Under the pieces are notes generated by a model that was not told where the DNA came from, did no database searches, and was given only the letters and a program-made list of their open reading frames with translations. The translations under genes were made by a program, and so were the position numbers. Of a stretch of 64,000 nt of DNA, positions 1 to 64,000 are shown one piece after another. The stretch comes from an uncultured Chloroflexia bacterium (GTDB lineage Bacteria > Chloroflexota > Anaerolineae > CG2-30-64-16). Every line of letters begins with the position of its first letter. The stretch's first letter is position 1. The stretch covers positions 64,001-128,000 of the forward strand of contig CAWEMM010000009.1 in assembly GCA_963810095.1 (NCBI GenBank). Direction: 5' to 3'.

Positions 1-672
1 ATCGCGGGCTGGGAGGACTACCCGGTTCAGGGCGGCGGCTCGGAACCGTTCCTGATTTATAAGGACCTGCGTGGGCAGGAGCAAGCGATGATCGACCTGG
101 TAGAACACCCCGAGATCGTCCATTACTGCCTGGACAAGCTGTTCGACCTGGCCTATGTGAACACCGAACGGATCCTGGAGACGATACCGGGTAAAGTAAC
201 GTATTGCTACGTGGCAGAAGACATGGGCGGGCAAAGCAACTTGATGTTTTCAAAGAAGCACATCCGCACGTTCCTCCTCCCGCGCATGAAGCGCATGATC
301 GACCTCGCACACGACGGCGGCGCTTACGTCTTCCACCACAACGACGGCAACTGCCGGGCGATCCTCCCCGATCTGGTCGATGCCGGGATAGACGTTCTGA
401 ACCCGATACAATGGCGATGCCAGGGGATGGACCGCGCGACACTAAAGGCTGATTTCGGCTCCAAGCTCGTCTTTCACGGTGCAGTGGACAATCAGCAGAC
501 CCTGCCGTTTGGCACAGCGGAACAGGTGCGCCAGGAAGTGGCGGACAATTTGCGGGTCCTGGGCAGTGGCGGCGGCTATATTCTCGCGCCGTGTCACAAC
601 ATCCAGCCGGTGACCCCGCCCGAGAATGTTGTCGCGATGTACGAAGCGGGGTACGAGCTTGGCTGGATGTGA
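1..672 (+). CDS. Uroporphyrinogen decarboxylase (URO-D/MtaA)-fold protein, 5'-partial
   Basis: Frame open from base 1; motifs AEDMGGQ, HHNDG, DVLNPIQ, FHGAVDNQ, GGYILAPCHNIQ. Confidence 0.85.
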   Translation: MAGWEDYPVQGGGSEPFLIYKDLRGQEQAMIDLVEHPEIVHYCLDKLFDLAYVNTERILETIPGKVTYCYVAEDMGGQSNLMFSKKHIRTFLLPRMKRMIDLAHDGGAYVFHHNDGNCRAILPDLVDAGIDVLNPIQWRCQGMDRATLKADFGSKLVFHGAVDNQQTLPFGTAEQVRQEVADNLRVLGSGGGYILAPCHNIQPVTPPENVVAMYEAGYELGWM

Positions 673-683
673 GAAGGATAGAG

Positions 684-2921
684 ATGCACGACTACAACCT
701 GAGATGGCATGAGCAGAGCCGCCATTCCGGCGAGTCCATGCCGTTGGGCGGTCATAGCATCGGCTGTAACGTGTGGGCCGAGAACAGCGAGCTCTTGCTG
801 TACTTCCAGCAATCCGGCTGCTTTGACGAGAACGGTTCCATGCTCAAGGGCGGCCGGCTCCGCATTGCGTTCGACTCCAACCCTTTTGCCGGCGGCTTCC
901 TGCAGGAGCTCATTCTCCAGGACGGTCACATCCGCATCGAGGGTCGAAGCGACCGGGGAAACATTAGCATCGTACTCTGGGTTGACGTGCGGTTGCCCGT
1001 GGTCCATATCGACCTGTCTGCCGAGTACGCTCTATCCATGCGGGTGCAGTATGAGACTTGGCGTGACGAGGACCGGCGTGTCGACAATCACTCCTACGAG
1101 CTGTTCCAGTGCAAAGAGGTCTGGGGCGATCCGGACAAGCCGGTGATCTTCCACAGGGACCAGATCGAGGTGATCGGACCGGGCGAGCTCCTCTTTTATC
1201 ACCGGAACCTGGATGACGACCTGTCGTTCGACCGGGAGATGGACACCCAGGGTCTCGGAGAACATAAGGCAAGCCTGTACAATCCGCAACGGGGCTTGAC
1301 CACAGGTGGCTTGCTGAAGGCGCCCGAAATGTACTTCGCAGGCATGGTGCGGGGCACATCCGTCGATACGCGTTATCTTGCGTATGCCTTCGAATCGGTC
1401 TCGCCGTCAGCCGAGCAGAGCATCGCGATCTATCTGCTCGCCGAGCAGGCCAGCACGCTCGAGGAATGGCGTGAGCACCTGAACTCGATTGTGGCAAGCA
1501 GTGACGCGACGAGCCAGACGGCTTTCGAGGACTCGCGCGCCTGGTGGCGGGAGTATTGGGAGCGCAGCTTCATCCGCATCAGGCCTGACGAGGCGCAAGC
1601 AGACGACCGGCTCTGGCAAATTGGCCGAAACTACCAGCTGTTTCGCTACCTGATGGGCTGCAACGACGCTGCCATCTGGCCGACCAAGTTCAATGGCGGC
1701 TTGTTCACGTTTGATCCCATCCTCGCGGGTAAGAGCCCGTGGTCGGACATCGAGCTACACTACACCCCGGACTACCGCCTCTGGGGCGGTGGCTCACACA
1801 CGGCCCAGAACCAGCGTCTGCTCTACTGGCCGATGCTCAAGAGCGGGGATTTTGCCCCCATGCGCCAGCTTTTCGACTTCTACAATCGGACGCTCAAGAC
1901 TGCGCAAACGCGCGCCAGGGTATTCTTCGGGGTGGACGGCGCGATCTATCCCGAACAGATCGGCATCTACGGCCTATGTCCGACCTGCGACCACGGCTGG
2001 GGCAACGAAACCGGCCTGCCCGTCGCGCAGATCCGCTATCACTTCTCGACCGCGCTCGAAATCAGCCTGATGATCCTGGACTACGCCGACTACACGGGAG
2101 AGGACGTTGCGGAGTACGTGGAATTCATGGACAGCGTCGTGAAGTTCTACGATGGGTTCTACCCTCGTGACGACGATCGGGGCCAGATGGTGATCGAGCC
2201 GGGCAACGCACTCGAAACGTACCATCCCGTCCGGAATCCCGTCGACGCCGTGGCCGGCCTCGAGTGCGTACTGCGCCGCCTGCTCCTGCTGTCCTCAGAG
2301 GCTATCTCGCCAGAGCGGAGGCAGAACTGGCAGCGTATAATGCGACGCGTTCCGACCCTCTCGTTCCGTGAGAAAGACGGGCGCAAGATCATCGCGTATG
2401 CCGAAACCTCGTCACCGCTGCACAACTGCGAGGTCCCCGAGTTGTACACGGTCTTTCCATTCGGCCAGTTCGGGCTCGGGAAGCCTGACCTACAGGTAGC
2501 CAGGGACACAGCGCGCTTTGCACCGGAGACGGGCGAGCAGCTCACCCATATCAGTTGGCACCAGCAAGGCATCCAATACGCCCGCCTCGGGATGCTTCCC
2601 GAGGCCATGGAGTTCCTATTCCGCAAGCTCGGCGACGCCGAGCAGCGGACTCCCGCGTTCTGGGGGCCGGGCCATGACTGGACGCCGGATCACAACTGGG
2701 GCGGCTCGGGCATGATCCAGCTTCAGGACATGCTGCTGCAGGCCGAGGGGGACAAGATCTATTTGTTCCCATGTTGGGATAAGAGGATCGACGTGTGGTT
2801 CCGGCTCCGGGCCCCAGGGAATACCATCGTCGAGTGCCGGCTGAAGGGAGGCGCCGTCGCGCAGTTGACGGTGACGCCTCGGGAACGACTGTCGGATGTG
2901 GATATCCTGCCGGAGCAATAG
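684..2921 (+). CDS. DUF5703-like / GH95-like (alpha/alpha)6 glycoside hydrolase
   Basis: ATG 684 after AAGGA; ESMPLGGHSIGCNVW, RNYQLFRYLMGCN, PTKFNGGLF, DYRLWGGG, PAFWGPGHDWTPDHNWGGSG. Confidence 0.7.
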   Translation: MHDYNLRWHEQSRHSGESMPLGGHSIGCNVWAENSELLLYFQQSGCFDENGSMLKGGRLRIAFDSNPFAGGFLQELILQDGHIRIEGRSDRGNISIVLWVDVRLPVVHIDLSAEYALSMRVQYETWRDEDRRVDNHSYELFQCKEVWGDPDKPVIFHRDQIEVIGPGELLFYHRNLDDDLSFDREMDTQGLGEHKASLYNPQRGLTTGGLLKAPEMYFAGMVRGTSVDTRYLAYAFESVSPSAEQSIAIYLLAEQASTLEEWREHLNSIVASSDATSQTAFEDSRAWWREYWERSFIRIRPDEAQADDRLWQIGRNYQLFRYLMGCNDAAIWPTKFNGGLFTFDPILAGKSPWSDIELHYTPDYRLWGGGSHTAQNQRLLYWPMLKSGDFAPMRQLFDFYNRTLKTAQTRARVFFGVDGAIYPEQIGIYGLCPTCDHGWGNETGLPVAQIRYHFSTALEISLMILDYADYTGEDVAEYVEFMDSVVKFYDGFYPRDDDRGQMVIEPGNALETYHPVRNPVDAVAGLECVLRRLLLLSSEAISPERRQNWQRIMRRVPTLSFREKDGRKIIAYAETSSPLHNCEVPELYTVFPFGQFGLGKPDLQVARDTARFAPETGEQLTHISWHQQGIQYARLGMLPEAMEFLFRKLGDAEQRTPAFWGPGHDWTPDHNWGGSGMIQLQDMLLQAEGDKIYLFPCWDKRIDVWFRLRAPGNTIVECRLKGGAVAQLTVTPRERLSDVDILPEQ

Positions 2922-3047
2922 TGATGCGTGCCCCTTATACTCTCACAGGCTTAGGAATCAGGGGATTGACAGCGGGGATACGCCGTGCAACTTGTTCAAC
3001 TTTGTTATACGGCGCGGCACCCATGCCAACTCTCGCGAGGCTCGACG

Positions 3048-3180
3048 GTGCACTACAAGGCGGATTGGCAGCAGACCAAAGAACGCTTGCTCGTTTTCGG
3101 AACCGCGACGCACTCGACCGCCGTGGTCGTCCACGCGCCGCGTAAGGCATCCAAGCTGCCGCCTTTCCCCCAGTTGCCGT
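3048..3180 (+). pseudogene. 5' remnant of a URO-D-fold protein gene
   Basis: GAGG plus GTG, then VHYKADWQQTKERL; with small indels it reads F.NRDALDR.VVVHAPRK, resembling the N-terminus of URO-D-fold proteins (from memory); no continuation. Confidence 0.4.
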
Positions 3181-3252
3181 CGATCTCCTCCACCTGCTCG
3201 CTCCGCTGTCCGTCCGTCGCAAGGTCAGTTAGTGCGGTGATTACGTGTCCGC

Positions 3253-3258
3253 TATAAT
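3253..3258 (+). promoter_or_regulatory. Putative -10 box for the DoxX/radical SAM operon
   Basis: Perfect TATAAT in a GC-rich intergenic region about 130 bp upstream of the ATG at 3391; no clear -35. Confidence 0.35.
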
Positions 3259-3390
3259 AGCGGAACAATCCCCCTGGAAATCCGTCCGGGTCCCGCGCTT
3301 GTCCACGGGTGCATCCGCTGCAACGGCAACGATGGTGCGCGTATGGCGGCGTCTGGAAAAGGTTCGACCGCTGTGCAAGGAGGTGGGCGA

Positions 3391-4065
3391 ATGGAGCCAT
3401 TGAAACCAGCTTCCTGGGAAGAGTTTCTGCGCAAGACCACCGTCGTGATTGGGCGACTGGGCTTGGCTTTGCTTTTCCTCTCGTCGTTATCCTGGAAGAT
3501 GCCTCCGCGCTACGGCTGCGGGCCCGGCCCGGGGTTCGCGTTCACCACGGCTGCGGCGGATGGCACCCTGATCCGGACGAGTGGCTTGTGCGACTGGATC
3601 GGTATCGAATCTGTCTACGCACAGCGCCCCCGCAAGTTCACTGCATCCTCTGATCAAGGCGGCGACGGCCTCCTCGCTGCGCCGGTTGGCCTGCTCCTCA
3701 GGCTGAACGGGGCGTTCGTGGACGGCATCGTCAAGCCCAACTTCAGTTGGTTCGGCTCGGTGATCTTCCTGGCCGAAGCTTGGATCGCCCTGAGCCTGGG
3801 CTTGGGCTTGTTCACGCGGCTGGGCGCGTTGGTGGCGCTCGGCATGTCCGCCCAACTGGCCCTGGGGATCGGCGGCGTCTCAGATCCGGCCACTCAACTT
3901 CAAGAATGGGTTTGGAGTTATCTCCTGATGGCGCTGCTGGCGCTTGTGCTCCTGGGCGCAGCGCCGGGCCGCGCGCTGGGGGTCGATGCCTGGCTGCGCC
4001 CCAGGCTCGCGGCAGCCCAGGAACGCGGGAGCCGGTTGGCCAGGGTACTGCTGGCACTCACATGA
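3391..4065 (+). CDS. DoxX / TQO small subunit (DoxD)-like membrane protein
   Basis: AGGAGG RBS; several TM segments, SLGLGLFTRLGALV, EWVWSY, GRALGVDAWL; Cys pair in the extracytoplasmic loop. Confidence 0.7.
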   Translation: MEPLKPASWEEFLRKTTVVIGRLGLALLFLSSLSWKMPPRYGCGPGPGFAFTTAAADGTLIRTSGLCDWIGIESVYAQRPRKFTASSDQGGDGLLAAPVGLLLRLNGAFVDGIVKPNFSWFGSVIFLAEAWIALSLGLGLFTRLGALVALGMSAQLALGIGGVSDPATQLQEWVWSYLLMALLALVLLGAAPGRALGVDAWLRPRLAAAQERGSRLARVLLALT

Positions 4066-4129
4066 CGGACCCCCGGATGTGCTGGGTACTACTGGCGCTG
4101 CGTCTTGCGAAACTCAGTAGTCTTCACGG

Positions 4130-4986
4130 GTGACTGAACGGAGAGAATGCATGGGGTTGCCAGATGTCGGAGGGGCGCCGAACGACCAGAGCAGCAGTGC
4201 CGCGGCCTTTCCCTGGAAGCTGTGGCTCTACACGAACTACGACTGTAACCTGAGCTGCAGCTATTGTCTCTCCGAGTCGAGCCCGCGTGCCGCTCGCCGC
4301 GGGCTGGATCTGGCGACGGTGCGGCAGGCCATGGACGAGGCCGTCGCGCTGGGGTTCGAACACGTCTTCCTGACGGGCGGCGAGCCGTTTCTTCTGGACG
4401 ACGTCTATGCGATGTTGGCCTATGCGTCGGCCCACTTGCCGACAACCGTCCTGACCAACGGCTGCTCTCTTGCGGGGCAGGCGGCTGGCGCGGCTCTGCG
4501 CGATTGCCAATCCCAACCTGACGATCCAGGTGAGCCTGGACGGCGCGCGACCCGAACACCACGACCCCTATGCGCGGGCCGGGAGCTTGGGCCGCAGCGG
4601 TTGAGGGCATCCAACTGCTTCGTGAGCACGGCTTTCACGTCCGCATCGGTACCACGGAGACGCCCGTCAACGCCGCGCACCTCGACGAGCTGGCAGCGTT
4701 CCTCTCCTCCCTCGGCATCGCCGAAGAAGATCATATCAGCCGGCCGGTGGCACGTCGCGGCTTCGCCGCGTCAGGGCTGGAAGTCGGCATCGATACCCTG
4801 ACACCCGAGCTAACCCTGACCGCGGTGGGGGTTTTCTGGCATCCCCTGGCTTCGCCCTCCAGTGCGGACATGCTGATCTGCCCGCAGATCTTTCCCCTCG
4901 CAAGGGCGGTCGCACGCGTCCGGCAGGAACTCCTGACACTGGCTCAAGCTGGCAAGGATCAGCTGAAGACCGTCACCTGAGGCTAA
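4130..4986 (+). CDS. Radical SAM protein, frameshifted near 4465 and 4570; candidate C-terminal selenocysteine (..KTVT-U-G*)
   Basis: CNLSCSYC (CxxxCxxC), LTGGEP, VLTNG, QVSLDG..HD.RGPG. TGA 4978-4980 then GGC TAA; ends at 4980 if TGA is a true stop. Confidence 0.8.
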
Positions 4987-5017
4987 CGCACGGCTTCCGG
5001 TGGAAGCCAGGGTGAGC
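4981..5017 (+). promoter_or_regulatory. Putative bacterial SECIS element
   Basis: GGCTTCC-GGT-GGAAGCC (4992-5008) starts 11 nt after the TGA, with a G-led apical loop and no U-tract; weak lower stem 4982-4987/5012-5017. Confidence 0.6.
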
Positions 5018-5103
5018 AGCGGGAGCAACGGGCCGTGGGACGCACGATCCTGCTTGGGTTTCCGGTGGGCGTAGCGTCGTGTGGAAGCGGGTGCTGTGCA
5101 AAC

Positions 5104-5778
5104 ATGAGTGGCGCGCTCCTGGTGATGGCCAAGCGGCCGGCGGCCGGTACGACGAAGACGCGGCTGACCCCCGCGCTCTCGGCAGAACAGGCCGCGGCGC
5201 TTTACGAGTGCTTTCTGCGGGATGTTCTCGACATTGCACGTGCCGTACCCGCCGTGACGCGTACCATCGCCTATCCGCCTGCCGACGGGCAGCACTACTT
5301 CCGGCAACTGGCCGCTGATTTCGAGCTGGCGCCGCAGGTCGGCGCAACGTTAGGGCAGCGCCTGGCTCATGTCCTGGGCGAGAGCCTCGGCCGCGGCCGG
5401 ACGCCGGCCGTCGCGCTGAGCAGCGATAGCCCGACCCTGCCGGTCGAACACGTGCGACGGGCCTTCACCTGGCTGGCCGAGGGCGATGTAGACGTGGTGC
5501 TCGGCCCGTGCGCAGACGGTGGGTACTATCTGATTGGCGTGACCGTCCCCCGACCGCACCTGCTGCTCGCCGTGGAGATGTCAACCCCGCGAGTCCTGGC
5601 CGACACACTGGCCCTGGCTGCCGAGGGTGGGCTGAAAGTGGGGTTGTTGCCGGCCTGGTACGATGTGGATACGGTTGCAGACCTCGCATGCCTGCGAGCG
5701 GACCTGGCCGCGCTGCCCCCTGCCGTCGCCCGGCACACCCGCAGTCTGCTGGCAGCCGACCCGACGCTTCCCCGGTGA
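5104..5778 (+). CDS. DUF2064 / TIGR04282-like GT-A transferase (rSAM/selenodomain-associated transferase 1 type)
   Basis: MAKRPAAGTTKTRL, QVGATLGQRL, SDSPTLP, VVLGPCADGGYYLIG, WYDVDT. Confidence 0.85.
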   Translation: MSGALLVMAKRPAAGTTKTRLTPALSAEQAAALYECFLRDVLDIARAVPAVTRTIAYPPADGQHYFRQLAADFELAPQVGATLGQRLAHVLGESLGRGRTPAVALSSDSPTLPVEHVRRAFTWLAEGDVDVVLGPCADGGYYLIGVTVPRPHLLLAVEMSTPRVLADTLALAAEGGLKVGLLPAWYDVDTVADLACLRADLAALPPAVARHTRSLLAADPTLPR

Positions 5779-5782
5779 TGAG

Positions 5783-6466
5783 ATGCAAATTGCCGTGATT
5801 ATCCCCGCCCTGAACGAAGCCGGCAACATCGCTGACCTGGTGCGGGAGACTCTCGCTCAGGGGGTGGTTGACGTAATCGTCGCCGACAATGGTTCGACGG
5901 ATGGCACTGCCCCGGCCGCGCAGAAGGCGGGCGCGCGGGTGGTCACCGAGCCCCGTCGCGGCTACGGGTATGCCTGTGCCGCTGGAGCCGCCGCAACGAC
6001 TGCCGACGTGTTGGTCTTTCTCGACGGCGACTACAGCTCCCTGCCGGCTGAACTAGACCGGCTGTTAGCGCCCCTGCGCGACGGTGAGGCGGACCTGGTG
6101 TTGGGCTCCCGAACCTTGGGCCAAATCGCGCCTGGCGCCATGCCGTCGCACCAACGCTTCGGCAACTGGCTGATGGCGCGCGCCATGCGCTGGCTTTATG
6201 GCGTGCCCGTGACCGATCTGGGACCTTATCGGGCCATTACGTGGGCGCTGCTGACCGGATTGGACATGCGTGAAATGACTTTCGGTTGGCCGGTCGAGAT
6301 GATGGTCAAGGCGGCTCGCCACCATGCGCGGATCGTCGAGGTGCCGGTCAGCCACGCGCCGCGGCGTTCCGGCCGGTCCAAGGTCGGTGGCAGCGTGCGC
6401 GGCTCCGTTCTTGCCGCCTACTACATTGTGACAGTCATCCTGCGTTACGCGTTTACCCGCCCCTGA
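5783..6466 (+). CDS. Glycosyltransferase family 2 (DPM-synthase-like)
   Basis: VIIPALNEAGNI, VADNGSTDGT, RRGYGYAC, FLDGDYS, TDLGPYRAI, SKVGGS. Confidence 0.9.
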   Translation: MQIAVIIPALNEAGNIADLVRETLAQGVVDVIVADNGSTDGTAPAAQKAGARVVTEPRRGYGYACAAGAAATTADVLVFLDGDYSSLPAELDRLLAPLRDGEADLVLGSRTLGQIAPGAMPSHQRFGNWLMARAMRWLYGVPVTDLGPYRAITWALLTGLDMREMTFGWPVEMMVKAARHHARIVEVPVSHAPRRSGRSKVGGSVRGSVLAAYYIVTVILRYAFTRP

Positions 6467-6540
6467 GCCGTCATCACCCCAGCAGGTCAAGCCGTTCCAG
6501 CCACGCCAGCGCATCGAGCAGTAACACCACCCAGAAGTAA

Positions 6541-6598
6541 GTATCTATCCGAGAATTAGCTGGGGCCGGTCTCTGACCGTGCCCCGTCTGGCAGGGCG
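6541..6598. repeat. Partial copy of a REP/MITE-like structured repeat
   Basis: 6541-6592 is the exact reverse complement of 46986-47037 (57/58 to 6598); contains the GGGGCCGGTC-TCT-GACCGTGCCCC hairpin. Confidence 0.85.
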
Positions 6599-6683
6599 AC
6601 GGCAGGGTCGCAATGATCAGGAAGCGCAATCGTCATTCCGGCATGTCGGCGGATATCGTCTTATCATGACCGTGTGAGGTGGT

Positions 6684-7784
6684 ATGGAAGCGATTGCAGT
6701 TGTGCCTGGTACGAAAGACGTGCGGCTGGTCGACCGCCCCGAGCCGTCTGTTCGGGCGGATGACGAAATCAAGGTGCAGATCTGCCGGGTGGGCATCTGC
6801 GGGACGGACCGGGAGGAGGCCGCCGGCGGTCGCTCCAAGGCGCCCCCCGGCCAGAAGGACCTGGTGATCGGGCACGAGAACTTCGGGCGGGTGGTGGAGA
6901 CCGGGAAGGCGGTCACACGCGTCAGGCCCGGCGACTATGCCGTGTTCACCGTCCGCCGCAGTTGCGGCAAGTGCCTGCCGTGTCGCATGGGTCGCTCGGA
7001 CATGTGCCTGACGGGCGACTATACGGAGCGCGGCATTTGGGGGGCGGACGGCTACCAGGCGCAGTTCGTGGTTGACAAAGAGGAGTACGTCGTCTGCGTC
7101 CCCGCAGAGCTGGAGCCGGTCGGCGTACTGACCGAGCCGCTCAGCATTGGCGAAAAGGCCATTCAGGAGGCGGTGCGGGTGCAGATGGCCCGCCGCCCCG
7201 ACTCGCTCGCCACGCCCGAATGGCTCTTCGGACGGCGTTGCCTGGTCGCGGGGCTCGGCCCCGTTGGCTTGCTTGCGGCGCTCGCGTTGCGCTTGCGGGG
7301 CGCCGAGGTTTGGGGGCTCGATATCGTGGACGAGAGTTCGGCGCGGCCCCAGTGGCTAAAGGCCATCGGCGGTCAGTACGTGGACGGTCGCCAGGTCAAG
7401 GCGGACCAGGTGGACGACAAGCTCGGCCCGATGGAGTTCATCTTCGAAGCAACCGGCATCGCCTCCCTGGAGTTCGACTTGCTCGATGCGCTCGGCGAGG
7501 GCGGCGCGTATGTCCTCACCGGTATCCCCGGCGGCGATCGCCCGTCGCAGGTTCAGGCGGCCAGCCTGATGCGGGAGTTCGTCCTGGCGAACAAGCTCAT
7601 GCTCGGCAGCGTGAATGCGGCGGCGGGTCACTTCCAGATGGCGGTGGACGACCTGGCGCAGGCCCGGCTCAAGTGGGGCGACCACGTCGCCACGCTGATT
7701 ACCGATCGTGTGCCGCACGCTAAGTTCCAGGAAGCGTTGGACAGGCACAATCAGGATGAGATCAAGGTGGTGGTGGAGTGGTGA
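6684..7784 (+). CDS. Zn-dependent glucose 1-dehydrogenase (MDR family)
   Basis: VGICGTD, GHE, FTVRRSCGKCLPC, ERGI.GADG, GLGPVG, GSVNA. Confidence 0.85.
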   Translation: MEAIAVVPGTKDVRLVDRPEPSVRADDEIKVQICRVGICGTDREEAAGGRSKAPPGQKDLVIGHENFGRVVETGKAVTRVRPGDYAVFTVRRSCGKCLPCRMGRSDMCLTGDYTERGIWGADGYQAQFVVDKEEYVVCVPAELEPVGVLTEPLSIGEKAIQEAVRVQMARRPDSLATPEWLFGRRCLVAGLGPVGLLAALALRLRGAEVWGLDIVDESSARPQWLKAIGGQYVDGRQVKADQVDDKLGPMEFIFEATGIASLEFDLLDALGEGGAYVLTGIPGGDRPSQVQAASLMREFVLANKLMLGSVNAAAGHFQMAVDDLAQARLKWGDHVATLITDRVPHAKFQEALDRHNQDEIKVVVEW

Positions 7785-7792
7785 GGTGATTC

Positions 7793-10283
7793 ATGTCTGA
7801 CAACCAGCCAACCCAGGCCCCCGGCCACCCCGGCATCGAGGCCCGCTGGACCTCCAGTGCCAAGACGGGCGTTGGCACCGCGCTGGGCAACGCATCTCGC
7901 ATCTGGTTCACGCTCGGCCACGGCATCATCGACGAGGTCTATTACAGCCGCATCGACTGGGCCTGCACGCGCGACATGGGGCTGCTCGTTTCGGACGGCC
8001 AAGGCTGGGTGTCCGAAGAGAAGCGGCACGCGAAGCACGAGGTCGCGTACCCCTACGCCGGCATCCCCTATTACCGGCTCACCAATACCGACCAGGGTGG
8101 CCGCTACCGGATCGAGAAGGAGATCCTGGCCGATCCGCAGCGCGACGTGATCCTGCAGCGCACGCGCTTCGTGCCGCTGCAGGGCAAGCTCGAGGACTAC
8201 CACCTGTACTTGATCCTTGCCCCGCACCTGGGCAACCAGGGCGCCGGCAACACGGCCTGGACTGGCGACACGAAGGGCGAGCAAATGCTGTTTGCAGAGC
8301 GTGACGGCACCTCGCTTGCGCTCGCCTCCTCCGCCCCCTGGCTGAGGCGCTCGGCCGGTTTCGTCGGCACGTCGGACGGATGGCAGGACATCACACAGCA
8401 CGGCGAGATGAAGTGGGAGTACGCCCGGGCCGACGACGGCAACGTTGCACTCACCGGCGAAATCGACCTCGGGGCCTGCGCCCTGGCCGGCAGCGGGGAG
8501 ACGGGTGGAGGGGTGGAGTTCACCCTTGCGCTCGGCCTGAGCCGCACCGCGCTTGAGGCCGGTCACCACGCGCGCACCGCGCTCTTCGACGGCTTTGACC
8601 GCGCTCGCGATGTCTATGTCGGGCAGTGGCAGCGCTGGCAGGACGGCCTGCTTGCGCTGGAGGACGAGGAAGTCAGAGACGCTACCTCGGGACACGCGCA
8701 GCCCGAGCTTCCTCCAATCGACGAGTTCCGCACCAGCGCGATGGTGCTGCGCGTGCACGAGGACAAGGTCTTTGCGGGCGGCATGATCGCCAGCCTTTCG
8801 ATCCCGTGGGGGTACGCGAAGGGCGACGACGACCTCGGCGGCTACCACCTGGTGTGGACGCGCGACCTGGTGGAGAGCGTCGGCGGGTTGATTGCCGCGG
8901 GCGCGCATGGCGATGCCGCACGTGTGCTGCGCTACCTGCAGGCCACGCAGGAGGCGGACGGCCACTGGCCGCAGAACATGTGGCTCGACGGCACACCCTA
9001 CTGGCATGGCATCCAGATGGACGAGACCGCGTTCCCCATCCTGCTGACGGAGACTGCCTACCGCCTGGGCGTGCTGGACGAGGCGCTGCTCGACAGCTTC
9101 TGGCCGATGGTGCACACGGCCGCGGCGTACGTCGCAGCGAACGGGCCGGTCAGCAAGGAGGACCGCTGGGAGGAGAACGCCGGCTACTCGCCCTTCACGC
9201 TGGCCGTCGAGATCGCGGGCCTGTTGGCTGCCGCCTCACTGGCCGAGACGACCGGTAAGTCGACCGCCGCGCAGTACCTGCGGGAGACGGCGGACAACTG
9301 GAATGCCAACATCGAGCGCTGGACCTACGTGACGGGGACCGCACTGGCGGAGAAGCACGGGGTGGAGGGATATTACGTCCGCATCGCGCCGCCGGATGTG
9401 GGCGAAGGGGCGTCGCTGAAGGACGGTTACGTGCCGATCAAGAACCGGCCGCCGGGGGAGAGCAAGGTGCGGGCCGTGCAGATCGTTAGCCCCGACGCGC
9501 TTGCACTCGTGCGCTTCGGCCTGCGCCGCGCCCGACGACCCGCGCATTCTGAACACGGTCAAGTTGATCGACGCGACGCTCAAGACCGACACGCCGTTCG
9601 GGCCGGTATGGCACCGGTACACAGGCGATGGCTACGGCGACCACGGGGACGGCGGGCCGTTCGACGGCACGGGTGTGGGCCGAGGCTGGCCGCTGCTGGT
9701 GGGCGAGCGCGCGCACTATGAGCTGGCAGCCGGGCGCTTCGACGAGGCGGAGCGGCTGATGCGCGTGATGGAAGCGCTGGCGAACGAGGGCGGCATGATC
9801 CCCGAGCAGACCTGGGACGCGGCCGACATCCCCGAGGAAGAGCTGTTCTTCGGCAAGCCGGCGGGAAGCGCTATGCCGCTCGTGTGGGCGCACGCCGAGT
9901 ACCTCAAGCTGCGGCGTTCGCTCCGCGAGCGTCGAGTCATCGACATGCCGCCCCAGCCCGCCAACCGCTACCTCACCGGCGACGACCGGCATACGGGCAC
10001 GCCCTTCACCCTCTGGCGCTTCAACCATCGCTCGCGCGTCCTTCAGCAGGGCAACCTCCTGCGGGTCGAGACACGGTCGCCCGCGCTGGTTCACTGGAGC
10101 GTGGATGGCTGGCAGAACGTGCAGGAGTGCGCGACGACGGACACGCAAGTGGGGATGCACGTGGCGGACCTGCCGACGCAGGAGCTTGAAGAGGGGGCGC
10201 AGGTGACTTTTACCTTCCGCTGGCCGGCCGAAGGCGACCGGTGGGAGGGGACGAACTATGAGGTGCGGGTCGTTAAGGCCTGA
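7793..10283 (+). CDS. Glucoamylase/glucodextranase, GH15 (frameshift near 9528)
   Basis: APGHPGIEARWTSSAKTGVG, GGYHLVWTRD, QMDETAFP, DRWEE, GRGWPLLVGER, SAMPLVWAHAEY. Confidence 0.9.
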
Positions 10284-10356
10284 GTGATTCTACAAAGCCT
10301 GGCAGGTCTTGGCCGTGTCGAGCGCCGGAGGGGCAGCCACCCCGTGCAGGTAATGA

Positions 10357-12025
10357 TCATGCACGCGTGCCGAACCGGGTCGAGCCGGTGCCGGCGCTCA
10401 ACTCCCCCGCCGGCGCCGCCCGCTTCAGCCAATCCGCCGTCCGGGCAGCGATGGCCGAGATCGTCAGCGCCGGGTTCGCCGACCCCTGCGTGGGCAGCAC
10501 GCTACCGTCGCATACCAGCAGGTTCGGCACGTCCCACGAGCGGCACCACTGGTCCACGACTGAGTCCTGCGGCGTGAAGCCCATGCGGGCGGTCCCCACC
10601 AGGTGCGCGTAGCGCCGCACGTAGTGCGTCTCGGTCGCGCCCGCAGCCCTCAGCACGTTTTCCGCCGTCTTGATCCCCGCCCTCATCATGCGCTTGTCGT
10701 TCTCGAATAGATTGAAGTGGACATAAGGTGCGGGTAGCCCGTACTGGTCCTTGGCCGTCGGGTGTAGGGACACGAAATTCCGCTCGTCCGGCAGGATCTC
10801 GCCCAGCACGCCGATCGCCGCATAGTGGTTGTACTGCTGCATCGCCCCGACCAGCTCCGCGCCGAACCTTCCCGTCCTCGTCGGCCAGGAGGTGCGCCAT
10901 CGCGATCGGCAGGGGCGCGACCGTCTGCAGCGCATACCCGCGCACGAAGTCGTTGTGAGGATCAGTCTCGTAGAAGGCCTCGCTGCACGCGCAGGCCGGC
11001 GGCGCCTTGTACTGGCGGATCATGCCGGGGAAGTTGCCCCACACCACCGGTCCGGCCTGCGACATCAGGTTCTTGCCCACCAGCCCGCTCGAGTTCGCAA
11101 GGCCATCGGGGAAGAGGCTCGACTTCGAGTTGAGCAGCAGCCGCGGGGTCTCGATCGCGTAGCCTGCAACGATGACGGCTTGTGCGCGCTGGAACTCTGG
11201 GACAGGCTTGCCGTGCTCGTCGTTGCGGAAGTAGTGCACGCCCGTCGCGCGGCCCTGCTCGTCCACCGCCACCTCGTACGCCATGCAGCCCGTCCGGATC
11301 TCCGCGCCCGCTTCGACTGCAAACGGGATGTGACTCACGAGGATGCTGCTCTTCGCGCCCACCTTGCACCCCAGGAGGCAGAAGCCCCGCATGATGCAGT
11401 GCGGCCGTTTCCCCTCGCGGCCCGCCGGGATGCCCACCGGCCCGCCCGCGACCACCGGGATGCCCAGCTTCGTGCACCCCTCGACCAGCATCAGCCCGGC
11501 GGTACCCGCCTGCAGCGGTGCGTAGGGGTAGCCGTGCGGCTTGCCCCAGGGGTAGTGCCTGGGTCCCGACACCGGGTACTCGCGCTCCATCCGCTCGTAG
11601 TACGGCTCCAGATCCTCGTAGGAGATCGGCCAGTCCACCGCAACGCCGTCGTTCGTCCGCACACGGAAGTCGGACGGGTGAAAGCGCGGGCAGAATGCGG
11701 CGTAGTGGACGGTGCTCCCGCCCACCCCCCGGCCCGAGTTGTTCGCGCCCAGCTCCAGCGGCTCGGTCCCGCCCGTGATCCGCAGGTCGTTCCAGTACAG
11801 CCGGGACGACCCCGCCTCGTCCGACACCATGTCCTTCTCCGAGTCGTGCCAGTCGCCCGCCTCCAGTGCGACCACGGTGAAGCCGTACTTCGCCAGCCGC
11901 TGGGCCAGCACCCCGCCGCCGGCGCCTGTCCCCACGATGCAAAAATCCACCGTCTCGGACGGCTCGAACTCCCGCATATCCGTGTCAAGGACCCAGTTGG
12001 ACGAAAGATGCACGTGTAGCTTCAT
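10357..12025 (-). CDS. GMC flavoprotein oxidoreductase, gluconate 2-dehydrogenase alpha-like (frameshift near 10870)
   Basis: VGTGAGGG, GRGVGGSTVHY, CIMRGFCLLGC, HLVGTARMG, SANPALTI. Confidence 0.9.
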
Positions 12026-12631
12026 GGTTTTTCACCCACCTCGCGCGGCTCCCACGGCTCCGGCGCGCCGTCGCTGAGGGCGTAGTACCCGCGCGGGTAC
12101 GCCGGCCCGCCGAACCCGATCTCGTCCCAGGCATACGGGTGGGCGTAGTAGACGCCCGCAATCTGCCGGAGCGCCACATAGATCCACCAGCGTCGCGCGG
12201 GCATCTGCTGCCACACGTCGCCTGGTGGTTCCCCGCGGCGCACGGCCTGCAGCACCTCGTCCTGCTGCCGGTCGTCCAGGTCCGCGAATTGCTTGCCGAA
12301 AAGGAACAGCGCCGTCTCGTCCAGGCCCGCCAGTCCCAGGTCCCACGCCTCCTTGTTCGCCGGCATGTCGTCGAACTGGAACCCCTCGGGCGAGACCGTG
12401 CCGTAGCGTTGGTCGATCCAGGGCGCGATGGGGACGCGGCGGTCCGCCGGCTTGTCCGCCTGCGGGATCACGCGCTCGCACAGCGCCTCCAGCGTCCGGC
12501 GCGGCGTGCTTCGCAAAGTGCTTGAACTCCGGCACGTTGTGCACCCGGTCGAGCACGACCTCGCGCGTCGCATCGTCCCAGTGTCCGCGCTGGGCGAGGA
12601 TGTCTGCATCAGGGTAAAGGTCGCGTCTCAC
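12022..12631 (-). CDS. Gluconate 2-dehydrogenase subunit 3 family protein (frameshift near 12510)
   Basis: HWDDATREVV, LEALCERVIPQ, YYAHPYAWDEIGFGGPAYPRGY. Confidence 0.85.
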
Positions 12632-12643
12632 ACGTTCCTCCGC

Positions 12644-13615
12644 CTACCGTTTCCGCCGCCCCAGGAGCGACGCGATGATCCCCAGGAGGCCGGTGGCGCA
12701 GAAGAGCAGCGGCGCGAAAAGCGGTGGGCCGTAGGTCACGTTGAAAGAGACATTGTTCATGCTGCCCGGCATTCGGAACAGGCCGCGCAGGTGCAGGAAG
12801 AAGCCGAGCGCGCCGTCGGCGAACACCGCGAGCGACGCCCACGGCAGGACGCGCCGCGCGATCCGCTCGCTCGGCACCGACGCGATGGCCGCGGCTATCA
12901 TCGGCGGGGTCAGCAGCACCGGCGTCCACATGGCCGGCGAGTTGTAGCTGCCGCGCAAGTGCTCGAAATACGCTTCGCCCCCTGCCAGCGCCGCCAGCGT
13001 CGCCGTCGCCGCAGCCATGATCTTCTGGAATCGCCCGTGGCTCACCGCGAACTCGATCGTAGCCAGGGGGTCGGACGGTCGCAGGGCCGGCAGCAGCACC
13101 GAGCCGACCGCCTCCGCCTCCACCGCCGCCTTGTCCAGCGTCTCGCGGCGCAGCATGCTGGCGAGCAGCCCGAGCAGCCCTGTGATCCCCATGAGCAAGG
13201 GCGCGAACACGGGCGGCCCCATGACGATGTTGTATGGGGCAAGATTGCCCGCGCCCAGCTTGAACCCACCCGGCCGCCGCCCAATGCCCCGCAGGTGGAA
13301 AACAAAGCCGACGAGCCCGTCGAGCAGGGAGGCGATTGCGCTGACCGGAAGCAGCCGGTGCGCCGCGGTCTCGCTCAGCAGCGCGGCGGCGGCCGACACG
13401 ACAACCGGGGGCGTCAGCCATACGGGCGTCCACATCAGGGCTCCACCGAGCGGCCCCTGCCGGAATGCGCCGCGCCGGTGCTGAGTGTACGCTTCGAACC
13501 CGCTGACGATGGCCGCAAAGGTGGTGATAATCGCCATGCTTCGCTGGAAGCGGCCCTCGCGGATCTCGCTGCGCGCGAGGGCCAATTCGTCGGTGACGTG
13601 CTCAGGCCTGTTCAT
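12644..13615 (-). CDS. Internally duplicated multi-TM membrane protein
   Basis: Two repeats of GRFQ..EAY..HxRG..MWTPV.LTPP..FHLRG/LHLRG..GPP.FAPLL; GGAG RBS. Confidence 0.75.
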   Translation of the reverse strand: MNRPEHVTDELALARSEIREGRFQRSMAIITTFAAIVSGFEAYTQHRRGAFRQGPLGGALMWTPVWLTPPVVVSAAAALLSETAAHRLLPVSAIASLLDGLVGFVFHLRGIGRRPGGFKLGAGNLAPYNIVMGPPVFAPLLMGITGLLGLLASMLRRETLDKAAVEAEAVGSVLLPALRPSDPLATIEFAVSHGRFQKIMAAATATLAALAGGEAYFEHLRGSYNSPAMWTPVLLTPPMIAAAIASVPSERIARRVLPWASLAVFADGALGFFLHLRGLFRMPGSMNNVSFNVTYGPPLFAPLLFCATGLLGIIASLLGRRKR

Positions 13616-13721
13616 GCTCCGATGCCACCGCAAAGGTCACGCCAAGGGCATGAAGACATAATGTGCACCGTAAACCCCGTGCACGGGGCATCCGCCCGTT
13701 CTTTGTGCCTTTGTGTTGCCG

Positions 13722-13919
13722 TCATCGCGCTGCCACCGTCGAAATGTGCTGATGCCTCTCCGCCCCGATGGCCCCTCGGGCAGGGCTGTTCTTCCCTCCG
13801 CGCAACCTTCGTTGCGCCTCCGAGGCCGTGCGTCCACCCATCAGGATCACCATCCCGATGGCGATGACGATGCCCAGCAGCAACATCCCGGACTCCAACC
13901 AAGATTCCTGGCTCTTCAC
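13722..13919 (-). CDS. Small single-TM hypothetical protein
   Basis: GTGA overlap with the enolase-family stop; hydrophobic segment MLLLGIVIAIGMVILM. Confidence 0.4.
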   Translation of the reverse strand: MKSQESWLESGMLLLGIVIAIGMVILMGGRTASEAQRRLRGGKNSPARGAIGAERHQHISTVAAR

Positions 13920-15026
13920 AGGCCTACCCTCCACGCTTCCGCGTCCTGTCGCTTTATTTCGATGCCCAGCCCCGGGCGCGAACGGTCTGGGTGGAGGCTT
14001 CCCTCGATGGGCGTGAGAGCGCCGTCGAACAGCATCTGCTCGATGCGCGCATGGTCGTAGAAATACTCAACATGGCACGCGGGGTGCAGTGCGCAGCAGG
14101 GGTGCGCGTGCAGTGTCGGCGCGCGAGTGCGCCGAGAGCGGCAGCAGGTGAGCCTGGCACAGCGCGGCAACCTTGAGGAAGCCTGTGATCCCCGCGCAGC
14201 GCGTCGCGTCGGCTTGCAGCACGTCGACCGCCCCGGCATCGAGCATCTGTCGGAAGTAGGGCACGGTGTACCCGTACTCGCCGGCCGCGATGTCCATCCC
14301 CGCCGGCGCCCGGTCGCGCAGCAGACGCAGCCCGTCCAGATCATCTGACGGCACCGGCTCCTCGAACCACGTGACGCCAAGGCCGGCGAACTGCTCCGCG
14401 AACGCCAGCGCCTGCTTGCGCGTGTACGCACCGTTCGCATCCACGAACAGCTCGACGTGATTTTCCACCGCGCTCCTTGCCGCCCGCACGCGCTCCAGGT
14501 CTTGCTCGGGATGCGTGCCGATTTTCATCTTCATGCGGGTGATGCCCCGCGTGGCCCAGCCGCGGAACTGGTCCTGCAGACGCTGGTCGCTGTAGGTGGT
14601 GAAGCCGCCGCTGCCATACACCGGCACCGCGTCCCGCACCGCGCCGAGCAGATCGACGACCGCCACGCCGAGCAGCTTCCCCTTGAGGTCCCACAGCGCG
14701 TTGTCGACCGCCGAAATCGCCATGGCCGCGACTCCCGGCTGCCCCACGTTGCGCACCTTCCCCTGCATATCCCACCACATGCCTTCGATTGCGAGCGCGT
14801 CGCACCCCTCGATGGTGGGCGCAAGAAACTCGCGAATCAGGCGGCCGGTCGCCGGGTCCGCGTAGCTATAGCCAACCCCGGTCTCGCCGCCCGCGCGCAC
14901 CTCGACGACGACGATCGTCGTCTCATGCCACGCGTACGTGCCGTCCGCCTCCGGGCCATCCGTAGGGATGGTGTAAGCGGACACGTCGAGGCCTTCTACA
15001 TGCGCCTTGCTTCCTAATCGGTACAT
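13916..15026 (-). CDS. Mandelate racemase/muconate lactonizing enzyme (enolase superfamily) protein (frameshift near 14125)
   Basis: SAVDNALWDLKGK, YGSGGFT, KMKIG, VDANG, WFEEPV, AAGEY, HVEYFYDH. Confidence 0.88.
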
Positions 15027-15079
15027 CCTGGTTAACCCCGGACCTGGCAGGTGCTCAAAAACCTGTCAGGTCTCGCTCC

Positions 15080-16829
15080 CTAGATCAATTCCCGCACCTT
15101 GTCCGACAGCGCGGTCAGCGCGATCTTGCCTCGGTTCGGCTCACCCTTCATCAGTGACTCCGCGAAATGGAGCGCCTGCTCCCGCGTCACCTTGGGCGGC
15201 ATGGGCGGCTCGAACGGGTCTACCACGGCCTCGACCACGACTGGCCCGGGGGTGTTCAGGGACTCGGCCATCTGGTCGCCGCACTTCGCCGGATCCTCAA
15301 TGGTGAACCCGGTCCCGCCGCACGCCCGCGCAAACGCCGCAAAATCGATCGGTGTGAGCGAGACGCCGTACTCCGGGTTGCCCAGGAAGACCATCTGCTC
15401 CCACTTAATCTGTCCGAGTGTGTTGTTCTTGATGATTACGATCTTGACCGGCAGGTTGTACTTCACAGCGGTGGCGAAGTCGGCCATGAGCATCGAGAAG
15501 CCGCCGTCGCCTACCAGGGCAACCACCTGCCGGTTCGGGTAGGCGACCTGCGCGCCGATCGCGTAGGGCAGGCCGTTCGCCATCGTCGCCAGGTTGCCCG
15601 AGAGGGAGAACATCTGCCCGCGGCGCATGTCGATGTAGCGGGCGGCCCAGGTCGCAATGGTGCCGCTGTCCGCGAAGACAATCGCATCGTCGCGCAGCCG
15701 CACGCCCAATTCGTGCGCCACGACCTGCGGCTTCATCGGCATGTCCTGCCGCGTTGCGCTGCGCCATCATCGTCTGCCGCCAGTCCTGCATGCCGGCCTG
15801 CGCCTTTTCGAGGAACTTGCGCTCCTCGTGCCGGGTCAGCATGGGCAGCAGTGCGTCGAGCGTGCACGCCGTGTCGCCCACCAGCCCGACTTCGATGGGG
15901 TAGCGCAGGCCGATGCGCGCCGGGTCCACGTCGATCTGGACCGCCCGGGCCGCGCCGGGTTTCGGATAGAACTCGATGTAGGGGAAAGATGTGCCCGCGA
16001 TCAGGAGCGTGTCGCACCCTTCCAGCGCGTCCTGCGACGGCTCGGTGCCGAGCAGGCCAATCCCCCCGGTGGTGTATGGGCTGTCGTCGGGTACGCACGC
16101 CTTGCCCAGCAGCGGCTTGATGATCGGCGCGCCCAGCAGTTCCGCGGCCTTCTCAAGCTGGTCGCCGGCGCCCAGCGCGCCCCGCCCGGCCAGGATCGCG
16201 ACTTTCTTGCCCCCGTTCAGAATTTCTGCTGCCTTGCGCAAGTCGTCCTCGCGCGGCAGCGCGGCGCTCACCGCCCACACGTCAGACGCATGGCCCGGGA
16301 CGTTGCGCGGGGTGTGCTCGCCGATCTCTTCGTCCTGCGTGTCCGACGGGATCGTGATATGGCTCACCCCCCGGTGCTTCAACGCCAGGCGGATCGCCAG
16401 GTCGGTGCTCGGCTGCACGTGGCCCGGGCTCATGATGCGCTGGCTGTACACCGCCACGTCCATGAACACCTTGTCGAGCTCGACGTCTTGCTGCTGCCGC
16501 GTATTGATCAGGTCGTGGTACGCCAGCCCGGTGATGGCGAGCACGGGCTGCCCGTCCAGCTTCGCGTCGTACAGCCCGTTCAGCAAGTGGATGCCGCCCG
16601 GTCCGGAGGTGGCGAGGCACACGCCCAGCTTGCCGGTCACCTTGGCATAGGCACAGGCCATGAACGCGGCGGCTTCCTCGTGGCGGACGTGGACGAACCG
16701 CACGTCGTCCTGGCGCTTGCGCAAGGCCTCCATGATGCCGTTGATCCCGTCGCCCGGCAGCCCAAACACCACGTCCACGCCCCAGTCTTGTAGCGTGTCG
16801 ATCAAAGCATCTGCTGCAGTCTTTGTCAT
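15080..16829 (-). CDS. TPP-dependent pyruvate oxidase/dehydrogenase, PoxB-like (frameshift near 15750)
   Basis: FGLPGDGING, VRHEEAAAFMA, TSGPGGIHLLNGLYDA, GDGGFSM..N. Confidence 0.88.
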
Positions 16830-17280
16830 CGTCCGCTCCTTCAAGACACTTTGCGCATTTTCGAAGCGCGTTCTTGATCTTGTGTCGATCATAGTCCCGC
16901 GCGACGTCGATCTTCCGGAGCATGGCTTCCCAAGGCAGCCGGAGCTGCATTAATACTCGATTAGAAGTTGTGATAAGACAGCTTGCGTTGCGCGGACGTG
17001 GCCGGCCGGCAGCGTCGCCGGCGATAGGAGAGAGTGTGAAGCATGTGGACGATCACTCGCACACAGAGCCGCCGCGCTTCTAGCAATACCCGTACTGGTC
17101 TTTGACGCGAAGCACCAGGGGCGCGTGAGGCTGTAGTGGTACGGGTTCCTGTGTGCCGAGGCGCTTCTGGGCAGTTGCCGTGTTTGCATCGGCGCCCCTG
17201 GCTCAGCTTGTGACACGATCGGGGGACAATGCGTCTCTTCCGGGCTCCTGCTCCTTTGCCGGCAACGTCCGCACGCGCCG

Positions 17281-17310
17281 AGCGGGAGCCTCTCTAAAGG
17301 GGCTCCCGCT
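17281..17310 (-). terminator. Hairpin downstream of the DUF5666 gene
   Basis: AGCGGGAGCC/GGCTCCCGCT 10-bp stem; no U-tract. Confidence 0.5.
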
Positions 17311-17354
17311 CGCCTCCATGCTTCCCTCGGGCTTCGGTGCAGCGCCCTGTCAGG

Positions 17355-18368
17355 CTACCCGTTGCCGCGGCCGTTACCGTTGCCATTGCCGCGGCCGTTG
17401 CCGTTGCCGCGACCGTTCCCATTTCCGTTATCGTTACCGTTGCCGCGACCGTTCCCATTTCCGTTATCGTTACCGTTGCCGCGACCCTTGCCATTTCCGT
17501 TATTCTTGTCCTGGGCATTGCCGTTGCCCGCGCCGTCATTCTGCCCGATGCGCAGGCCGGGGAGGCAGCGATTGTTGCCCGCCGGCCTGACCCAGATCTG
17601 CTCGGCGTTCATGGAGCCGTCAGCCAGGAGGGCGCCGCGCACGAAGACGAACCGGCCGAGATCGAAGTTATTCTCCTCGGCCCGTACGAGCGTCCTGTCG
17701 CCCACGCGCACGATGCGATTGCTCACCCGCCAGTCACCAACGATGCCCTGCTGCGGCAGCTGGTCGAGCAGCCCGCAGTAGACGTACCGGCCGGGCGTCC
17801 CGCTGCCGGAGGCGGTGTTTGCGCCTGGCGCCTGCGCGGTCGCCGCGGTCGTGCTGGTTACGGCCGGGGTTCCGGCATCTGCTGCCACCGGCTGGTCGAC
17901 GAGGACCTGGCTCGCGCCTGAGCCGGCATCGTCCACCCGCACCCAGGCGGCGTCGATCCCACCGTCACTCCGCGCCGCTCCGCCGACCGTAACGTGCGTT
18001 CCCAGGGCAGGGCGGGCGACGGCATCATTGACGGTGGTAGCGGAAGTGACATGAACCGCTCGATCCCCCACTTGCCAGACGCTTTCGCCGCCGTTGGTGA
18101 CCATCTGCGTGATCTGCCCCCCGAACAATGGGGGCGCAGCAACGTCGCCGCCGGACGCGTTCCCGCTAGAGCCGCTTGCAAGGGCGAGCGGGGCCGCGGG
18201 CGTGATCTGCCCGGCGAGCACGAGACCTTGGGCATCTGTCACGCTGCCTGCCTGGCCGGTCCCGGCACAGGCCGCAAGCAGCAGCGCGGCGCCCAACGCG
18301 ACCAGCAACAAGAGTCTCGGGATAAGGCGCCGGCGTGCGGCGCCCGTAGTATCTGGATATCCTTGCAT
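17355..18368 (-). CDS. DUF5666-domain lipoprotein with Gly/Asn-rich tail
   Basis: Lipobox LAAC; two W.V..R.V.V...T...G..V.V.G....DG...A..(V/I) modules; GNGNGR repeats at the C-terminus. Confidence 0.7.
   Translation of the reverse strand: MQGYPDTTGAARRRLIPRLLLLVALGAALLLAACAGTGQAGSVTDAQGLVLAGQITPAAPLALASGSSGNASGGDVAAPPLFGGQITQMVTNGGESVWQVGDRAVHVTSATTVNDAVARPALGTHVTVGGAARSDGGIDAAWVRVDDAGSGASQVLVDQPVAADAGTPAVTSTTAATAQAPGANTASGSGTPGRYVYCGLLDQLPQQGIVGDWRVSNRIVRVGDRTLVRAEENNFDLGRFVFVRGALLADGSMNAEQIWVRPAGNNRCLPGLRIGQNDGAGNGNAQDKNNGNGKGRGNGNDNGNGNGRGNGNDNGNGNGRGNGNGRGNGNGNGRGNG
17401..17503. repeat. Coding 36-bp tandem repeat (about 2.9 copies)
   Basis: CCGTTGCCGCGACCGTTCCCATTTCCGTTATCGTTA at 17401 and 17437, imperfect copy at 17473. 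Confidence 0.9.
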
Positions 18369-18617
18369 CACAAGCCACCTCACAAACTGGTTTCTTTGAA
18401 TAACGTTGCGGCGGCACCTTTAGCTCCCGAGCTGCTCCGCGTCACGCATCGCGCCGGCTTGTGATCGCCCTGTGACCGAATCCGGCGAAGTCTTCGCCGC
18501 CGGGCCATGGAATCTTGCCATGGAGGCGGAGACGTAGCCTTGCACGGACTTGCCGGCGTAGAGTACGGTTGTACGGCCGGCTACTGGTATCCACGGCCCC
18601 GGGCAGGGTGCGGACGC

Positions 18618-18971
18618 CTACCCCATCTCGCCGCCGACACGGCCCGGACGCGTGCCCGCCACTCCGTGCATGAAGCCCACAAACACCAACTCCTGGTCCA
18701 GCGCGCGCACCGTGTGACACTCGCCCACGTCGAAGACCAGGAGTGCCCCCGGACCGACTTCCTTCTCGATGCCATCGGCGCCGGCGAACGCACCGCGTCC
18801 CTGGAGCACCACCGCATAGAACGGTGAATGCTCTGCCTCGTGTTCGCGGATCTGTTGCCCCGGCTTCAACGCGAAGCGCAAGACCCGCCCGTGCTCGTCC
18901 ACGAAGAGTGGCTGCGCATAGGCGCTGGCCTCGTGGAATTGAAGACCCTCCAGCAAGTTTGTCGTTCTCAT
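18618..18971 (-). CDS. Cupin domain protein
   Basis: GGAGGG RBS; FALKPGQQIREH, VVLQGRG, FDVGECHTVRA. Confidence 0.8.
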   Translation of the reverse strand: MRTTNLLEGLQFHEASAYAQPLFVDEHGRVLRFALKPGQQIREHEAEHSPFYAVVLQGRGAFAGADGIEKEVGPGALLVFDVGECHTVRALDQELVFVGFMHGVAGTRPGRVGGEMG

Positions 18972-19171
18972 TGTTCCCTCCCAATGTCGGCTTTCCCGGA
19001 AAGGTCATCATACGTCTGCGCGCAGCCGTTGTCATCGTACAAATGCCGTCTCTTGTGCATAAAAAATAGCAGACACGCGAGTGGTATCCACTTCCATTGT
19101 CGTCGCCATGGAGTACTGGTAAGACAGAATGGAGATGGACCTATCGAGACATGAAGTGTGCCTTAAGTCGC

Positions 19172-19213
19172 CCATAACGCTTGCCATAACGGTCGAATAA
19201 CGGCCGGTATGAT
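19172..19213 (+). promoter_or_regulatory. Three ATAACG direct repeats plus a TATGAT -10 box (SARP/OmpR-type activator site)
   Basis: ATAACG at 19174, 19186 and 19197 (12 and 11 bp spacing); TATGAT at 19208-19213. Confidence 0.55.
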
Positions 19214-19264
19214 AGAGTCCGCTCCGAAAACATGTATCGAGCCAGCAGATCCAGGGAGGTTGAG

Positions 19265-20672
19265 ATGTCAGTCCAGGAACCTAGAGTGGCGCCTATCAGC
19301 GCCCAGTCCATCGAGGCGTTCCGAGCACAAATGCGCGGCGCCCTTATCCGGCCGGGCGACGCCGATTATGAACCAGCACGACGGGTTTACAACGGGATGA
19401 TCGACAAGCGCCCGGCCTTGATCGCCCGCTGCGCAGACGTCGCCGATGTCATCAGCGCCGTCAACTTCGGCCGCGACAATGGCCTCACGATCGCGATCCG
19501 CGGCGGCGGCCACAACGGCCCGGGTTTGGGCACCTGCGACGACGGCCTGGTTATCGACCTGTCGCGTATGCGGAGTGTTCACGTCGATCCCGGTACGAGC
19601 CGGGTGCAAGTGGAGGGCGGCGCCCTGTGGGGCGACGTGGACCATGCGACGCACCCGTTCGGTCTCGCGGTGCCGTCCGGGTTCCTCTCGACGACGGGCG
19701 TGGGGGGCCTGACGCTGGGCGGCGGGATCGGTTACCTGACGCGCAAGTACGGCCTGACCGTCGATAGCCTGCTGGGCGTGGAGATGGTGCTCGCCGACGG
19801 CAGCTTCGTTACGGCGAACGAGCGCGAGAATGCCGACCTCTTCTGGGCCGTGCGCGGGGGCGGCGGCAATTTCGGAGTGGTCACCTCGTTCGTGTTCCAG
19901 GGTCACCCCGTGCACACCGTCTACGGCGGCCCCATGATGTGGCCGATGGAAATGGCGGGCGACCTGCTGAAGTTCTGGCAGGATTTGATCCTGAACGCAC
20001 CCGACGACCTCAACGGCTGGTTCGGGTTCGTCACCGTGCCGCCCGCGCCGCCTTTCCCCGAAGCACACCACATGGAAAAGATGGCGGCGGTCGTCTGGTG
20101 CTATACCGGGCCGCACGACAAAGCCGAGGAGGTTTTCCGGCGGATCCGCCAGTTCGGACCGCCCGCCATCGACTTTGCCGGTCCCATCCCGTATCCTGCG
20201 CTGCAGAGCATGTTCGACGCGCTGTACCCGCCCGGCCTGCAGTGGTACTGGCGGGCCGACTTCTTCAATGCGGCTGGACGACCGGGCGGTCGACCTCGCG
20301 GTCAAGTATGGCTCGCAGCTCCCCACGATGCAGTCGACCATGCATCTTTACCCGATTAACGGCGCGGCGGGTCGCGTCGGCGCGGCGGACACGCCCTGGA
20401 GCTATCGCGATGCCAAGTTCTCCGCGGTCATGGCCGGCGTAGACGGGGATCCGAGCAACAACGAGCGCACCGGCGCGTGGGCCAAGGACTTCTGGCTGGC
20501 GCTCCACCCACATTCTGCCGGCGGCGCCTACCTCAACATGATCATGGATGAGGGGGAAGACCGGGTCAAGGCCGCCTACCGCGACAACTATGCCCGGTTG
20601 GCCCGCATCAAGGCGCGTTACGACCCGGCTAATCTCTTCCACGTCAATCAGAACATCAAGCCGGCCGCATAA
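19265..20672 (+). CDS. FAD-binding oxidoreductase, VAO/berberine-bridge family (frameshift near 20268)
   Basis: IRGGGHN, GVGGLTLGGG, DLFWAVRGGGGNFGVVT, AYLN, YDPANLFHVNQNI. Confidence 0.9.
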
Positions 20673-20905
20673 CTCGCCCGCACCGCACAACAGGTTCGCT
20701 GCCCCGGAACGCAGGCCAGCCCCACGGGTTGGCCTGCGTTCCCATTTACGCCAACCGGGGTCGATCTCACACGGCGGCGCCGCTCATCAGGAGTATAATT
20801 CACGCTATTAACTTGATAAGATACTGGACAAGGCCTCTCCTGCCGGAGCAGATGGGCAGACGAGACCGTCTCTCTGTCTATCGGCGGCCGAGGAGGTGTT
20901 TCGGA

Positions 20906-23900
20906 ATGCCGGCAAGCTTCGAGGTTCAGCTCTTGGGGGGCCTGCGTCTCCTGTACTCAGGCAGTCCGATCACGGGGGTCAATACTCCGCGCCTGCAATC
21001 GTTGCTCGCCTTCCTCGTCCTGTCTGCCGGCGTCCCGCAATTGCGCCAGCACGTCGCCTTCAGCCTGTGGCCCGACACCACCGAGCCGAACGCCCGCAAC
21101 AGCCTACGTCAACTCCTGCACCAGCTTCGGCAAGCGCTGCCCGAAGCGGACCGTTTCCTGAAAGGCGACGGCAGCACCGTATACTGGGAGAGAGATGAGT
21201 CGCAATCGGTCGACGTGTGGCTCTTCGAGCGCAACCTGGCACTGGCAGACGAAGCCGAGCGACGTGGCGATGCCGCTGGCCTGCGGGACGCGCTGGAAAA
21301 GGCGGCCGGGCAATATCACGGCGACCTCCTGCCCGCCTGCTACGACGAGTGGATCGGGACGGCTCGGGATGACCTGCAGAATCGTTACCGGCGCGCGTGC
21401 GGCCGGCTGGTGCGTCTCCTGGAAGACGCGGGCGACTATCGGGCGGCAGTTGGCGTCGCGGAGAACATGCTGCGCTGCGATCCCCTCGAGGAGGAGGGCC
21501 ACGCGCTGTTGATGCGCCTGCACGCCCTCAACGGCGACATCGCCGGGATAACGGGAACTTACAGCGCCGCGATCGATACGTACCGGCGCGAACTGGGGAG
21601 CGAGCCCGACGCCTCGCTTCAGGCGTTGTACGAGCGGCTGCTAACCGCAACCACGCGGTCTTCCGGGGGAGAGGCATCGGGCAGCGCGCGAGCAGCGACC
21701 GCGGAAGCGCCGTCGCTTGCGTTGGTCGGCCGGCGAGCTGAGTGGCAGCGCCTGCTGGCGGCCTGGACCGCGGCCGCGGCCGGTGAAGCGCACCTCGTTC
21801 TGATCGGCGGAGAGGCGGGGATCGGTAAGTCGCGCCTGGCCGAGGAGCTCTTCACGTGGGTGAAGCGGCACGGGCTGGTGGCTGCGCATGCCCGCTCGTA
21901 CGGCGCCGAAGGCCGCCTGTCGCTCTCGCCGGTCAGCGAGTGGCTGCGCAACCCCGCGCTGCGGGCCTACTGGAGCGGGCTGGACCAGGTGTGGCTGACC
22001 GAAGTGGCCCGGCTGCTGCCCGAACTGCTGGAAGACGACAGGCGCGTGCCCCAGCCTCAACCGATTGCGGAAGCAGGCGGCCGGCAGCGTTTCTTCGAAG
22101 CGTTGGCCCGTGCCGTCCTCGCAGCGCCCCGGCCCCTCCTCCTGTCGATTGACGACCTGCACTGGTGCGATCTCGAAACCCTCGAATGGCTTCACTTTCT
22201 GCTGCGCTTTGCCCGTGAGGGCGGCCTTCTCGTCCTGGGCACGGCGCGGATCGAGGAATCCCCTGCCGACCACCCGCTGAGCGGACTTGCCCGGAAATTG
22301 TTGAGCGAAGGAAGGATCACGCGGATCGACCTGTCTCCGCTCGACGCAGCAGAAACGGCGAAGCTGGCCGCACAGGTGGTCGGCAGTGAGCTCGATGATA
22401 TTGGCGCGATGCGGCTGTACCATGAAACGGAAGGCAACCCGCTCTTCATCGTCGAGACCGCACGTTCCGGTGCGATCGGCGTCCAGCGTAAAGCAGGCCA
22501 TGCTGCGTTAGCGGCCGGCGACGGCCATACCCTCCCGCCCCGGGTGCACGCTGTCATTGCCGAGCGGCTGGCTCAGCTGTCACCCTTCGCGCGCAGCATT
22601 GCCGAAATCGGGTCAGCGGTGGGGCAGGCCTTCACCCTCAAACTGCTGCTGGCAGCGGCGATGAGCGACGAGGAAGCGGCCGTGAAAGCGCTGGACGAGC
22701 TCTGGCAGCGACGTGTCATCAGGGAGCTGAATCCGGGCGAGTTTGATTTCACGCATGACAAGCTGCGCGAGGTGGCGCTGTCCGAAATCAGCCCTCCGCA
22801 GCGCCGCTTGTATCACCGCAGGCTTGCGCACGCGTTGGAAGCGCTGAACGCGCAGGACCTTGACTCGGTCGCGGCGCAAATCGCGGCCCAGTATGAACAG
22901 GCCGGGATGATCGAGCAGGCCATCCCGTATTATCAGCGCGCGGCCTCGGTCGCGGCGAGGCTCTACGCCAACCATGATGCGATCGCCATCCTGACACACG
23001 CCTTGGCGCTGCTCGCACAGTTGCCGCCCGGCACGCGGCGCGATGCACAGGACCTGACGCTGCAACTGGCGCTGGCGCCGCCTTACCGCATCACAAAAGG
23101 CTGGACGTCGCGGGAAGTGGACGCCGCGCTGAACCGTGCTTTGCTCCTGAGCGATCGGGTCGGCGACATGGGGCAGCGCGCACAGACCTTGTATGGGCTG
23201 CAGTCGGTGCATGTCGTCGCCGGACGGCTGGAGAAGGTGGAACATACCTACGCCGAGATGTGCGAGTTGTTCGAGAGGGCGCAGGGTGCGCCGCCACCGC
23301 CCTTCGCCGATTCGATGTATATCGGCGCGCAGCTTCACATGGGCCGTGTGGCAGAAGCATCCGAAGGCTTCGAGCGCATCGTCGCCGTGCATGATCCCAA
23401 GCATATCAACGACTTGCAGGACTCGCAGGGCGTCAACTACCTGGTCCTCAGCCATGCCTGGAACGCGCACGCGTTGTGGTGTCTCGGTCAACCCGATCGG
23501 GCACTCGAAAGCGCACTGGCAGGAGTGTCCTTCGCGCACGAGTACGGGCAGCCTTTCAACGAGGCGCTTGCAGTAACCTACCTGGCCATGCTGCAGGAGA
23601 TGCGAGCCGGCACCGAGACCTTTCTCGCCCATGCTGAGGAGGCGCAGGTGCTGGCAGCGCGAGTACCAGGCGCCGTACTACCATACGTGGGCGAGTATCC
23701 TCGTCGATTTTGCCCGTGGCTGGCTGGACCCAGAGGCGGGCGCCGCGCAGCGCCTGGTCGATGCGATCGAGGCCTTCCGTGCGAGCGGCGCGCGGCTGCG
23801 CCTGCCCTACTACCTCTCGCTGCTGGCCCGCCTGTACGGCAGGATCAATGAGCCCGAGCAAGGCCTGGCCGTGATCGAGCAGGCGTCGACCGAATCGTTC

Positions 23901-24221
23901 GAAAACCACGAGCGTTGGTGGGATGCTGAGCTGCACCGCGTGCGCGGGGAGCTGATGCTCGCCCAAGGCGCGGATGCGGCCGACGTGGAGGCCGCCTTTC
24001 GACGGGCGATCGAGATTGCGCGGGGCCAGGGTGCCCGGTCGTTGGAACTGCGCGCGGCCATCAGCCTCGCGCGTCTGCGCAGGGAGGGTCCGGGGGAGGG
24101 AGCAGCCATGCGAACGCTTGCTTCGGTATACGGCTGGTTCACCGAGGGATTCGGGACGCCCGATCTGCAGGAGGCCGAGGGTCTTCTCAAAGGCCAGTCG
24201 GCCGGTCAGGCACGGACGTAG
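20906..24221 (+). CDS. SARP/BTAD-AAA ATPase-TPR transcriptional regulator (frameshift near 23657)
   Basis: LLGGLRL, LWPD, DPLEE..H..LMRL, GEAGIGKS, IDDLHW, GNPLF, HDKLRE, ELRAAISLARL, FTEGFGTPDL. Confidence 0.88.
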
Positions 24222-24351
24222 CAAGGGCCCGCTGCGTGGCGAGATAACGGATGCCTTGGCTCGATTTGCAGCCCGGTTTAGTGCCAGCAAACCGCCCGGT
24301 TTGAACCCGGACGCTGTTTGAGTTTTGAGGGGCGTGCTTTATGATTGACCC

Positions 24352-27105
24352 ATGTCCCCGCCCATTCTGGCTACCAAGCTGTACGTTCCCCAGCCCCGCC
24401 CGGGCGCCGTCCCGCGCAATCGGTTGCTCGGATGGCTGAACGCGGGGCTGCGCCAAAACGGGGGATTTGCGCGCAAGCTGACCCTTATCTCCGCATCCGC
24501 CGGCTTCGGCAAAACCGCGCTCCTTGCCGAATGGGCCGCCGGTTTCCCCAGCTTCGACCCGAGGCTCCGCGTTGCGTGGCTGTCCCTTGACGAGCGGGAC
24601 GGCGACCCCGCGCAGTTCCTCGCCTACCTCGCTGCGGCCCTGCTGACGGTCGCCCCGGACCTTGATGTGGGGGGCCTCCCCTCGCTGCACACGCCTCAGC
24701 CGCCTCAGCTCGAGCCGATCCTGACCGCGCTGCTGAACGAGATCGCCGCGCTCCCGTCCCTCATCGTCCTGATCCTCGACGACTACCACTTGCTCGACTC
24801 GCAGCCGGTAGACGCGGCCCTCGCCTTCCTGGTCGAGCACCTCCCTCCCCAGCTGCACCTCGCCATCGCCACGCGCGAAGATCCCGCGTTGCCGTTGGCC
24901 CGCCTGCGCGGCCGGGGCCAGCTGGCCGAGCTGCGCGCGGCCGACCTCCGCTTCACCGCGGCCGAGGCAGCCGAGTTCCTCAATCGGGCGATGGGCCTGG
25001 ATCTTCCGGCCGAGGACGTCGCCGCACTGGAGGAGCGCACCGAAGGCTGGATCGCGGGCCTGCAACTGGCCGCGCTCGCCCTGCAAGGGACGCCGCCCCC
25101 ATCAACCGGCGCGACGTCGGTCGACAGGACCCGCTTTATCGCCTCGTTCACGGGCGGCCATCGCTTTGTGCTCGACTACCTGCTCCAGGAGGTGCTCGAA
25201 GGGCGGCCCGCGGACACACAGACCTTCTTGCTGCGGACCTCCATCCTCGACCGCATGTGCGGCCCCCTGTGTGATGCCGTTCTCGGTTCTCCTTCTGGGC
25301 GAGGCCAGGAAACCCTGGCCTATCTCGAACACGCCAACCTGTTCGTCGTCCCGCTGGATAACGAGCGCCGCTGGTATCGTTACCACCATCTCTTTGCCGA
25401 ATTGCTGCGGCAGCGGCTGGAGCAGAGCCTCGCGAGTGCGGGAGGAGATGAAGGGCCGACCGGAGCGGAACTGCACTGCCGTGCCAGCCAGTGGTACGAA
25501 GACCGCGGCTTGCAGGTCGAAGCCTTCCGCCACGCAGCAGCAGCCCATGACATCGAACGCGCCGAGCGACTGATTAAGGGAGGCGAGATACCCCTGCACT
25601 CACTCGCCGCGGTAGCCGCCATCATCAACTGGCTGGATTCGTTGGCGAAGACCGCGCTGGACGCGCGGCCCTGGTTGTGGGTCAGGTCTGCCACGTCGCT
25701 GCTGATGGCCGGACAGATAACTGGTGTCGAAGAGAAACTGCAGGCGGCTGAGGCTGCTCTAGCCGGCGCTCCGCAAAATGCCGGTGGAGAGGACGCGGCC
25801 CGCGACCTGGTGGGACAGATTGCCAGCGTCAGAGCCACGTTGGCGATCCTCCGGTACGAGGCGGACGCCGCGATCCTCCAATCGCGCCGCGCGCTCGAGT
25901 ACCTGCACCCCGATAACCTGCCATCGCGCGGTCGAGCGACCTGGACCCTGGGGTATGGTTACCAGCTCCAGGGGGACCGAGCCGCGGCCCGCCGGATTTA
26001 CGGCGAAGCCATGTCGATCCGGCAGGCGTCCGGGAATGTTTTCTTTACTATTTTGGCCACAACCAACTTGGCCCAAGTACAGGAATCTGACAACCAGCTC
26101 CATGAGGCGGCTGAAAGCTACCGGCGCTCGCTGCAACTGTTTGGCGATCGCGAACCTCCGAACGCCAGCGAAGAGTTTATCGGCCTGGCCCGGATCTACT
26201 ATGAGTGGAACGACGTGGAGGCCGCCGAGCAGTATGCGCGGCAGAGCGTGGAACTGGCACGGCAATACGATCCCGCCATTGACCGGGTCATCATCAGCCA
26301 GGTGTTCCTGGCCCGCGTGAGACTAACTCTGGGCGATGCGGCAGGTGCAGCGGCCCTGCTGGCAGCGGCGCAACAATCTGCGGCTCAGTCGAACTTCGCC
26401 GCGCGTCTGCCCGAAATTGCCGCGGCCCAGGTGCTTCTCCACCTTTCCCAGGGCCAGCTAGGGGCAGCCGCCCAACTGGCGCGGCAATACGATCTCCCGC
26501 TCAGCCGGGCACGCGTGCTCCTGGCGCAAGGGGACGCGTCCGCCGCCCTGGCAGTTCTGACCGCGTATCGGGAGCGGGTCGAAGCCAAGGCTTGGCCGGA
26601 TGAGAGGCTGAAGGCGATGGTGCTGCAGGTCCTCGCGCTGGAAGCGCTCACGCGCGGTGCCCACTGCGAGCAGGACGCGGCCCTGCAACTGCTCGGCGAC
26701 GCGCTCGCGCTGGCCGAGCCGGGCGGCTTCATCCGCCTCTTCGTGGATGAAGGCGAGCCCATGCGCCGGGCGCTCTGCGCTTATCAGCCTCGCGACGGCG
26801 AGAAGCCGTCACGCCCTTATCTCGAAAAACTCCTGGCCGCCTTCCCCCGACCCGACGCTGCCCCGCGATCGCAAACCCTCGCCGCCGGAGGCGGTGGGCA
26901 AGCTGAAGCCGTCGAGCCGCTTACCCAACGCGAGCTCGACATCCTGCGACTGATGGCCCAGGGACTCTCGAACCAGGAGATCGGCGCGCGGCTCTTCCTG
27001 GCCGTAAACACGATCAAAGGGCACAACCGGGTGCTCTTCGACAAGCTGCAGGTCGAGCGGCGAACCGAGGCCATCGCACGGGCGCGCGAACTTGGCGTGA
27101 TCTGA
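24352..27105 (+). CDS. MalT-like LuxR family regulator (STAND ATPase-TPR-HTH)
   Basis: LATKLYVP, ASAGFGKT, LDDYH, RTEGWIAGLQL, WYRYHHLF, LTQRELDILRL..GLSNQEI. Confidence 0.92.
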   Translation: MSPPILATKLYVPQPRPGAVPRNRLLGWLNAGLRQNGGFARKLTLISASAGFGKTALLAEWAAGFPSFDPRLRVAWLSLDERDGDPAQFLAYLAAALLTVAPDLDVGGLPSLHTPQPPQLEPILTALLNEIAALPSLIVLILDDYHLLDSQPVDAALAFLVEHLPPQLHLAIATREDPALPLARLRGRGQLAELRAADLRFTAAEAAEFLNRAMGLDLPAEDVAALEERTEGWIAGLQLAALALQGTPPPSTGATSVDRTRFIASFTGGHRFVLDYLLQEVLEGRPADTQTFLLRTSILDRMCGPLCDAVLGSPSGRGQETLAYLEHANLFVVPLDNERRWYRYHHLFAELLRQRLEQSLASAGGDEGPTGAELHCRASQWYEDRGLQVEAFRHAAAAHDIERAERLIKGGEIPLHSLAAVAAIINWLDSLAKTALDARPWLWVRSATSLLMAGQITGVEEKLQAAEAALAGAPQNAGGEDAARDLVGQIASVRATLAILRYEADAAILQSRRALEYLHPDNLPSRGRATWTLGYGYQLQGDRAAARRIYGEAMSIRQASGNVFFTILATTNLAQVQESDNQLHEAAESYRRSLQLFGDREPPNASEEFIGLARIYYEWNDVEAAEQYARQSVELARQYDPAIDRVIISQVFLARVRLTLGDAAGAAALLAAAQQSAAQSNFAARLPEIAAAQVLLHLSQGQLGAAAQLARQYDLPLSRARVLLAQGDASAALAVLTAYRERVEAKAWPDERLKAMVLQVLALEALTRGAHCEQDAALQLLGDALALAEPGGFIRLFVDEGEPMRRALCAYQPRDGEKPSRPYLEKLLAAFPRPDAAPRSQTLAAGGGGQAEAVEPLTQRELDILRLMAQGLSNQEIGARLFLAVNTIKGHNRVLFDKLQVERRTEAIARARELGVI

Positions 27106-27275
27106 CACCAGCCCCCGAACCCTCCACAACAGTACCTCCATTAATACTTTGGTGTCTTCCCGCGCATACCTTTCCGGCGCTACCCTGAGGGCGTATTTCG
27201 CTGCAGTGGTATTTCATCGCAGTGAAAGATTGCCGCAGTGAATGATCACTGCCGTCGCCGGAAGGAGTCAACAAG

Positions 27276-27971
27276 GTGAACCTGAGAAAACTCGGTGGGC
27301 TTTCAGCCCTGGTCCTCGCCGCCGCGTACCTGCTGGGGATGGCGCTGAACTTCACGCTGCTGGACACCTCCAGCATCCTCGATCCCGTCGCGAAAGTGGC
27401 GTTCCTCGCGGGCAAGCAAACCCTTTTCCAAGCCTATATCTTCTTCATCTACGTCGTGTTCGGCGTCTGCCTCGTGTTCCTGGCCGAGGCGCTCCTCGAA
27501 CAGTTGAACCCCGGCGCGCCCGCGCTGGCGCGCACCGCCACCGCCTTCGCGCTGATCTGGGCCGGCCTCCTGATCGCAGCCGGGAATGTCTTCATTGCCG
27601 GCCTGCACACCGTCTCGGCCGCCTTCGCTCAGAACCCGGCGCAGGCGGCAACTGCCTGGCTCGCCATCGATTCGGTCCACCTCGGGCTCTCCGGCACGGC
27701 CGAGATACCGGGCGGCTTGTGGACCTTGCTCATCAGCCTGGCCATGCTGCAGGCCGCCAGGTTCCCCCGGCCACTGAGTTACCTGGGCATTGCGACCGGC
27801 GCCCTGGGCCTGGTCACGGTGATTCCCGCCGTGTTCATGCCGGCAGTCGCGGCGTATACGCTCGGTCACTGCGCCTGGTGGATCTGGCTCGGGGTGCTCT
27901 TGTTGCGCAGGGGTGCCTTGAGCGCGGTGCAAGCGCGGCAGGAGTTGACGCCGGGCCTCAGCCCGCAGTGA
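27276..27971 (+). CDS. DUF4386-like membrane protein
   Basis: About 6 TM segments; EIPGGLWTLLIS, FPRPLSYLG; AAGGAG RBS; follows the MalT-like gene. Confidence 0.7.
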   Translation: MNLRKLGGLSALVLAAAYLLGMALNFTLLDTSSILDPVAKVAFLAGKQTLFQAYIFFIYVVFGVCLVFLAEALLEQLNPGAPALARTATAFALIWAGLLIAAGNVFIAGLHTVSAAFAQNPAQAATAWLAIDSVHLGLSGTAEIPGGLWTLLISLAMLQAARFPRPLSYLGIATGALGLVTVIPAVFMPAVAAYTLGHCAWWIWLGVLLLRRGALSAVQARQELTPGLSPQ

Positions 27972-28057
27972 GTTCGCCCACCGAGGCGCGCCCAGCGAGG
28001 GCGCGCCCTCAGCTAGAACGCGCTCTCGCCGAGAGCGATCAGAAAAAGGAGTAGCAG

Positions 28058-28525
28058 ATGAAACTCAACAGTCCAACATCAGGCTTCGAGCGGCGGAGGG
28101 TCGTGCTCTCAACGCTCTGGATCTTCGCCGTCCTCAACTACATCTACGCCGACGTGTACACCTTGTTCTTCAACCCGGTGCTCAAGCCGGAGGCGTGGCA
28201 GAAATTCCTGGCGGGCGACGCCGGCGGCGTTCAAATCACCCCCGGCTTCGTGCTGGTGACGGCGATCCTCATGGAGACCGCCATCGCCATGGTCCTGCTG
28301 TCCCGGGTGTTGCCCTATCGTGCCAACCGGTGGGCGAACATCCTGTCGGGCGCGCTCCATACCCTCTTCGTCGGCTGGTCGCTGATCGGCGACGCGCCGA
28401 CCGGCTTCTACCTGATGTTCGCGGTGATCGAGGTCGTCACGACCCTGTTCATCGCCGGGTATGCCTGGAAGTGGCCCGGTCCTGACAAGCAGGAAGAGCG
28501 GTCGCCCGCCCTCGCCGTGGGGTGA
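28058..28525 (+). CDS. DUF6326-like membrane protein
   Basis: LSTLWIFAVLNYIYADV, METAIAMVLLSRVL, NRWANI. Confidence 0.75.
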   Translation: MKLNSPTSGFERRRVVLSTLWIFAVLNYIYADVYTLFFNPVLKPEAWQKFLAGDAGGVQITPGFVLVTAILMETAIAMVLLSRVLPYRANRWANILSGALHTLFVGWSLIGDAPTGFYLMFAVIEVVTTLFIAGYAWKWPGPDKQEERSPALAVG

Positions 28526-28529
28526 GACC

Positions 28530-28760
28530 GTGATCTATCAGATCCGGGTCCAGGGCCATCTGGGGCCCGAATGGACCGGCTGGTTCGAGGGCCTCGCCAT
28601 CACGCTGGTGGAGGACGGCGACACGCTGTTGACCGGCCCCGTCGTCGACCAGGCTGCGTTGCATGGCCTGCTGAAGAAAGTAAGGGATTTGGGCGTACCG
28701 CTGGTCTCGGTCAATCGGGTTCAAGCGGGACCGGCAGGTACATCAGGAGGCAAGGAGTGA
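28530..28760 (+). CDS. Small conserved hypothetical protein
   Basis: YQIRVQGHLGPEWTGWF..TLLTGPVVDQAALHGLL..VRDLG, a type often seen beside MalT-like genes. Confidence 0.8.
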   Translation: MIYQIRVQGHLGPEWTGWFEGLAITLVEDGDTLLTGPVVDQAALHGLLKKVRDLGVPLVSVNRVQAGPAGTSGGKE

Positions 28761-29488
28761 ACAACTATCGAAGGAATGCCGTCGTTGCGGGCGTGCTCTA
28801 CATCGTCGGGACCGTTTCCGGCGTGCTGAGTTTCGTCTTCACCCCGCCGGTCCTTGGCGGCCCCGGCTACCTGGCCAGGGTTGCGGCCAATCCCGCGGCG
28901 CTTATCCTGGGGGCGTTTTGTGTGCTGGCCATGGGCCTGGCGCTCGCCATGGTTCCGGTGGTCCTGTACCCGGTCCTCAAGCGACATAACCTGCCCCTGG
29001 CCGTTGGCTACGTCGTGTTTAGAGGTGCGCTGGAGACAGTGACCTACCTTGGGGTCGTGGCGGCCTGGCTTTTGCTTGTCACGCTCGGGCAGGAATACGC
29101 AGCCGCCGGCGCCCTGGCGAGATCTGACTTTCAAGTCCTGGGCTCCCTGATCAGCAAGGCGGCCGAGATCAGCGCGAATCTCACCGCGGTCGTCTTTCCC
29201 ATCGGAGCCATGATGCTCTACGCGGTGCTGTACCAGGCGAAGCTGATCCCGCGCTGGCTGTCGGTCTGGGGGATGATCGCCGTCGGGCTGACACTGGTGT
29301 CGAGCGGCGTGCCCGGTCTAGCCAACCGGCCCGACGCCATGCCGGCCGTCCAAACGGCGGCCAACGCGTTGACCCTCGTGCAGGAGATGGTGATGGCGGT
29401 GTGGCTCATCGCCAAGGGGTTCAACCTGTCGGCCAGGGCTGCGCGGCCTGCCCGGACGGAAGCGAACGAGTTGCTGAGCGCAGTATAG
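28757..29488 (+). CDS. DUF4386 family membrane protein
   Basis: GTGA overlap; AGVLYIVG, LYPVLK, YVVFRGALE, LIPRWLSVWG, QEMVMAVWLIAKGF. Confidence 0.8.
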   Translation: MNNYRRNAVVAGVLYIVGTVSGVLSFVFTPPVLGGPGYLARVAANPAALILGAFCVLAMGLALAMVPVVLYPVLKRHNLPLAVGYVVFRGALETVTYLGVVAAWLLLVTLGQEYAAAGALARSDFQVLGSLISKAAEISANLTAVVFPIGAMMLYAVLYQAKLIPRWLSVWGMIAVGLTLVSSGVPGLANRPDAMPAVQTAANALTLVQEMVMAVWLIAKGFNLSARAARPARTEANELLSAV

Positions 29489-29505
29489 AAGGGCAGGGTG
29501 GGGGA

Positions 29506-29530
29506 TAGGGAGGGCCGGCCGCCCTCCCTA
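29506..29530. terminator. Hairpin after the DUF4386 gene
   Basis: TAGGGAGGGC/GCCCTCCCTA 10-bp stem. Confidence 0.45.
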
Positions 29531-29545
29531 ATCGGAGAGAGCGAA

Positions 29546-29695
29546 ATGGTCAGTCCAAGCAAGCGACGGACGTCGCACCCGTTCTACCTTAAGGCGTTCG
29601 TGCTGGCGATTGGGGGCGGCGTCGCCTTCTGGGTCACCACGGTCGCAACGTCCCTGCTACCCATCGCAGCGGACTACCGGGCCGCGCAGGACTGA
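29546..29695 (+). pseudogene. Short or truncated membrane protein
   Basis: GGAGA RBS; 49 aa with one TM segment (FVLAIGGGVAFWVTTVATSLLPIAA), then an abrupt stop. Confidence 0.35.
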
Positions 29696-29920
29696 TTTGC
29701 CCGCTGCAACTCTTCAAACCGTCCCATTCAATACGACTCCCTTACGTCGGCTGGCGGCGTCATGTTAATGTGTGTATCAGGTCCAACGACACAACACGTT
29801 CACATCTTGTGGCAAACTAATGTCGCATGGCTGATCCAAGCTACCCACAAGCAGCGTATCTTCAGTTCAGAAAGCCGGTTGCAGCAAAAGGCAAGCTCAC
29901 ACGAAAAGGAGTAGCGTAAC

Positions 29921-30421
29921 ATGAAGATCATCCGACTGACCTTGCTGGTGGGGGTTGTCGCCGCGGTATTGGCGCTCGGGTTTGGGTCCGGGTTCGCGCG
30001 CGAGCCAAAGATCCTGGAGTTTGACAGCATGGTGGGGGTGCCGTCCACGCTGACAGGGGCTCAGAATCCGATTCGCGGCATCAACGGCGGTGGGCTGGCC
30101 TGGACACTCACCTCGGCCACCGGCGAACTGAAGCAGTCCGGTAAGCTGGAGATGGACGTGACGGGCCTCGTTTTCGCAGCAGGCCCCAACGTCGGCAAGA
30201 ACACGGTGACCAGTTTCAGGGCCATCGTGAGCTGCCTGGACGGCAGCGGTAACCCTGTCAACCGCATGACGAACGCGTTCCCCGCGACAACCGGCGCGGC
30301 GTCTGACGGGGGCGGGAATGCCAAGATTGAGGCCACGCTCGACCTGCCCACGCCGTGCATTGCGCCCATCATCTTCGTCACGAGCCCCGGCGGCGCCTGG
30401 TTCGCCGTAACCGGCCGGTAA
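29921..30421 (+). CDS. Secreted hypothetical protein
   Basis: AAGGAG RBS, signal peptide, IRGINGGGLAW, two Cys (IVSC, PCIAPIIFV). Confidence 0.75.
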   Translation: MKIIRLTLLVGVVAAVLALGFGSGFAREPKILEFDSMVGVPSTLTGAQNPIRGINGGGLAWTLTSATGELKQSGKLEMDVTGLVFAAGPNVGKNTVTSFRAIVSCLDGSGNPVNRMTNAFPATTGAASDGGGNAKIEATLDLPTPCIAPIIFVTSPGGAWFAVTGR

Positions 30422-30430
30422 ACACGCGAG

Positions 30431-30466
30431 GGAGCGGCGAGGGTCTCATCGACGCCTCGCCGCTCC
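30431..30466. terminator. Hairpin between convergent genes
   Basis: GGAGCGGCGAGG/CCTCGCCGCTCC 12-bp stem. Confidence 0.6.
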
Positions 30467-30495
30467 TTCTCATGGATCGACAGGCAAAGGACCGG

Positions 30496-31650
30496 CTAAT
30501 TGCCGTAGGCGCCAAATTCGCGCACGGCCTCCCACATTGCGACCAGGTTCTCAGCCGGGACGTTGCCCTGAATGTTGTGGACCGTGTTGAATACGAAGCC
30601 GCCACCCGGCTTGAAATCCTCCACCCGACGCTTCACCTCAACCCGGACTTCGTCGGGCGTGCCCGTGCCCAGCACGCGCTGCGTGTCGACGCCGCCGCCC
30701 CAGAATACGATGTCCTTGCCAAACTCGCGCTTCAACTCTGCCGAATCCATCCCTGCCGCGCTGACCTGGACGGGATTGATGATGTCCACGCCCACCTCGA
30801 TCAGGTCCGGGATCAATTGGCGGATCGCGCCGCAGGAATGCATGAACACCTTGGCGTTCGAGTGGCTATGGATGAAGTCGCAGAGTTGCTTATGGATCGG
30901 CTTCAGCAGGCGCCGGTAACTGCGCGGGGAGATGAGCAAGCCCTTTTGCCCCGCAATGTCGTCGGCAATCTGGGCCACGTCGATCACGTCGCCGACTTCG
31001 CCGAGCCCCTTCTCGAGATACTGTAACTGCATTTCCAGGACTCGATCCATCAGCTTGACGGCGAGCGGCGAGCTTGTACCCCAGTCGGCATAGGCGTCCT
31101 CGTACCCGCGCAGCCAGGTCAACAGCTCAAATACGCCTGCCGACATGTTGCCGAAGACGACCGCCCGCTGCTCCACGTCTCGGATGTGGAGCGCCAGGTC
31201 GCGCAGGCCGGCGAACCGTGACGGATCGAGCGGATCGGGCAGGGCGTAGCCGGCGAGCCGCTCCTCATCGATAGCCCCCTTGAGCGGGTGGTCGAACATG
31301 TCATAGTACCACCCACCGTCTTTTGGCGAGCGCCACCCGATGTTGAACTCGTCATAGAACGCGGTGTACTCGCCCAGGTCCCGCACCTCGATCTTGAACG
31401 CGGCCGACGACCGTGGCGAGATGTTCTTGACGTCGACGCCCAGGCAGTCCATGACGTCGTCTTCGACGAGCGCCAGTTGCTGGATCATGTCGATGATCTT
31501 CGGTTCACGGGCGGGGAGGCCCAGCGCAGCCCGCAAGTTAGCGTACGCCTTGTAGTGAATGCCGGTGACCACCGTCCCGCCCATGTCGAACGGCACCCGA
31601 TCCCCTTCCCGGTGATTGATTGCGGCCAGCACCCGCTCACGTGAATTCAT
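30496..31650 (-). CDS. URO-D/MtaA-fold protein
   Basis: MNSRERV..DRVPFDMG, DDIAGQ, MHSCG, INPVQ, FWGGGVDTQ, FNTVHNIQ. Confidence 0.9.
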   Translation of the reverse strand: MNSRERVLAAINHREGDRVPFDMGGTVVTGIHYKAYANLRAALGLPAREPKIIDMIQQLALVEDDVMDCLGVDVKNISPRSSAAFKIEVRDLGEYTAFYDEFNIGWRSPKDGGWYYDMFDHPLKGAIDEERLAGYALPDPLDPSRFAGLRDLALHIRDVEQRAVVFGNMSAGVFELLTWLRGYEDAYADWGTSSPLAVKLMDRVLEMQLQYLEKGLGEVGDVIDVAQIADDIAGQKGLLISPRSYRRLLKPIHKQLCDFIHSHSNAKVFMHSCGAIRQLIPDLIEVGVDIINPVQVSAAGMDSAELKREFGKDIVFWGGGVDTQRVLGTGTPDEVRVEVKRRVEDFKPGGGFVFNTVHNIQGNVPAENLVAMWEAVREFGAYGN

Positions 31651-31670
31651 ATTCGCCTCGACTAGAAGGA

Positions 31671-31723
31671 ATCCCCTCATCACCCACCCTCGCACAGACG
31701 ACGGGGATGGGTGATGAGGGGAT
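31671..31723. terminator. Long intercistronic hairpin downstream of the binding-protein gene
   Basis: ATCCCCTCATCACCCA/TGGGTGATGAGGGGAT 16-bp stem. Confidence 0.6.
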
Positions 31724-31734
31724 GAAACCGAGCC

Positions 31735-33780
31735 TTACTTGTGGTAGAAGAACTTCGCGTTGTCCTTGTTGATCACGATCGTGCCCGTGTCAACGGACTC
31801 CGGCATCGACGTGAGGCCGGCAGCCTTGTTGTCGGCAACAACCGGCACAGGTGCATGGTTCAGGTAGTACATGAACTTCGTGCCGAGGTAGCTCATCAGC
31901 GCGGTCTTCTGCGCCACCGAGCCCTGGATCACGCCGTCCTCGATGAACTTCAGCGTGCCATCGTCGCGGTCCATCGAGATGATCTTCAGCTTGCCGACGA
32001 GGTCGAGTTCCTTGGCGGCAGTCGCAGCGCCCACGCCACCCGCAGCTTCCACGCAGCCAACACCGGCGAGGTCAGGCACGCGCTGGAGCACGGCCTTCAG
32101 GCCGTCGGCGGCCTTCGTCGAATCGGACTGGTCGTCAATGATCTGCACCAGCTCGATGTCGGGGTAGTTCGCCGCAAATTCGTCCTTGTAGCCCTGGATG
32201 CGCTCTTCGAGGTTGCTCTGGCCCACCTTCGTGATCAGTGCAACCTTGCCCTTGCCGCCGATTTGCTCGGCCAGCAGCTTCGCACCCACATGGCCCGCAT
32301 TCTTGTTGCCCGTGCCCAGGAAGGTCAGGCGGTTGGAGCCGTAAACCTCGGCGTCCAGCGTGACGATCGGAATACCGGCCTCCGCAGCCTTGTCGATCGA
32401 AGGCTTAAGGGCCGGGTCGAAACCGACGACCAGGATGCCCGCGGGCTTCTCGGCGATGGTTTGCTCGAGCGTGTTGATCATCGCGGTCATATCGTACTCG
32501 GCAGGACCGACGAACTTCGTCTTGACGCCCAGCTCCTTGCCCGCGAACTCCAGGCCCAGGCGATGGTCGATGAAGTACGGCAGGTTGGTCAGCGCGAGGA
32601 CTTCGACGTAGGTCTCATCCGGCGAGGCCGTCGTCATGGGGACCTGGCTGAAGTCGTACGGGTTCTCGGTGTGATAGAACATCTTGGCGTTGTCTTTGTT
32701 GATCACCACAACGCCGGTGTCCACCGCCTCAGGCATCGGCAGCACGTTGGCGGCCTTGTTGTCAGAGACGATCGGGACAGGGTTGTTCTGGAGCCCGTCC
32801 ATCAGGAGCGTGCCGTAGAAGGTCATCAGCGCGCTCTTCTGCGCGACGGATGCGTCGATGACGCCGTCCTCGATGAACTTCAGCGTGCCGTCGTCGCGGT
32901 CCATGGACACGATCTTCAGCTTGCCGTTCAGGCCAAGTTCCTTCGCGGCCGTGGCAGCGCCTACGCCGCCCGCGGCTTCCACGCAGCCCACACCCGCCAG
33001 GTCCGGCTCGCGCTGGAGCACGGCCTTCAGGGCATCCGCGGCCTTGGTGGAATCGCTCTGGTCGTCGATGACCTGGACCAGCTCCACGTCCGGGTAATTC
33101 TGGGCCAGCTCATCCTTGTAGCCCTGGATGCGCTCTTCGAGGTTGCTCTGCCCCACCTTGGTGATGACCGCAACCTTGCCCTTGCCACCGATCAGGTCGG
33201 CTAGCAGCTTGCCGCCCACCCGGCCCGCGTTGTAGTTGCCGGTGCCCAGGAACGTCATGCGCTTGGACCCGTACACCTCCGCATCCAGCGTGACGACCGG
33301 GAAGCCGGCGTCGACCAGCTTGTCGATCGAGGGCTTGAGCGCGGGGTCGAAGCCAATGACGTTGATGCCGGCGGGATTTTCGGCCGCGGCCTGCTCCATC
33401 GTGTTGATCATGGCCGTCATGTCGTACTCGACGGGGCCGACAAACTTGGTCTTGGCGTTCAGGGTCTTGCCTGCGAACTCCAGGCCGACGCGGTGGTCGA
33501 TGAAGTACGGCAGGTTGGTGAGGGCCAGCGCCTCGACGTAGGTCTTCTCGCCCGCAGCCGGAGCGGCCTCGGGGGCGGCCGCAGCCGGTTCCTTGGTGGG
33601 CTCGGCAGCAGCCGGAACCGCAGTGGCCTCAGCCACCGGCGCCTTGGTCGGCTCAGCAGCCGCTGCGGGCGCCTTGGTAGGTTCGGGGGCCGCCGGGGCG
33701 GGGGTGGCCTGTCCGGCGCACCCTACGAGCGTGACCAGGATGGTCACGAGGCACAGAAGTGCCAACAGTCGCCGTTGCAT
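31735..33780 (-). CDS. Sugar ABC substrate-binding lipoprotein with two tandem RbsB-like domains
   Basis: Lipobox LVGC, Ala/Pro/Glu linker, two near-identical domains offset by 930 nt (TYVE.LALTNLPYFIDHR..). Confidence 0.9.
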   Translation of the reverse strand: MQRRLLALLCLVTILVTLVGCAGQATPAPAAPEPTKAPAAAAEPTKAPVAEATAVPAAAEPTKEPAAAAPEAAPAAGEKTYVEALALTNLPYFIDHRVGLEFAGKTLNAKTKFVGPVEYDMTAMINTMEQAAAENPAGINVIGFDPALKPSIDKLVDAGFPVVTLDAEVYGSKRMTFLGTGNYNAGRVGGKLLADLIGGKGKVAVITKVGQSNLEERIQGYKDELAQNYPDVELVQVIDDQSDSTKAADALKAVLQREPDLAGVGCVEAAGGVGAATAAKELGLNGKLKIVSMDRDDGTLKFIEDGVIDASVAQKSALMTFYGTLLMDGLQNNPVPIVSDNKAANVLPMPEAVDTGVVVINKDNAKMFYHTENPYDFSQVPMTTASPDETYVEVLALTNLPYFIDHRLGLEFAGKELGVKTKFVGPAEYDMTAMINTLEQTIAEKPAGILVVGFDPALKPSIDKAAEAGIPIVTLDAEVYGSNRLTFLGTGNKNAGHVGAKLLAEQIGGKGKVALITKVGQSNLEERIQGYKDEFAANYPDIELVQIIDDQSDSTKAADGLKAVLQRVPDLAGVGCVEAAGGVGAATAAKELDLVGKLKIISMDRDDGTLKFIEDGVIQGSVAQKTALMSYLGTKFMYYLNHAPVPVVADNKAAGLTSMPESVDTGTIVINKDNAKFFYHK

Positions 33781-33851
33781 GTGAGACTCCTCCTAGTGTG
33801 TGGTTGGTTGGCTGGATAAGGGCGGGCTGCCCCGTCCCTTCAGGAAAAGCG

Positions 33852-34850
33852 CTACTTGCTGCTGCCGCGGCGCCGGTTCAGGGCGTCGACGGCAACGGTC
33901 AGGATCAGGACGCCGCCGGTAACGATCGTCTGCCAGTACGGATTAATGCCCAGCAGGTTCAGACCGTTGAGGATGAGCGCCATCAGGATGACGCCGAGCA
34001 GCGAGCCGATGACCGAACCTTCCCCGCCCGACAGGCTGGCGCCGCCGATGACACAGGCGGCAATGACCTGCAATTCGACCGCGTTGCCGGCCGAGACCGA
34101 CGCGGTGCCCATGCGGGCCGTCAGGAGCAGGCCGGTCAGGGCCGCCAGCAGGCCCATCAGGATGTAGTTGAGGATCTTGACGCGGTCGACGTTGATGCCC
34201 GAGAGCCGCGCACTTCGCTCGTTGCCGCCGATGAAGTAACTTTGGCGGAAGAAGCGCCAGCGGCGCAGCAGAATCTCGCCGACGATCACGATCACGATCA
34301 TGATGTAGATGGGGTACTGCAGCGTGAACAGCTTCCCCTGTGCGATCTTGTTGAACGCGTCCGGCAGGTTCGGGATACCGAGGCCGCCGGTCAGCAGGAA
34401 GACGACGCCGCGCGCCACCTGCTGAATGCCGAGCGTCGCGATCAGCGGGTTGACACCCACCTTGGCGATGATCAAGCCATTGACGAGGCCCACGGTCGCG
34501 CCCGCCCCCAGCCCGAGGAGGATTGCCATCGGAGGGGACGCGCCCCACTTCATCATCGCCGTGCCTGCGACCGCGCCGGCCAGGGCCAGCGTCGCGCCGA
34601 TGGACAGGTCGAAGCCACCCGAGATCAGCAGGACAGTCATGCCGACCGCCGCAATCGCGTTGAACGACATGCCCAGGAAGAGGGCGGTCATGTTCGCTTG
34701 GTTGAGGAAGTTGGGCGACGCAATCTTCAGGCCTGCCATTACCACCAGCACGACCAGAAAAATGCTCAGCTCACGTTGCTCGAGCAGGCGCCGCCATATG
34801 CTGGTCCGAGGCGCGGTCGTCGCGCCTTCCTTCCTTGCTGTCATGCTCAT
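33852..34850 (-). CDS. Sugar ABC permease (RbsC-like)
   Basis: GGFDLSIG, IGGNERSARLSGI, ELQVIAACVIGGASLSGGEG; ATGA overlap with the ATPase stop. Confidence 0.92.
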   Translation of the reverse strand: MSMTARKEGATTAPRTSIWRRLLEQRELSIFLVVLVVMAGLKIASPNFLNQANMTALFLGMSFNAIAAVGMTVLLISGGFDLSIGATLALAGAVAGTAMMKWGASPPMAILLGLGAGATVGLVNGLIIAKVGVNPLIATLGIQQVARGVVFLLTGGLGIPNLPDAFNKIAQGKLFTLQYPIYIMIVIVIVGEILLRRWRFFRQSYFIGGNERSARLSGINVDRVKILNYILMGLLAALTGLLLTARMGTASVSAGNAVELQVIAACVIGGASLSGGEGSVIGSLLGVILMALILNGLNLLGINPYWQTIVTGGVLILTVAVDALNRRRGSSK

Positions 34851-36418
34851 GCTGTCTTCTCCTCCAAGGGCGCGACCGGTTCTGCCTGGTTGACTTGCTT
34901 GGGACCGGTGACGCCGGCGGCCAGGGCCATGACCTGTTCTTCTGTCGCACCGGGACCGGGGATAATGCCTACCAGCCTGCCTTCGCGCATCACTGCGATG
35001 CGATCGCTCACGCGTAGTGCTTCGGGAAGGTCCGATGAGATCACCATGACGGCCTTGCCCTGTGCAGCCAGCTCGCGCAACAGGCGGTGGATCTCTTGCT
35101 TCGTGCCTACGTCGATGCCGCGCGTCGGTTCGTCGACGATCAAAATCCTCGGGTTGCGGGCGAGCCATTCGCCAAGAAATACCTTCTGCTGGTTGCCGCC
35201 CGATAGGTTTCGCAGCTTCTGCTTTACACTGGGTGTGCGCACGTCGAGCTGCGCGACATACTGGCTCGTGAGCTTCGTCAGCATCGGCCACCGAAGCCAG
35301 CCGCCGGGCGAGACCTGTTCCAGGTTGGGCGCGAGGAAGTTTTCCGTGATGCTCTTGTCGAGGAACAGCCCTTCGTTCTTGCGGTCTTCAGACAGGTATG
35401 CCATGCCCGCCTTCATCGCGGCGCTGGGCCGGCGGACGTGCATATCGACCATCTCACCCTTACCGGCCAGCTTGACACTGCCCGTTGCGCCGCTATCCAG
35501 GCCGACGAGGGCCCGCGCGACTTCGGTTCGTCCGGCGCCGACCAGGCCAAAGAAGGTCAAGACCTCGCCTTGATGCAGCGTGAAGCTGATATCTTCAAAG
35601 GCGCCGGGCCGCGAGAAGTTTTCGACCCGCATCGCCTCGGCCCCCGCTTCGACCACGGCCGCCCGATCCGCGTCCAGGTCCAGCTCGCGCCCCACCATCA
35701 TGCTCACGATCTGGTGCTCCGTCAGTTTCGCCGTCGGCTGAACGCCGACGAGCTTGCCGTCGCGCAGCACTGCCGTGCGGTCCGATATGGCGAGGACTTC
35801 TTCGAGGTGGTGGGAAACATATACGATGGCAAGGCCCTGCTCGCGAAGCTGCTTCAGTCGTTCAAAGAGGCGGGCGGCTTCCTGCAAGGTCAGCGAAGAA
35901 GTGGGCTCGTCCAGCACCAGTACCTTTGCGTTGCGGGCCAGCGCCTTCACGATTTCGACCATCTGCTGGTTGCCCATCGAGAGCTTGCCCACCTGCATGT
36001 TCGGGCGGAAGTCTACGCCGAACAGATCGAGCAGCTGCTGGGTCTGGGCGTACATTGAGCGTTGGTCGATGAGCCCCAACGGCCCGAGCGGCTGGCTGTT
36101 AGCGTATACGTTCTCTGCAACGGTGAGGTTCGGCACAAGGCTGAGTTCCTGGAAGACCACGCTGATGCCGGCTTGCTCGGCTTCCTGCGTGCTGCCGAAA
36201 CTGACCGGCTGGTCGCCCAAGTAGAGCTGCCCTTCATCCGATTGGTAAGCGCCTGCGAGGATGTGAATGAGTGTGGATTTGCCCGCGCCGTTTTCGCCGA
36301 CCAGGGCCAGGATCTCGCCGGCCCGGGCATCCAGCGTGACGTTGGACAGCGCCTGGACGCCGGGGAAGGCCTTGGAGATACCTTCGACGCGTAGGAGAGA
36401 TGAAGTTGATGAATCCAT
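34847..36418 (-). CDS. Sugar ABC ATP-binding protein (RbsA-like)
   Basis: GENGAGKST, LDEPT, LSGGNQQKV, DEPTRGIDVG. Confidence 0.93.
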   Translation of the reverse strand: MDSSTSSLLRVEGISKAFPGVQALSNVTLDARAGEILALVGENGAGKSTLIHILAGAYQSDEGQLYLGDQPVSFGSTQEAEQAGISVVFQELSLVPNLTVAENVYANSQPLGPLGLIDQRSMYAQTQQLLDLFGVDFRPNMQVGKLSMGNQQMVEIVKALARNAKVLVLDEPTSSLTLQEAARLFERLKQLREQGLAIVYVSHHLEEVLAISDRTAVLRDGKLVGVQPTAKLTEHQIVSMMVGRELDLDADRAAVVEAGAEAMRVENFSRPGAFEDISFTLHQGEVLTFFGLVGAGRTEVARALVGLDSGATGSVKLAGKGEMVDMHVRRPSAAMKAGMAYLSEDRKNEGLFLDKSITENFLAPNLEQVSPGGWLRWPMLTKLTSQYVAQLDVRTPSVKQKLRNLSGGNQQKVFLGEWLARNPRILIVDEPTRGIDVGTKQEIHRLLRELAAQGKAVMVISSDLPEALRVSDRIAVMREGRLVGIIPGPGATEEQVMALAAGVTGPKQVNQAEPVAPLEEKTA

Positions 36419-36467
36419 GCCTTCCGCCTTTATAACCGTCATCGGCGCGGAATCGGCCAATCCGGCG

Positions 36468-36860
36468 TTATTCGCCTGCCGGGTCGAACCCCGCGTCTCT
36501 GAGGGCAGCGACAAAGTCGTCGTAGTGCAGATCGGGTTTTTGCAGGTAAGCCGCGCAATCAGGCGCGAGGGCCGCGGCATCCGACCGGGTCAGCCACGAG
36601 CATGAGATCACGGGTACGCCCGCCGCGCCGTTCTGCGCCTTGAGCACTTGCGCAGCCTGCCAGCCGCGGTGCTCGCCGGGCAACTCGACGTCCAGGATGA
36701 TCAGATCGGGATGGCATTCGGCGGCCAGGGCCTCCAGTTCTTCGCCCACCTGTGCCCGCACGGCGGAGAGGCCGCACCCTTCGCAAAACCGCGTGAGGAG
36801 CCGGGCCAGAAAGGTGTCAGACTCGCCGATGAGGCAGATGGGCGGCGTGGACGGTGCCAT
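36468..36860 (-). CDS. Stand-alone response regulator receiver protein (atypical)
   Basis: PDLIILDVELPG and LQKP retained; acidic pocket reads GESD. Confidence 0.75.
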   Translation of the reverse strand: MAPSTPPICLIGESDTFLARLLTRFCEGCGLSAVRAQVGEELEALAAECHPDLIILDVELPGEHRGWQAAQVLKAQNGAAGVPVISCSWLTRSDAAALAPDCAAYLQKPDLHYDDFVAALRDAGFDPAGE

Positions 36861-36881
36861 ACTCCCATTTCACCACGCCGG

Positions 36882-39800
36882 TCACCCGCTGTCTCGCACC
36901 ATTGGAACCGCTCTCTCGGAGAATTGGAACCTGCGCTTCCGGTACTCGCTCGGTGAGAGCCCGGTCTCCTTCTGAAAGACCCGGCCGAAGTAGCTGCTGT
37001 CTGAGAAGCCGCAGGCCAGTGCGATTTCGGTCACGCTGAGCTGACCGCGCTCGAGGAGGGCTGCAGCCTGCTGGACGCGGTAGCGGTTGAGGTAGGCGAC
37101 CGGCGAGAGCCCGGTCTCCTGGCCGAAGCAGCGGGTGAGGTAGCGCTCGCTGACCGCCAGGCGGCCGGCCAGTTCCTCCCGCGAGATCGACTCGGCGTAG
37201 TGCTCGTGGATGTAGGCCATGGCCATGCGCGCGATCCGCTGCGCCTCACTGCCCAGGCGCTTGCCCCGCGGCCCAGCGCATCTGCAATCTGGCCGAGCAC
37301 CTCGTCCTGGGTGAACACGCCCTTGTTGAGCACGGCCGCGACGCCCTTCTGCAGCCTTTCCATCTCCTGCCGGCCGAGCACCTGCGCGGTGAGGACGATG
37401 ACCGGCACGTCGCGGAGTCCGGGCATGCCCCGCATGGCCTCGAGCACGCCGAATCCGTCGAGTTCGGGCATCATCAGGTCGAGGAGCACGAGGTCGGGCA
37501 CGGCCTGCTCCATCGCGGCCAGCGCGGCCCGGCCGTCGGCCGCAGTGGTCACGTGCGCAGCCGGCAGCGCGGCCGTGGCCATGCGCGCATGCAGGTGGCG
37601 CACAGCCGGATCGTCGTCGACGACGAGGATTTCGTGGCGGGCGCCGTCCGCGCGCGTCATGCCCTGCCGCGCCAGCGCCGCGGCCAGCAGTTCGCCGCCC
37701 AAAGGCTTGGCGACATAATCGAGGTTCAGCACGGCCCCGCAGTCGCCCTCACACAGCGAATAGAATAGCACCGGGATGTCGCTGGTGGCCGGGTTCAGCT
37801 TGAGCACATGGACGAGGTCCCAGGCGTTCTCGGCCGCCGCCCCGTAGTCCAGTACAATCGCACCCGGCGGGCTCGCCGCGACCCCGGCCAGCCAATCTCC
37901 GCCCGGCTCGGCCGGCAGCGCCACCACTTTGAAGCCCTTGGCGGCGAGGAACGCGTGCAACTGCTGCGAGCCGCCCGTGTCCTCGGCCAGGAGCAGGACG
38001 GCATCGCTCCGGTCGGGCAGTTGGGCCGGCGACGCGGCTTCCTGGGCCAGCACCGGGAGCGTGAAATAGAAGGTCGAGCCCGCGCCATCCGTCCCGGTCG
38101 ACAGCACGCCGATGCGGCCGCCATGCAGCTCGACCAGCCGCTTGCTGATCGCCAGCCCCAGCCCCATGCCGCCGAAGCCGCGGCGAGACACCCGGTCCGA
38201 CTGGCGGAATTCGTCGAAAATCAGCTCCTGCTCGCCCGCGGCGATGCCCATGCCCGTGTCGCTGACCGCGACCATGACTTCCTGGCGGCCGGTCTCCACC
38301 CAAAGCGAGACGCAGCCCTTGCTCGTGAACTTCACGGCGTTGCCGAGGAGGTTCAGCACGACCTGCTGCAGCCGCGTCCGGTCGCCCCACACCAGGGGCA
38401 GCCGCTCGCCGAAGTCAACCCGCCACGCCAGCCCGCGCTCGCGTGCCATCTGCTCGCCCAGCACGGCCACGGACCCGAGCACCTGCCCCAGTCGCACCGG
38501 CTCGCAGACCAGGCGGAGTTCGCCGGCCTGGCTGCGGGCGAGGTCGAGCACGTCGCTGATCAGGTGAGACAGGTGGCGGGCGCTCATGTGGATCGATTCG
38601 AGGTCGTGCTGGAAGGACTCGGGCAGCCCGGTTAGCGGCTCGCGCTGTACCATCTCGATCGTTCCTGCAATCAGGCTCAGCGGCGTGCGCAGCTCGTGGC
38701 TGACGGTGGACAGGAACTTGCTTTTGAGCAAGTTGGCTTCCTCGGCCCGCCGCCATGCTTCCCGCACCTCCTCACGCAGGAAAAGCCCTTCCAACGCCGC
38801 GCTGACTTGCTCGCGGAGCGTTTCGCCCAGGGCCAGCGCGCGGGCATCGGCCTGCAGGAGCATGTAGCCCAGCTGCTTTTCGCCGAAGCAGAGCGGCAGG
38901 ACGACCAGGTCGGGGGGCCGGCGGCCCGCGAGGCGCGGCGGCAGCAGATCCCGGCTGGCGAAGAGCGGCTCGGACGCAAGGTCGATCCGGCCGGCCGCAT
39001 CGAATGCCAGCACCAGTTGGCCCGCGCCGGTGGGCTGCTCCGCATCGTGGTAGAGCACCAGGTAGCATGCATCGACGCCGAAGGGCGGCAGTTCTGCGGC
39101 GATGAGGTCGTAGAGCGCTTGCCGGTTGGCTGCGCCCTGGATGTGTTGGCTGAAATCGCCCAGGCGATGTGTGTCTTCGTCAGCGTGGAAACGCTGGTAA
39201 CTCCGCGCCTGCGCCGCGGTCTCGCCGATCAGGACGCGCGCCTGCTGCCACAGGTCTTCGGCTACGGAGCGCGCGGGCTCGACCAGGCGGGGCAGCATCT
39301 GGCGCCGCATCAACGAAAGCGCTTCGTGCCATTGCCGCACGTCCCGGCTCCCATACTGGCCCAGGGCGGCGGCCTGAAGCGTGCCGTTGAGCCCCGCCAG
39401 GAACCGCTCGGCATCCCGGCCTGCCAGGACGGCCCGGAACTCGTCGACCAGGGCGGCCATCGCCGCTTCGGGAAGACCGGTCACGCCTGCCATGGCCGCG
39501 GGGAGGTTGAGTGTGCGGGCCGCCGCGGGCGCGGTGCCTCGGGCGGCGGCTGAGGTCACCGCGGGCGACAGGCAGCCGCACGAGCGGCGAATGACCAGGT
39601 CGAGCGGGAGCGTCGCGACCTCGGCCGGGGGCCGGCCCGAAAACAGGTCGAGCAGCGCGGCGACCGCGGCCCGCCCCATCTCGACGACGGGCTGGCTGAC
39701 CGTCGTCAGGGCAGGCAGGATCGCTCGGCCCTCTTCGTCGTCGTTGAAGCCGGTCACCGCGACGTCGTCGGGGATGCGGACCCCGCGTGCGCGCAGCGCC

Positions 39801-40477
39801 TCGATCGCGCCACAAGCCATGTCGTCACCCACCGAGAGCAGCGCGTCGAAGTCGATGCCCGCAACCAGCCCGCGCTCGTCGAGCAGTTCGGCAATCTTTT
39901 GGGGCCCGTCCAGCCGCACCCAGTTGGTGCGGGACGAGACGAGGGCCGGCTCGAACGGGATCGCGTTATCGGCGAGGACGTCGCAGTACGCGCGGAAGCG
40001 GAGCTCTTCTTCTTCGGCGCCCTCCGGCCCCCGCAGAAATGCGATCTTGCGCCGGCCGTGTTCGCGGAGGAGATGCTCGGCTGCCAGGCGCATCCCCTGG
40101 TAGTTGTCGACAAGGATGCCGGGGATACCCGAGAAGGCACGGCCGACGGTCACCACGGGCACGGAGGTGAAACGGCGGCAGAATGCCTCCATTTGCCCAG
40201 GCCGCAACTCCCAGTCGAGCGCGCTGGCCCAAATGATCAGGCCGTCCACGTTGCGCGGCCCGGCCAGGTCGTACAGCACGTTCGCCGGGCTCTCCCGCGA
40301 ACTCGTGGGCGCGAGCACGCCCCCGTCGAAACAGACAAAGTCTGCCCCGGCCGCCAGCACCGCAGCCCGCACGCTTAAGAGCGACGCGCGATGAAAGCCC
40401 CGGCCGAGTTGGGACTCGAACAGGCCGATGACGGGGCGTGATTTCGACGGTTGAGAGGCGGACACGAGGATACGCAA
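36882..40477 (-). CDS. Hybrid sensor: LacI-type ligand-binding domain, histidine kinase, two REC domains and AraC HTH (frameshift near 37270)
   Basis: VDNYQG, IPDDVAVTGFND, LTTVSQP; SHELRTPL, NAVKFT, DTGMG, GMGLGL; VDDD..DLMMP; CGFSDSSYFGRVF. Confidence 0.88.
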
Positions 40478-40639
40478 CTCCGCATGGATCCGATGGTGCA
40501 GCCCGATGATACCTTATGTCACTAAAAGAAGGAAGCTGCGAGACCGGTGGCACCCCGGAGACCCGCCAGGTTGCCCCACTTCACCAGGGGCGCAACCTGA
40601 CAGGTCTGTCCGCAAGATGCGAGCGCGCTTGCAGCGGTC

Positions 40640-41818
40640 TCACCCAGGCAGCCGGCTCCGCAGGTAGTCGTACGCCGCCCGACGCCCCGACCGCAGATCA
40701 CGATTGATCGCGTCGTACTTCCCGCCCTTCAGGAGCCCGACGACGGGCGAAAACTGCGAACAGATGACGATGCCGCGGCGGTCGAGCGAAGCGAGCATCT
40801 CGTCGAAGTACGCGGCGTACTCGACCGGCGTGAAGTCGCACACGAACAGCACGACTTTGTCCTGCAGCTTCTGCTGCAGCTCGCAGACTGAGGGGATGTT
40901 GTACAGGTTGTAGATGTTCAGCGCCTTGAGCCCCTTGGTCGCGAGGAAGTTGTCGGCGTGGCGGGTGGCGTTGCCACAGTAGTGGATGCAGCCGCCGCCA
41001 AACGCTTCCAGGATGCGCGAGTTGTACGGTACGACGAACTCGCGATACGTCCGGGTAGACATGAGCACCGCGTCATCGTCGGAGAACCAGACGCCCGCGT
41101 GCTTTCCGGTGTAGACCTGCTGGTCGCCGATGCATTCCGTCAGCGGCTCGCCGGTGACCTCCTTCTGCTTCTTCACCCACATGATGAGCGTCTCGGTGAC
41201 TTTATCCATCAGCTCGTGCATGACGTTCGGGTGGTCGTACATCAGGTAGATGAGCTTGTCATAACCCATCAGCTGATTGGCGGTGGTCAGCGGGCCCTGG
41301 AAATCTGTGATTCCGACCGGGAGGAAGCTGTTGGCCTTCATGTACCCCAGAGTCTTCAGCACGTCGGGCATGAGGCCTGCGGTTTCCGGGTCGGGCATCT
41401 CGAGCCGGTGCACGTCCTCGACGGTCTGGACGGGGTAGTAACGGGGATTGGCGGCCGGGTCCATCTTGGGCTGGAACTCGATCTGGCAGCCCAGCGCCGA
41501 GGCGGCCACGACCGTGCCGAACCAGGGCATCAGGTAGGGCACGAAGTCGTCGTCGATTTCCTTGACCTGGTCGTAATACGTGCGCTCCTGGTAGGCCGTC
41601 ATGACCGCGGGGTCGGTCACGTAGTCGTCGGGCAGGGTCTCCGGATCGAGGCCGAAGATCCAGTACAACGCGCTGTTTACCATGAAGGGGGGCGCCTTGA
41701 CGTCGCGGAACGCGAAGACGTCGTCGGTTTTCGCGGCGACCTTGGCCAGCCGGCTATCGAACCGGCGGCGAAAGTCGGCACGCTCGGCTTGGGACAAGGG
41801 TTCAGTCGTCCACGCCAT
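40640..41818 (-). CDS. Divergent URO-D/MtaA-fold protein
   Basis: GGAGG RBS; TDFQGPLTTA, SDDDAVLMS, IHYCG. Confidence 0.75.
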   Translation of the reverse strand: MAWTTEPLSQAERADFRRRFDSRLAKVAAKTDDVFAFRDVKAPPFMVNSALYWIFGLDPETLPDDYVTDPAVMTAYQERTYYDQVKEIDDDFVPYLMPWFGTVVAASALGCQIEFQPKMDPAANPRYYPVQTVEDVHRLEMPDPETAGLMPDVLKTLGYMKANSFLPVGITDFQGPLTTANQLMGYDKLIYLMYDHPNVMHELMDKVTETLIMWVKKQKEVTGEPLTECIGDQQVYTGKHAGVWFSDDDAVLMSTRTYREFVVPYNSRILEAFGGGCIHYCGNATRHADNFLATKGLKALNIYNLYNIPSVCELQQKLQDKVVLFVCDFTPVEYAAYFDEMLASLDRRGIVICSQFSPVVGLLKGGKYDAINRDLRSGRRAAYDYLRSRLPG

Positions 41819-41837
41819 GAGGGACCTCCGGTTTGGG

Positions 41838-42867
41838 TCAGTATTGCCCGTACTTGCGCGCCGATTCGACGAGCGCGTGGATGTTTTCGGCAGGTGTTTC
41901 GGAAGGCAGCGCACAGCCCGGCCCGAGAATGAAGCCGCTGCCCGGCGCCATGATCGCAAGCGCCTCCCGACACGCGTCCTCGACCTCCGCCGGCGTCTCC
42001 GACGACCAGGGTCGACGTGTTGATCGGTCCCAGGAAGCAGGTTTGGCCCCTGCCGGCAGCCTTTGCTTTCACCAGGTCGGTCTTGTGGTCGATCTCCAGG
42101 ACCTGCGCGCCGGTCGCAATGAAGTCATTCAGGATGGGAACCGTGTTGCCGCAGATGTGGTTGTGCAGGATGATCCCGTGCGCCTTGAGCTCGGCGGCCA
42201 TCCGCTGCTCTTGGGGCTGTGCGTAGCGGCGGTAGTGCCTGGGCGACATCACGTCGGGCCCGGCGACCGGCTCGCCGATGGAGGTTGACCGGGCGCCGCT
42301 TTCGATCAGCGCATACGCATAGCGGGTCGCCACCTCGCGCGCATAATCGAGCAGGCAGTCGACGAGCTGCGCCTTTTCCCCCAGGGCGATCTCCAGCATC
42401 AGCGGCTCCATGCCGAAGAGCTGGCTGGCAAGGTCCATGGGCCCCTGGTCCGCCCGTCCGCAGATCCACACCTCGTCGCCGATCTCCTTCGCCAGGATGC
42501 GGGTCGCCTTGATGATCTCGCACATGGGGAAGGCCGTGTACGGATCGGGCACGGTGAGCGTGTCGACGTCCTCCAAGCGGGTGAGCACGGGGATATGCGC
42601 CGCGGGCGCGGCGTCGTCGCGATAGATCACCTGGACGCCGCATGCCTGTGCGCTGCACGCGGTGCCGTTTTCCAGCAGGATCATGTCGTGGCCGAACTCG
42701 CGCCACGCCCTAAGCATCGCCTCGGCGAGCAACTCGCCGTCCTGGAACACCTCGGCCATGGAGATGCCCATTGCCGCGGCCGCGGGCTGGAAGTTGTGCA
42801 GGTCGACCGGGACCCGGTCCGGCGTTCGCAGGTCAATGGCTGCTTGCACGCGCTCGATTGAGTTCAT
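41838..42867 (-). CDS. MtaA/CmuA-type corrinoid methyltransferase, URO-D fold (frameshift near 42000)
   Basis: PDRVPV, QGPMDLA, HNHICG and (other frame) FILGPGCAL: the H-x-C..C Zn motif. Confidence 0.8.
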
Positions 42868-42897
42868 AAACCGTCTCCTCGTCGAGCCGTCTGCTCG

Positions 42898-43554
42898 CTA
42901 GGCGGCGCCGACCAATCCCCTGGCCAGACGCACTGCAGAGGACGCGTCCGGGCTGTAGCCGTCGGCCCCAATCTGCCTGGCAAAGCTGTCGGTCACGGGG
43001 GCTCCGCCGATCATCACTTTGACCTGGTCCCGGAGCCCGGCTTCCTGCAATGCCTTGACCGTGGCGGTCATCGAGGGCATGGTGGTGGTGAGCAGGGCAG
43101 ACATGCCGATGACGAGTGGGCGGCCGCCCGCTTGGGGCTTGTGCTCCTGCACGGCTTTTACGAACTTCTCGGGGGTGACGTCCGTGCCCAGATCGACCAC
43201 TTCGAACCCGGCGCCCTCCAGCATCATCGCAACGAGATTCTTGCCGATGTCGTGCAGGTCGCCCTTCACGGTGCCTACCACGACCTTGCCCACCGACACC
43301 GAGCCCCCTTCCGCGAGCGCGGGCTTCAGCAGGGCGAGGCCGGCCTGCATCGCACGGGCGGAAACCAGCATTTCCGGAACAAAGTACTCGTTCTCCTCGA
43401 ACAGCCGCCCAACCTCACCCATTGCGGCGATCAGCCCATCTTTGAGAATGGTCTCCGCAGGGATGCCCGCGGCCATGGCGTCACGCACGCCCGCTTGCGT
43501 CCCCTTGGCGTCCCCTTCAAGCACGGCATGAAAAACGGCCTCAAGTGGTTCCAT
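42898..43554 (-). CDS. Corrinoid (B12-binding) methyl-carrier protein
   Basis: EYFVPEML cap domain; GTVKGDLHDIGKN (DxHxxG), MSALLTTTM, VMIGGAP. Confidence 0.93.
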   Translation of the reverse strand: MEPLEAVFHAVLEGDAKGTQAGVRDAMAAGIPAETILKDGLIAAMGEVGRLFEENEYFVPEMLVSARAMQAGLALLKPALAEGGSVSVGKVVVGTVKGDLHDIGKNLVAMMLEGAGFEVVDLGTDVTPEKFVKAVQEHKPQAGGRPLVIGMSALLTTTMPSMTATVKALQEAGLRDQVKVMIGGAPVTDSFARQIGADGYSPDASSAVRLARGLVGAA

Positions 43555-44634
43555 TGTCTTGCCTCCTATGAGATTTTGGCGTAGTCGATCGTCGCGCACC
43601 GGCGCCTGCTAGGAAGCCGGTTGCACGGTGGGGTGGGGCTGTGGAAGCCCGCACCACCAGGCTGGTGGGAATTTCAACATGGCGGATCGGCTCGGTCCGA
43701 TCGAGCAGGTCGATCAGCATGCGCGTCGCAGTGGCGGCGATGTCGTAGATGGGCTGGCACACGGTTGTCAGCGGGGGCCAGATTTGACCTGCGAGGGCAA
43801 CATCGTCGAACCCCGCCACCGATAGCTCGCCCGGGATGGTCAACCCGGCTTCATGTGCCCGGGCACACACGCCTGCCGCCATTTCGTCGTTGTTGCAGAA
43901 GACGGCGGTCGGCATGGGGTTCATCCGGAAGAACGAGCCGGCGGCTTCGCGGCCGCTTTCGAAGTGATCGTCGCCGTGGCGCACCAAGGTCAGGTCGAAG
44001 GCGACCCCCGCGGCGGCCAACGCGTCACGATAGCCTGCCAGCCGGTCATGCGCAGCCCGCTGCTCGAGTGGCCCGACAACGAAGCCAATGCGTCTGTGGC
44101 CGAGTCCAAGCAAGTGCTCCGTCATCTCACGCGCGCCACAGCCGGTCGGTTGCGGCAACGTACGGGGCAGTGCTCTCGCGCTCGCAAGGCGTCAGACGTA
44201 CAAAGGGGATGCCCATGCCGGCGAGTGCTTCGAACAGTGCCGTCGCGTTGTCGACCGGGGGCGTGCTGATGAAGCCGTCGACCTGGCGTTGGGAAGCGAG
44301 TTGGATGATTTCCAACGCGTCGGCGGCCCGAGCAGCATCGCACGGATGCAGCAGCGTGCTGTAGCCCGCAGCACGCGCAGCCTCCAGCACGCCTCGCTGT
44401 ACGTCTTGAGTATAGAGCCAGCTTGCATTGTGAAAGAGAAGGCCGATTGTGAAGGCGTGTCCCTTGGCGAGCCGTTTCGCATGGAAATTGGTAACGAACC
44501 CTAACTGCTCAATGGCAGCTAGCACTTTTGCGCGCGTCTCTTCGCGCACGTACGGCTCGTCGTTGAGGACAGCGCGAGACCGTCTTAATTGAGAGACCCG
44601 AGGCGAGAGCAACGTCGCGGATGGTGGCGGACAT
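43541..44634 (-). CDS. LacI family repressor (frameshifts near 44571 and 44145)
   Basis: MSATIRDVALASGLSIKTVSR-VLN HTH; GHRRIGF, NDEMAAG, SVAGFDD, PPLTTVCQP. Confidence 0.88.
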
Positions 44635-44767
44635 GGCCTCTTTCACTCTCACGGGGTTGCCGGCAGAGCACCGGACACCGGCGTCTGGCTCAGCGATCCC
44701 CGATGGGGAATCCCTTCTCCATCAGGCATAAGGCCGGCCGGGGCGGTCTGATACCGTTGTCATGCGC

Positions 44768-44796
44768 AGGTTATCACACTCTGACAGCGCTGTCAA
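44768..44796 (-). promoter_or_regulatory. Sigma70 promoter overlapped by a LacI-type operator
   Basis: Minus strand TTGACA (44796-44791), 17 bp spacer, extended -10 TG-A-TAACCT (44773-44768); perfect palindrome TGACAGCGCTGTCA at 44782-44795. Confidence 0.75.
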
Positions 44797-45076
44797 TAGG
44801 GTTGACGCGTAATCCACGCGAGACTCAAAGTGGAAGCTGTGCAAGCGGCAGTGCGGTGTCCGTGTACTCCAGGCGGGGCAGTGACTCGGCCGCGGCGAAG
44901 TTGAGAGCCCGGCTTCGCCTGACCTGAAAAATTGGACGAATGTTCTAATACCCTTTGCCTCGTCGTAGGCTTCGTGTTATGATGCGATGTGTGCGCGGGC
45001 GAAGCCCGGCTCCCCGCGATTCTGAACGCCGCTCCATGCCGGCGCGCTCGGGCAGGCAAAGAAGGAGGGTGACGAT

Positions 45077-45904
45077 GTGAAGAATAGGACGCCAACCATC
45101 ATCATCACCGGCGCATCGCAGGGTCTTGGCGCTGCCATGGCCTCGATTGCAGCCGCGCACGGTGCGCAGGTTGTCCTGGCCGCGCGTTCGGAGGCCGGCC
45201 TGGCCGCGCAGCAGCAGAGGATACAGGAGCGCGGGGGCAGCGCGCTTGCGGTGGTGGCCGATGTCACGAAAGCAGAGGATTGCCGGCGGATCGTCGACCA
45301 GTCGCTGCAGAGGTACGGGGAGATCGACGCGCTCGTCAACAACGCGGCAACGATCGAGCCGCTTGCCGCCGTGGCCGACGTGCGCCTGGAGGATTGGCTC
45401 CGTCAGATGGCGGTGAACGTGTTTGGACCGCTGACGCTAAGCCAGTTCGCCATACCTCACCTGAGGCAGACCCACGGCAGGATCGTCAACGTGACCAGCC
45501 ACGGCGCCGACAACGTGATCCCGGGCGCCTCCGCATACAGCGCCTCGAAGGCCGCACTGAACCGCTTATCAAAGACGCTGGCCGCGGAAGAGCCGGAGAT
45601 TCCCGTGCTCCTCTTCGTTCCCGGCGAGGTCGACACGCCGATGCAGGCCGTCATCCGCGACAAGGGCAAAGGCAAGACGCCCGACGACGTCTACCAGTTC
45701 TTCCTCGATCAGTATGAGCAGGGCCGCTTGCTGCCGGCCGACACGCCGGCGTTGGCCGGGGTCGCGCTGGCGCTGGCCGCGCCCCGGGACTGGAGCGGAG
45801 AGATCCTGCAGTGGGATGACGAGCGGGTGCAAGCCCTCGTACGATCGTTCCAGGCGTCCCTGCCAGGCGCGGCATCCGGCCCCGCGCCCCACGTCGAGGG
45901 CTAG
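45077..45904 (+). CDS. Short-chain dehydrogenase/reductase
   Basis: TGASQGLG, LVNNA, YSASK, PGEVDTPMQ. Confidence 0.9.
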   Translation: MKNRTPTIIITGASQGLGAAMASIAAAHGAQVVLAARSEAGLAAQQQRIQERGGSALAVVADVTKAEDCRRIVDQSLQRYGEIDALVNNAATIEPLAAVADVRLEDWLRQMAVNVFGPLTLSQFAIPHLRQTHGRIVNVTSHGADNVIPGASAYSASKAALNRLSKTLAAEEPEIPVLLFVPGEVDTPMQAVIRDKGKGKTPDDVYQFFLDQYEQGRLLPADTPALAGVALALAAPRDWSGEILQWDDERVQALVRSFQASLPGAASGPAPHVEG

Positions 45905-46025
45905 AAGCGGCCGGGCCGGACGAACTCCGAAGTGTAGACGGCGCGCCGGGTGCACGTTTGAGCGTGCAATAAGGCTACCGGTTTTCCCTTTTGAGCCTCG
46001 CATTCTGTTTGGAGAGGGACCATCC

Positions 46026-46928
46026 ATGAATAGTGCCAGCACGATGCCGCCGACTACAGGCGCCCCGCGTCGAGCGATCCTGGTTTCCGTGGCCGCGGCC
46101 ATCTTGACGATGCTCCTCAAGTTTGGCGCATACCTGCTGACGGGTTCGGTCAGCTTGCTCTCGGACGCCGCCGAGTCCTCGGTCAACCTGATTGCGGCGC
46201 TGGTGGCCTTTGTGGCGCTCTCGATCGCCGCCCGGCCCGCGGACGAGACGTATCGCTACGGGTATGAGAAAGCGGAGTACTTTTCGAGCGGGGTCGAGGG
46301 CGGGCTCATCCTCGTGGCAGCCATTACGATTATCTACACTGCGGTCAAGCGTTTCCTCAATCCGGTGCCGCTCGAGAGTCTCGGCATCGGCCTGGTCATC
46401 TCGCTCGCGGCCTCAGCCATCAACTTCGGCGTCGCACGATTCATGTTCCGCAAGGGTAAGGAGTACGACAGCATCACGCTGGAGGCCGACGGGCACCACC
46501 TGATGACGGACGTCTGGACGTCCGTGGGCGTGGTCGCGGCGCTCGTGGTCATGCTGATCGTCCCGGCCTGGACGTGGCTCGATCCTCTGATCGCGATGAT
46601 CCTCGGCATCAACATCATTCGCACCGGCGTGTCACTGCTCAGGCGGTCGGCAGCCGGACTGATGGACGTTACCCTGCCAGCCGACGAGATGGATCAGATT
46701 GAGGCAGTGCTGCGTGAGAAAGAGGGGCCGGACGTGGTCTATCACAAGCTGCGCACCCGTAAGTCGGCGTCCCGGCGCTACGTCGAGTTTCATCTGCTGG
46801 TGCCCCAGGACATTTCGGTGAGCGCCGCCCACGACCGGTGCAGCGCGATCGAGGCGGAGATTCGGCGGCGCCTGCCGAAGACCCGGGTGATCATCCACGT
46901 CGAGCCGAAGGAGACCGGCGGGATCTAG
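46026..46928 (+). CDS. Cation diffusion facilitator (FieF-like) transporter
   Basis: SLLSDAAES, YGYEKAEY, ADGHHLMTDVWTS, IHVEP. Confidence 0.92.
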   Translation: MNSASTMPPTTGAPRRAILVSVAAAILTMLLKFGAYLLTGSVSLLSDAAESSVNLIAALVAFVALSIAARPADETYRYGYEKAEYFSSGVEGGLILVAAITIIYTAVKRFLNPVPLESLGIGLVISLAASAINFGVARFMFRKGKEYDSITLEADGHHLMTDVWTSVGVVAALVVMLIVPAWTWLDPLIAMILGINIIRTGVSLLRRSAAGLMDVTLPADEMDQIEAVLREKEGPDVVYHKLRTRKSASRRYVEFHLLVPQDISVSAAHDRCSAIEAEIRRRLPKTRVIIHVEPKETGGI

Positions 46929-46930
46929 CA

Positions 46931-47037
46931 GTCTATCCGAAAATGCTCTGGCCGGTCTCGTACGCCAGCTTGGCGTACGCGCCCGGCCAGACGGGGCACG
47001 GTCAGAGACCGGCCCCAGCTAATTCTCGGATAGATAC
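46931..47037. repeat. Structured REP/MITE-like element
   Basis: Outer inverted repeat TCTATCCGA (46932-40)/TCGGATAGA (47026-34) enclosing two hairpins; partial second copy at 6541. Confidence 0.75.
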
Positions 47038-47214
47038 CGACTGCAACCACAGTGAACCTGCTGAAGCGTCCTGAGCGGAGGCGCCAGCGCAGCTGGCGTG
47101 CCGCAGTCGAAGGATGCGGCAGCCGACAGAATAGGTGCGCTTGAACCTTAACTAAACCACGGCCGGCAATTTCACCTCACCGTTGGTTCAGCCTTCTTCT
47201 GTCGGGGAGCCGGG

Positions 47215-47730
47215 TCAGCAGTCGAAAACGCCCCAGCACACCGCATTGCGCACCCTCTGGTCGTCAAGCACCAGTTCCCGGATTTCTGCGGGGAGCTGCG
47301 CTCGCTGCCACCGGCACTCGATTCGACCGGCCTCGTCGCGCTCGGCTTTGGGAGCCGCCGCACGGGCCGCCCTGATCGCATAGGCCGCCGCACCCAACCC
47401 GTGCGCGGCGACGTGAGCGACGGCAGCAGCCTGGGCCGCCGCGTAGGCAGCTTCCCTGGCCGGGCCCGAGAGGTCTCTGGCCGCAGCGTTCGCATGGCCG
47501 GCCGAATTGCGTGCTCGAGTCATCGTGACCTCACCTCGAACCCAAGCGCGAGCCAGGTCGATCGCTTGGCGCGGACGATCGTCATCGGGTCGCTCTTGCT
47601 CGAAGAAGGGCAGCACGTGCTCTGCGCAATCGGCCGCCCACAGCGCAAGCAGGTGATGATCGGCGTCCAGCAGTGTGCCGCCCCGACGGACGGTGATAAG
47701 CCTGGGATCGCGCTTCTCCGAGAAAATCAT
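47215..47730 (-). CDS. Imm5-like (putative immunity) domain protein
   Basis: RDPRLITVRRGG, LALWAADCAEHVL, DDRPRQAI, AHVAAH, ECRWQ. Confidence 0.75.
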   Translation of the reverse strand: MIFSEKRDPRLITVRRGGTLLDADHHLLALWAADCAEHVLPFFEQERPDDDRPRQAIDLARAWVRGEVTMTRARNSAGHANAAARDLSGPAREAAYAAAQAAAVAHVAAHGLGAAAYAIRAARAAAPKAERDEAGRIECRWQRAQLPAEIRELVLDDQRVRNAVCWGVFDC

Positions 47731-47751
47731 CGGCTCACCGAACGCGGCCGG

Positions 47752-48177
47752 TTACTCATCGAGCCACTTGGCGATCTCCCAGATAGTTCCGGCCGGGTCA
47801 ATGAAGCTGGCCGTCCGGATGCCCCAGGGCCGGTCCATCGGACCGTTGAGCAGTTCGACGCCCCGGGTTCGGAGTTCTGTGCACATCGCATCGACATCAT
47901 CCACGGTGAGCGTGAAGACAAACCGCGCGCCGGCGTCGCGCACCGCCACTCGCGCCGGCTCGATGAGCTCGTTCGCCTGTGTGATTCTCAGCAGGTTGAT
48001 CAACGTGTTCCCGAACTTGAACACGGCCGAATCACCCTCTTCGAAGTGGACGGGCAGTCCGAATACCTTCTGGTAGAATTGCTTCGTGGTTTCCAGGTCC
48101 TCCACGAACAGGGTTACAGCCGCAATGCCGGCCGGCCAGGTGCCGGCCCCCCCAGCGGGCAGGTTCGTCTGAGTCAT
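47752..48177 (-). CDS. VOC/glyoxalase family protein
   Basis: VTLFVEDL..FY..VFG, VDDVDA, DRPWGIRTASFIDPAG..WE. Confidence 0.88.
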   Translation of the reverse strand: MTQTNLPAGGAGTWPAGIAAVTLFVEDLETTKQFYQKVFGLPVHFEEGDSAVFKFGNTLINLLRITQANELIEPARVAVRDAGARFVFTLTVDDVDAMCTELRTRGVELLNGPMDRPWGIRTASFIDPAGTIWEIAKWLDE

Positions 48178-48461
48178 GGTCACGTTCTCCTTGTCCATCC
48201 CTCGCCGGGAGTTCATGCGCGTATAAGCCGGGTTTTGCCCCGCTGCGAAGTCGGAAACGGGAGTGTCTGCAGCATTGCAAGCACGTCTGGCGAACCGCGT
48301 TGCCATGACCGCTGCGCCGCCACTCGCGACCTCGTCCACGATGCGGCCTGCTTGGGGCCGGGACGCATCGTGGACAAGGACGGTGATTCTTTCAGTAGAA
48401 AGGGCTTTCGAGAATAAGGGCAACGTGGCTGCCACGAAAATCCGAGCCCGCCGCGCAGCCC

Positions 48462-48797
48462 CTAATCGTCCGCTATCTGAACCCGGGCCGCCGCCTTTGG
48501 CGTCCGAGGTTTTGCCGCGGGCCGGCGGGTGGTGGGCCGCGCGGTCGGATCGAGTTCCGGCCGTTCCGCGGGCAACTGCATGTTGTTCCAGATGCGCGCC
48601 AAGATCACGATGTCGGCGGTGAGGTACTCGCCGTCGTCGTAGCGAATCGTCATCTTGGGCGGGGCAACTTGCATGACTTCGTAGTTCCCTTTCCGGTTCG
48701 CATAGCTCTCACCTACGTGGAAAGGATGCGTTCCAGGCGCTTCGTATGCCTGGCGCGAGCGTTCGGTCAGCGATTGGCTGTTCTGATGCGTATTCAT
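48462..48797 (-). CDS. Hypothetical protein
   Basis: GAGGAG RBS; globular core FHVGESYANRKGNYEV..MTIRYDDG, then a basic tail. Confidence 0.6.
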   Translation of the reverse strand: MNTHQNSQSLTERSRQAYEAPGTHPFHVGESYANRKGNYEVMQVAPPKMTIRYDDGEYLTADIVILARIWNNMQLPAERPELDPTARPTTRRPAAKPRTPKAAARVQIADD

Positions 48798-48839
48798 CCG
48801 CTGTGTCTCCTCTGCGCTTGTCGACCCACCCTGGGTGGC

Positions 48840-49055
48840 CTAGATCGGGGTGACGTTAGCGGCGCTCGGCCCCTTGGCTCCCTCCTCGATGTCAAACTCG
48901 ACGCGCTGGCCTTCTTCGAGGGTCCGGAACCCTGAGGTCTGAATGGCCGACTGGTGCACGAACACGTCAGCGCCGCCGTCGGCCCGAGCGATGAACCCGT
49001 ACCCCTTGTCGGCACTAAACCACTTGACCGTACCCATGTGACGTTCCGATTCCAT
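48840..49055 (-). CDS. Cold-shock protein (Csp family)
   Basis: [42 protein letters not shown]. Confidence 0.95.
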
Positions 49056-49130
49056 GTTGCGACTTCCTTTCATCCGTTAAGACAAAGCGCGGGCGCATGC
49101 GGCCCGCGTCCCCATCCCTCTGCCAACCGG

Positions 49131-49166
49131 CAACAAAACAGCCCAGGCTATGCTTGCCCGGGCTGT
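49131..49166 (-). terminator. Rho-independent terminator after the E2 gene
   Basis: Minus strand ACAGCCCGGGC-loop-GCCTGGGCTGT followed by TTTGTTG. Confidence 0.65.
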
Positions 49167-49263
49167 CGATGGTCTTTGTGTCAGGACGGCATCTTGCGAT
49201 AAGTTTACGCCGGGAAAGGCGTTAAGGTCGGTAGTCCAAGCGACAGAGCGGGTCCGCCATTCC

Positions 49264-50586
49264 CTAAAACAGCAGCAAATCGGGCGCTTCGAGGGCCTGG
49301 ACGAGCTCTGACAGGAACCTGGCGGCCACAATCCCGTCGATCACACGATGATCGGCAGAGAGCGTGAGCGACAGCATCGGGCGCACCTCGACACGGTCCT
49401 GCGCGTCCACCACAACCGGGCGGCGCACGATACTGCCCACGGCAAGGATCGCGCTTTCGGGCGGGTTGATCACCGCCCGAAACTGCGGGATGCCCAGCAT
49501 GCCCAGGTTCGAGATGGTGAAGGTGCCGCCCTGCACGTCGTCCAGTTTCAGCGCGTTGCGCCGTGCCCGGTCCGCCATCGCGCCGAGCCGCACGTTAATC
49601 TCGTTGATACCGAGCTGGTCCGCGTCTTTGAGCACCGGCACGACCAAACCCTGCGGTGCGGCTGCTGCAACGCCGATATTGATGTTCTTCCACAGTGAGA
49701 TCGAGTCGCCGGAGAATGACGAATTGAGATAGGGGTGGCGACGCAGCGCCCACCCGACGATCTTGATGATCACCGCCGTCATCGTAATCTTCGGCTGCTG
49801 CAGTTTCTCCGCATGCACGTTCAGACGCTTTCGGGCAGCTTCGGCTTCAGTCATATCTACTTCGACCGTCAGCGCGATGTGCGGCGACTCCTGGAAGCTC
49901 TGCTGCATCCGCTGCGCAATCGTCCGCCGAATGCCGCTGAGGGGGATGACCTCTGCTTCCCGGCCCTTCGTGGGAGGCGGGGCGACAGGCGCGGGCGCCC
50001 GTTCCGGTTCCACCGGCAGCTCCGGCACGGCCAGGGCCTGCGCTGCCGTCTCTACATCGGCGGCCACGACCCGCCCGCGCGGGCCCGACCCGGCCACGGC
50101 TTCCAGGTTGACGCCGCTTTCGCGCGCCACCCGGCGGGCTGATGGCGTTGCGGGAACCGTCACGCGCCCCTCCCCGCCATGCTCGGCGAGATACTTCTCG
50201 ACATCCTCGCGTGTGATCTTGTTGCCCGCTGCCGAGACCTTTGAAAGGTCGACGCCCTCTTCTTTCGCGATCCGGGCGGCGATAGGTGTGGCTGCCGGCA
50301 GGACTAGGGCGGTGACGGCGGATGGCTGCACGGGCGCGGGTGTCTCGCCCTCCTTCATGATCTGGGCGATCACGGTCGTCACCGGGACCACATCGCCGTC
50401 CTTGTAGCGGATGCCGGTGAGGATGCCGGTCGCAGGGGCGGGCACATCGATGGCGACCTTGTCAGTCTCGACGACCAACACGGTTTCCTCGAACTTGACG
50501 AAATCGCCTTCTTTTTTGGACCACGACACGATCGTCGCCTGTTCCTGGTCCATGTCGAACTTGGGCATGATGAACGGGACTGGCAT
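49264..50586 (-). CDS. Dihydrolipoamide acyltransferase (E2)
   Basis: Lipoyl VETDKV, two E3-binding repeats (ATP.A.R), GGTFTISNLG, DHRVIDG. Confidence 0.93.
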   Translation of the reverse strand: MPVPFIMPKFDMDQEQATIVSWSKKEGDFVKFEETVLVVETDKVAIDVPAPATGILTGIRYKDGDVVPVTTVIAQIMKEGETPAPVQPSAVTALVLPAATPIAARIAKEEGVDLSKVSAAGNKITREDVEKYLAEHGGEGRVTVPATPSARRVARESGVNLEAVAGSGPRGRVVAADVETAAQALAVPELPVEPERAPAPVAPPPTKGREAEVIPLSGIRRTIAQRMQQSFQESPHIALTVEVDMTEAEAARKRLNVHAEKLQQPKITMTAVIIKIVGWALRRHPYLNSSFSGDSISLWKNINIGVAAAAPQGLVVPVLKDADQLGINEINVRLGAMADRARRNALKLDDVQGGTFTISNLGMLGIPQFRAVINPPESAILAVGSIVRRPVVVDAQDRVEVRPMLSLTLSADHRVIDGIVAARFLSELVQALEAPDLLLF

Positions 50587-50587
50587 G

Positions 50588-51574
50588 CTAGACCGTGCCT
50601 CCTACGAGGGCGCGGATCTCCCGTTCGATATCTTCTTCCTGCGGAATGGCGATGCGCTCGAGGCCGCGGTTGTAGGGGATGGGGATATCCTTGCCACCCA
50701 GGCGCCGCACCGGCGCATCGACATAATCAAAAACGGGGCTTCCGACGACGGAAGCAATGACTTCGCCGGCCCAGCCGCCGGTCTGGCAGGCCTCGTGGAC
50801 CACCAGCAAGCGGCCCGTGCGCCGCACCGAGTCGAGGATGGTCGTGGTGTCGAGCGGCAGCATGGTGCGGGGATCGACCACCTCCACCTCGATGCCTTCT
50901 TTGGCCAGCCGAGCGGCGACGTTGAGCGTCTTCATCACCATCACGTTGTTTGCCACCACGGTGATGTCGCGGCCCGGGCGCTTGATTTCGGCAACGCCGA
51001 TAGGGACGGTGTAATCCTCTTCGGGCACCTCGCCCTTGGTCTTGTAAAGCGCCTTGTGTTCCACGAAGCAGACCGGGTTCGGGTTACGGATGGCCGAGAG
51101 CAGCAGCCCCTTGGCGTCGTAGGGGGTCGATGGCGCGATGACGATCAGGCCCGGCACGTGCATCAGGATGCTCTCCAGCGATTGCGAGTGCTGGGAGGCG
51201 GCGCCGCTGCCCGAGCCGGACGGCATGCGGACAACCATAGGCACGGTGGCCCGGCCGCCGAACATGAAGTGCATCTTCGCGGCCTGGTTTGCGATTTGAT
51301 CCAATGCCAGGAAGACGAAGTCCATGAACATGATCTCGGCCACGGGCCGCATGCCGACGACTGCTGCGCCGACCGCCGTCGCGACGATCGTCGCCTCGGA
51401 GATCGGCGTCTCGCGGACGCGCTCGGGACCGAACTCGTCAAGCATGCCGTGCGTCACGCCGAACGCGCCGCCGTAGCGGCCGATGTCCTCGCCCAGCAGG
51501 AAGACGCGTTCGTCGCGCTTCATCTCCTGCCACAATGCCTGCCGGATGGCTTCGAGGTAGGTGATCTCAGGCAT
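50588..51574 (-). CDS. Acetoin/pyruvate dehydrogenase-type E1 beta subunit
   Basis: [34 protein letters not shown]. Confidence 0.93.
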
Positions 51575-52620
51575 AAACATACTCCATCAGGGTGGCACGG
51601 GTCCGGTTCGGGCGACGCGTCCGCGAACTCCACCGCGTTCACGATGACCTGCTCGGCCTCCGCGTCGATCTTCTGCGCGCTGTCTTCGTCCAGGATTTCC
51701 GCCTGCAGCAGGTGCTTGGTGAAGCGCATGATGGGGTCGCGGTTCAGCTTCCAGTCCTCGATCTCATCCTTGGCGCGGTACAGGTTCCGGTCGCTTTTCG
51801 AGTGGCCGAAGTAGCGGTAGGTGATGGTTTCGACGAAATAGGGCCCGTTACCCGAGCGGACATGGTCGGCGGCTTTCTTCATCGCCCCGTATACCTCGAG
51901 CACGTCGTTGCCGTCCACGCATGCCCACGGGATGCCGTACGCATCGGCTCGCTGCGCGATGGGCAGCTTCGCGCTCGCCCGGGCCACATCCATGGACATG
52001 CCATACTTGTTGTTCTCACAAACGTAGAGCACCGGCAGGTTCCACAGCGCCACCATGTTCATCGCTTCGTGGAACACACCTTCATTCGAGGCGCCGTCGC
52101 CGAAGATGCAGATGCAAATCGCGTCCCGCTTCAGCATCTGGAGCGCCAGCCCGACGCCGACGGCCTGCGGGATGCCGCCGCCGACGATGCCGTTGGCGCC
52201 GAGGTTGTTGGATTGAAAATCGGCAATGTGCATGGAGCCGCCGCGGCCGTGGTTGTAGCCGGTCTCCTTGCCCAGGAACTCGGCCATCATCAGGTTGATG
52301 TCGGCGCCCTTGGCAATGAAATGGCCGTGCCCGCGGTGGTGGTTGATCAGGTAATCGTCGGGGCGCACGGCGAGCGCAATGCCCGCTGCCACCGCCTCTT
52401 GCCCGGCCGACAGGTGCATCGTTCCGTGTACCTTGCCCGCCGCATACAGCTTGTCGGCCATGTATTCAAAGTGGCGGATGGTGCACATCGTGCGGTAGAG
52501 CCCGACGAGGCGTTCGTCGGCCAACTCCAGTTCGGCCGCGCGCTCTTCGAAATGCTCGCGTGATCCCGATATCACGCCAGGGCCGGCTGCCTCCAGGTTC
52601 TGCAGCGCATCTACGATCAT
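51567..52620 (-). CDS. Acetoin/pyruvate dehydrogenase-type E1 alpha subunit (C-terminal frameshift near 51598)
   Basis: [45 protein letters not shown]. Confidence 0.92.
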
Positions 52621-52632
52621 AGCTCGCCTCAC

Positions 52633-53610
52633 TCAGGTGGATTCTGCCAGTTGAAGAACTTTCTTGGCGGCGTTGCTGTCAATCACCAGCACGTTGACAT
52701 ACTTGCCGCGCAGAGCGCCCAGAATGGCGTCTGCCTTTCCTTCACCGCCTGCCACGCCCAGGCGCACCGGCACGGCCAACAGGTCCGCCCGGCGAATTGA
52801 AACCAACCGATCGGAAAAATCGGTGCAGGCCGGCTGGCCATAGATGTCGAAGTGCAAGCCGCACACGTCGCCGACCGATCCGGACTGTCGCATGTCGTCG
52901 AGCTCGAGTCGGGTAATATAGCCGGCCAGGTAAAAGCTGGAGAACTCGGAGAAGGTCGTGCCAATCCCCAGCAGGGCAATATCGCTTCGCTTGCCGACGC
53001 CAATCGTGTCACGGATTCCCACTGAATTGAGGAGCGACTCGGCAATTTCGGCGGTGTCGCACAGATAAGGTGCGTTGAGGTAGTAGGCCTCGCCCCCCAA
53101 TTTCTCGGTCATGCGCGAGACCAGGTCATGCCCATCGTATTCCATGATCCGGGCGCCCATTGCGCCCACCAACTGCACCACGCTCACCGGGATGGGCTCG
53201 ACCGGTTCGAACGCGTCCACGCTCGCGCTGATCGTCGTGCCCCATGCCAACCCCAAGACCTTGTTGGGCCCCAGGTGGCGCTCGAGCACCTTCGCCCCTG
53301 CGCTGCCCAATGCACGGATTAGCCCTTCACCGCGGCCGTGCCGGGTGGTAATGACGAGCGCGTCCGTGAGCCCGAAGCGCTCCTTGAGCGCGTTGGCAAG
53401 CTCCGGCTCCGACTGCAGCGGGCGGTGAATGCGGATTTCGACGATTCCGCTCTCGCGCGCTTCGGTAAGCATGCGGGAGATCATGGAGCGGGTGACGCCA
53501 ACCGTCTCGGCGATCTCGGATTGGATTCTGCCCTCGAGATAGTACATCTCCGCTACGTCTGCGAGGAGACTTGCGTAATGACGGGCCATCTTCTTGTCCG
53601 TTCTGGTCAT
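52633..53610 (-). CDS. SorC/DeoR (LsrR-like) sugar-phosphate-binding regulator
   Basis: YYLEG..QSEIA..GVTRSMISRML, LAWGTT, ALLGIG, VGDVCG, ILGALRG. Confidence 0.9.
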   Translation of the reverse strand: MTRTDKKMARHYASLLADVAEMYYLEGRIQSEIAETVGVTRSMISRMLTEARESGIVEIRIHRPLQSEPELANALKERFGLTDALVITTRHGRGEGLIRALGSAGAKVLERHLGPNKVLGLAWGTTISASVDAFEPVEPIPVSVVQLVGAMGARIMEYDGHDLVSRMTEKLGGEAYYLNAPYLCDTAEIAESLLNSVGIRDTIGVGKRSDIALLGIGTTFSEFSSFYLAGYITRLELDDMRQSGSVGDVCGLHFDIYGQPACTDFSDRLVSIRRADLLAVPVRLGVAGGEGKADAILGALRGKYVNVLVIDSNAAKKVLQLAEST

Positions 53611-54758
53611 CGGGTATACGTTCCGAGTTCGTGTCCGCACTCGAAGAACGCCAGCATGTTTTCGAGTGGAATGTCGTTGCCGAAATTGTGGGCGGGGGCC
53701 AGAATGTAGCCGCCGTCCGCACCCATTTGGTCGATGCGCAGGCTCACTTCGCGGCGCACGTCCTCGACCGAGCCGTTGTTGAGCACGGTTTTCACGTCGA
53801 CGCCACCCTGAAAAGTGAGATCGCGGCCGAAGTCCCGCTTGAGCTCGACCGGGTTCATCCCCGGCAGGTGGCCCTCGATCGGGTTCAGGATTTCGAAGCC
53901 AGTATCGATCAGGTCGGGTATGAACTTGCGGATCGCGCCGTCGTTGTGCATTAGCACCTTGGCCTGGGGCGCCTTCCGCTTGATCAACTCGATGGTCTTC
54001 CGGTACCGCGGCTTGAAGAACCGGGTGTAAATCTTTGGGTTGAACATCGGGCCGACGTTGGTGCCGTAGTCGTCCGCGATCTCGACAACGTGCACGTAGG
54101 GGCCTACCACGCTGAGGAACGCATCGTAGAACCCGTCCAGCACTTCCGCCAGCTTGCCCAGGAGATAATCGAAGACGTGGGTGTCGGTAATCGTCAGGAG
54201 CAGCGCGTTCTCCATCCCAACCAGCGCACGCGTCATCTCCCACAGATTCCCGTACACGGGCCGGTGTGCGACAATGGCATAGTCGGTTTGATGATACAGA
54301 AACTCGATTTCTTCGCGGACCCCCGCCAGGCGGGCCGGGTCGTACGGATCCGGCCATTTATACTTCTCGATCCCTGAGGTCGTCAAATCCGCAGCCAGTG
54401 GCGCGCCGTGCAGGTCATAGTACCCTGACACAAGCCGGTGACAGATGCCCCATTCGTCCACGAATTCCCTGAACTCCCCGCTCAAAGCGTTGGCGACGTA
54501 GCTGTCGGGGGGGCGGATGTGGATGAACCGGAAGTCGGTGCCGAGCCTGTCGAGGATGGGGTTGTAGTCGGGCGTCGTGTAATAGCCGACCAGGGTCCGC
54601 CGCGGCACATCCTGCACGCTAAAATGATCGCGCAGCAACGCGTAGCGCTGCTCGGTCAGGTGGTTAGCCGACCCGCCCAGCGTGATCGGAACCCGGTCGG
54701 GTTCCTTGTGGTTCAGCGCGGTGATGACCCGTTCGCGCGGGGTCATGGTGACTGGCAT
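53607..54758 (-). CDS. URO-D/MtaA-fold protein
   Basis: MTPRERV..EPDRVP, ADDYG, MHNDG, LNPIE, GGYILAPAHNF. Confidence 0.9.
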   Translation of the reverse strand: MPVTMTPRERVITALNHKEPDRVPITLGGSANHLTEQRYALLRDHFSVQDVPRRTLVGYYTTPDYNPILDRLGTDFRFIHIRPPDSYVANALSGEFREFVDEWGICHRLVSGYYDLHGAPLAADLTTSGIEKYKWPDPYDPARLAGVREEIEFLYHQTDYAIVAHRPVYGNLWEMTRALVGMENALLLTITDTHVFDYLLGKLAEVLDGFYDAFLSVVGPYVHVVEIADDYGTNVGPMFNPKIYTRFFKPRYRKTIELIKRKAPQAKVLMHNDGAIRKFIPDLIDTGFEILNPIEGHLPGMNPVELKRDFGRDLTFQGGVDVKTVLNNGSVEDVRREVSLRIDQMGADGGYILAPAHNFGNDIPLENMLAFFECGHELGTYTR

Positions 54759-54777
54759 CGTGGTGCTCCTAAGGTAC

Positions 54778-54869
54778 GGCTGCAACGAATTGAACGAATA
54801 TCCACGAACTCATTCGAAGACGGATCCCAATTCGTCCAATTTGTCGAATTCGTGAAATTCGTGGCAGCC
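54778..54869. repeat. AT-rich intergenic palindrome built of ACGAAT/ATTCGT units
   Basis: GGCTGCAACGAATTGAACGAATATCCACGAA ... TTCGTCCAATTTGTCGAATTCGTGAAATTCGTGGCAGCC. Confidence 0.65.
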
Positions 54870-54878
54870 GTAGATCGT

Positions 54879-56421
54879 TTATCCTGCCTGGATAGCCGCC
54901 AAGCGATCATAAGCGCCGCTCGCGGCCAGCCCTTCGTAGGCGCAGACGAACGCGCGATACATCTCTTCGTAGACCGCGTGGTGCTTCATGTTGGGCTCCA
55001 CGCGTGCCTTCACCTTCACCATTTGATCGACCGCCTCGGGCACGCTCTTGAATAGCCCCGCGCCGACGCCCGCCAGAATGGCAGCACCCAGGACAGCGGT
55101 CTCGCTCGTCACCAGCGTCTCGACGGGCCGGCCATAGACGTCCGCCTGAATCTGGTTCCAGAGCGTCGACTTCGTCGCTCCGCCGCCAAGACGCAGCGCG
55201 CTGATCTCCACGCCGGCCTTGAACCAACCCTCCAGCATGTCGCGCACCTCGAGCGCTACGCCTTCCATGATCGCCCGGGTCATCTCGGCGCGGCCGTGGG
55301 TGAACGCCATGCCGATGAAGGCCGCCCGGGCATTGGGGTTCCAACGGGGGGTGGCCGCGCTGCCCAGGTAAGGCATGAACAGCAGCCCCTTGCTCCCGGG
55401 CTCTGCGGCCGAGGCGAGTTCGTTGAGCGCGTCGTACGCGCTGCGCCCGCCCGCGCCTTCCCCGTTTTTCTCGGCCGTCCCGACGACGTCCCGGAACCAG
55501 CGGTACGCGCCCGCGGCCGCGTTCGACAGGGCTTCCATCTCCCACATGCCGGGTGCCGCATGGTTCGTCACCATCATGCCGCCGAAGCCGGGGATACGCC
55601 GGTCGAGCGACACCATGACCAGGCCGCCGGTGCCCAGCGACGCGGTTGCGATGCCGCTCCGGGCCGCGCCCATCCCCACCGCGGCGCAGTTCTGGTCGCC
55701 CGCACCTACGCAGATGGCGGTGCCCCACCGCGAAGCCGGTCTTCTCGGCCACGCTCTTGCTGATTTCGCCCACCTGCGTCCCGCAGGCGACCGGCGTCCC
55801 GAACAGCTCAGGGGCGACGTCGAACAGGTTGCAGAGCTCCGTGCTCCACGCCAGATTGCCCACGTCCCAGACGCCATAGAACGCCATGTCGCCCATATCG
55901 GTGTAGAAACCGTCGGCGCCAAAGGCATGGAGCGTGGCGTCCTGCAGCTGGACAAACTTGTGCGTCTTCTTGTAAAGTTCCGGCTCGTTCTTGCGCATCC
56001 AGAGCATCTTCGTGATGTTCCAGGTCGTGCCCAATGGCATGCCGGAGATCTGGTAATACGCCTCGGGGTCGATCAACCGGGCCATGTCGGCCACTTCGGC
56101 GCCGGTCCGTGAGTCCTGCCAGGAGAGGGCGAGTCGAACCTTGCGGCCGTCTTCGTAGACCGGCACGGTGACCGAGCGCTGCGTGGAAAAGCCGACCGCC
56201 ACAACCTGCTCGGGCCGGAGGCCTGACCTGGCGATCGTCGCGCGGCACACGTCCATCGCGACCGCAATCATCTCGTCCGCGTCTTGCTCGACCCAGCCGG
56301 GCTTGAGATAGATCGCGCCATATTCGCAGTATTCACTGGCGACGATGGCGCCGTTCAGATCCAGCAATGCACAGCGTGCGCCCGTGGTCCCGACGTCAAC
56401 GCTCGCAATGTATTGGCTCAT
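54879..56421 (-). CDS. FGGY carbohydrate kinase, xylulokinase/LsrK-like (frameshift near 55725)
   Basis: DVGTTG, GWVEQD, WQDSR, GAGDQ, SLGTG, EGVA, GGGATKS..WNQIQADV. Confidence 0.9.
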
Positions 56422-56451
56422 GCTCAGTCTCCTTGGCGAGTGAAAGCAGCT

Positions 56452-57471
56452 TCATCCGGCCCGCGGTGCGACGCTCGACGCACGCGAGAAACGGGCCACT
56501 TTCCAGCGGGTGCGCATGTAGGGAACGGCGAACGTAATCAGGACTGCGACGAGCAGGACAATCCCCGTCGCCACCTGCTGGTAGAACGCGTTGACGCCCA
56601 TCATGTTCATGCCGTTCGTCAGCAGGGCCAGGATGATCGTGCCGAGCAACATCCCCGTGATCGTGCCATCGCCCCCTTTGATGCTTACCCCACCCAGGAT
56701 ACAGCCCGCGATCACGGCAAACTCCATGCCGGTGCCGATGTTCGGATCGCCCGAGCCGATACGAGACACCTGCCAGACGCCCGAGAACGCGGCCATCGCG
56801 CCGGTGAGGAAGTAGAAGATCAGGCGCATGCGTGGGACGCTGATACCTGAAAGCCGGGCCGCATTTTCGTTGCCGCCCAGCGAGATCGCATACTTGCCGA
56901 GCACGGTCCGCTTTTCAAGGAACAGGAACGCGCCGACGACTGCGATCATGATAAACAGCGCCAGCGGGACGGTCTTGTTGAAGAACATGGTACTGTTGAT
57001 CTCGAAGATCGGCTTCATGCCGGGTGCGCGGACGGGGATCGAACTACACAAGATGAACGCGAGCCCGCTGCAGATGATCCAGGTCGCCATGGTCGCCATG
57101 ATGGCGGGCAGCTTCAGCGCCGCGACGATAAAGGTGTTGATGGCGCCGAGGACCAGGCCCAGGACGATGACCATGAGCAGCGCGATCCAGACGTTTACGC
57201 CGCCGCGCACGAAAATCGCGAAGGACACCGCGCTGAGTGCCATCATGCCGCCGACCGACAGATCGATGGCGCCGCTGTTAATCACGAACGTCATCGCGCA
57301 CCCCATCAACACCACCGGCAAGATCTGCCGGGCCACGTTGACGAAGTTGCGGACGGCGAAGAAGCGCGGGTTCATCCAGGAGAAAAAGACGACCAACAGG
57401 ATCAGTATTGTCAGCAGGATCAGGTTGTTGATCGTCCTGCGGTTGAGGCGGATTGAACCGGATGCTTTCAT
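56452..57471 (-). CDS. Sugar ABC permease
   Basis: GAIDLSVG, GGNENAARLSGI, EFAVIAGCILGG. Confidence 0.92.
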   Translation of the reverse strand: MKASGSIRLNRRTINNLILLTILILLVVFFSWMNPRFFAVRNFVNVARQILPVVLMGCAMTFVINSGAIDLSVGGMMALSAVSFAIFVRGGVNVWIALLMVIVLGLVLGAINTFIVAALKLPAIMATMATWIICSGLAFILCSSIPVRAPGMKPIFEINSTMFFNKTVPLALFIMIAVVGAFLFLEKRTVLGKYAISLGGNENAARLSGISVPRMRLIFYFLTGAMAAFSGVWQVSRIGSGDPNIGTGMEFAVIAGCILGGVSIKGGDGTITGMLLGTIILALLTNGMNMMGVNAFYQQVATGIVLLVAVLITFAVPYMRTRWKVARFSRASSVAPRAG

Positions 57472-57501
57472 GTCGCTGCCTCGTGAAAGTTGAATCGCCG
57501 T

Positions 57502-58494
57502 TCAGGCGGCCTTGAAGGCCCGGCGGATCGCACTGTTGAAGACGATGGCCAGGATCAGCACCACGCCCTTGATCACGTACTGGTAATACAGCACCAGTCC
57601 CATCATGTTGAGCACGTTGGACAGCACGCCAACGATGAGCGCGCCGATCAACGTCCCGAAGACTGTGCCTCGCCCGCCGTTAATGTCGGTGCCGCCCAGG
57701 ACGGCCGCGATGACACAGTCCACCTCGAAGCCCGGCAGGATCTTGCAGTCGGCTTGGCCGAAGCGGGCCGTCATCACGACGCCGGCAAACGCGGCCACGA
57801 CGCCTGTCAGCGTGAAGATGCTGGTCACGACTTTGAAGATGCTGATGCCCGAGAGCTCGGCGGCCTTGATGTTCGCGCCGATCGTGTATGCCTTACGCGC
57901 CATCACCGTCCGGTTCTGAAACACGAGGAAGAAAGCGAAGATGATCAGCGCATAGACCAGCGGCAGCGGCAGCGGACCGAGGAAACCCTGCCCCATGTTG
58001 CCGAAGTTACCCGGCAGGCCCGCCGTGATCACCGCACCTTCGGCCAGGATGAACGCGATGCCACGGGCGATGTACATGGTCGCCATGGTGATGATAAAGG
58101 ACGGCAGGCGAAGTGCCGAGACGATCGCGCCGTTGGTAACCCCGATGAACGCGCCTGCCAGGATCGCGACGATGCCCGCGGGCACCAGACCCATGCCGTC
58201 GCGCACGAGCCAGGCGTACATCACGCCGGCCATGGCGCCCACGCCACCGACCGAAAGATCGAGATTCCCGGAGATGAGCACCATCGTCACGGCCGAGCCC
58301 ACCATGATCACGCTCGACACCTGCATTAGCACGTTAGAGAAGTTCTGTAGGCTGAGGAACTTGGGCTCGACGAGCGCGACGATCACGCACATGAGCAGAA
58401 AGATCGCCAGGACCGCGAGGTTTTGAAATGCGTCCGCGCTCAGCTTGAAAATCGCGTTCCGCCCGCGAGCGGTGCTGTCAGTCAACGTGCTCAT
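57502..58494 (-). CDS. Sugar ABC permease
   Basis: GNLDLSVG, GANIKAAELSGI, VIAAVLGGTDINGGRG. Confidence 0.92.
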   Translation of the reverse strand: MSTLTDSTARGRNAIFKLSADAFQNLAVLAIFLLMCVIVALVEPKFLSLQNFSNVLMQVSSVIMVGSAVTMVLISGNLDLSVGGVGAMAGVMYAWLVRDGMGLVPAGIVAILAGAFIGVTNGAIVSALRLPSFIITMATMYIARGIAFILAEGAVITAGLPGNFGNMGQGFLGPLPLPLVYALIIFAFFLVFQNRTVMARKAYTIGANIKAAELSGISIFKVVTSIFTLTGVVAAFAGVVMTARFGQADCKILPGFEVDCVIAAVLGGTDINGGRGTVFGTLIGALIVGVLSNVLNMMGLVLYYQYVIKGVVLILAIVFNSAIRRAFKAA

Positions 58495-59984
58495 AGATTC
58501 CGCCTCCGGTGACGATGTGAAGCACGTCCTGCGAGTTCACATGGCCGTCGTTCTCGATCATGGCTTTCAGAGCCCCGTCATACAGCAGGCCGATCCTGTC
58601 GCACAGGCCAAGGACCTCCGGCAGCTCGCTGGAGAACACGATCACCGAGTTCCCCTGCCGTGCGAGCTGGCGAATGATGGCAAAGATCTCCTGTTTGGCC
58701 CCGACGTCGACGCCGCGTGTCGGCTCGTCGAGGAGGAGGACCCCCGCCTCCGAGTTCAGACATTTAGCCAGCACCACCTTCTGCTGGTTGCCGCCGCTCA
58801 GAAACGCCGTGACCTGGTTCTCGCCCAGGCAGGCGATCGATAGCTTCTTAATGAAGTCCCGCGTCAGCGCGCCCTGCCTGGCGGCGCTCACGAAACCCCG
58901 GGCCGAGATGGGCCGGTAGTTCATCATCGGCACATTGGCCGAAATTGGCAGGGTCGTGCACAGGCCCTGCGTCCGCCGTTCTTCCGGCACCAGCGCGACG
59001 CCGTTGCGAATCGCCATGCCGGGGCTATTGATCATCTTGGGGTTTTGAAAGACGCGGATGGTGCCTTCGGCACGGTCCGCACCGAAGAGCGCCCGGGCGA
59101 TCTCAGTCTTGCCCGCGCCAATGAGGCCGTAGAGGCCGAGGATTTCGCCCTTGTACAGCGTGAATGAAACGTCCCGGAGCTTATTGTTGGTGAGGCCGAC
59201 AACCTCTACCACCGGCTGACTGCGATCGACGTCGCCGGGCACGTAATCTTCCATGATGACCTTGCCGATCATCATCTTGATCAGCTCTTTGCGCGATGCG
59301 ATTTCGCTGCGGGGCTTGGTGCCCGACCATCTTGCCGTCGCGCAGCACAGTGACATAATCTCCAATCTCGAAGATTTCGTCGAGACGATGGGAGATATAA
59401 ATGACGGTGACCCCTTGCTGCTTCAGGTCGGCAATGATCTCGAACAGGCGGCGCACTTCCTCAGACGACAGGGCCGCAGTCGGCTCATCCATGATAATGA
59501 CGTCCGAGTCCATGGCGAGCGCCTTGGCGATCTCGACCACCTGGCGCTTGGCGACGCTCAGGTCCTCGATGTAGCTTTTCGGGTCGATGGTGCTGTCGAT
59601 CCGGCTGAGGATCTGAAAAACTTTCGAGTCGCGCCGGATTGGCTTGAGTACGCCCAAACGGGTCTCCTCAATGCCGAGGCAAATGTTTTCTTCAACCCGC
59701 AGTTGCTCGACGACGTTCAGTTCCTGGAACAGGCAGCCGATGCCCGCCCGCATCGCGTCGCGGGTGGAAGCCGGGCTGAAGTCCTTGCCGTTGTAGATCA
59801 CCGAACCCGACGACTTCTGGTGCGCGCCCGTCAGGATCTTGATCAGTGTCGATTTTCCGGCGCCGTTTTCGCCAATCAGGCAGTGACAGGTGCCTCTCTT
59901 GATCTCGAAGCTCACATCGTCCAGCGCCTTGACGCCGGCGAAGTGCTTGGAGATATTGCGGATTTCGAAGACGTTCTCGTCCAA
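58478..59984 (-). CDS. Sugar ABC ATP-binding protein (frameshift near 59325)
   Basis: GENGAGKST, MDEPT, LSGGNQQKV, DEPTRGVDVG; TTG start inferred. Confidence 0.9.
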
Positions 59985-60028
59985 AGTAAGTACCCTCGCT
60001 CTATAGGGTGAGCCAAACGTCGCAATCC

Positions 60029-60075
60029 GGTGTGGAAAGCCGCAGCGCGAGAGGAAAGCTGCGGCTTTCCACACC
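60029..60075. terminator. Long intercistronic hairpin downstream of the binding-protein gene
   Basis: GGTGTGGAAAGCCGCAGC/GCTGCGGCTTTCCACACC 18-bp perfect stem. Confidence 0.65.
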
Positions 60076-60115
60076 CTGGCCTGAGGGCGATCGCCCCCAG
60101 GCCTTCGGCCAGGCA

Positions 60116-61303
60116 CTAGCCTTGCTTCTTCTTGGCCAGTTCCTTGGCGAGGTCGATGCTGCCGAAGTACTGGGTGTTGAACCAGTCCTGCATCTGCTGC
60201 ATCGTGTCCTTGTAATAGTTGAAATACACGTCCTGCGAGATGACTTCGCTGTACTTGTCCGGGTCGATCTTGCCGTTGATGACGTCCATCATGGTGTCGA
60301 TCTGGGCGTAGGCGAAGGTCTGCGGCTGCATGCCCATGGTGTACTTGAGCGACGAAGTGGGGTCGACCAGCTTGATCAGCTCGGGCGCATCGCCGTCGGT
60401 GCCGGCGAAGATTTCGGTCAACGGCACGCCGTCCTTAGCCTTACCGCGGCCGGCCGCTTCGTAGGCGGACAGGGCGCCGAGGGCGTTGGGGGTGTTGGTG
60501 CCGTAGATGATGTTCACTTCGGGGTACTTCTGCAGCACGTCCTGGCCGATGGCCTGGGCCTTGGACAGGTCGCCCTCGGCGCCGAGCCAGAAGGTGGCGC
60601 CTTCAAGGGTTTCGCCCCGCTGTTCTTGATGTTGGTGACGAGGCCGGTCACGCTGGGATCAACTTCCTTGACGCCCTTGAGGAACGGGCCGGAGCGCTGA
60701 TCGAAGCAGTATGCGACCGAGAGGAAGTCGATGAACCCGACCTTGATCGGCTTGTCGGGGTACAGTTCCTTCCACTGCTTGGCCATATCGGTGCCCATCT
60801 GCTTGGCGATCCCTTCTTCCTTGACTTTGACCATCGGGATCTTCTCTTCGGTGGGCGCCATGAAGTAGGCCAGCACAGGGATGCCCGCCGCGCGAGCTTC
60901 CTTGACGACTTCGTTCACGCCAGATTCCTGCACGGGGTGCAAGATGATGCCGTCGACGCCCTTGGCGATGAAGTCCTCGACTGCCTTGATTTCCTTCTGG
61001 AGATCGCCGGCGGGATCGATGACTTCGTACTTCGCGCCGTACTTTTCCTTGGCGTACTTCTCGGCCCACTTCGCGTCATTGCCGTGCACGGCATGGCTCA
61101 GCGTGATCGGCACCTTGCCGATGTAGATCTGCTTTGCGGCGGCCGCGGGGCGGCGGTGGCAGCGGCTGCAGCCGGAGCCTTGGTGGGTCGGGCGCGGCAG
61201 CCGGGGCGGGCGCCTGCGTTGGGCTGCAGGCGACGAACAGTGTCGCAATGACGACGAGCGTCATCACGAGCACTACGACCTTGCTGGAGCTCTTCATGTT
61301 CAT
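60116..61303 (-). CDS. Sugar ABC substrate-binding lipoprotein (frameshifts near 61180 and 60620)
   Basis: AAGGAG RBS, lipobox FVAC, Ala/Pro linker, EDFIAKGVDGII, ARAAGIPV, NALGA, GTDG. Confidence 0.85.
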
Positions 61304-61436
61304 ACTCCTTGACTGGTTGAGATGAGCTTTGCCGTTGGAGCGATCGGAGAGCGTTCTCACTTACTCCTCCTAGCAAGTTGGTCCGCACCATGATCGTGGG
61401 CTGAGCTGACAGTCTCGCTTGGTGCCTCATGTCCGG

Positions 61437-62812
61437 TCATCGCTCCGCCAATCCCTGGCGGGCGGAACCAGACACCATCGCACCTTCTCGTGCTTGCCTA
61501 CTTACCTCCTTCCGATGCAAGGGGAGGGCAGCGCGGTCCAGACGGTCGAGCAGCCCCACTTTCTCTTTCGATAGGTAGAAGCCGGTCTGGTCGCCCACCT
61601 GAAGGTATTCGCTGCCGGCATCCCGCTCGAGCAGGCGCACTTCCGAGGTCTTGCCGTCGACATAGGTTGTCTTGAGCTTAAGCGTCTCGGTCCCGGTTTC
61701 GGTGCCGGGTCGAAGCCATCGGCGGCAAGGCCGATGTACTTGACAAAGAAGGACACGAAGTCCTCGTACCCCACAGGTCTTCCGTTGGCCGTAATCGCCG
61801 GCGGATTGGCCGTGTGGTCGAGTTCGAACGTCACGGACCGCTCGGCCCCCGTCAACTCGATGGCAGCCACCTTGTCGATCGTCGTTTGCAAGGGCTGGTA
61901 AAACACCAGGTCTGCGGGAGCGATGTGCGAGAAGTCGACATCGACGGCGAAGATCCCCGCTACGTCCTCCAGGCTGCCCGTTCGGACGAACTTAAGGCCA
62001 TCCGATTCCGCTCCGATTTCGATCCGCTGCCTCTGTCCTTTCGCGTCGACGACTTCCAGCGCCTGGTGCGGACTTTCCAGTCCCAGGCCCTTGTAGTCCA
62101 CTTGCGCAGCGGGAGGGTACATGATGGCCGACCACTTTCGCAGCCCAATCAGAAACTCGTTGATTTCGATTTCCCTGGCGGGCGACTGGTAAGGGTAGGT
62201 AAGCTGCCAGTCTTGCCCGGCGGGGCGCTGAGCCGTGACTTGTTTCTGGCCGTCCACGAAGTAGCTGAATTCCACGATGTTGTTTTTGTCCACCGCGAAA
62301 ATGTTCTTGTCCCGGTAGGCATCCAGGCTCCCGTCAAACTGGGTGACCGAGCCGAGATCGCTGACGAACACTTTGCCGCTATCCCTGTCCTGCAGGTAAA
62401 CCTGGGCCTTGCTGGCCGTCAGGTTGCCGATGCGCAGGGCCTTGTTGATGCCGCTGGTGGTCGTTATTTCGATGGTCGCTTGCGGATCGGCAAACCCGTA
62501 CTCAGGCGCAGCTTCCTGCAGTTGACGCTTAACGGGCAGCGCCAGCAGGAAATCCTCCATGATGCGAGCCTTTTGCTGGCTCGCCCGGTAGTGGCCCGGG
62601 TTGACGATAGTCCAGTTGCCGCCTTCGTTCCTTCCGAACGTCACGCTTCCAGCCTGGTTCGTGATCGCGATTTCCTGCAACCGGTCGCCGCTCGGGAAAG
62701 TGTAGAGGTAGCCCGTCGCCGCCGGATCGGTGTCCCGTGACAGGTAGAAGTACACTCCGCCCAGCACCGCGGCGACGAGCGCCAGTAAGGCCAGCTTGAT
62801 GCCGGTCCTCAC
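61437..62812 (-). CDS. DUF4340-domain membrane-anchored protein (frameshift near 61690; 3' end uncertain)
   Basis: GTGA overlap with the upstream gene; N-terminal TM; repeated W.(I/L)..P...(Y/L)G(F/L)..P...(L/I).IG modules. Confidence 0.7.
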
Positions 62813-64000
62813 TGATTCCTCCGCAGCCACCAGATCAGCCCCGCGCCTGCGAACGCAATCAGCGGCAGCACGACCAGGCTCACCACCGCGAGCTTGATGA
62901 AGTCCGCGCCGCGGACGATTAGCTTTTCGGCGCCGATCACGCGCGGGAGATAGTCTCCTCGCCGCGTCCCCCAGCAGCCAGCGCACTGCGCTGAGGAAGA
63001 AGTCGCGGTTCGCGTCGTTGTCGAGGTTTTCGTTGTATATGAAGGTCGAGTTGCCGATCGCCACGACCCGACCGTCGCCTGACGCGGCCTCTTTCGCCTG
63101 TCGGGAGATGGCGTATGCGAGCGGAATTGGCCCGGCAACATCCTGGCCCGTCTGCGTTTGCGACTTGATCGTCAAATCGGTGCGCATCCAGGCGTTGGGC
63201 GAAGAGGCCAGGAGCGGCTCCTTGGTAATCGTTGCTGGATCGACGTCTTTTTCGAGGAGCCCCATGGCGATGGGGAGCACCACGTACTTCTTCGCTTCGG
63301 CCAGCGCCCGGGTGATCGTGTGATAGGCGTAGCCCGGGATCAGGTAGAGCTTATTGTTCGTGACGTGTGAATACTGATCTTCCTCGACGACGAGGTTGTT
63401 GGCGATGTCGAGTCCGTACTGGTTCAGCAGCTTGTTAAAGTTGCCCAACACCATCTCGTTGGTGTTCATTGGGCTGACCAGGAACATCGCCTTGCCGCCG
63501 TTTGCCAGGTACTCATCCAGGGCCTGGTATTCGGCTTCGGAGAGGTCGCTGCGGGGCGACGCGATGATCACCATGGACGCGTCCTGCGGCACGCTGCCCG
63601 CCTTCACGAGGGACAGCGGCTGCGCGTCGTAGACGGCCAACTCCAGGGCGTCCTGGACCTTGGATAGGTCCGCGGTCAGCGACGCCTCGCCATGGCCTTC
63701 GAGGAAATAGACCCGGGGCAAGGCCGCGGCCGTCACATAGCGAATCGCGCCGGTGATCTGGCGTTCGCCCCAGAAGACCTTGCCCTCTTGTGTGTCCTGG
63801 AACATGTCGGCCTGGTAGACGAACTTTGTCTCGCCGCCCGGCACCGTGCCGCCCGAGCGCACGATGATGGTGCCGTTGTTCAACGCGGCGACGCCGATGT
63901 TCTCGGCCGCCAGGCGGCCCGGCTCGCGTTCCGCATCGATGTACTTGACCTGGACGTTCGGCGAGCCCTTGGCATATTCGTTCAGCAGCGATTCCACCAT
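62809..64000 (-). CDS. GldG-like ABC auxiliary protein, 5'-partial (frameshift near 62955)
   Basis: VYFLEGHGE, IIASPRSDLS, YLANGGK, GRVVAIGNS, NRDFF..AVRWL, C-terminal TM ending WWLRR. Confidence 0.85.

What the first reader, a model, noticed from the sequence alone, without database searches (positions are those of the whole stretch)
4130..5017. Radical SAM enzyme with a probable penultimate selenocysteine (..KTVT-U-G-stop) and a SECIS-like hairpin
Seen: the apparent stop TGA (4978-4980) is followed by GGC TAA. Exactly 11 nt after it lies a 17-nt hairpin, GGCTTCC-GGT-GGAAGCC, with a G-led loop and no U-tract, in the middle of an operon. Known: the minimal E. coli fdhF SECIS is a 17-nt stem-loop 11 nt after the UGA; Sec-Gly-stop tails occur in selenoenzymes such as mammalian thioredoxin reductase; the downstream transferase family is associated with rSAM/selenodomain loci. 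Inference: UGA is recoded, giving a flexible Sec tail that gene callers would miss. I recall related short radical SAM proteins ending in Cys-X, but could not verify this.
Basis: partly seen in the sequence, partly recalled or inferred. Interest (0 to 1): 0.85.

Follow-up and report, generated by a model that had tools for sequence, protein, structure and literature searches.

The report
Radical SAM enzyme with selenocysteine tail
This gene encodes a radical SAM enzyme whose apparent TGA stop almost certainly codes for selenocysteine, followed by one glycine and the true stop, so databases cut the last two residues off this Chloroflexota protein family.

Summary
TGA lies at 4978-4980 and is followed by GGC TAA. 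A perfect 7-bp hairpin with a GGT loop sits at 4992-5008, 11 nt after the TGA. The gene is not one open frame in the window: it has two +1 frame breaks, near 4463-4466 and at 4572. These are probably assembly indels, because rpoB, rpoC and selA of the same assembly are also frame-broken.

Comparison with relatives strongly supports selenocysteine (Sec) recoding.
- Of 86 related Chloroflexota loci that reach the C-terminus, 82 read TGA, then 1-2 codons, then a stop. The codon after TGA is GGN in 75.
- The other 4 loci carry Cys exactly at that position (..TCG, ..RCA, ..DCGVAE).
- True Rv1681-family proteins end ..CA or ..CG.
- The hairpin lies 10-16 nt after the TGA. All 7 of its pairs show compensatory changes, and it has an invariant loop G.
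- The genome has selA, selB, selD (itself with an in-frame TGA) and tRNA-Sec.

The protein is a short relative of the Rv1681/MoeX family that scores below the NCBIfam cut-off. Apart from the CX3CX2C motif, the tail residue is its only conserved Cys/Sec. A 2026 inventory of 119 prokaryotic selenoprotein families does not list it.

Verdict: a real and apparently undescribed selenoprotein family. Its function is inferred: a mobile Sec arm of a radical SAM enzyme linked to sulfur-relay and nucleotide-sugar genes.

The parts
4151..4986 (+). Radical SAM (short Rv1681-like) selenoprotein gene: ATG 4151 to the true stop TAA 4984-4986. The intact product is expected to be about 277 aa, ending ..KTVT-U-G. 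In the window it lies in three frame segments.
   Evidence: three frames against P0001. NF049973 matches of 116.6, 18.8 and 121 bits for the three pieces..
4244..4267 (+). CX3CX2C motif (C-NLS-C-SY-C) that binds the radical SAM [4Fe-4S] cluster.
   Evidence: translation. Pfam Radical_SAM match. These are the only conserved Cys columns in alignments A1 and A3.
4463..4466 (+). First frame break (+1). Four bases stand where homologues have one codon (Met in P0001).
   Evidence: A variant-strain contig of run X1 has a net -1 here and reads in frame.
4572..4572 (+). Second frame break (+1), inside the conserved HDxYRGxG stretch.
   Evidence: An X1 contig lacks this base.
4978..4980 (+). TGA read as selenocysteine, the penultimate residue.
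   Evidence: 82 of 86 loci have TGA, 4 of 86 have Cys; the Cys at profile position 325 of 326 aligns here.
4981..4986 (+). GGC (the final Gly) and TAA (the true stop).
   Evidence: The codon after TGA is GGN in 75 of 82 TGA-form loci, and all four Gly codons are used. Tails are UG* in 71 of 80.
4992..5008 (+). SECIS-like hairpin with a 7-bp stem and a GGT loop. It lies wholly after the true stop, in the 117-nt spacer before the next gene.
   Evidence: Covariation. Spacing.
3343..4065 (+). DoxD/DoxX-like membrane protein, a conserved neighbour.
   Evidence: Pfam DoxD 26 bits. Homologues occur in 44 of 81 loci.
5104..5778 (+). TIGR04282 / DUF2064 nucleotidyl-transferase-like gene. The ORF is open from GTG 5035; ATG 5104 fits where the family match begins.
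   Evidence: (168 bits, cut-off 134). Homologues occur in 52 of 81 loci.
5663..6466 (+). Family 2 glycosyltransferase. The domain starts at residue 43 of this ORF, so the real start is probably later.
   Evidence: Homologues occur in 32 of 81 loci.

Best explanation
The gene at 4151-4986 encodes a roughly 277-aa radical SAM enzyme of a short, Chloroflexota-wide sister group of the Rv1681 (MoeX) family. Its UGA at 4978 is not a stop. SelB carrying Sec-tRNA(Sec) binds the hairpin at 4992-5008, which sits 11 nt downstream and, unusually, entirely behind the real stop. Selenocysteine is inserted, one glycine follows, and translation ends at UAA 4984.

The product therefore carries a flexible C-terminal arm ending -Thr-Sec-Gly. 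That Sec (Cys in a minority of homologues and in Rv1681 itself) is the only conserved Cys/Sec outside the SAM-cluster motif.

Inferred, not shown: the arm swings into the radical SAM active site as a redox-active, chalcogen-carrying residue. The likeliest role is to accept a persulfide from neighbouring TusA-like and DsrE-like carriers, or to act as the radical-quenching or nucleophilic partner. The substrate is probably a nucleotide-linked sugar-type molecule made or used by the adjacent DUF2064, GT2 and NUDIX genes.

The two frame breaks in the window copy are most likely assembly indels, not gene decay.
For: Shown:

(1) Conserved TGA plus a short in-frame tail. All 8 relatives' loci that reach the C-terminus read TGA GGN stop. 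Of the 80 loci, 79 reach the C-terminus: 75 have TGA and 4 have Cys. Pooled, 82 of 86 have TGA.

(2) The codon after TGA is GGG, GGC, GGA or GGT in 75 of 82, AGY in 6 (tail U-S-K-stop) and GCG in 1. Synonymous variation at a conserved Gly means the codon is translated.

(3) Cys aligns with the TGA: P0079 ..NCG, L108 and L109 ..TCG, L119 ..RCA, and P0111, P0117, P0125 and P0167 ..CA or ..CG. The NF049973 profile runs to position 326, with Cys at position 325.

(4) Hairpin covariation (80 sequences):
- 85.7% of cells are paired, against 70.9 +/- 1.0% in shuffles;
- 7 of 7 pairs have double changes;
- 94 doubly changed cells, against 22.5 +/- 9.5 in shuffles (0 of 500 shuffles reach this) and 6-24 when the partner is slid.
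RNAalifold independently finds the stem. The stem starts 10-16 nt after the TGA, and an invariant G lies 17-23 nt after it.

(5) The four Cys forms fold weakly downstream (-3.9 to -8.9 kcal/mol), against a mean of -12.2 for 79 TGA forms.

(6) Sec machinery is present in the genome: selA, selB, selD with an in-frame TGA in ..SACAG-U-ASK and tRNA-Sec with anticodon tca.

(7) selA was found in 28 of 29 TGA-form genomes tested but in only 1 of 4 Cys-form genomes.

(8) The AF2 model of the L040 orthologue (U read as C) has pLDDT 91.3 and pTM 0.88. The last helix spans 254-270, and the last 12 residues fall to pLDDT 66-71, which indicates a mobile tail.

(9) The only conserved Cys columns are the three of CX3CX2C.

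(10) Neighbourhood in 81 loci: DUF2064 in 52, DoxD/DoxX-like in 44, GT2 in 32, DsrE-like in 29, NUDIX in 24, TusA-like in 22, Rv1679-like acyl-CoA dehydrogenase in 15, DinB-like in 14. Long Rv1681 forms carry a weak TusA-like N-terminal domain in 2 of 4 tested (21-26 bits, below the Pfam cut-off).

(11) Assembly quality: rpoB, rpoC and selA are each split over frames. X1 contigs of a variant strain lack both frame breaks.
Against: - No experimental evidence of Se incorporation exists.
- The window copy cannot be translated as it stands (two frame shifts). No contig of the identical strain bridges either break. The X1 contigs that read in frame differ at 8 and 4 other positions.
- selA is almost universal in this class (57 of 61 relatives). 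Its presence in TGA-form genomes is therefore a necessary condition met, not an enrichment. The contrast rests on only 4 Cys-form genomes.
- One TGA-form genome (G079) showed no selA.
- The loci are related species, so the counts are not independent events. At least 2 of the 8 relatives' loci duplicate loci (78 distinct rows of 80).
- No Rfam SECIS family matches.
- The functional part is inference from gene neighbourhood and fold. TusA-like and DsrE-like genes are absent from the first 10 kb of this window, and the TusA matches are below Pfam's cut-off.
Confidence: 0.88

Rival explanations
1. The family is a selenoprotein family, but this particular copy is a real pseudogene. On this view the two frame shifts are genuine and the gene is decaying in this strain.
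For: The window shows two +1 shifts within 840 bp. selA in the same assembly is also split, which could mean that Sec use is being lost. No contig of the identical strain bridges the breaks.
Against: Essential genes are frame-broken too: rpoB is in at least 2 frames and rpoC is in 3 open frames over 7 pieces. This points to about one indel per kb of assembly error. Apart from the two single-base events, the coding sequence is 85-100% identical in protein to P0001, with no other stops. selD keeps its in-frame TGA and selB is intact. Variant-strain contigs read in frame.
Confidence: 0.1
2. TGA 4978 is an ordinary stop. The hairpin would be an mRNA-stabilising or intercistronic processing/attenuation element, and GGC-TAA is untranslated.
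For: Gene callers in all sources end the protein here. The hairpin lies in an intergenic spacer. A weak terminator-like site follows at 5035-5053.
Against: An untranslated triplet would not stay GGN with a freely varying third base in 75 of 82 loci, nor be followed by an in-frame stop within 1-2 codons in 80 of 80. Cys-Gly or Cys-Ala occupies exactly these positions where TGA is absent. The spacing from the TGA is held to 10-16 nt, with an invariant loop G. There is no T-run. The four Cys forms lack the hairpin.
Confidence: 0.03
3. UGA is read through without selenium, by near-cognate insertion of Trp or Cys stimulated by the hairpin.
For: Stem-loops after stop codons can stimulate read-through in some systems. 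This is general knowledge recalled, not tested here.
Against: The complete Sec machinery is present. The aligned residue in non-TGA homologues is always Cys, the signature of Sec/Cys pairs. The hairpin geometry matches what is recalled of the bacterial SECIS.
Confidence: 0.02

Closest known systems
NCBIfam NF049973, Rv1681 family radical SAM protein (M. tuberculosis Rv1681, 'MoeX')
   Same: It is the best-matching family for all three pieces of the gene and for intact homologues. The radical SAM core and the unique C-terminal half are the same, and the penultimate Cys of the profile (position 325 of 326) aligns with the TGA. Rv1679-like acyl-CoA dehydrogenase genes lie nearby in 15 of 81 loci.
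   Different: Scores are below the curated cut-off of 380 bits: P0001 295, P0079 263, and the window pieces 116.6, 18.8 and 121. The roughly 70-residue N-terminal TusA-like domain of true members (P0111 437 bits, P0117 457 bits) is missing. The tail residue is Sec instead of Cys, and the host phylum is Chloroflexota. The family name carries no '(seleno)' label.
TIGR04167 ArsS, the 'rSAM/selenodomain' arsenosugar radical SAM (seleno)protein
   Same: It is a radical SAM enzyme that can carry Sec toward its C-terminal region and that sits beside TIGR04282 and TIGR04283-type transferases. The window has TIGR04282 next door. It is listed as a selenoprotein with a GxxU motif in Table 1 of PMC13188914.
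   Different: The match is only 24 bits against a cut-off of 300, restricted to the cluster-binding region. There is no DUF3641 Cys-rich domain, and Sec is the penultimate residue rather than part of an internal GxxU motif.
Bacterial selenoproteins with Sec at the extreme C-terminus (KCU-star, UXX-star, SaoC Cys-Cys-COOH type)
   Same: Sec lies within a few residues of the true stop, so the SECIS must lie behind the stop. These families are listed in Table 1 of PMC13188914 and discussed in 10.1101/2022.07.06.499078 (passages).
   Different: Those are small proteins or metal-handling proteins. None is a radical SAM enzyme, and the tail motif here is [TQR]-U-G.
Mammalian thioredoxin reductase tail -Gly-Cys-Sec-Gly (recalled, not from a call)
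   Same: Penultimate Sec followed by Gly on a flexible C-terminal arm that serves an active site elsewhere in the enzyme.
   Different: There is no vicinal Cys before the Sec here (the preceding residue is Thr, Gln or Arg). The SECIS is bacterial and the fold and chemistry are unrelated.
E. coli fdhF SECIS (recalled: minimal 17-nt upper stem-loop 11 nt after the UGA, G/U in the loop)
   Same: A 17-nt hairpin 11 nt after the UGA in the window. Across 80 loci the spacing is 10-16 nt, with an invariant loop G.
   Different: The element lies in untranslated RNA behind the true stop. No bulged U is apparent. It was not tested against bSECISearch, and no Rfam model matches.

Membership tests
Bacterial selenoprotein gene (UGA recoded by SelB/SECIS) | In-frame UGA conserved among orthologues, with the reading frame continuing behind it | tested here: met
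   82 of 86 loci have TGA at the aligned site. Tails are UG* in 71, USK* in 6, UGK* in 2 and UA* in 1 of 80.
Bacterial selenoprotein gene (UGA recoded by SelB/SECIS) | Cys-containing homologues aligned with the UGA | tested here: met
   P0079, L070, L108, L109, L119, and P0111, P0117, P0125 and P0167.
Bacterial selenoprotein gene (UGA recoded by SelB/SECIS) | Stem-loop at a fixed short distance after the UGA, with G in the apical loop, supported by covariation | tested here: met
   Rfam has no matching model, and bSECISearch was not available.
Bacterial selenoprotein gene (UGA recoded by SelB/SECIS) | selA, selB, selD and tRNA-Sec in the same genome | tested here: met
   selA is split over two frames in this assembly, as are rpoB and rpoC.
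Bacterial selenoprotein gene (UGA recoded by SelB/SECIS) | Selenium shown in the protein (75Se labelling or mass spectrometry) | not testable with these tools
   No experiment is possible. No RNA-holding run was listed.
NF049973 Rv1681 family radical SAM protein | Whole-protein score at or above the curated cut-off of 380 bits | tested here: not met
   Window pieces score 116.6, 18.8 and 121 bits. Intact close homologue P0001 scores 295 and P0079 scores 263. True members P0111 and P0117 score 437 and 457.
NF049973 Rv1681 family radical SAM protein | N-terminal domain of about 70 residues (profile positions 1-68) | tested here: not met
   Matches start at profile position 69-72. A separate TusA-like ORF lies nearby in 22 of 81 loci, but not in the first 10 kb of this window.
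NF049973 Rv1681 family radical SAM protein | CX3CX2C cluster motif plus the family-specific C-terminal half ending in a penultimate Cys | tested here: met
   The motif is at 4244-4267. The C-terminal piece matches profile positions 191-314. The penultimate position is held by Sec instead of Cys.
TIGR04167 ArsS (rSAM/selenodomain) | Score at or above 300 bits, with the DUF3641 C-terminal Cys-rich domain | tested here: not met
   24.2 bits over residues 31-101 only. There is no further Pfam domain in the C-terminal piece.
SPASM/twitch radical SAM enzymes | Extra conserved Cys residues that bind auxiliary Fe-S cluster(s) | tested here: not met
   The fold is nearest to SkfB, SuiB, BlsE, anSME and EpeE, and sequence search gives the same neighbours. 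Only the three CX3CX2C Cys columns are conserved in 38 and 66 sequences.

The most novel reading that the evidence does not exclude
The Sec (or Cys) tail may be the last station of a dedicated chalcogen relay: TusA-like and DsrE-like carriers pass sulfur to the Sec-Gly arm, which delivers it to the radical SAM active site. There, sulfur (or even selenium) would be inserted into a nucleotide-activated sugar-like substrate. The product would be an as yet unknown thio- or seleno-metabolite, for example a low-molecular-weight thiol or thiosugar. It would be shared by many Chloroflexota and, in Cys form, by the Rv1679-Rv1681 cluster of mycobacteria. This would be a radical SAM sulfur-insertion strategy that uses a protein-borne selenosulfide instead of a sacrificial auxiliary cluster.
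Probability: 0.15. Interest if true: 0.85.

Novelty: new member of a known kind. Interest (0 to 1): 0.62.

Why it matters
Every database copy I could see ends two residues early. That cuts off what is probably the key catalytic or carrier residue: all 97 hits, apart from the Cys form P0079 and the aberrant P0096, end at the TGA.

Recognising the recoding would do four things.
- It adds a radical SAM family to the selenoproteome. The 2026 inventory lists only two (ArsS-type and TrsS).
- It corrects annotation in at least 80 Chloroflexota species-level genomes.
- It gives a natural set of SECIS elements that lie wholly behind the stop codon.
- It points to the penultimate Cys of the uncharacterised M. 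tuberculosis protein Rv1681 (MoeX) as functionally important.

It also gives enzymologists a natural Sec/Cys pair in a radical SAM enzyme with no auxiliary cluster.

Tried and rejected
- Rfam scan of 4800-5200 at E up to 10 gave only a chance miRNA match (16 bits). No SECIS family matched.
- RNA evidence: no RNA holder was listed among the sequencing runs, so expression could not be assessed.
- Reads: only Logan contigs were available. No contig of the identical strain bridges 4463-4466 or 4572, so reads cannot settle whether the frame breaks are real.
- selA as a discriminator: it is present in 57 of 61 relatives regardless of this gene. I therefore dropped the idea that TGA forms are enriched in Sec-using genomes and kept only the contrast with Cys forms (3 of 4 without selA).
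- ArsS membership: rejected (24 bits).
- SPASM/twitch auxiliary cluster: rejected, because there are no conserved extra Cys.
- Structure: the AF2 tool returns no coordinates, so the distance from the tail to the cluster could not be measured. The tail position is low confidence.

Literature:
- 'Rv1681' with 'radical SAM' found 0 papers.
- 'selenoprotein' with 'Chloroflexota' and 'radical SAM' found 0 papers.
- 'moeX'/'Rv1681' gave only TB-biomarker reviews, seen in the search listing only.
- PMC13188914: I read section 7 part 1 and passages.
- 10.1101/2022.07.06.499078: passages only.
- PMC12013277 and PMC13326102: term searches and passages only. Neither mentions radical SAM in its main text.
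- Haft and Tolstoy 2025 (PMC12013261) is not held, and supplementary tables are closed. Either could list this family, so 'undescribed' holds only for what I could search.

In one search my script first mis-sorted L115-L117 as Cys forms, because a Cys lies four residues upstream of the TGA. They are TGA-GGN-stop forms with hairpins, and I counted them as such. Rows dropped: L102 (runs off the contig), L100 (cut 9 nt after the stop, so absent), L028 (contig ends inside the gene) and L029 (same place as L030).
Full report
**What is in the window**

TGA is at 4978-4980, GGC at 4981-4983 and TAA at 4984-4986. After five more bases comes GGCTTCC-GGT-GGAAGCC at 4992-5008. This is a perfect 7-bp stem with a G-led 3-nt loop, 11 nt after the TGA, with no T-run behind it.

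The stretch 4975-5025 folds at -24.3 kcal/mol (z = -2.77; 1 of 200 shuffles folds as well). The terminator scan does not call this hairpin. It calls a weak site at 5035-5053.

Such hairpins are not rare. Thirty-five perfect 7-bp stems with 3-5 nt loops occur on the + strand of the window, 11 of them with a G-first loop. TGA-GGN-stop occurs twice on that strand. The single-sequence coincidence is therefore suggestive only.

The gene is not one open frame. The ORF list shows 4130-4801 and 4570-4980 in different frames, and the three translations show the protein hopping frames twice. tblastn of the 275-aa homologue P0001 places its residues as follows:
- residues 1-104 in one frame;
- residues 117-140 in a second frame;
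- residues 134-275 in a third frame.

Protein identity within these segments is 94%, 100% and 85%. The likely start is ATG 4151 (MGLPDVGG.., as in P0001). The breaks are +1 events near 4463-4466 and at 4572.

**Are the breaks real?**

The assembly (16 contigs, 6.13 Mb, 88.5% complete) also has frame-split rpoB, rpoC (three open frames over seven pieces) and selA. Essential genes cannot be broken, so the assembly carries roughly one indel per kb.

Logan contigs of run X1 come from a slightly different strain, with 8 and 4 other differences. They show a net -1 at 4462-4466 and a missing base at 4572, which is an intact frame. No contig of the identical strain bridges those sites.

Contigs identical to the window cover TGA-GGC-TAA (X2, 4808-4989) and also the hairpin (X3, 4888-5038). 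Both runs are from one study, which may be the source sample.

I put about 0.85-0.9 on assembly error and about 0.1 on a true pseudogene.

**What the protein is**

All three pieces hit NCBIfam NF049973, 'Rv1681 family radical SAM protein', at 116.6, 18.8 and 121 bits. The last piece covers profile positions 191-314 of 326. Pfam sees only the Radical_SAM domain, in the first piece. The CX3CX2C motif is at 4244-4267.

Intact close homologues score 295 bits (P0001) and 263 bits (P0079), below the curated cut-off of 380. Longer proteins with an extra N-terminal domain pass it: P0111 at 437 and P0117 at 457. The window gene therefore belongs to a short sister group, not to the curated family.

ArsS (TIGR04167), the classical 'rSAM/selenodomain' enzyme, matches at only 24 bits.

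No structure of the family is solved. By profile search the nearest chains are SkfB, the cytosylglucuronate decarboxylase BlsE and AbmM, over the core only.

An AF2 model of the L040 orthologue is confident (pLDDT 91.3, pTM 0.88). It ends in a helix at 254-270 followed by a 12-residue tail whose pLDDT falls to 66-71. Foldseek places it among SkfB, SuiB, BlsE, anSME, EpeE, viperin and MoaA. Only the three Cys of the SAM-cluster motif are conserved in 38- and 66-sequence alignments, so there is no auxiliary cluster.

**The Sec test: protein ends**

Among 97 homologues longer than 238 aa, nearly all annotated proteins stop at one aligned position (..TFT..TVT..SFQ and similar). P0079 runs two residues further and ends ..AYN-C-G.

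Distant members end ..FRCA..FNCA..FVCG..FPCG or ..YRCA(I). Many others again stop just short. In true Rv1681 members the profile's position 325 is that Cys.

**The Sec test: DNA**

In relatives of the window's genome, all 8 loci that reach the C-terminus read TGA GGN stop followed by a hairpin.

A scan of one genome per species found at least 577 relatives. The best 80 are all Chloroflexota MAGs or isolates from Anaerolineae, Chloroflexia, Caldilineae, Thermomicrobiales and one Dehalococcoidia. Of these 80, 79 reach the C-terminus: 75 have TGA and 4 have Cys (L070 ..DCGVAE, L108 and L109 ..TCG, L119 ..RCA).

Pooled with the relatives, 82 of 86 loci have TGA. The next codon is GGG, GGC, GGA or GGT in 75, AGT or AGC in 6 and GCG in 1 (with L115-L117 re-sorted by hand). 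The tails in the 80-row alignment are U-G-stop in 71, U-S-K-stop in 6, U-G-K-stop in 2 and U-A-stop in 1.

A conserved Gly codon with a free third base, followed by an in-frame stop in every case, is what a translated tail looks like. An untranslated trailer would not show this.

**The hairpin**

In the 80-sequence alignment the stem sits in fixed columns. The counts are:
- 85.7% of cells are paired, against 70.9 +/- 1.0% in shuffles;
- all 7 pairs show double changes;
- 94 cells are doubly changed, against 22.5 +/- 9.5 in shuffles (0 of 500 shuffles reach this) and 6-24 when partners are slid by 1-3 columns;
- one pair alternates C-G (37) and U-A (35) with no broken cell.

RNAalifold finds the inner five pairs on its own.

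The stem begins 10-16 nt after the TGA (mode 12). An invariant G lies 17-23 nt after it, mostly within CGUG, CGUU or CGGG.

The four Cys forms have no comparable structure: -3.9 to -8.9 kcal/mol, against a mean of -12.2 for 79 TGA forms.

The sequences are related species and at least two rows are duplicates (78 distinct rows), so these are not independent events. The slid-partner control keeps the relatedness between sequences and still fails to reproduce the signal.

**Machinery**

The genome holds:
- selA (365 + 186 bits, in two frames);
- selB (302 bits, 674-aa open frame);
- selD with an in-frame TGA reading ..SACAG-U-ASK and its own downstream hairpin;
- a tRNA-Sec (72.6 bits; ARAGORN anticodon tca).

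selA was found in 28 of 29 TGA-form genomes tested and in 1 of 4 Cys-form genomes. selA is present in 57 of 61 relatives whether or not they have this gene. Only the Cys-form contrast is therefore informative, and it rests on four genomes.

**How it probably works**

Shown: a conserved UGA, a translated Gly, a true stop, and a covarying stem-loop at SECIS distance that lies entirely in untranslated RNA between this gene and the next (spacer 4987-5103).

Inferred from established bacterial Sec decoding: SelB carrying Sec-tRNA(Sec) docks on the hairpin while the ribosome holds UGA in the A site. Two more steps then finish the chain at -Thr-Sec-Gly.

The role of the tail rests on three facts. It is the only conserved Cys/Sec outside the SAM cluster. 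It sits on a low-confidence (mobile) arm. The neighbourhood is rich in sulfur-carrier and nucleotide-sugar genes. In 81 loci I found:
- DUF2064/TIGR04282 in 52;
- a DoxD/DoxX-like membrane protein in 44;
- GT2 in 32;
- DsrE-like in 29;
- NUDIX in 24;
- TusA-like in 22;
- Rv1679-like acyl-CoA dehydrogenase in 15;
- DinB-like in 14.

Long Rv1681 forms carry a weak TusA-like domain fused at the N-terminus (2 of 4 tested, below Pfam's cut-off).

My preferred mechanism is a swinging Sec arm that carries a persulfide (selenosulfide), or acts as the redox or radical partner, in the active site of an enzyme working on a nucleotide-linked substrate. This is hypothesis, at perhaps 0.4 for 'catalytic or carrier arm' in general and 0.15 for the specific sulfur-relay version. 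This window itself has only the DoxD-like, DUF2064 and GT2 neighbours.

**Comparison with what is known, and novelty**

The kind of system is familiar: bacterial Sec recoding, and even Sec at the extreme C-terminus (the KCU-star, UXX-star and SaoC families in Table 1 of PMC13188914).

That 2026 table of 119 families lists two radical SAM selenoproteins, TIGR04167 (GxxU) and TrsS (NF045646). Neither NF049973 nor any Rv1681-like entry appears. A Haft and Gwadz preprint also mentions a CUAEP-tail radical SAM protein, NF040546 (passage).

NCBIfam release 20 has no model that captures the short clade, and the name of NF049973 has no '(seleno)' label. Word searches found nothing on Rv1681 as a radical SAM selenoprotein.

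I could not read Haft and Tolstoy 2025, any supplementary table, or NCBI's protein names.

Within those limits this is a new selenoprotein family: a new member of a known kind, not a new mechanism.

**Verdict**

It is of moderate to high interest for selenoproteome annotation, radical SAM enzymology and the unexplained Rv1679-Rv1681 cluster.

Noticed in passing
G000 C14:146935-155374 (rpoB, rpoC); G000 C2:182884-184214 (selA): Essential genes of this assembly are split over reading frames: rpoB in 2 frames, rpoC in 3 open frames over 7 pieces, selA in 2. This suggests roughly one indel error per kb. Any ORF-based reading of this window should allow for frame shifts.
   Followed up: partly
G000 C6:1337268-1338194 (locus L019): selD of this genome is itself a selenoprotein gene. 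It has an in-frame TGA at codon 11 of the match (..SACAG-U-ASKLPPEQ..) followed by a stem-loop.
   Followed up: partly
L044 3201-3975, L051 3261-3946, L073 5099-5804, L094 5022-5754 and others: A pair of small genes sits directly beside the radical SAM gene: TusA-like (about 119 aa, in 22 of 81 loci) and DsrE-like (about 119 aa, in 29 of 81 loci). In long Rv1681-type proteins a weak TusA-like domain is fused to the enzyme. DsrE-like proteins are themselves a listed selenoprotein family. I did not check these copies for in-frame TGA.
   Followed up: partly
L051 5212-6943, L062 5126-6799, L088 2258-3394, L083 3444-3965: An Rv1679-like acyl-CoA-dehydrogenase-fold gene (434 bits to NF049984, below its cut-off of 600) lies near the radical SAM gene in 15 of 81 loci, and a DinB-like gene in 14 of 81. 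This echoes the Rv1679-Rv1681 arrangement implied by the NCBIfam names.
   Followed up: no
L067, L085, L090, L097, L099, L113: A sub-clade ends TGA AGY AAR stop (tail U-S-K) instead of U-G, after ..TFQ, ..EFQ or ..TFR, with the hairpin kept. Two loci (L079, L086) end U-G-K and one (L105) ends U-A.
   Followed up: partly
protein P0151 (565 aa): This is a fused form: an N-terminal calcineurin-like phosphoesterase domain plus the same radical SAM enzyme, ending ..PYRCAI. A phosphoesterase is thus another recurrent partner of this enzyme.
   Followed up: no
L051 2236-3333, L062 2458-3957: Some loci carry a second, longer ORF of the same radical SAM cluster directly upstream of the Sec-tailed one. 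This is a possible paralogue pair.
   Followed up: no
window 591-2921, 6684-7784, 7793-9721: The flanking genes look unrelated to the cluster: a DUF5703_N / GH95-like protein (776 aa), a Zn-dependent glucose/alcohol-dehydrogenase-fold protein (366 aa) and a GH15 glucoamylase/glucodextranase-like protein (642 aa; TIGR01535 at 540 bits, below its cut-off of 742).
   Followed up: partly
window 5035-5053: A weak terminator-like stem with a T-rich tail lies inside the spacer or the alternative 5' end of the TIGR04282 ORF. Its meaning is unclear, and two such sites in this region compare with 0.7 +/- 1.0 in shuffles.
   Followed up: no
window 5663-5778: The TIGR04282 ORF and the GT2 ORF overlap by 116 nt as listed. 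The GT2 domain starts only at residue 43, so this is either a later start or another assembly indel.
   Followed up: no

Follow-up and report, generated by a model that had tools for sequence, protein, structure and literature searches.

A Chloroflexota locus combining a corrinoid protein, three URO-D-fold proteins and a CUT2 importer: a candidate system for demethylation of methylated sugars

Described demethylation systems and the composition of the locus

The MtaB-MtaC-MtaA system of Methanosarcina, made up of a zinc-dependent MT1 enzyme, a corrinoid protein and a zinc-dependent MT2 enzyme, follows a logic like the one that we propose for the locus described here. In the available portions of the corresponding reports, the Odm and Vdm systems of Acetobacterium, MtoABCD of Methermicoccus and CdmBCA consist of an MT1 enzyme of the URO-D superfamily and a cognate corrinoid protein with ATP-dependent activation of the RamA type, and the cluster includes a pterin-binding MT2, with aryl methyl ethers or chloromethane as substrates (PMC8630106, PMC13222342). 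Type 1 mlp gene clusters resemble the locus in that they encode MtaA-like proteins of bacteria, with a His-Cys-Cys site, along with their cognate corrinoid proteins. The accessible text of Kountz and Balskus (PMC10418091) proposes that these clusters metabolize methyl-sulfur or methyl-selenide compounds; the term "ABC transporter" was not found in that text.

Regarding sugars, the enzyme closest to the proposed role of the locus, removal of a sugar methyl ether, is a cytochrome P450 6-O-methyl-D-galactose demethylase, which belongs to an unrelated protein family and uses no corrinoid. Polysaccharides of plants, algae and microbes contain sugar methyl ethers (2-O-methyl-fucose, 2-O-methyl-xylose, 3-O- and 6-O-methyl-galactose and 4-O-methyl-glucuronate, for example), which stand in the way of ordinary catabolism. 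The P450 enzyme works as a monooxygenase, requires oxygen and gives off formaldehyde. According to the part of the source available, it removes the methyl ether in marine bacteria so that catabolism proceeds (PMC6292453), and this oxygen-dependent P450 was the only sugar demethylase found in the literature searched. Corrinoid-dependent demethylation of sugars or cyclitols was not found in that literature, whose scope left out subscription journals and supplements.

We analyzed a stretch of 64,000 nucleotides (the window) from a soil or sediment Chloroflexota bacterium. ORF and Pfam analysis revealed a series of closely packed genes, all co-oriented on the minus strand, at positions 30496-44634. 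A previous sequence-only reading had described this series as a run of LacI, corrinoid protein, MtaA-like protein, URO-D protein, hybrid sensor, REC protein, CUT2 transporter and a further URO-D protein, and each of these genes was recovered on that strand; the end of the locus, previously set at 44796, was corrected by span arithmetic to 44634, where the LacI gene starts. A promoter and terminator scan of the 30000-45200 region yielded one promoter-like and four terminator-like sites, not above the levels of shuffled sequences. No RNA data set appeared among 10 sequencing runs. No catabolic gene that would name the sugar was present in the locus.

Comparison with the Methanosarcina system showed that the MtaA-like protein conserves the His-x-Cys and Cys zinc ligands of MtaA (PDB 4ay7), its pieces in the window carrying HICGN and PGC; an intact 342-aa orthologue aligned over the full length of MtaA with both motifs matched. 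The corrinoid protein shares the two-domain layout and the DxHxxG motif of the system. On the other hand, instead of being MtaB-like, the candidate MT1 enzymes have a URO-D fold, no ComA was found in the genome (88.5% complete) of the bacterial host, and a sugar ABC importer goes together with the locus. With the Odm/Vdm, MtoABCD and CdmBCA systems it shares the URO-D-fold enzymes and the corrinoid protein, and RamA-like genes exist in this genome. In contrast to them, the locus has an MtaA-like enzyme and a sugar import and sensing context, and the pterin-binding MT2 and RamA-type activase of a three-component O-demethylase cluster are found only elsewhere in the genome. As the sequence-only reading had stated, neither a corrinoid reactivase nor a methyl-THF transferase was detected in the window (no matches to PF14574 or PF00809). 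The genome search gave three RamA-like activases and three pterin-binding loci (four matches) outside the window. In addition, a homocysteine methyltransferase gene adjoins a corrinoid protein gene and a RamA-like gene elsewhere in the genome, which also contains a Wood-Ljungdahl cluster, with ACS and MTHFR present.

Sugar import, sensing and candidate substrates

The importer comprises an ATPase with two ABC domains (34847..36442, minus strand; PF00005 in two stretches), a 332-aa BPD_transp_2 permease with multiple hydrophobic segments (33852..34850, minus; PF02653, 1.4e-38) and a 681-aa lipoprotein substrate-binding protein with tandem Peripla_BP_4 domains (31735..33780, minus), a composition that defines it as a CUT2 transporter. 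Comparison with NCBIfam models indicated that the ATPase is AraG/RbsA/XylG-like (490-524 bits, under the cut-offs) and the permease AraH/RbsC-like, and none of the substrate-specific equivalog cut-offs was reached by the importer. The binding protein, whose N-terminal hydrophobic segment ends in LVGC, matched PF13407 in two stretches (7.7e-95) corresponding to a tandem duplication with halves 80% identical, and this duplication was common to the seven orthologues examined. Its nearest solved structures (3g1w, 6sw4 and 2h3h) are monosaccharide binders, and by these matches it resembles binders of unmethylated sugars.

It had been suggested that the system takes up and demethylates, in a B12-dependent manner, a methylated sugar or cyclitol. 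The association of importer, corrinoid protein and URO-D-fold proteins in this suggestion is supported by the comparative analysis described below, and a methylated sugar is the substrate class that we infer. A cyclitol seems unlikely, the weak hint at one being a match of the binding protein to the rhizopine binding-protein model at 160 bits, below the cut-off of 420; a gene for an AP_endonuc_2 protein adjoins two orthologues and is not specific. Genes for GH3, GH78, GH31, SDR and enolase-family proteins adjoin orthologous loci, and three out of five enolase-family neighbors in related loci scored above the curated cut-off for galactonate dehydratase. These predicted dehydratases weakly hint at a galactose-type sugar.

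Regarding regulation, the LacI-family repressor (43541..44634, minus) showed Pfam LacI HTH, Peripla_BP_1 and Peripla_BP_3 domains on its pieces. The hybrid sensor (36882..40477, minus) contains a LacI-type binding domain (Peripla_BP_3) as input, followed by HisKA, HATPase_c and REC domains and by an AraC HTH domain (36882-37265) that matches the NCBIfam RhaS/AraC models; both regulators thus carry sugar-binding domains. The window copy of the sensor is frameshifted near 37265. Since the same-genus orthologue L026 encodes the kinase and AraC regions in a common frame and L036 has both within a single ORF of 1234 aa, the AraC domain was assigned to the hybrid kinase, which would make it a hybrid two-component protein with all four modules on one polypeptide. 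A hydropathy scan revealed no clear membrane segment in this protein, as expected for a cytoplasmic rather than a periplasmic sensor. The single-domain response regulator (36468..36860, minus; 130 aa), identified with NCBIfam response-regulator models, has homologues in 6 of 38 orthologous loci.

The corrinoid protein, its putative partners and the proposed relay

The corrinoid protein gene (42898..43599, minus) corresponds to an ORF of 233 aa with a likely start at the Met at 43554. Its product displays the cap domain (PF02607, 1.8e-22) and the Rossmann B12-binding domain (PF02310, 8e-29), and the motif G113-D114-x-H116-x-x-G119 was invariant in the 15 corrinoid proteins aligned; the score against TIGR02370 was 191.9 bits, under the curated cut-off of 215.3.

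The predicted MtaA-like methyltransferase (41838..42867, minus) matched PF01208 (7e-43) and MtaA 4ay7 (3.6e-20). UROD2 (40640..41818, minus; 392 aa), a divergent URO-D-fold protein, matched the same family at 3.4e-21, and UROD3 (30496..31695, minus; likely start at the Met at 31650) at 3.5e-25. None of the three reached a curated NCBIfam cut-off, the MtaA-like protein having been scored as a broken piece (120.3 bits against TIGR01463 for the 292-aa N-terminal piece only, cut-off 235.4); their scores against HemE model TIGR01464 were 23-44 bits, far from the cut-off of 303. In UROD2, H279-x-C281 and S246-D-D-D249 were invariant in the eight aligned rows. Its AlphaFold2 model (pLDDT 84.7) had M. 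mazei MtaA (4ay8/4ay7, TM 0.62-0.71) as top Foldseek match, and its matches in the Protein Atlas, which came from Spirochaetota, Lentisphaerota, Planctomycetota and Chloroflexota, bore no names other than generic URO-D ones. In the alignment of UROD3 (16 rows), H286, H373 and N374 were invariant, with Cys at residue 288 in nine rows and Asp in seven. According to the available text of PMC10418091, a His-Cys-Cys site is the mark of S-methyltransferases, and the replacement of a Cys by a carboxylate that of O-methyltransferases. We regard UROD2 as a candidate substrate:corrinoid methyltransferase.

The conservation of the locus was studied in 38 orthologous loci (UROD2 identity of at least 55%, neighbors counted within 10 kb). 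A corrinoid protein gene was present in 14 of them, an MtaA-like gene in 15, a UROD3-like gene in 22, an ABC ATPase gene in 20 and a binding protein gene in 16; seven loci combined the duplicated binding protein with the MtaA-like and corrinoid proteins. No corrinoid protein was seen within 10 kb in the other 24, many of which are cut by contig ends. Among other Chloroflexota, the gene content was kept and the gene order shuffled. In 40 more distant UROD2-like loci, a corrinoid protein appeared in 16 and a CUT2 ATPase in 23. Within the genome, 17 out of 41 URO-D genes have a CUT2 permease homologue at a distance of 10 kb or less, a neighborhood that covers ca. 6.5% of the genome; in three other clusters, a corrinoid protein is encoded together with URO-D proteins and a CUT2 permease. 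The link between importer, corrinoid protein and URO-D/MtaA-type enzymes drawn in the sequence-only reading is supported by this recurrence, by the three repeat clusters and by the enrichment of URO-D genes near CUT2 permeases.

Our preferred explanation, held with moderate confidence, is that the locus is intact and, under regulation, serves to import a methylated sugar and to O-demethylate it with the aid of the corrinoid protein. We infer both the direction in which the methyl group moves and the part played by the individual enzymes, as follows. The two-domain lipoprotein and the CUT2 transporter would import a monosaccharide-like compound, with expression controlled by the cytoplasmic sugar-binding sensor kinase and LacI. 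UROD2 and UROD3, whose zinc-type sites would be formed by His-Cys plus harder ligands, may act as substrate-specific MT1 enzymes that transfer the O-methyl group to the corrinoid protein in its Co(I) state. The MtaA-like protein, with its His-Cys-Cys site, would then move the methyl group from methyl-Co(III) to a thiol, unless this step is carried out by the pterin-binding or homocysteine methyltransferases whose genes lie elsewhere in the genome. Coenzyme M was set aside as this thiol, no ComA having been found in the incomplete genome. The RamA-like activases would bring back Co(I), the folate pool and the Wood-Ljungdahl pathway could take up the methyl group, and the demethylated sugar would follow ordinary catabolism. 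A chemical argument counts against this explanation: known O-demethylases work on aryl ethers, which leave more readily than alkyl methyl ethers. Also against it are the resemblance of the binding protein to binders of unmethylated sugars, the orthologous loci in which no corrinoid protein was seen, the scores of the three URO-D proteins below curated cut-offs, and the lack of activase and folate methyltransferase genes in the locus.

If correct, such an oxygen-free corrinoid route would supply a missing step in the anaerobic breakdown of polysaccharides, explain what a large branch of the URO-D superfamily without annotation does (this genome by itself has 44 matches), connect the use of sugars with the need for B12 and with one-carbon metabolism in the abundant uncultured Chloroflexota, and provide a source of oxygen-free demethylation catalysts. 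The binding protein, the corrinoid protein and the three enzymes constitute a defined set for a direct test. As a more tentative generalization, which we regard as possible, many anaerobic or facultative sugar degraders of soil and sediment (Chloroflexota, Clostridia, Spirochaetota and possibly Acidobacteriota) might demethylate imported sugars through a B12 relay without oxygen. The expanded URO-D family, with at least 20 paralogues of UROD3 in this genome, would then provide one demethylase per methylated sugar, here perhaps an O-methyl-galactose-type compound, and the methyl group would pass to a thiol through the MtaA-like protein or to the folate/Wood-Ljungdahl pool, the result being methylotrophy on the methyl groups of sugars.

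An unlikely alternative, although the most probable of those considered, is that the URO-D-fold proteins are corrinoid-independent zinc enzymes of sugar metabolism (MetE-like alkyl transferases or decarboxylases) and the corrinoid protein is a mobile neighbor. In 11 Acidobacteriota-type loci (L053, L054, L056-L060, L069, L071, L072 and L107), no corrinoid protein, MtaA-like gene or CUT2 transporter was found within the DNA examined, and the UROD2 orthologues there lie beside GH3, GH78 and enolase-family genes; therefore, UROD2 may not need a corrinoid protein. The genome contains only 12 corrinoid-protein matches vs the 44 URO-D matches, and the UROD2 model also matches MetE, albeit weakly. 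In addition, the corrinoid protein is ca. 80% identical to paralogues located in other, unrelated contexts, which made it fail as a synteny anchor, and ca. 60% identical to those of orthologous loci. On the contrary, a corrinoid protein is encoded within 10 kb in 30 of 78 UROD2-family loci, often immediately downstream in distant members, and the MtaA-like partner matches a methylcobamide methyltransferase over its full length. The predicted complex of corrinoid protein and UROD2 scored 0.39, the best of three controls scoring 0.00, with at least 86% of contacts in agreement between runs and partner pLDDT values of at least 88. Among 80 solved complexes, 58 attained the mark used for this score, as did 2 out of 110 mismatched pairs; only seven of those 80 complexes, but both passing mismatches, attained it with scores of 0.60 or less. 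The prediction thus gives weak support to the partnership.

Less probable still is that the enzymes constitute an aromatic O-demethylase similar to the acetogen Odm/Vdm/Mto systems, acting on lignin-derived methoxylated aromatics or phenolic glycosides, in which case the importer would take up the glycoside or merely adjoin. The aryl methyl ether and chloromethane substrates of known URO-D-superfamily MT1 enzymes, in the parts of PMC13222342 and PMC8630106 available, agree with this possibility, as do the weak PDB match of UROD3 to CdmB, obtained along with one to MtaA, and the Wood-Ljungdahl cluster of the genome. It is opposed by the CUT2 importer with duplicated binding protein, which accompanies the enzymes through shuffled gene orders, by the sugar-binding domains of both regulators, and by the sugar-catabolic neighbors in related loci.

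We consider even more doubtful that the methyl donor is a methylthio compound, for instance a methylthio-sugar such as 5-methylthioribose, with the MtaA-like protein as the demethylase and the other URO-D proteins devoted to further substrates. MtsA and MtpA act in this way on methyl sulfides. The MtaA-like protein keeps all three ligands of this site, the transporter is of the monosaccharide type, and the available text of PMC10418091, besides assigning the site to S-methyltransferases, proposes methyl-sulfur/methyl-selenium metabolism for bacterial MtaA-like clusters. However, two of the three URO-D proteins, UROD2 and UROD3, are without the full His-Cys-Cys site, and related loci hold genes for galactonate dehydratase, sugar dehydrogenases and glycoside hydrolases instead of methionine-salvage genes.

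Reading frames of the locus

Apparent frameshifts were located at four sites in 14 kb: two in the LacI gene, one in the MtaA-like gene and one at the kinase/AraC junction. The LacI gene reads in three frames and, with the additional bases at 44571 and 44138 disregarded, encodes 363 aa. In the MtaA-like gene, the 52 C-terminal residues sit in a different frame, and a product of 342 aa results when the extra base at 42005 is ignored. Near-identical public contigs had one base fewer at 42005 (in contigs of two runs), 44138 and 44571; the site near 37265 had no entry in this indel comparison, its in-frame reading being based only on orthologues. The orthologues of the frameshifted genes are unbroken. 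In the same genome, rpoC runs through frames 2,0,1,2,1,2, and rpoB changes frame for its last piece. The breakage of rpoB and rpoC, along with the shorter contigs at three of the four sites, identifies the frameshifts of the locus as assembly errors, and its genes are intact as judged from these sequence comparisons. A decaying pseudogene cluster, the reading that four frameshifts in 14 kb might suggest, was rejected as highly improbable, given that the essential rpoB and rpoC are also frameshifted, public contigs are without the extra bases at three sites and orthologues keep one frame across the fourth.

Gene content and integrity of the locus

The locus comprises ten minus-strand genes extending from 44634 down to 30496 in the window, separated by intergenic gaps of 0-160 bases and flanked by genes on the opposite strand. 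Starting with gene 1, they encode a LacI regulator, a corrinoid protein (42898-43599), an MtaA-like protein, the divergent URO-D protein UROD2 (40640-41818), and a hybrid kinase consisting of a LacI-type binding domain followed by HisKA, HATPase, REC and AraC output domains. Next come a small REC protein and the importer, whose ABC ATPase has two domains, with a BPD_transp_2 permease and a binding protein of 681 aa that carries two Peripla_BP_4 domains (31735-33780). The tenth gene encodes a further URO-D protein, UROD3 (30496-31695). Every gene named for this locus in the sequence-only reading was found there, and the start of lacI, placed at 44796 in that reading, was corrected to 44634.

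Three-frame translation revealed four frameshifts: two in the LacI gene, one in that for the MtaA-like protein, and a fourth in the hybrid kinase near 37265, where its receiver and AraC parts meet. The source genome (G000; 6.13 Mb, 65% G+C, 16 contigs) has a marker-gene completeness of just 88.5% despite its small number of contigs. In this genome, rpoC is split across frames 2, 0, 1, 2, 1 and 2, and the final piece of rpoB lies in another frame (contig C14, 146935-155374), indicating that the assembly carries many single-base indels. Comparison of contigs from public runs with the 36800-44800 stretch, at a likeness of at least 90%, showed that exactly one base was absent at 42005, the MtaA-like frameshift, in one contig from each of two runs. 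Exactly one base was also absent at each LacI frameshift, at 44138 in one contig (481 bases with 3 other differences) and at 44571 in one contig. These contigs, of low depth and from runs containing small shares of the stretch, derive from near relatives and not from the same cells. The three extra bases confirmed in this way are each an A on the plus strand, and their removal gives spans of 343 (MtaA-like) and 364 (LacI) codons including the stop; the MtaA-like orthologues are open, without a break, over 342 codons. The fourth shift was not resolved by the public contigs over 36800-44800. The kinase and AraC parts are in one frame in a same-genus orthologue, and they form a single 1234-aa open frame in L036, an orthologous locus. 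Since essential rpoB and rpoC are also broken, public contigs lack the extra bases at three of the four sites, and the corrected spans and the orthologues are unbroken, the frameshifts at the locus are assembly errors and the genes are intact.

Association of importer, corrinoid protein and URO-D genes

The source genome contains 44 URO-D matches, 12 corrinoid-protein matches and at least 20 UROD3 paralogues. A CUT2 permease homologue was located within 10 kb of 17 of 41 URO-D pieces (the 44 matches minus three second pieces of genes already listed), as compared with about 6.5% of the genome. URO-D genes occur together with a corrinoid protein and a CUT2 permease in three more clusters, on contig C16, on C6 near 1.22 Mb and on C12 near 0.44 Mb. 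The paralogous cluster on C16 (8208-19741 of a 21-kb contig) encodes a hybrid kinase, CUT2 ATPase and permease, a corrinoid protein, a UROD2-like protein (43% identical) and two further URO-D proteins, several of its genes being split by frameshifts. A second CUT2 cluster is present within the window on the minus strand (53607-61260). Besides an ABC ATPase and two BPD_transp_2 permeases, it encodes a URO-D protein (53607-54809) that has an H-N-D motif, and a binding protein whose reading extends over two overlapping frames, 60116-60658 and 60514-61260; no corrinoid protein was found in this cluster. At the start of the window, a truncated URO-D gene (1-672) precedes a gene for an 822-aa DUF5703_N protein (1-2921 in all, plus strand), and the E1 alpha, E1 beta and E2 genes of a 2-oxoacid dehydrogenase complex are found at 49264-52632 on the minus strand.

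The corrinoid protein is a poor synteny anchor, with paralogues about 80% identical in other contexts, whereas UROD2 is a good one. Among the loci compared (L013-L025 and L036-L068), the corrinoid protein of the locus is approximately 75-83% identical to relatives' paralogues in unrelated contexts and only about 56-65% identical to those of orthologous loci, except for L036 at 79%; judging from these identities, the corrinoid gene of the locus may have been exchanged.

UROD2 was recovered from 3 of 41 relatives and, within the class (Anaerolineae), from 10 of 401 genomes. A scan with one genome per species gave 78 loci in Chloroflexota, Acidobacteriota, Spirochaetota, Clostridia and others, 38 of them with at least 55% UROD2 identity and 40 more distant. 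Neighbours were counted by tblastn (at least 60 bits, within up to 10 kb), and the counts are lower bounds, many loci being cut by contig ends. In close and distant loci, respectively, a corrinoid protein was nearby in 14/38 and 16/40, a UROD3-like gene in 22/38 and 20/40, a CUT2 ATPase in 20/38 and 23/40, and a binding protein in 16/38 and 12/40; the MtaA-like gene was detected in 15/38 and 1/40. The duplicated binding protein (at least 60% identity), the MtaA-like gene (at least 65%) and the corrinoid protein occur all together in seven of the 38 close loci (L040, L043, L050, L051, L055, L061 and L068), in gene orders that vary among them and differ from that of the window. In distant loci, the corrinoid gene is often directly 3′ of the UROD2-like gene. 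The Acidobacteriota-type UROD2 orthologues are without an adjoining corrinoid protein, MtaA-like gene or transporter, and their neighbours are GH3, GH78, enolase-family and xylose-isomerase-like genes. Altogether, the comparative data give good support to importer, corrinoid protein and URO-D enzymes being functionally linked. These data strengthen that part of the demethylation system proposed in the sequence-only reading, and the methylated-sugar substrate stays a candidate.

Putative methyl-transfer enzymes and their partners

An orthologue of the MtaA-like protein aligned over its full length with Methanosarcina mazei MtaA (4ay7; 6.9e-24), with identical HICGN and PGC motifs, both of which are also present in the MtaA-like pieces of the window. 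In UROD2 (392 aa), H279-x-C281 and S246-D-D-D249 are invariant in 8/8 aligned rows, and Cys352 is conserved in the six close rows, with Ala at this position in the two distant ones. The predicted UROD2 model (pLDDT 84.7, pTM 0.87) was nearest to MtaA (TM 0.62-0.71), followed by HemE structures and, weakly, MetE. In UROD3, H286, H373 and N374 are invariant across 16 rows, and residue 288 is Cys in 9/16 and Asp in 7/16. None of the three proteins reached curated NCBIfam cut-offs. According to PMC10418091, S-methyltransferases of the URO-D superfamily are marked by His-Cys-Cys, and the O-methyltransferases have carboxylates or non-ligands in place of Cys; PMC13222342 describes zinc in veratrole and vanillate O-demethylases and its absence from CdmB. 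By these zinc-site rules, UROD2 and UROD3 would be candidate enzymes of the substrate side, acting on a methyl group linked through oxygen; on the thiol side, the candidate would be the MtaA-like protein. In relatives, the genes for UROD2 and the UROD3-like protein are separated by that for a COG0523/CobW-type GTPase (L029:10381-11451 and L032:7404-8456), whose presence would fit zinc enzymes; this GTPase gene was found in 9/38 close and 1/40 distant loci, and no match to the relatives' query was obtained in G000 at 90 bits or more.

Complex prediction for the corrinoid protein and UROD2 gave a score of 0.39, versus 0.00 for the best of three controls. Of 80 solved complexes, 58 reached the mark used for this score, as did 2 of 110 mismatches; passing scores of 0.60 or below include only 7 of the 80 solved complexes, yet both passing mismatches. 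Contacts agreed by at least 86% between runs, and partner pLDDT was at least 88. The models thus weakly suggest that the two proteins may form a complex.

Overall, the locus follows the logic of MtaB-MtaC-MtaA and the acetogen O-demethylases. Unlike in those systems, a URO-D-fold substrate:corrinoid methyltransferase would here have an MtaA-like enzyme, and not a pterin-binding one, as its partner, the locus encodes no activase, and the enzymes are tied to sugar import and to regulators that sense sugars. A search of the whole genome for activases and pterin-binding partners, as the sequence-only reading had suggested, recovered both outside the window: three RamA-like activases, and four pterin-binding matches spread over three loci, one of which (on C12) has two. 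At C6:61902-67239, a RamA-like and a pterin-binding gene lie together with genes for a homocysteine S-methyltransferase and a corrinoid protein, an arrangement that resembles either a methionine synthase split into parts or a common hub for methyl groups. At C6:918651-938367, acetyl-CoA synthase (ACS), RamA/RACo-like, pterin-binding and MTHFR genes form a Wood-Ljungdahl-type cluster. ComA was not found in G000 at its 88.5% completeness. The genome also contains three heme-copper oxidase subunit I genes (C6/C13), which show that its owner is capable of aerobic respiration as well.

Binding protein and candidate substrate

The binding protein carries a lipoprotein signal, and each of its halves is nearest to monosaccharide binders, namely 3g1w (4.7e-53), the arabinose-binding 6sw4 and Thermotoga sugar binders. 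Its top NCBIfam matches are rhizopine, rhamnose and allose binders, all far under the cut-offs. The tandem duplication was present in 7/7 binding proteins examined (window, L035, L039, L041, L043, L052 and L068), the two halves being 77-83% identical within each protein. N halves and C halves group in separate clades (support 95/100), which indicates that the duplication is old and has been kept.

For the candidate substrate class, a methylated sugar is the interpretation we favour, and we consider it somewhat probable. No corrinoid-dependent demethylation of sugars or cyclitols was found in the full-text literature searched, outside subscription journals and supplements; the sole sugar demethylase that surfaced there is a P450 (PMC6292453). 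Genes for SDR sugar dehydrogenases, a metallo-beta-lactamase-fold protein, GH31, galactokinase and enolase-family dehydratases are found in related loci and are absent from the locus in the window. Three of the five enolase-family dehydratases tested scored above the galactonate dehydratase cut-off (358-371 bits vs 311). These galactonate dehydratases and sugar-catabolic genes of the related loci hint at a galactose-type sugar as a candidate ligand.
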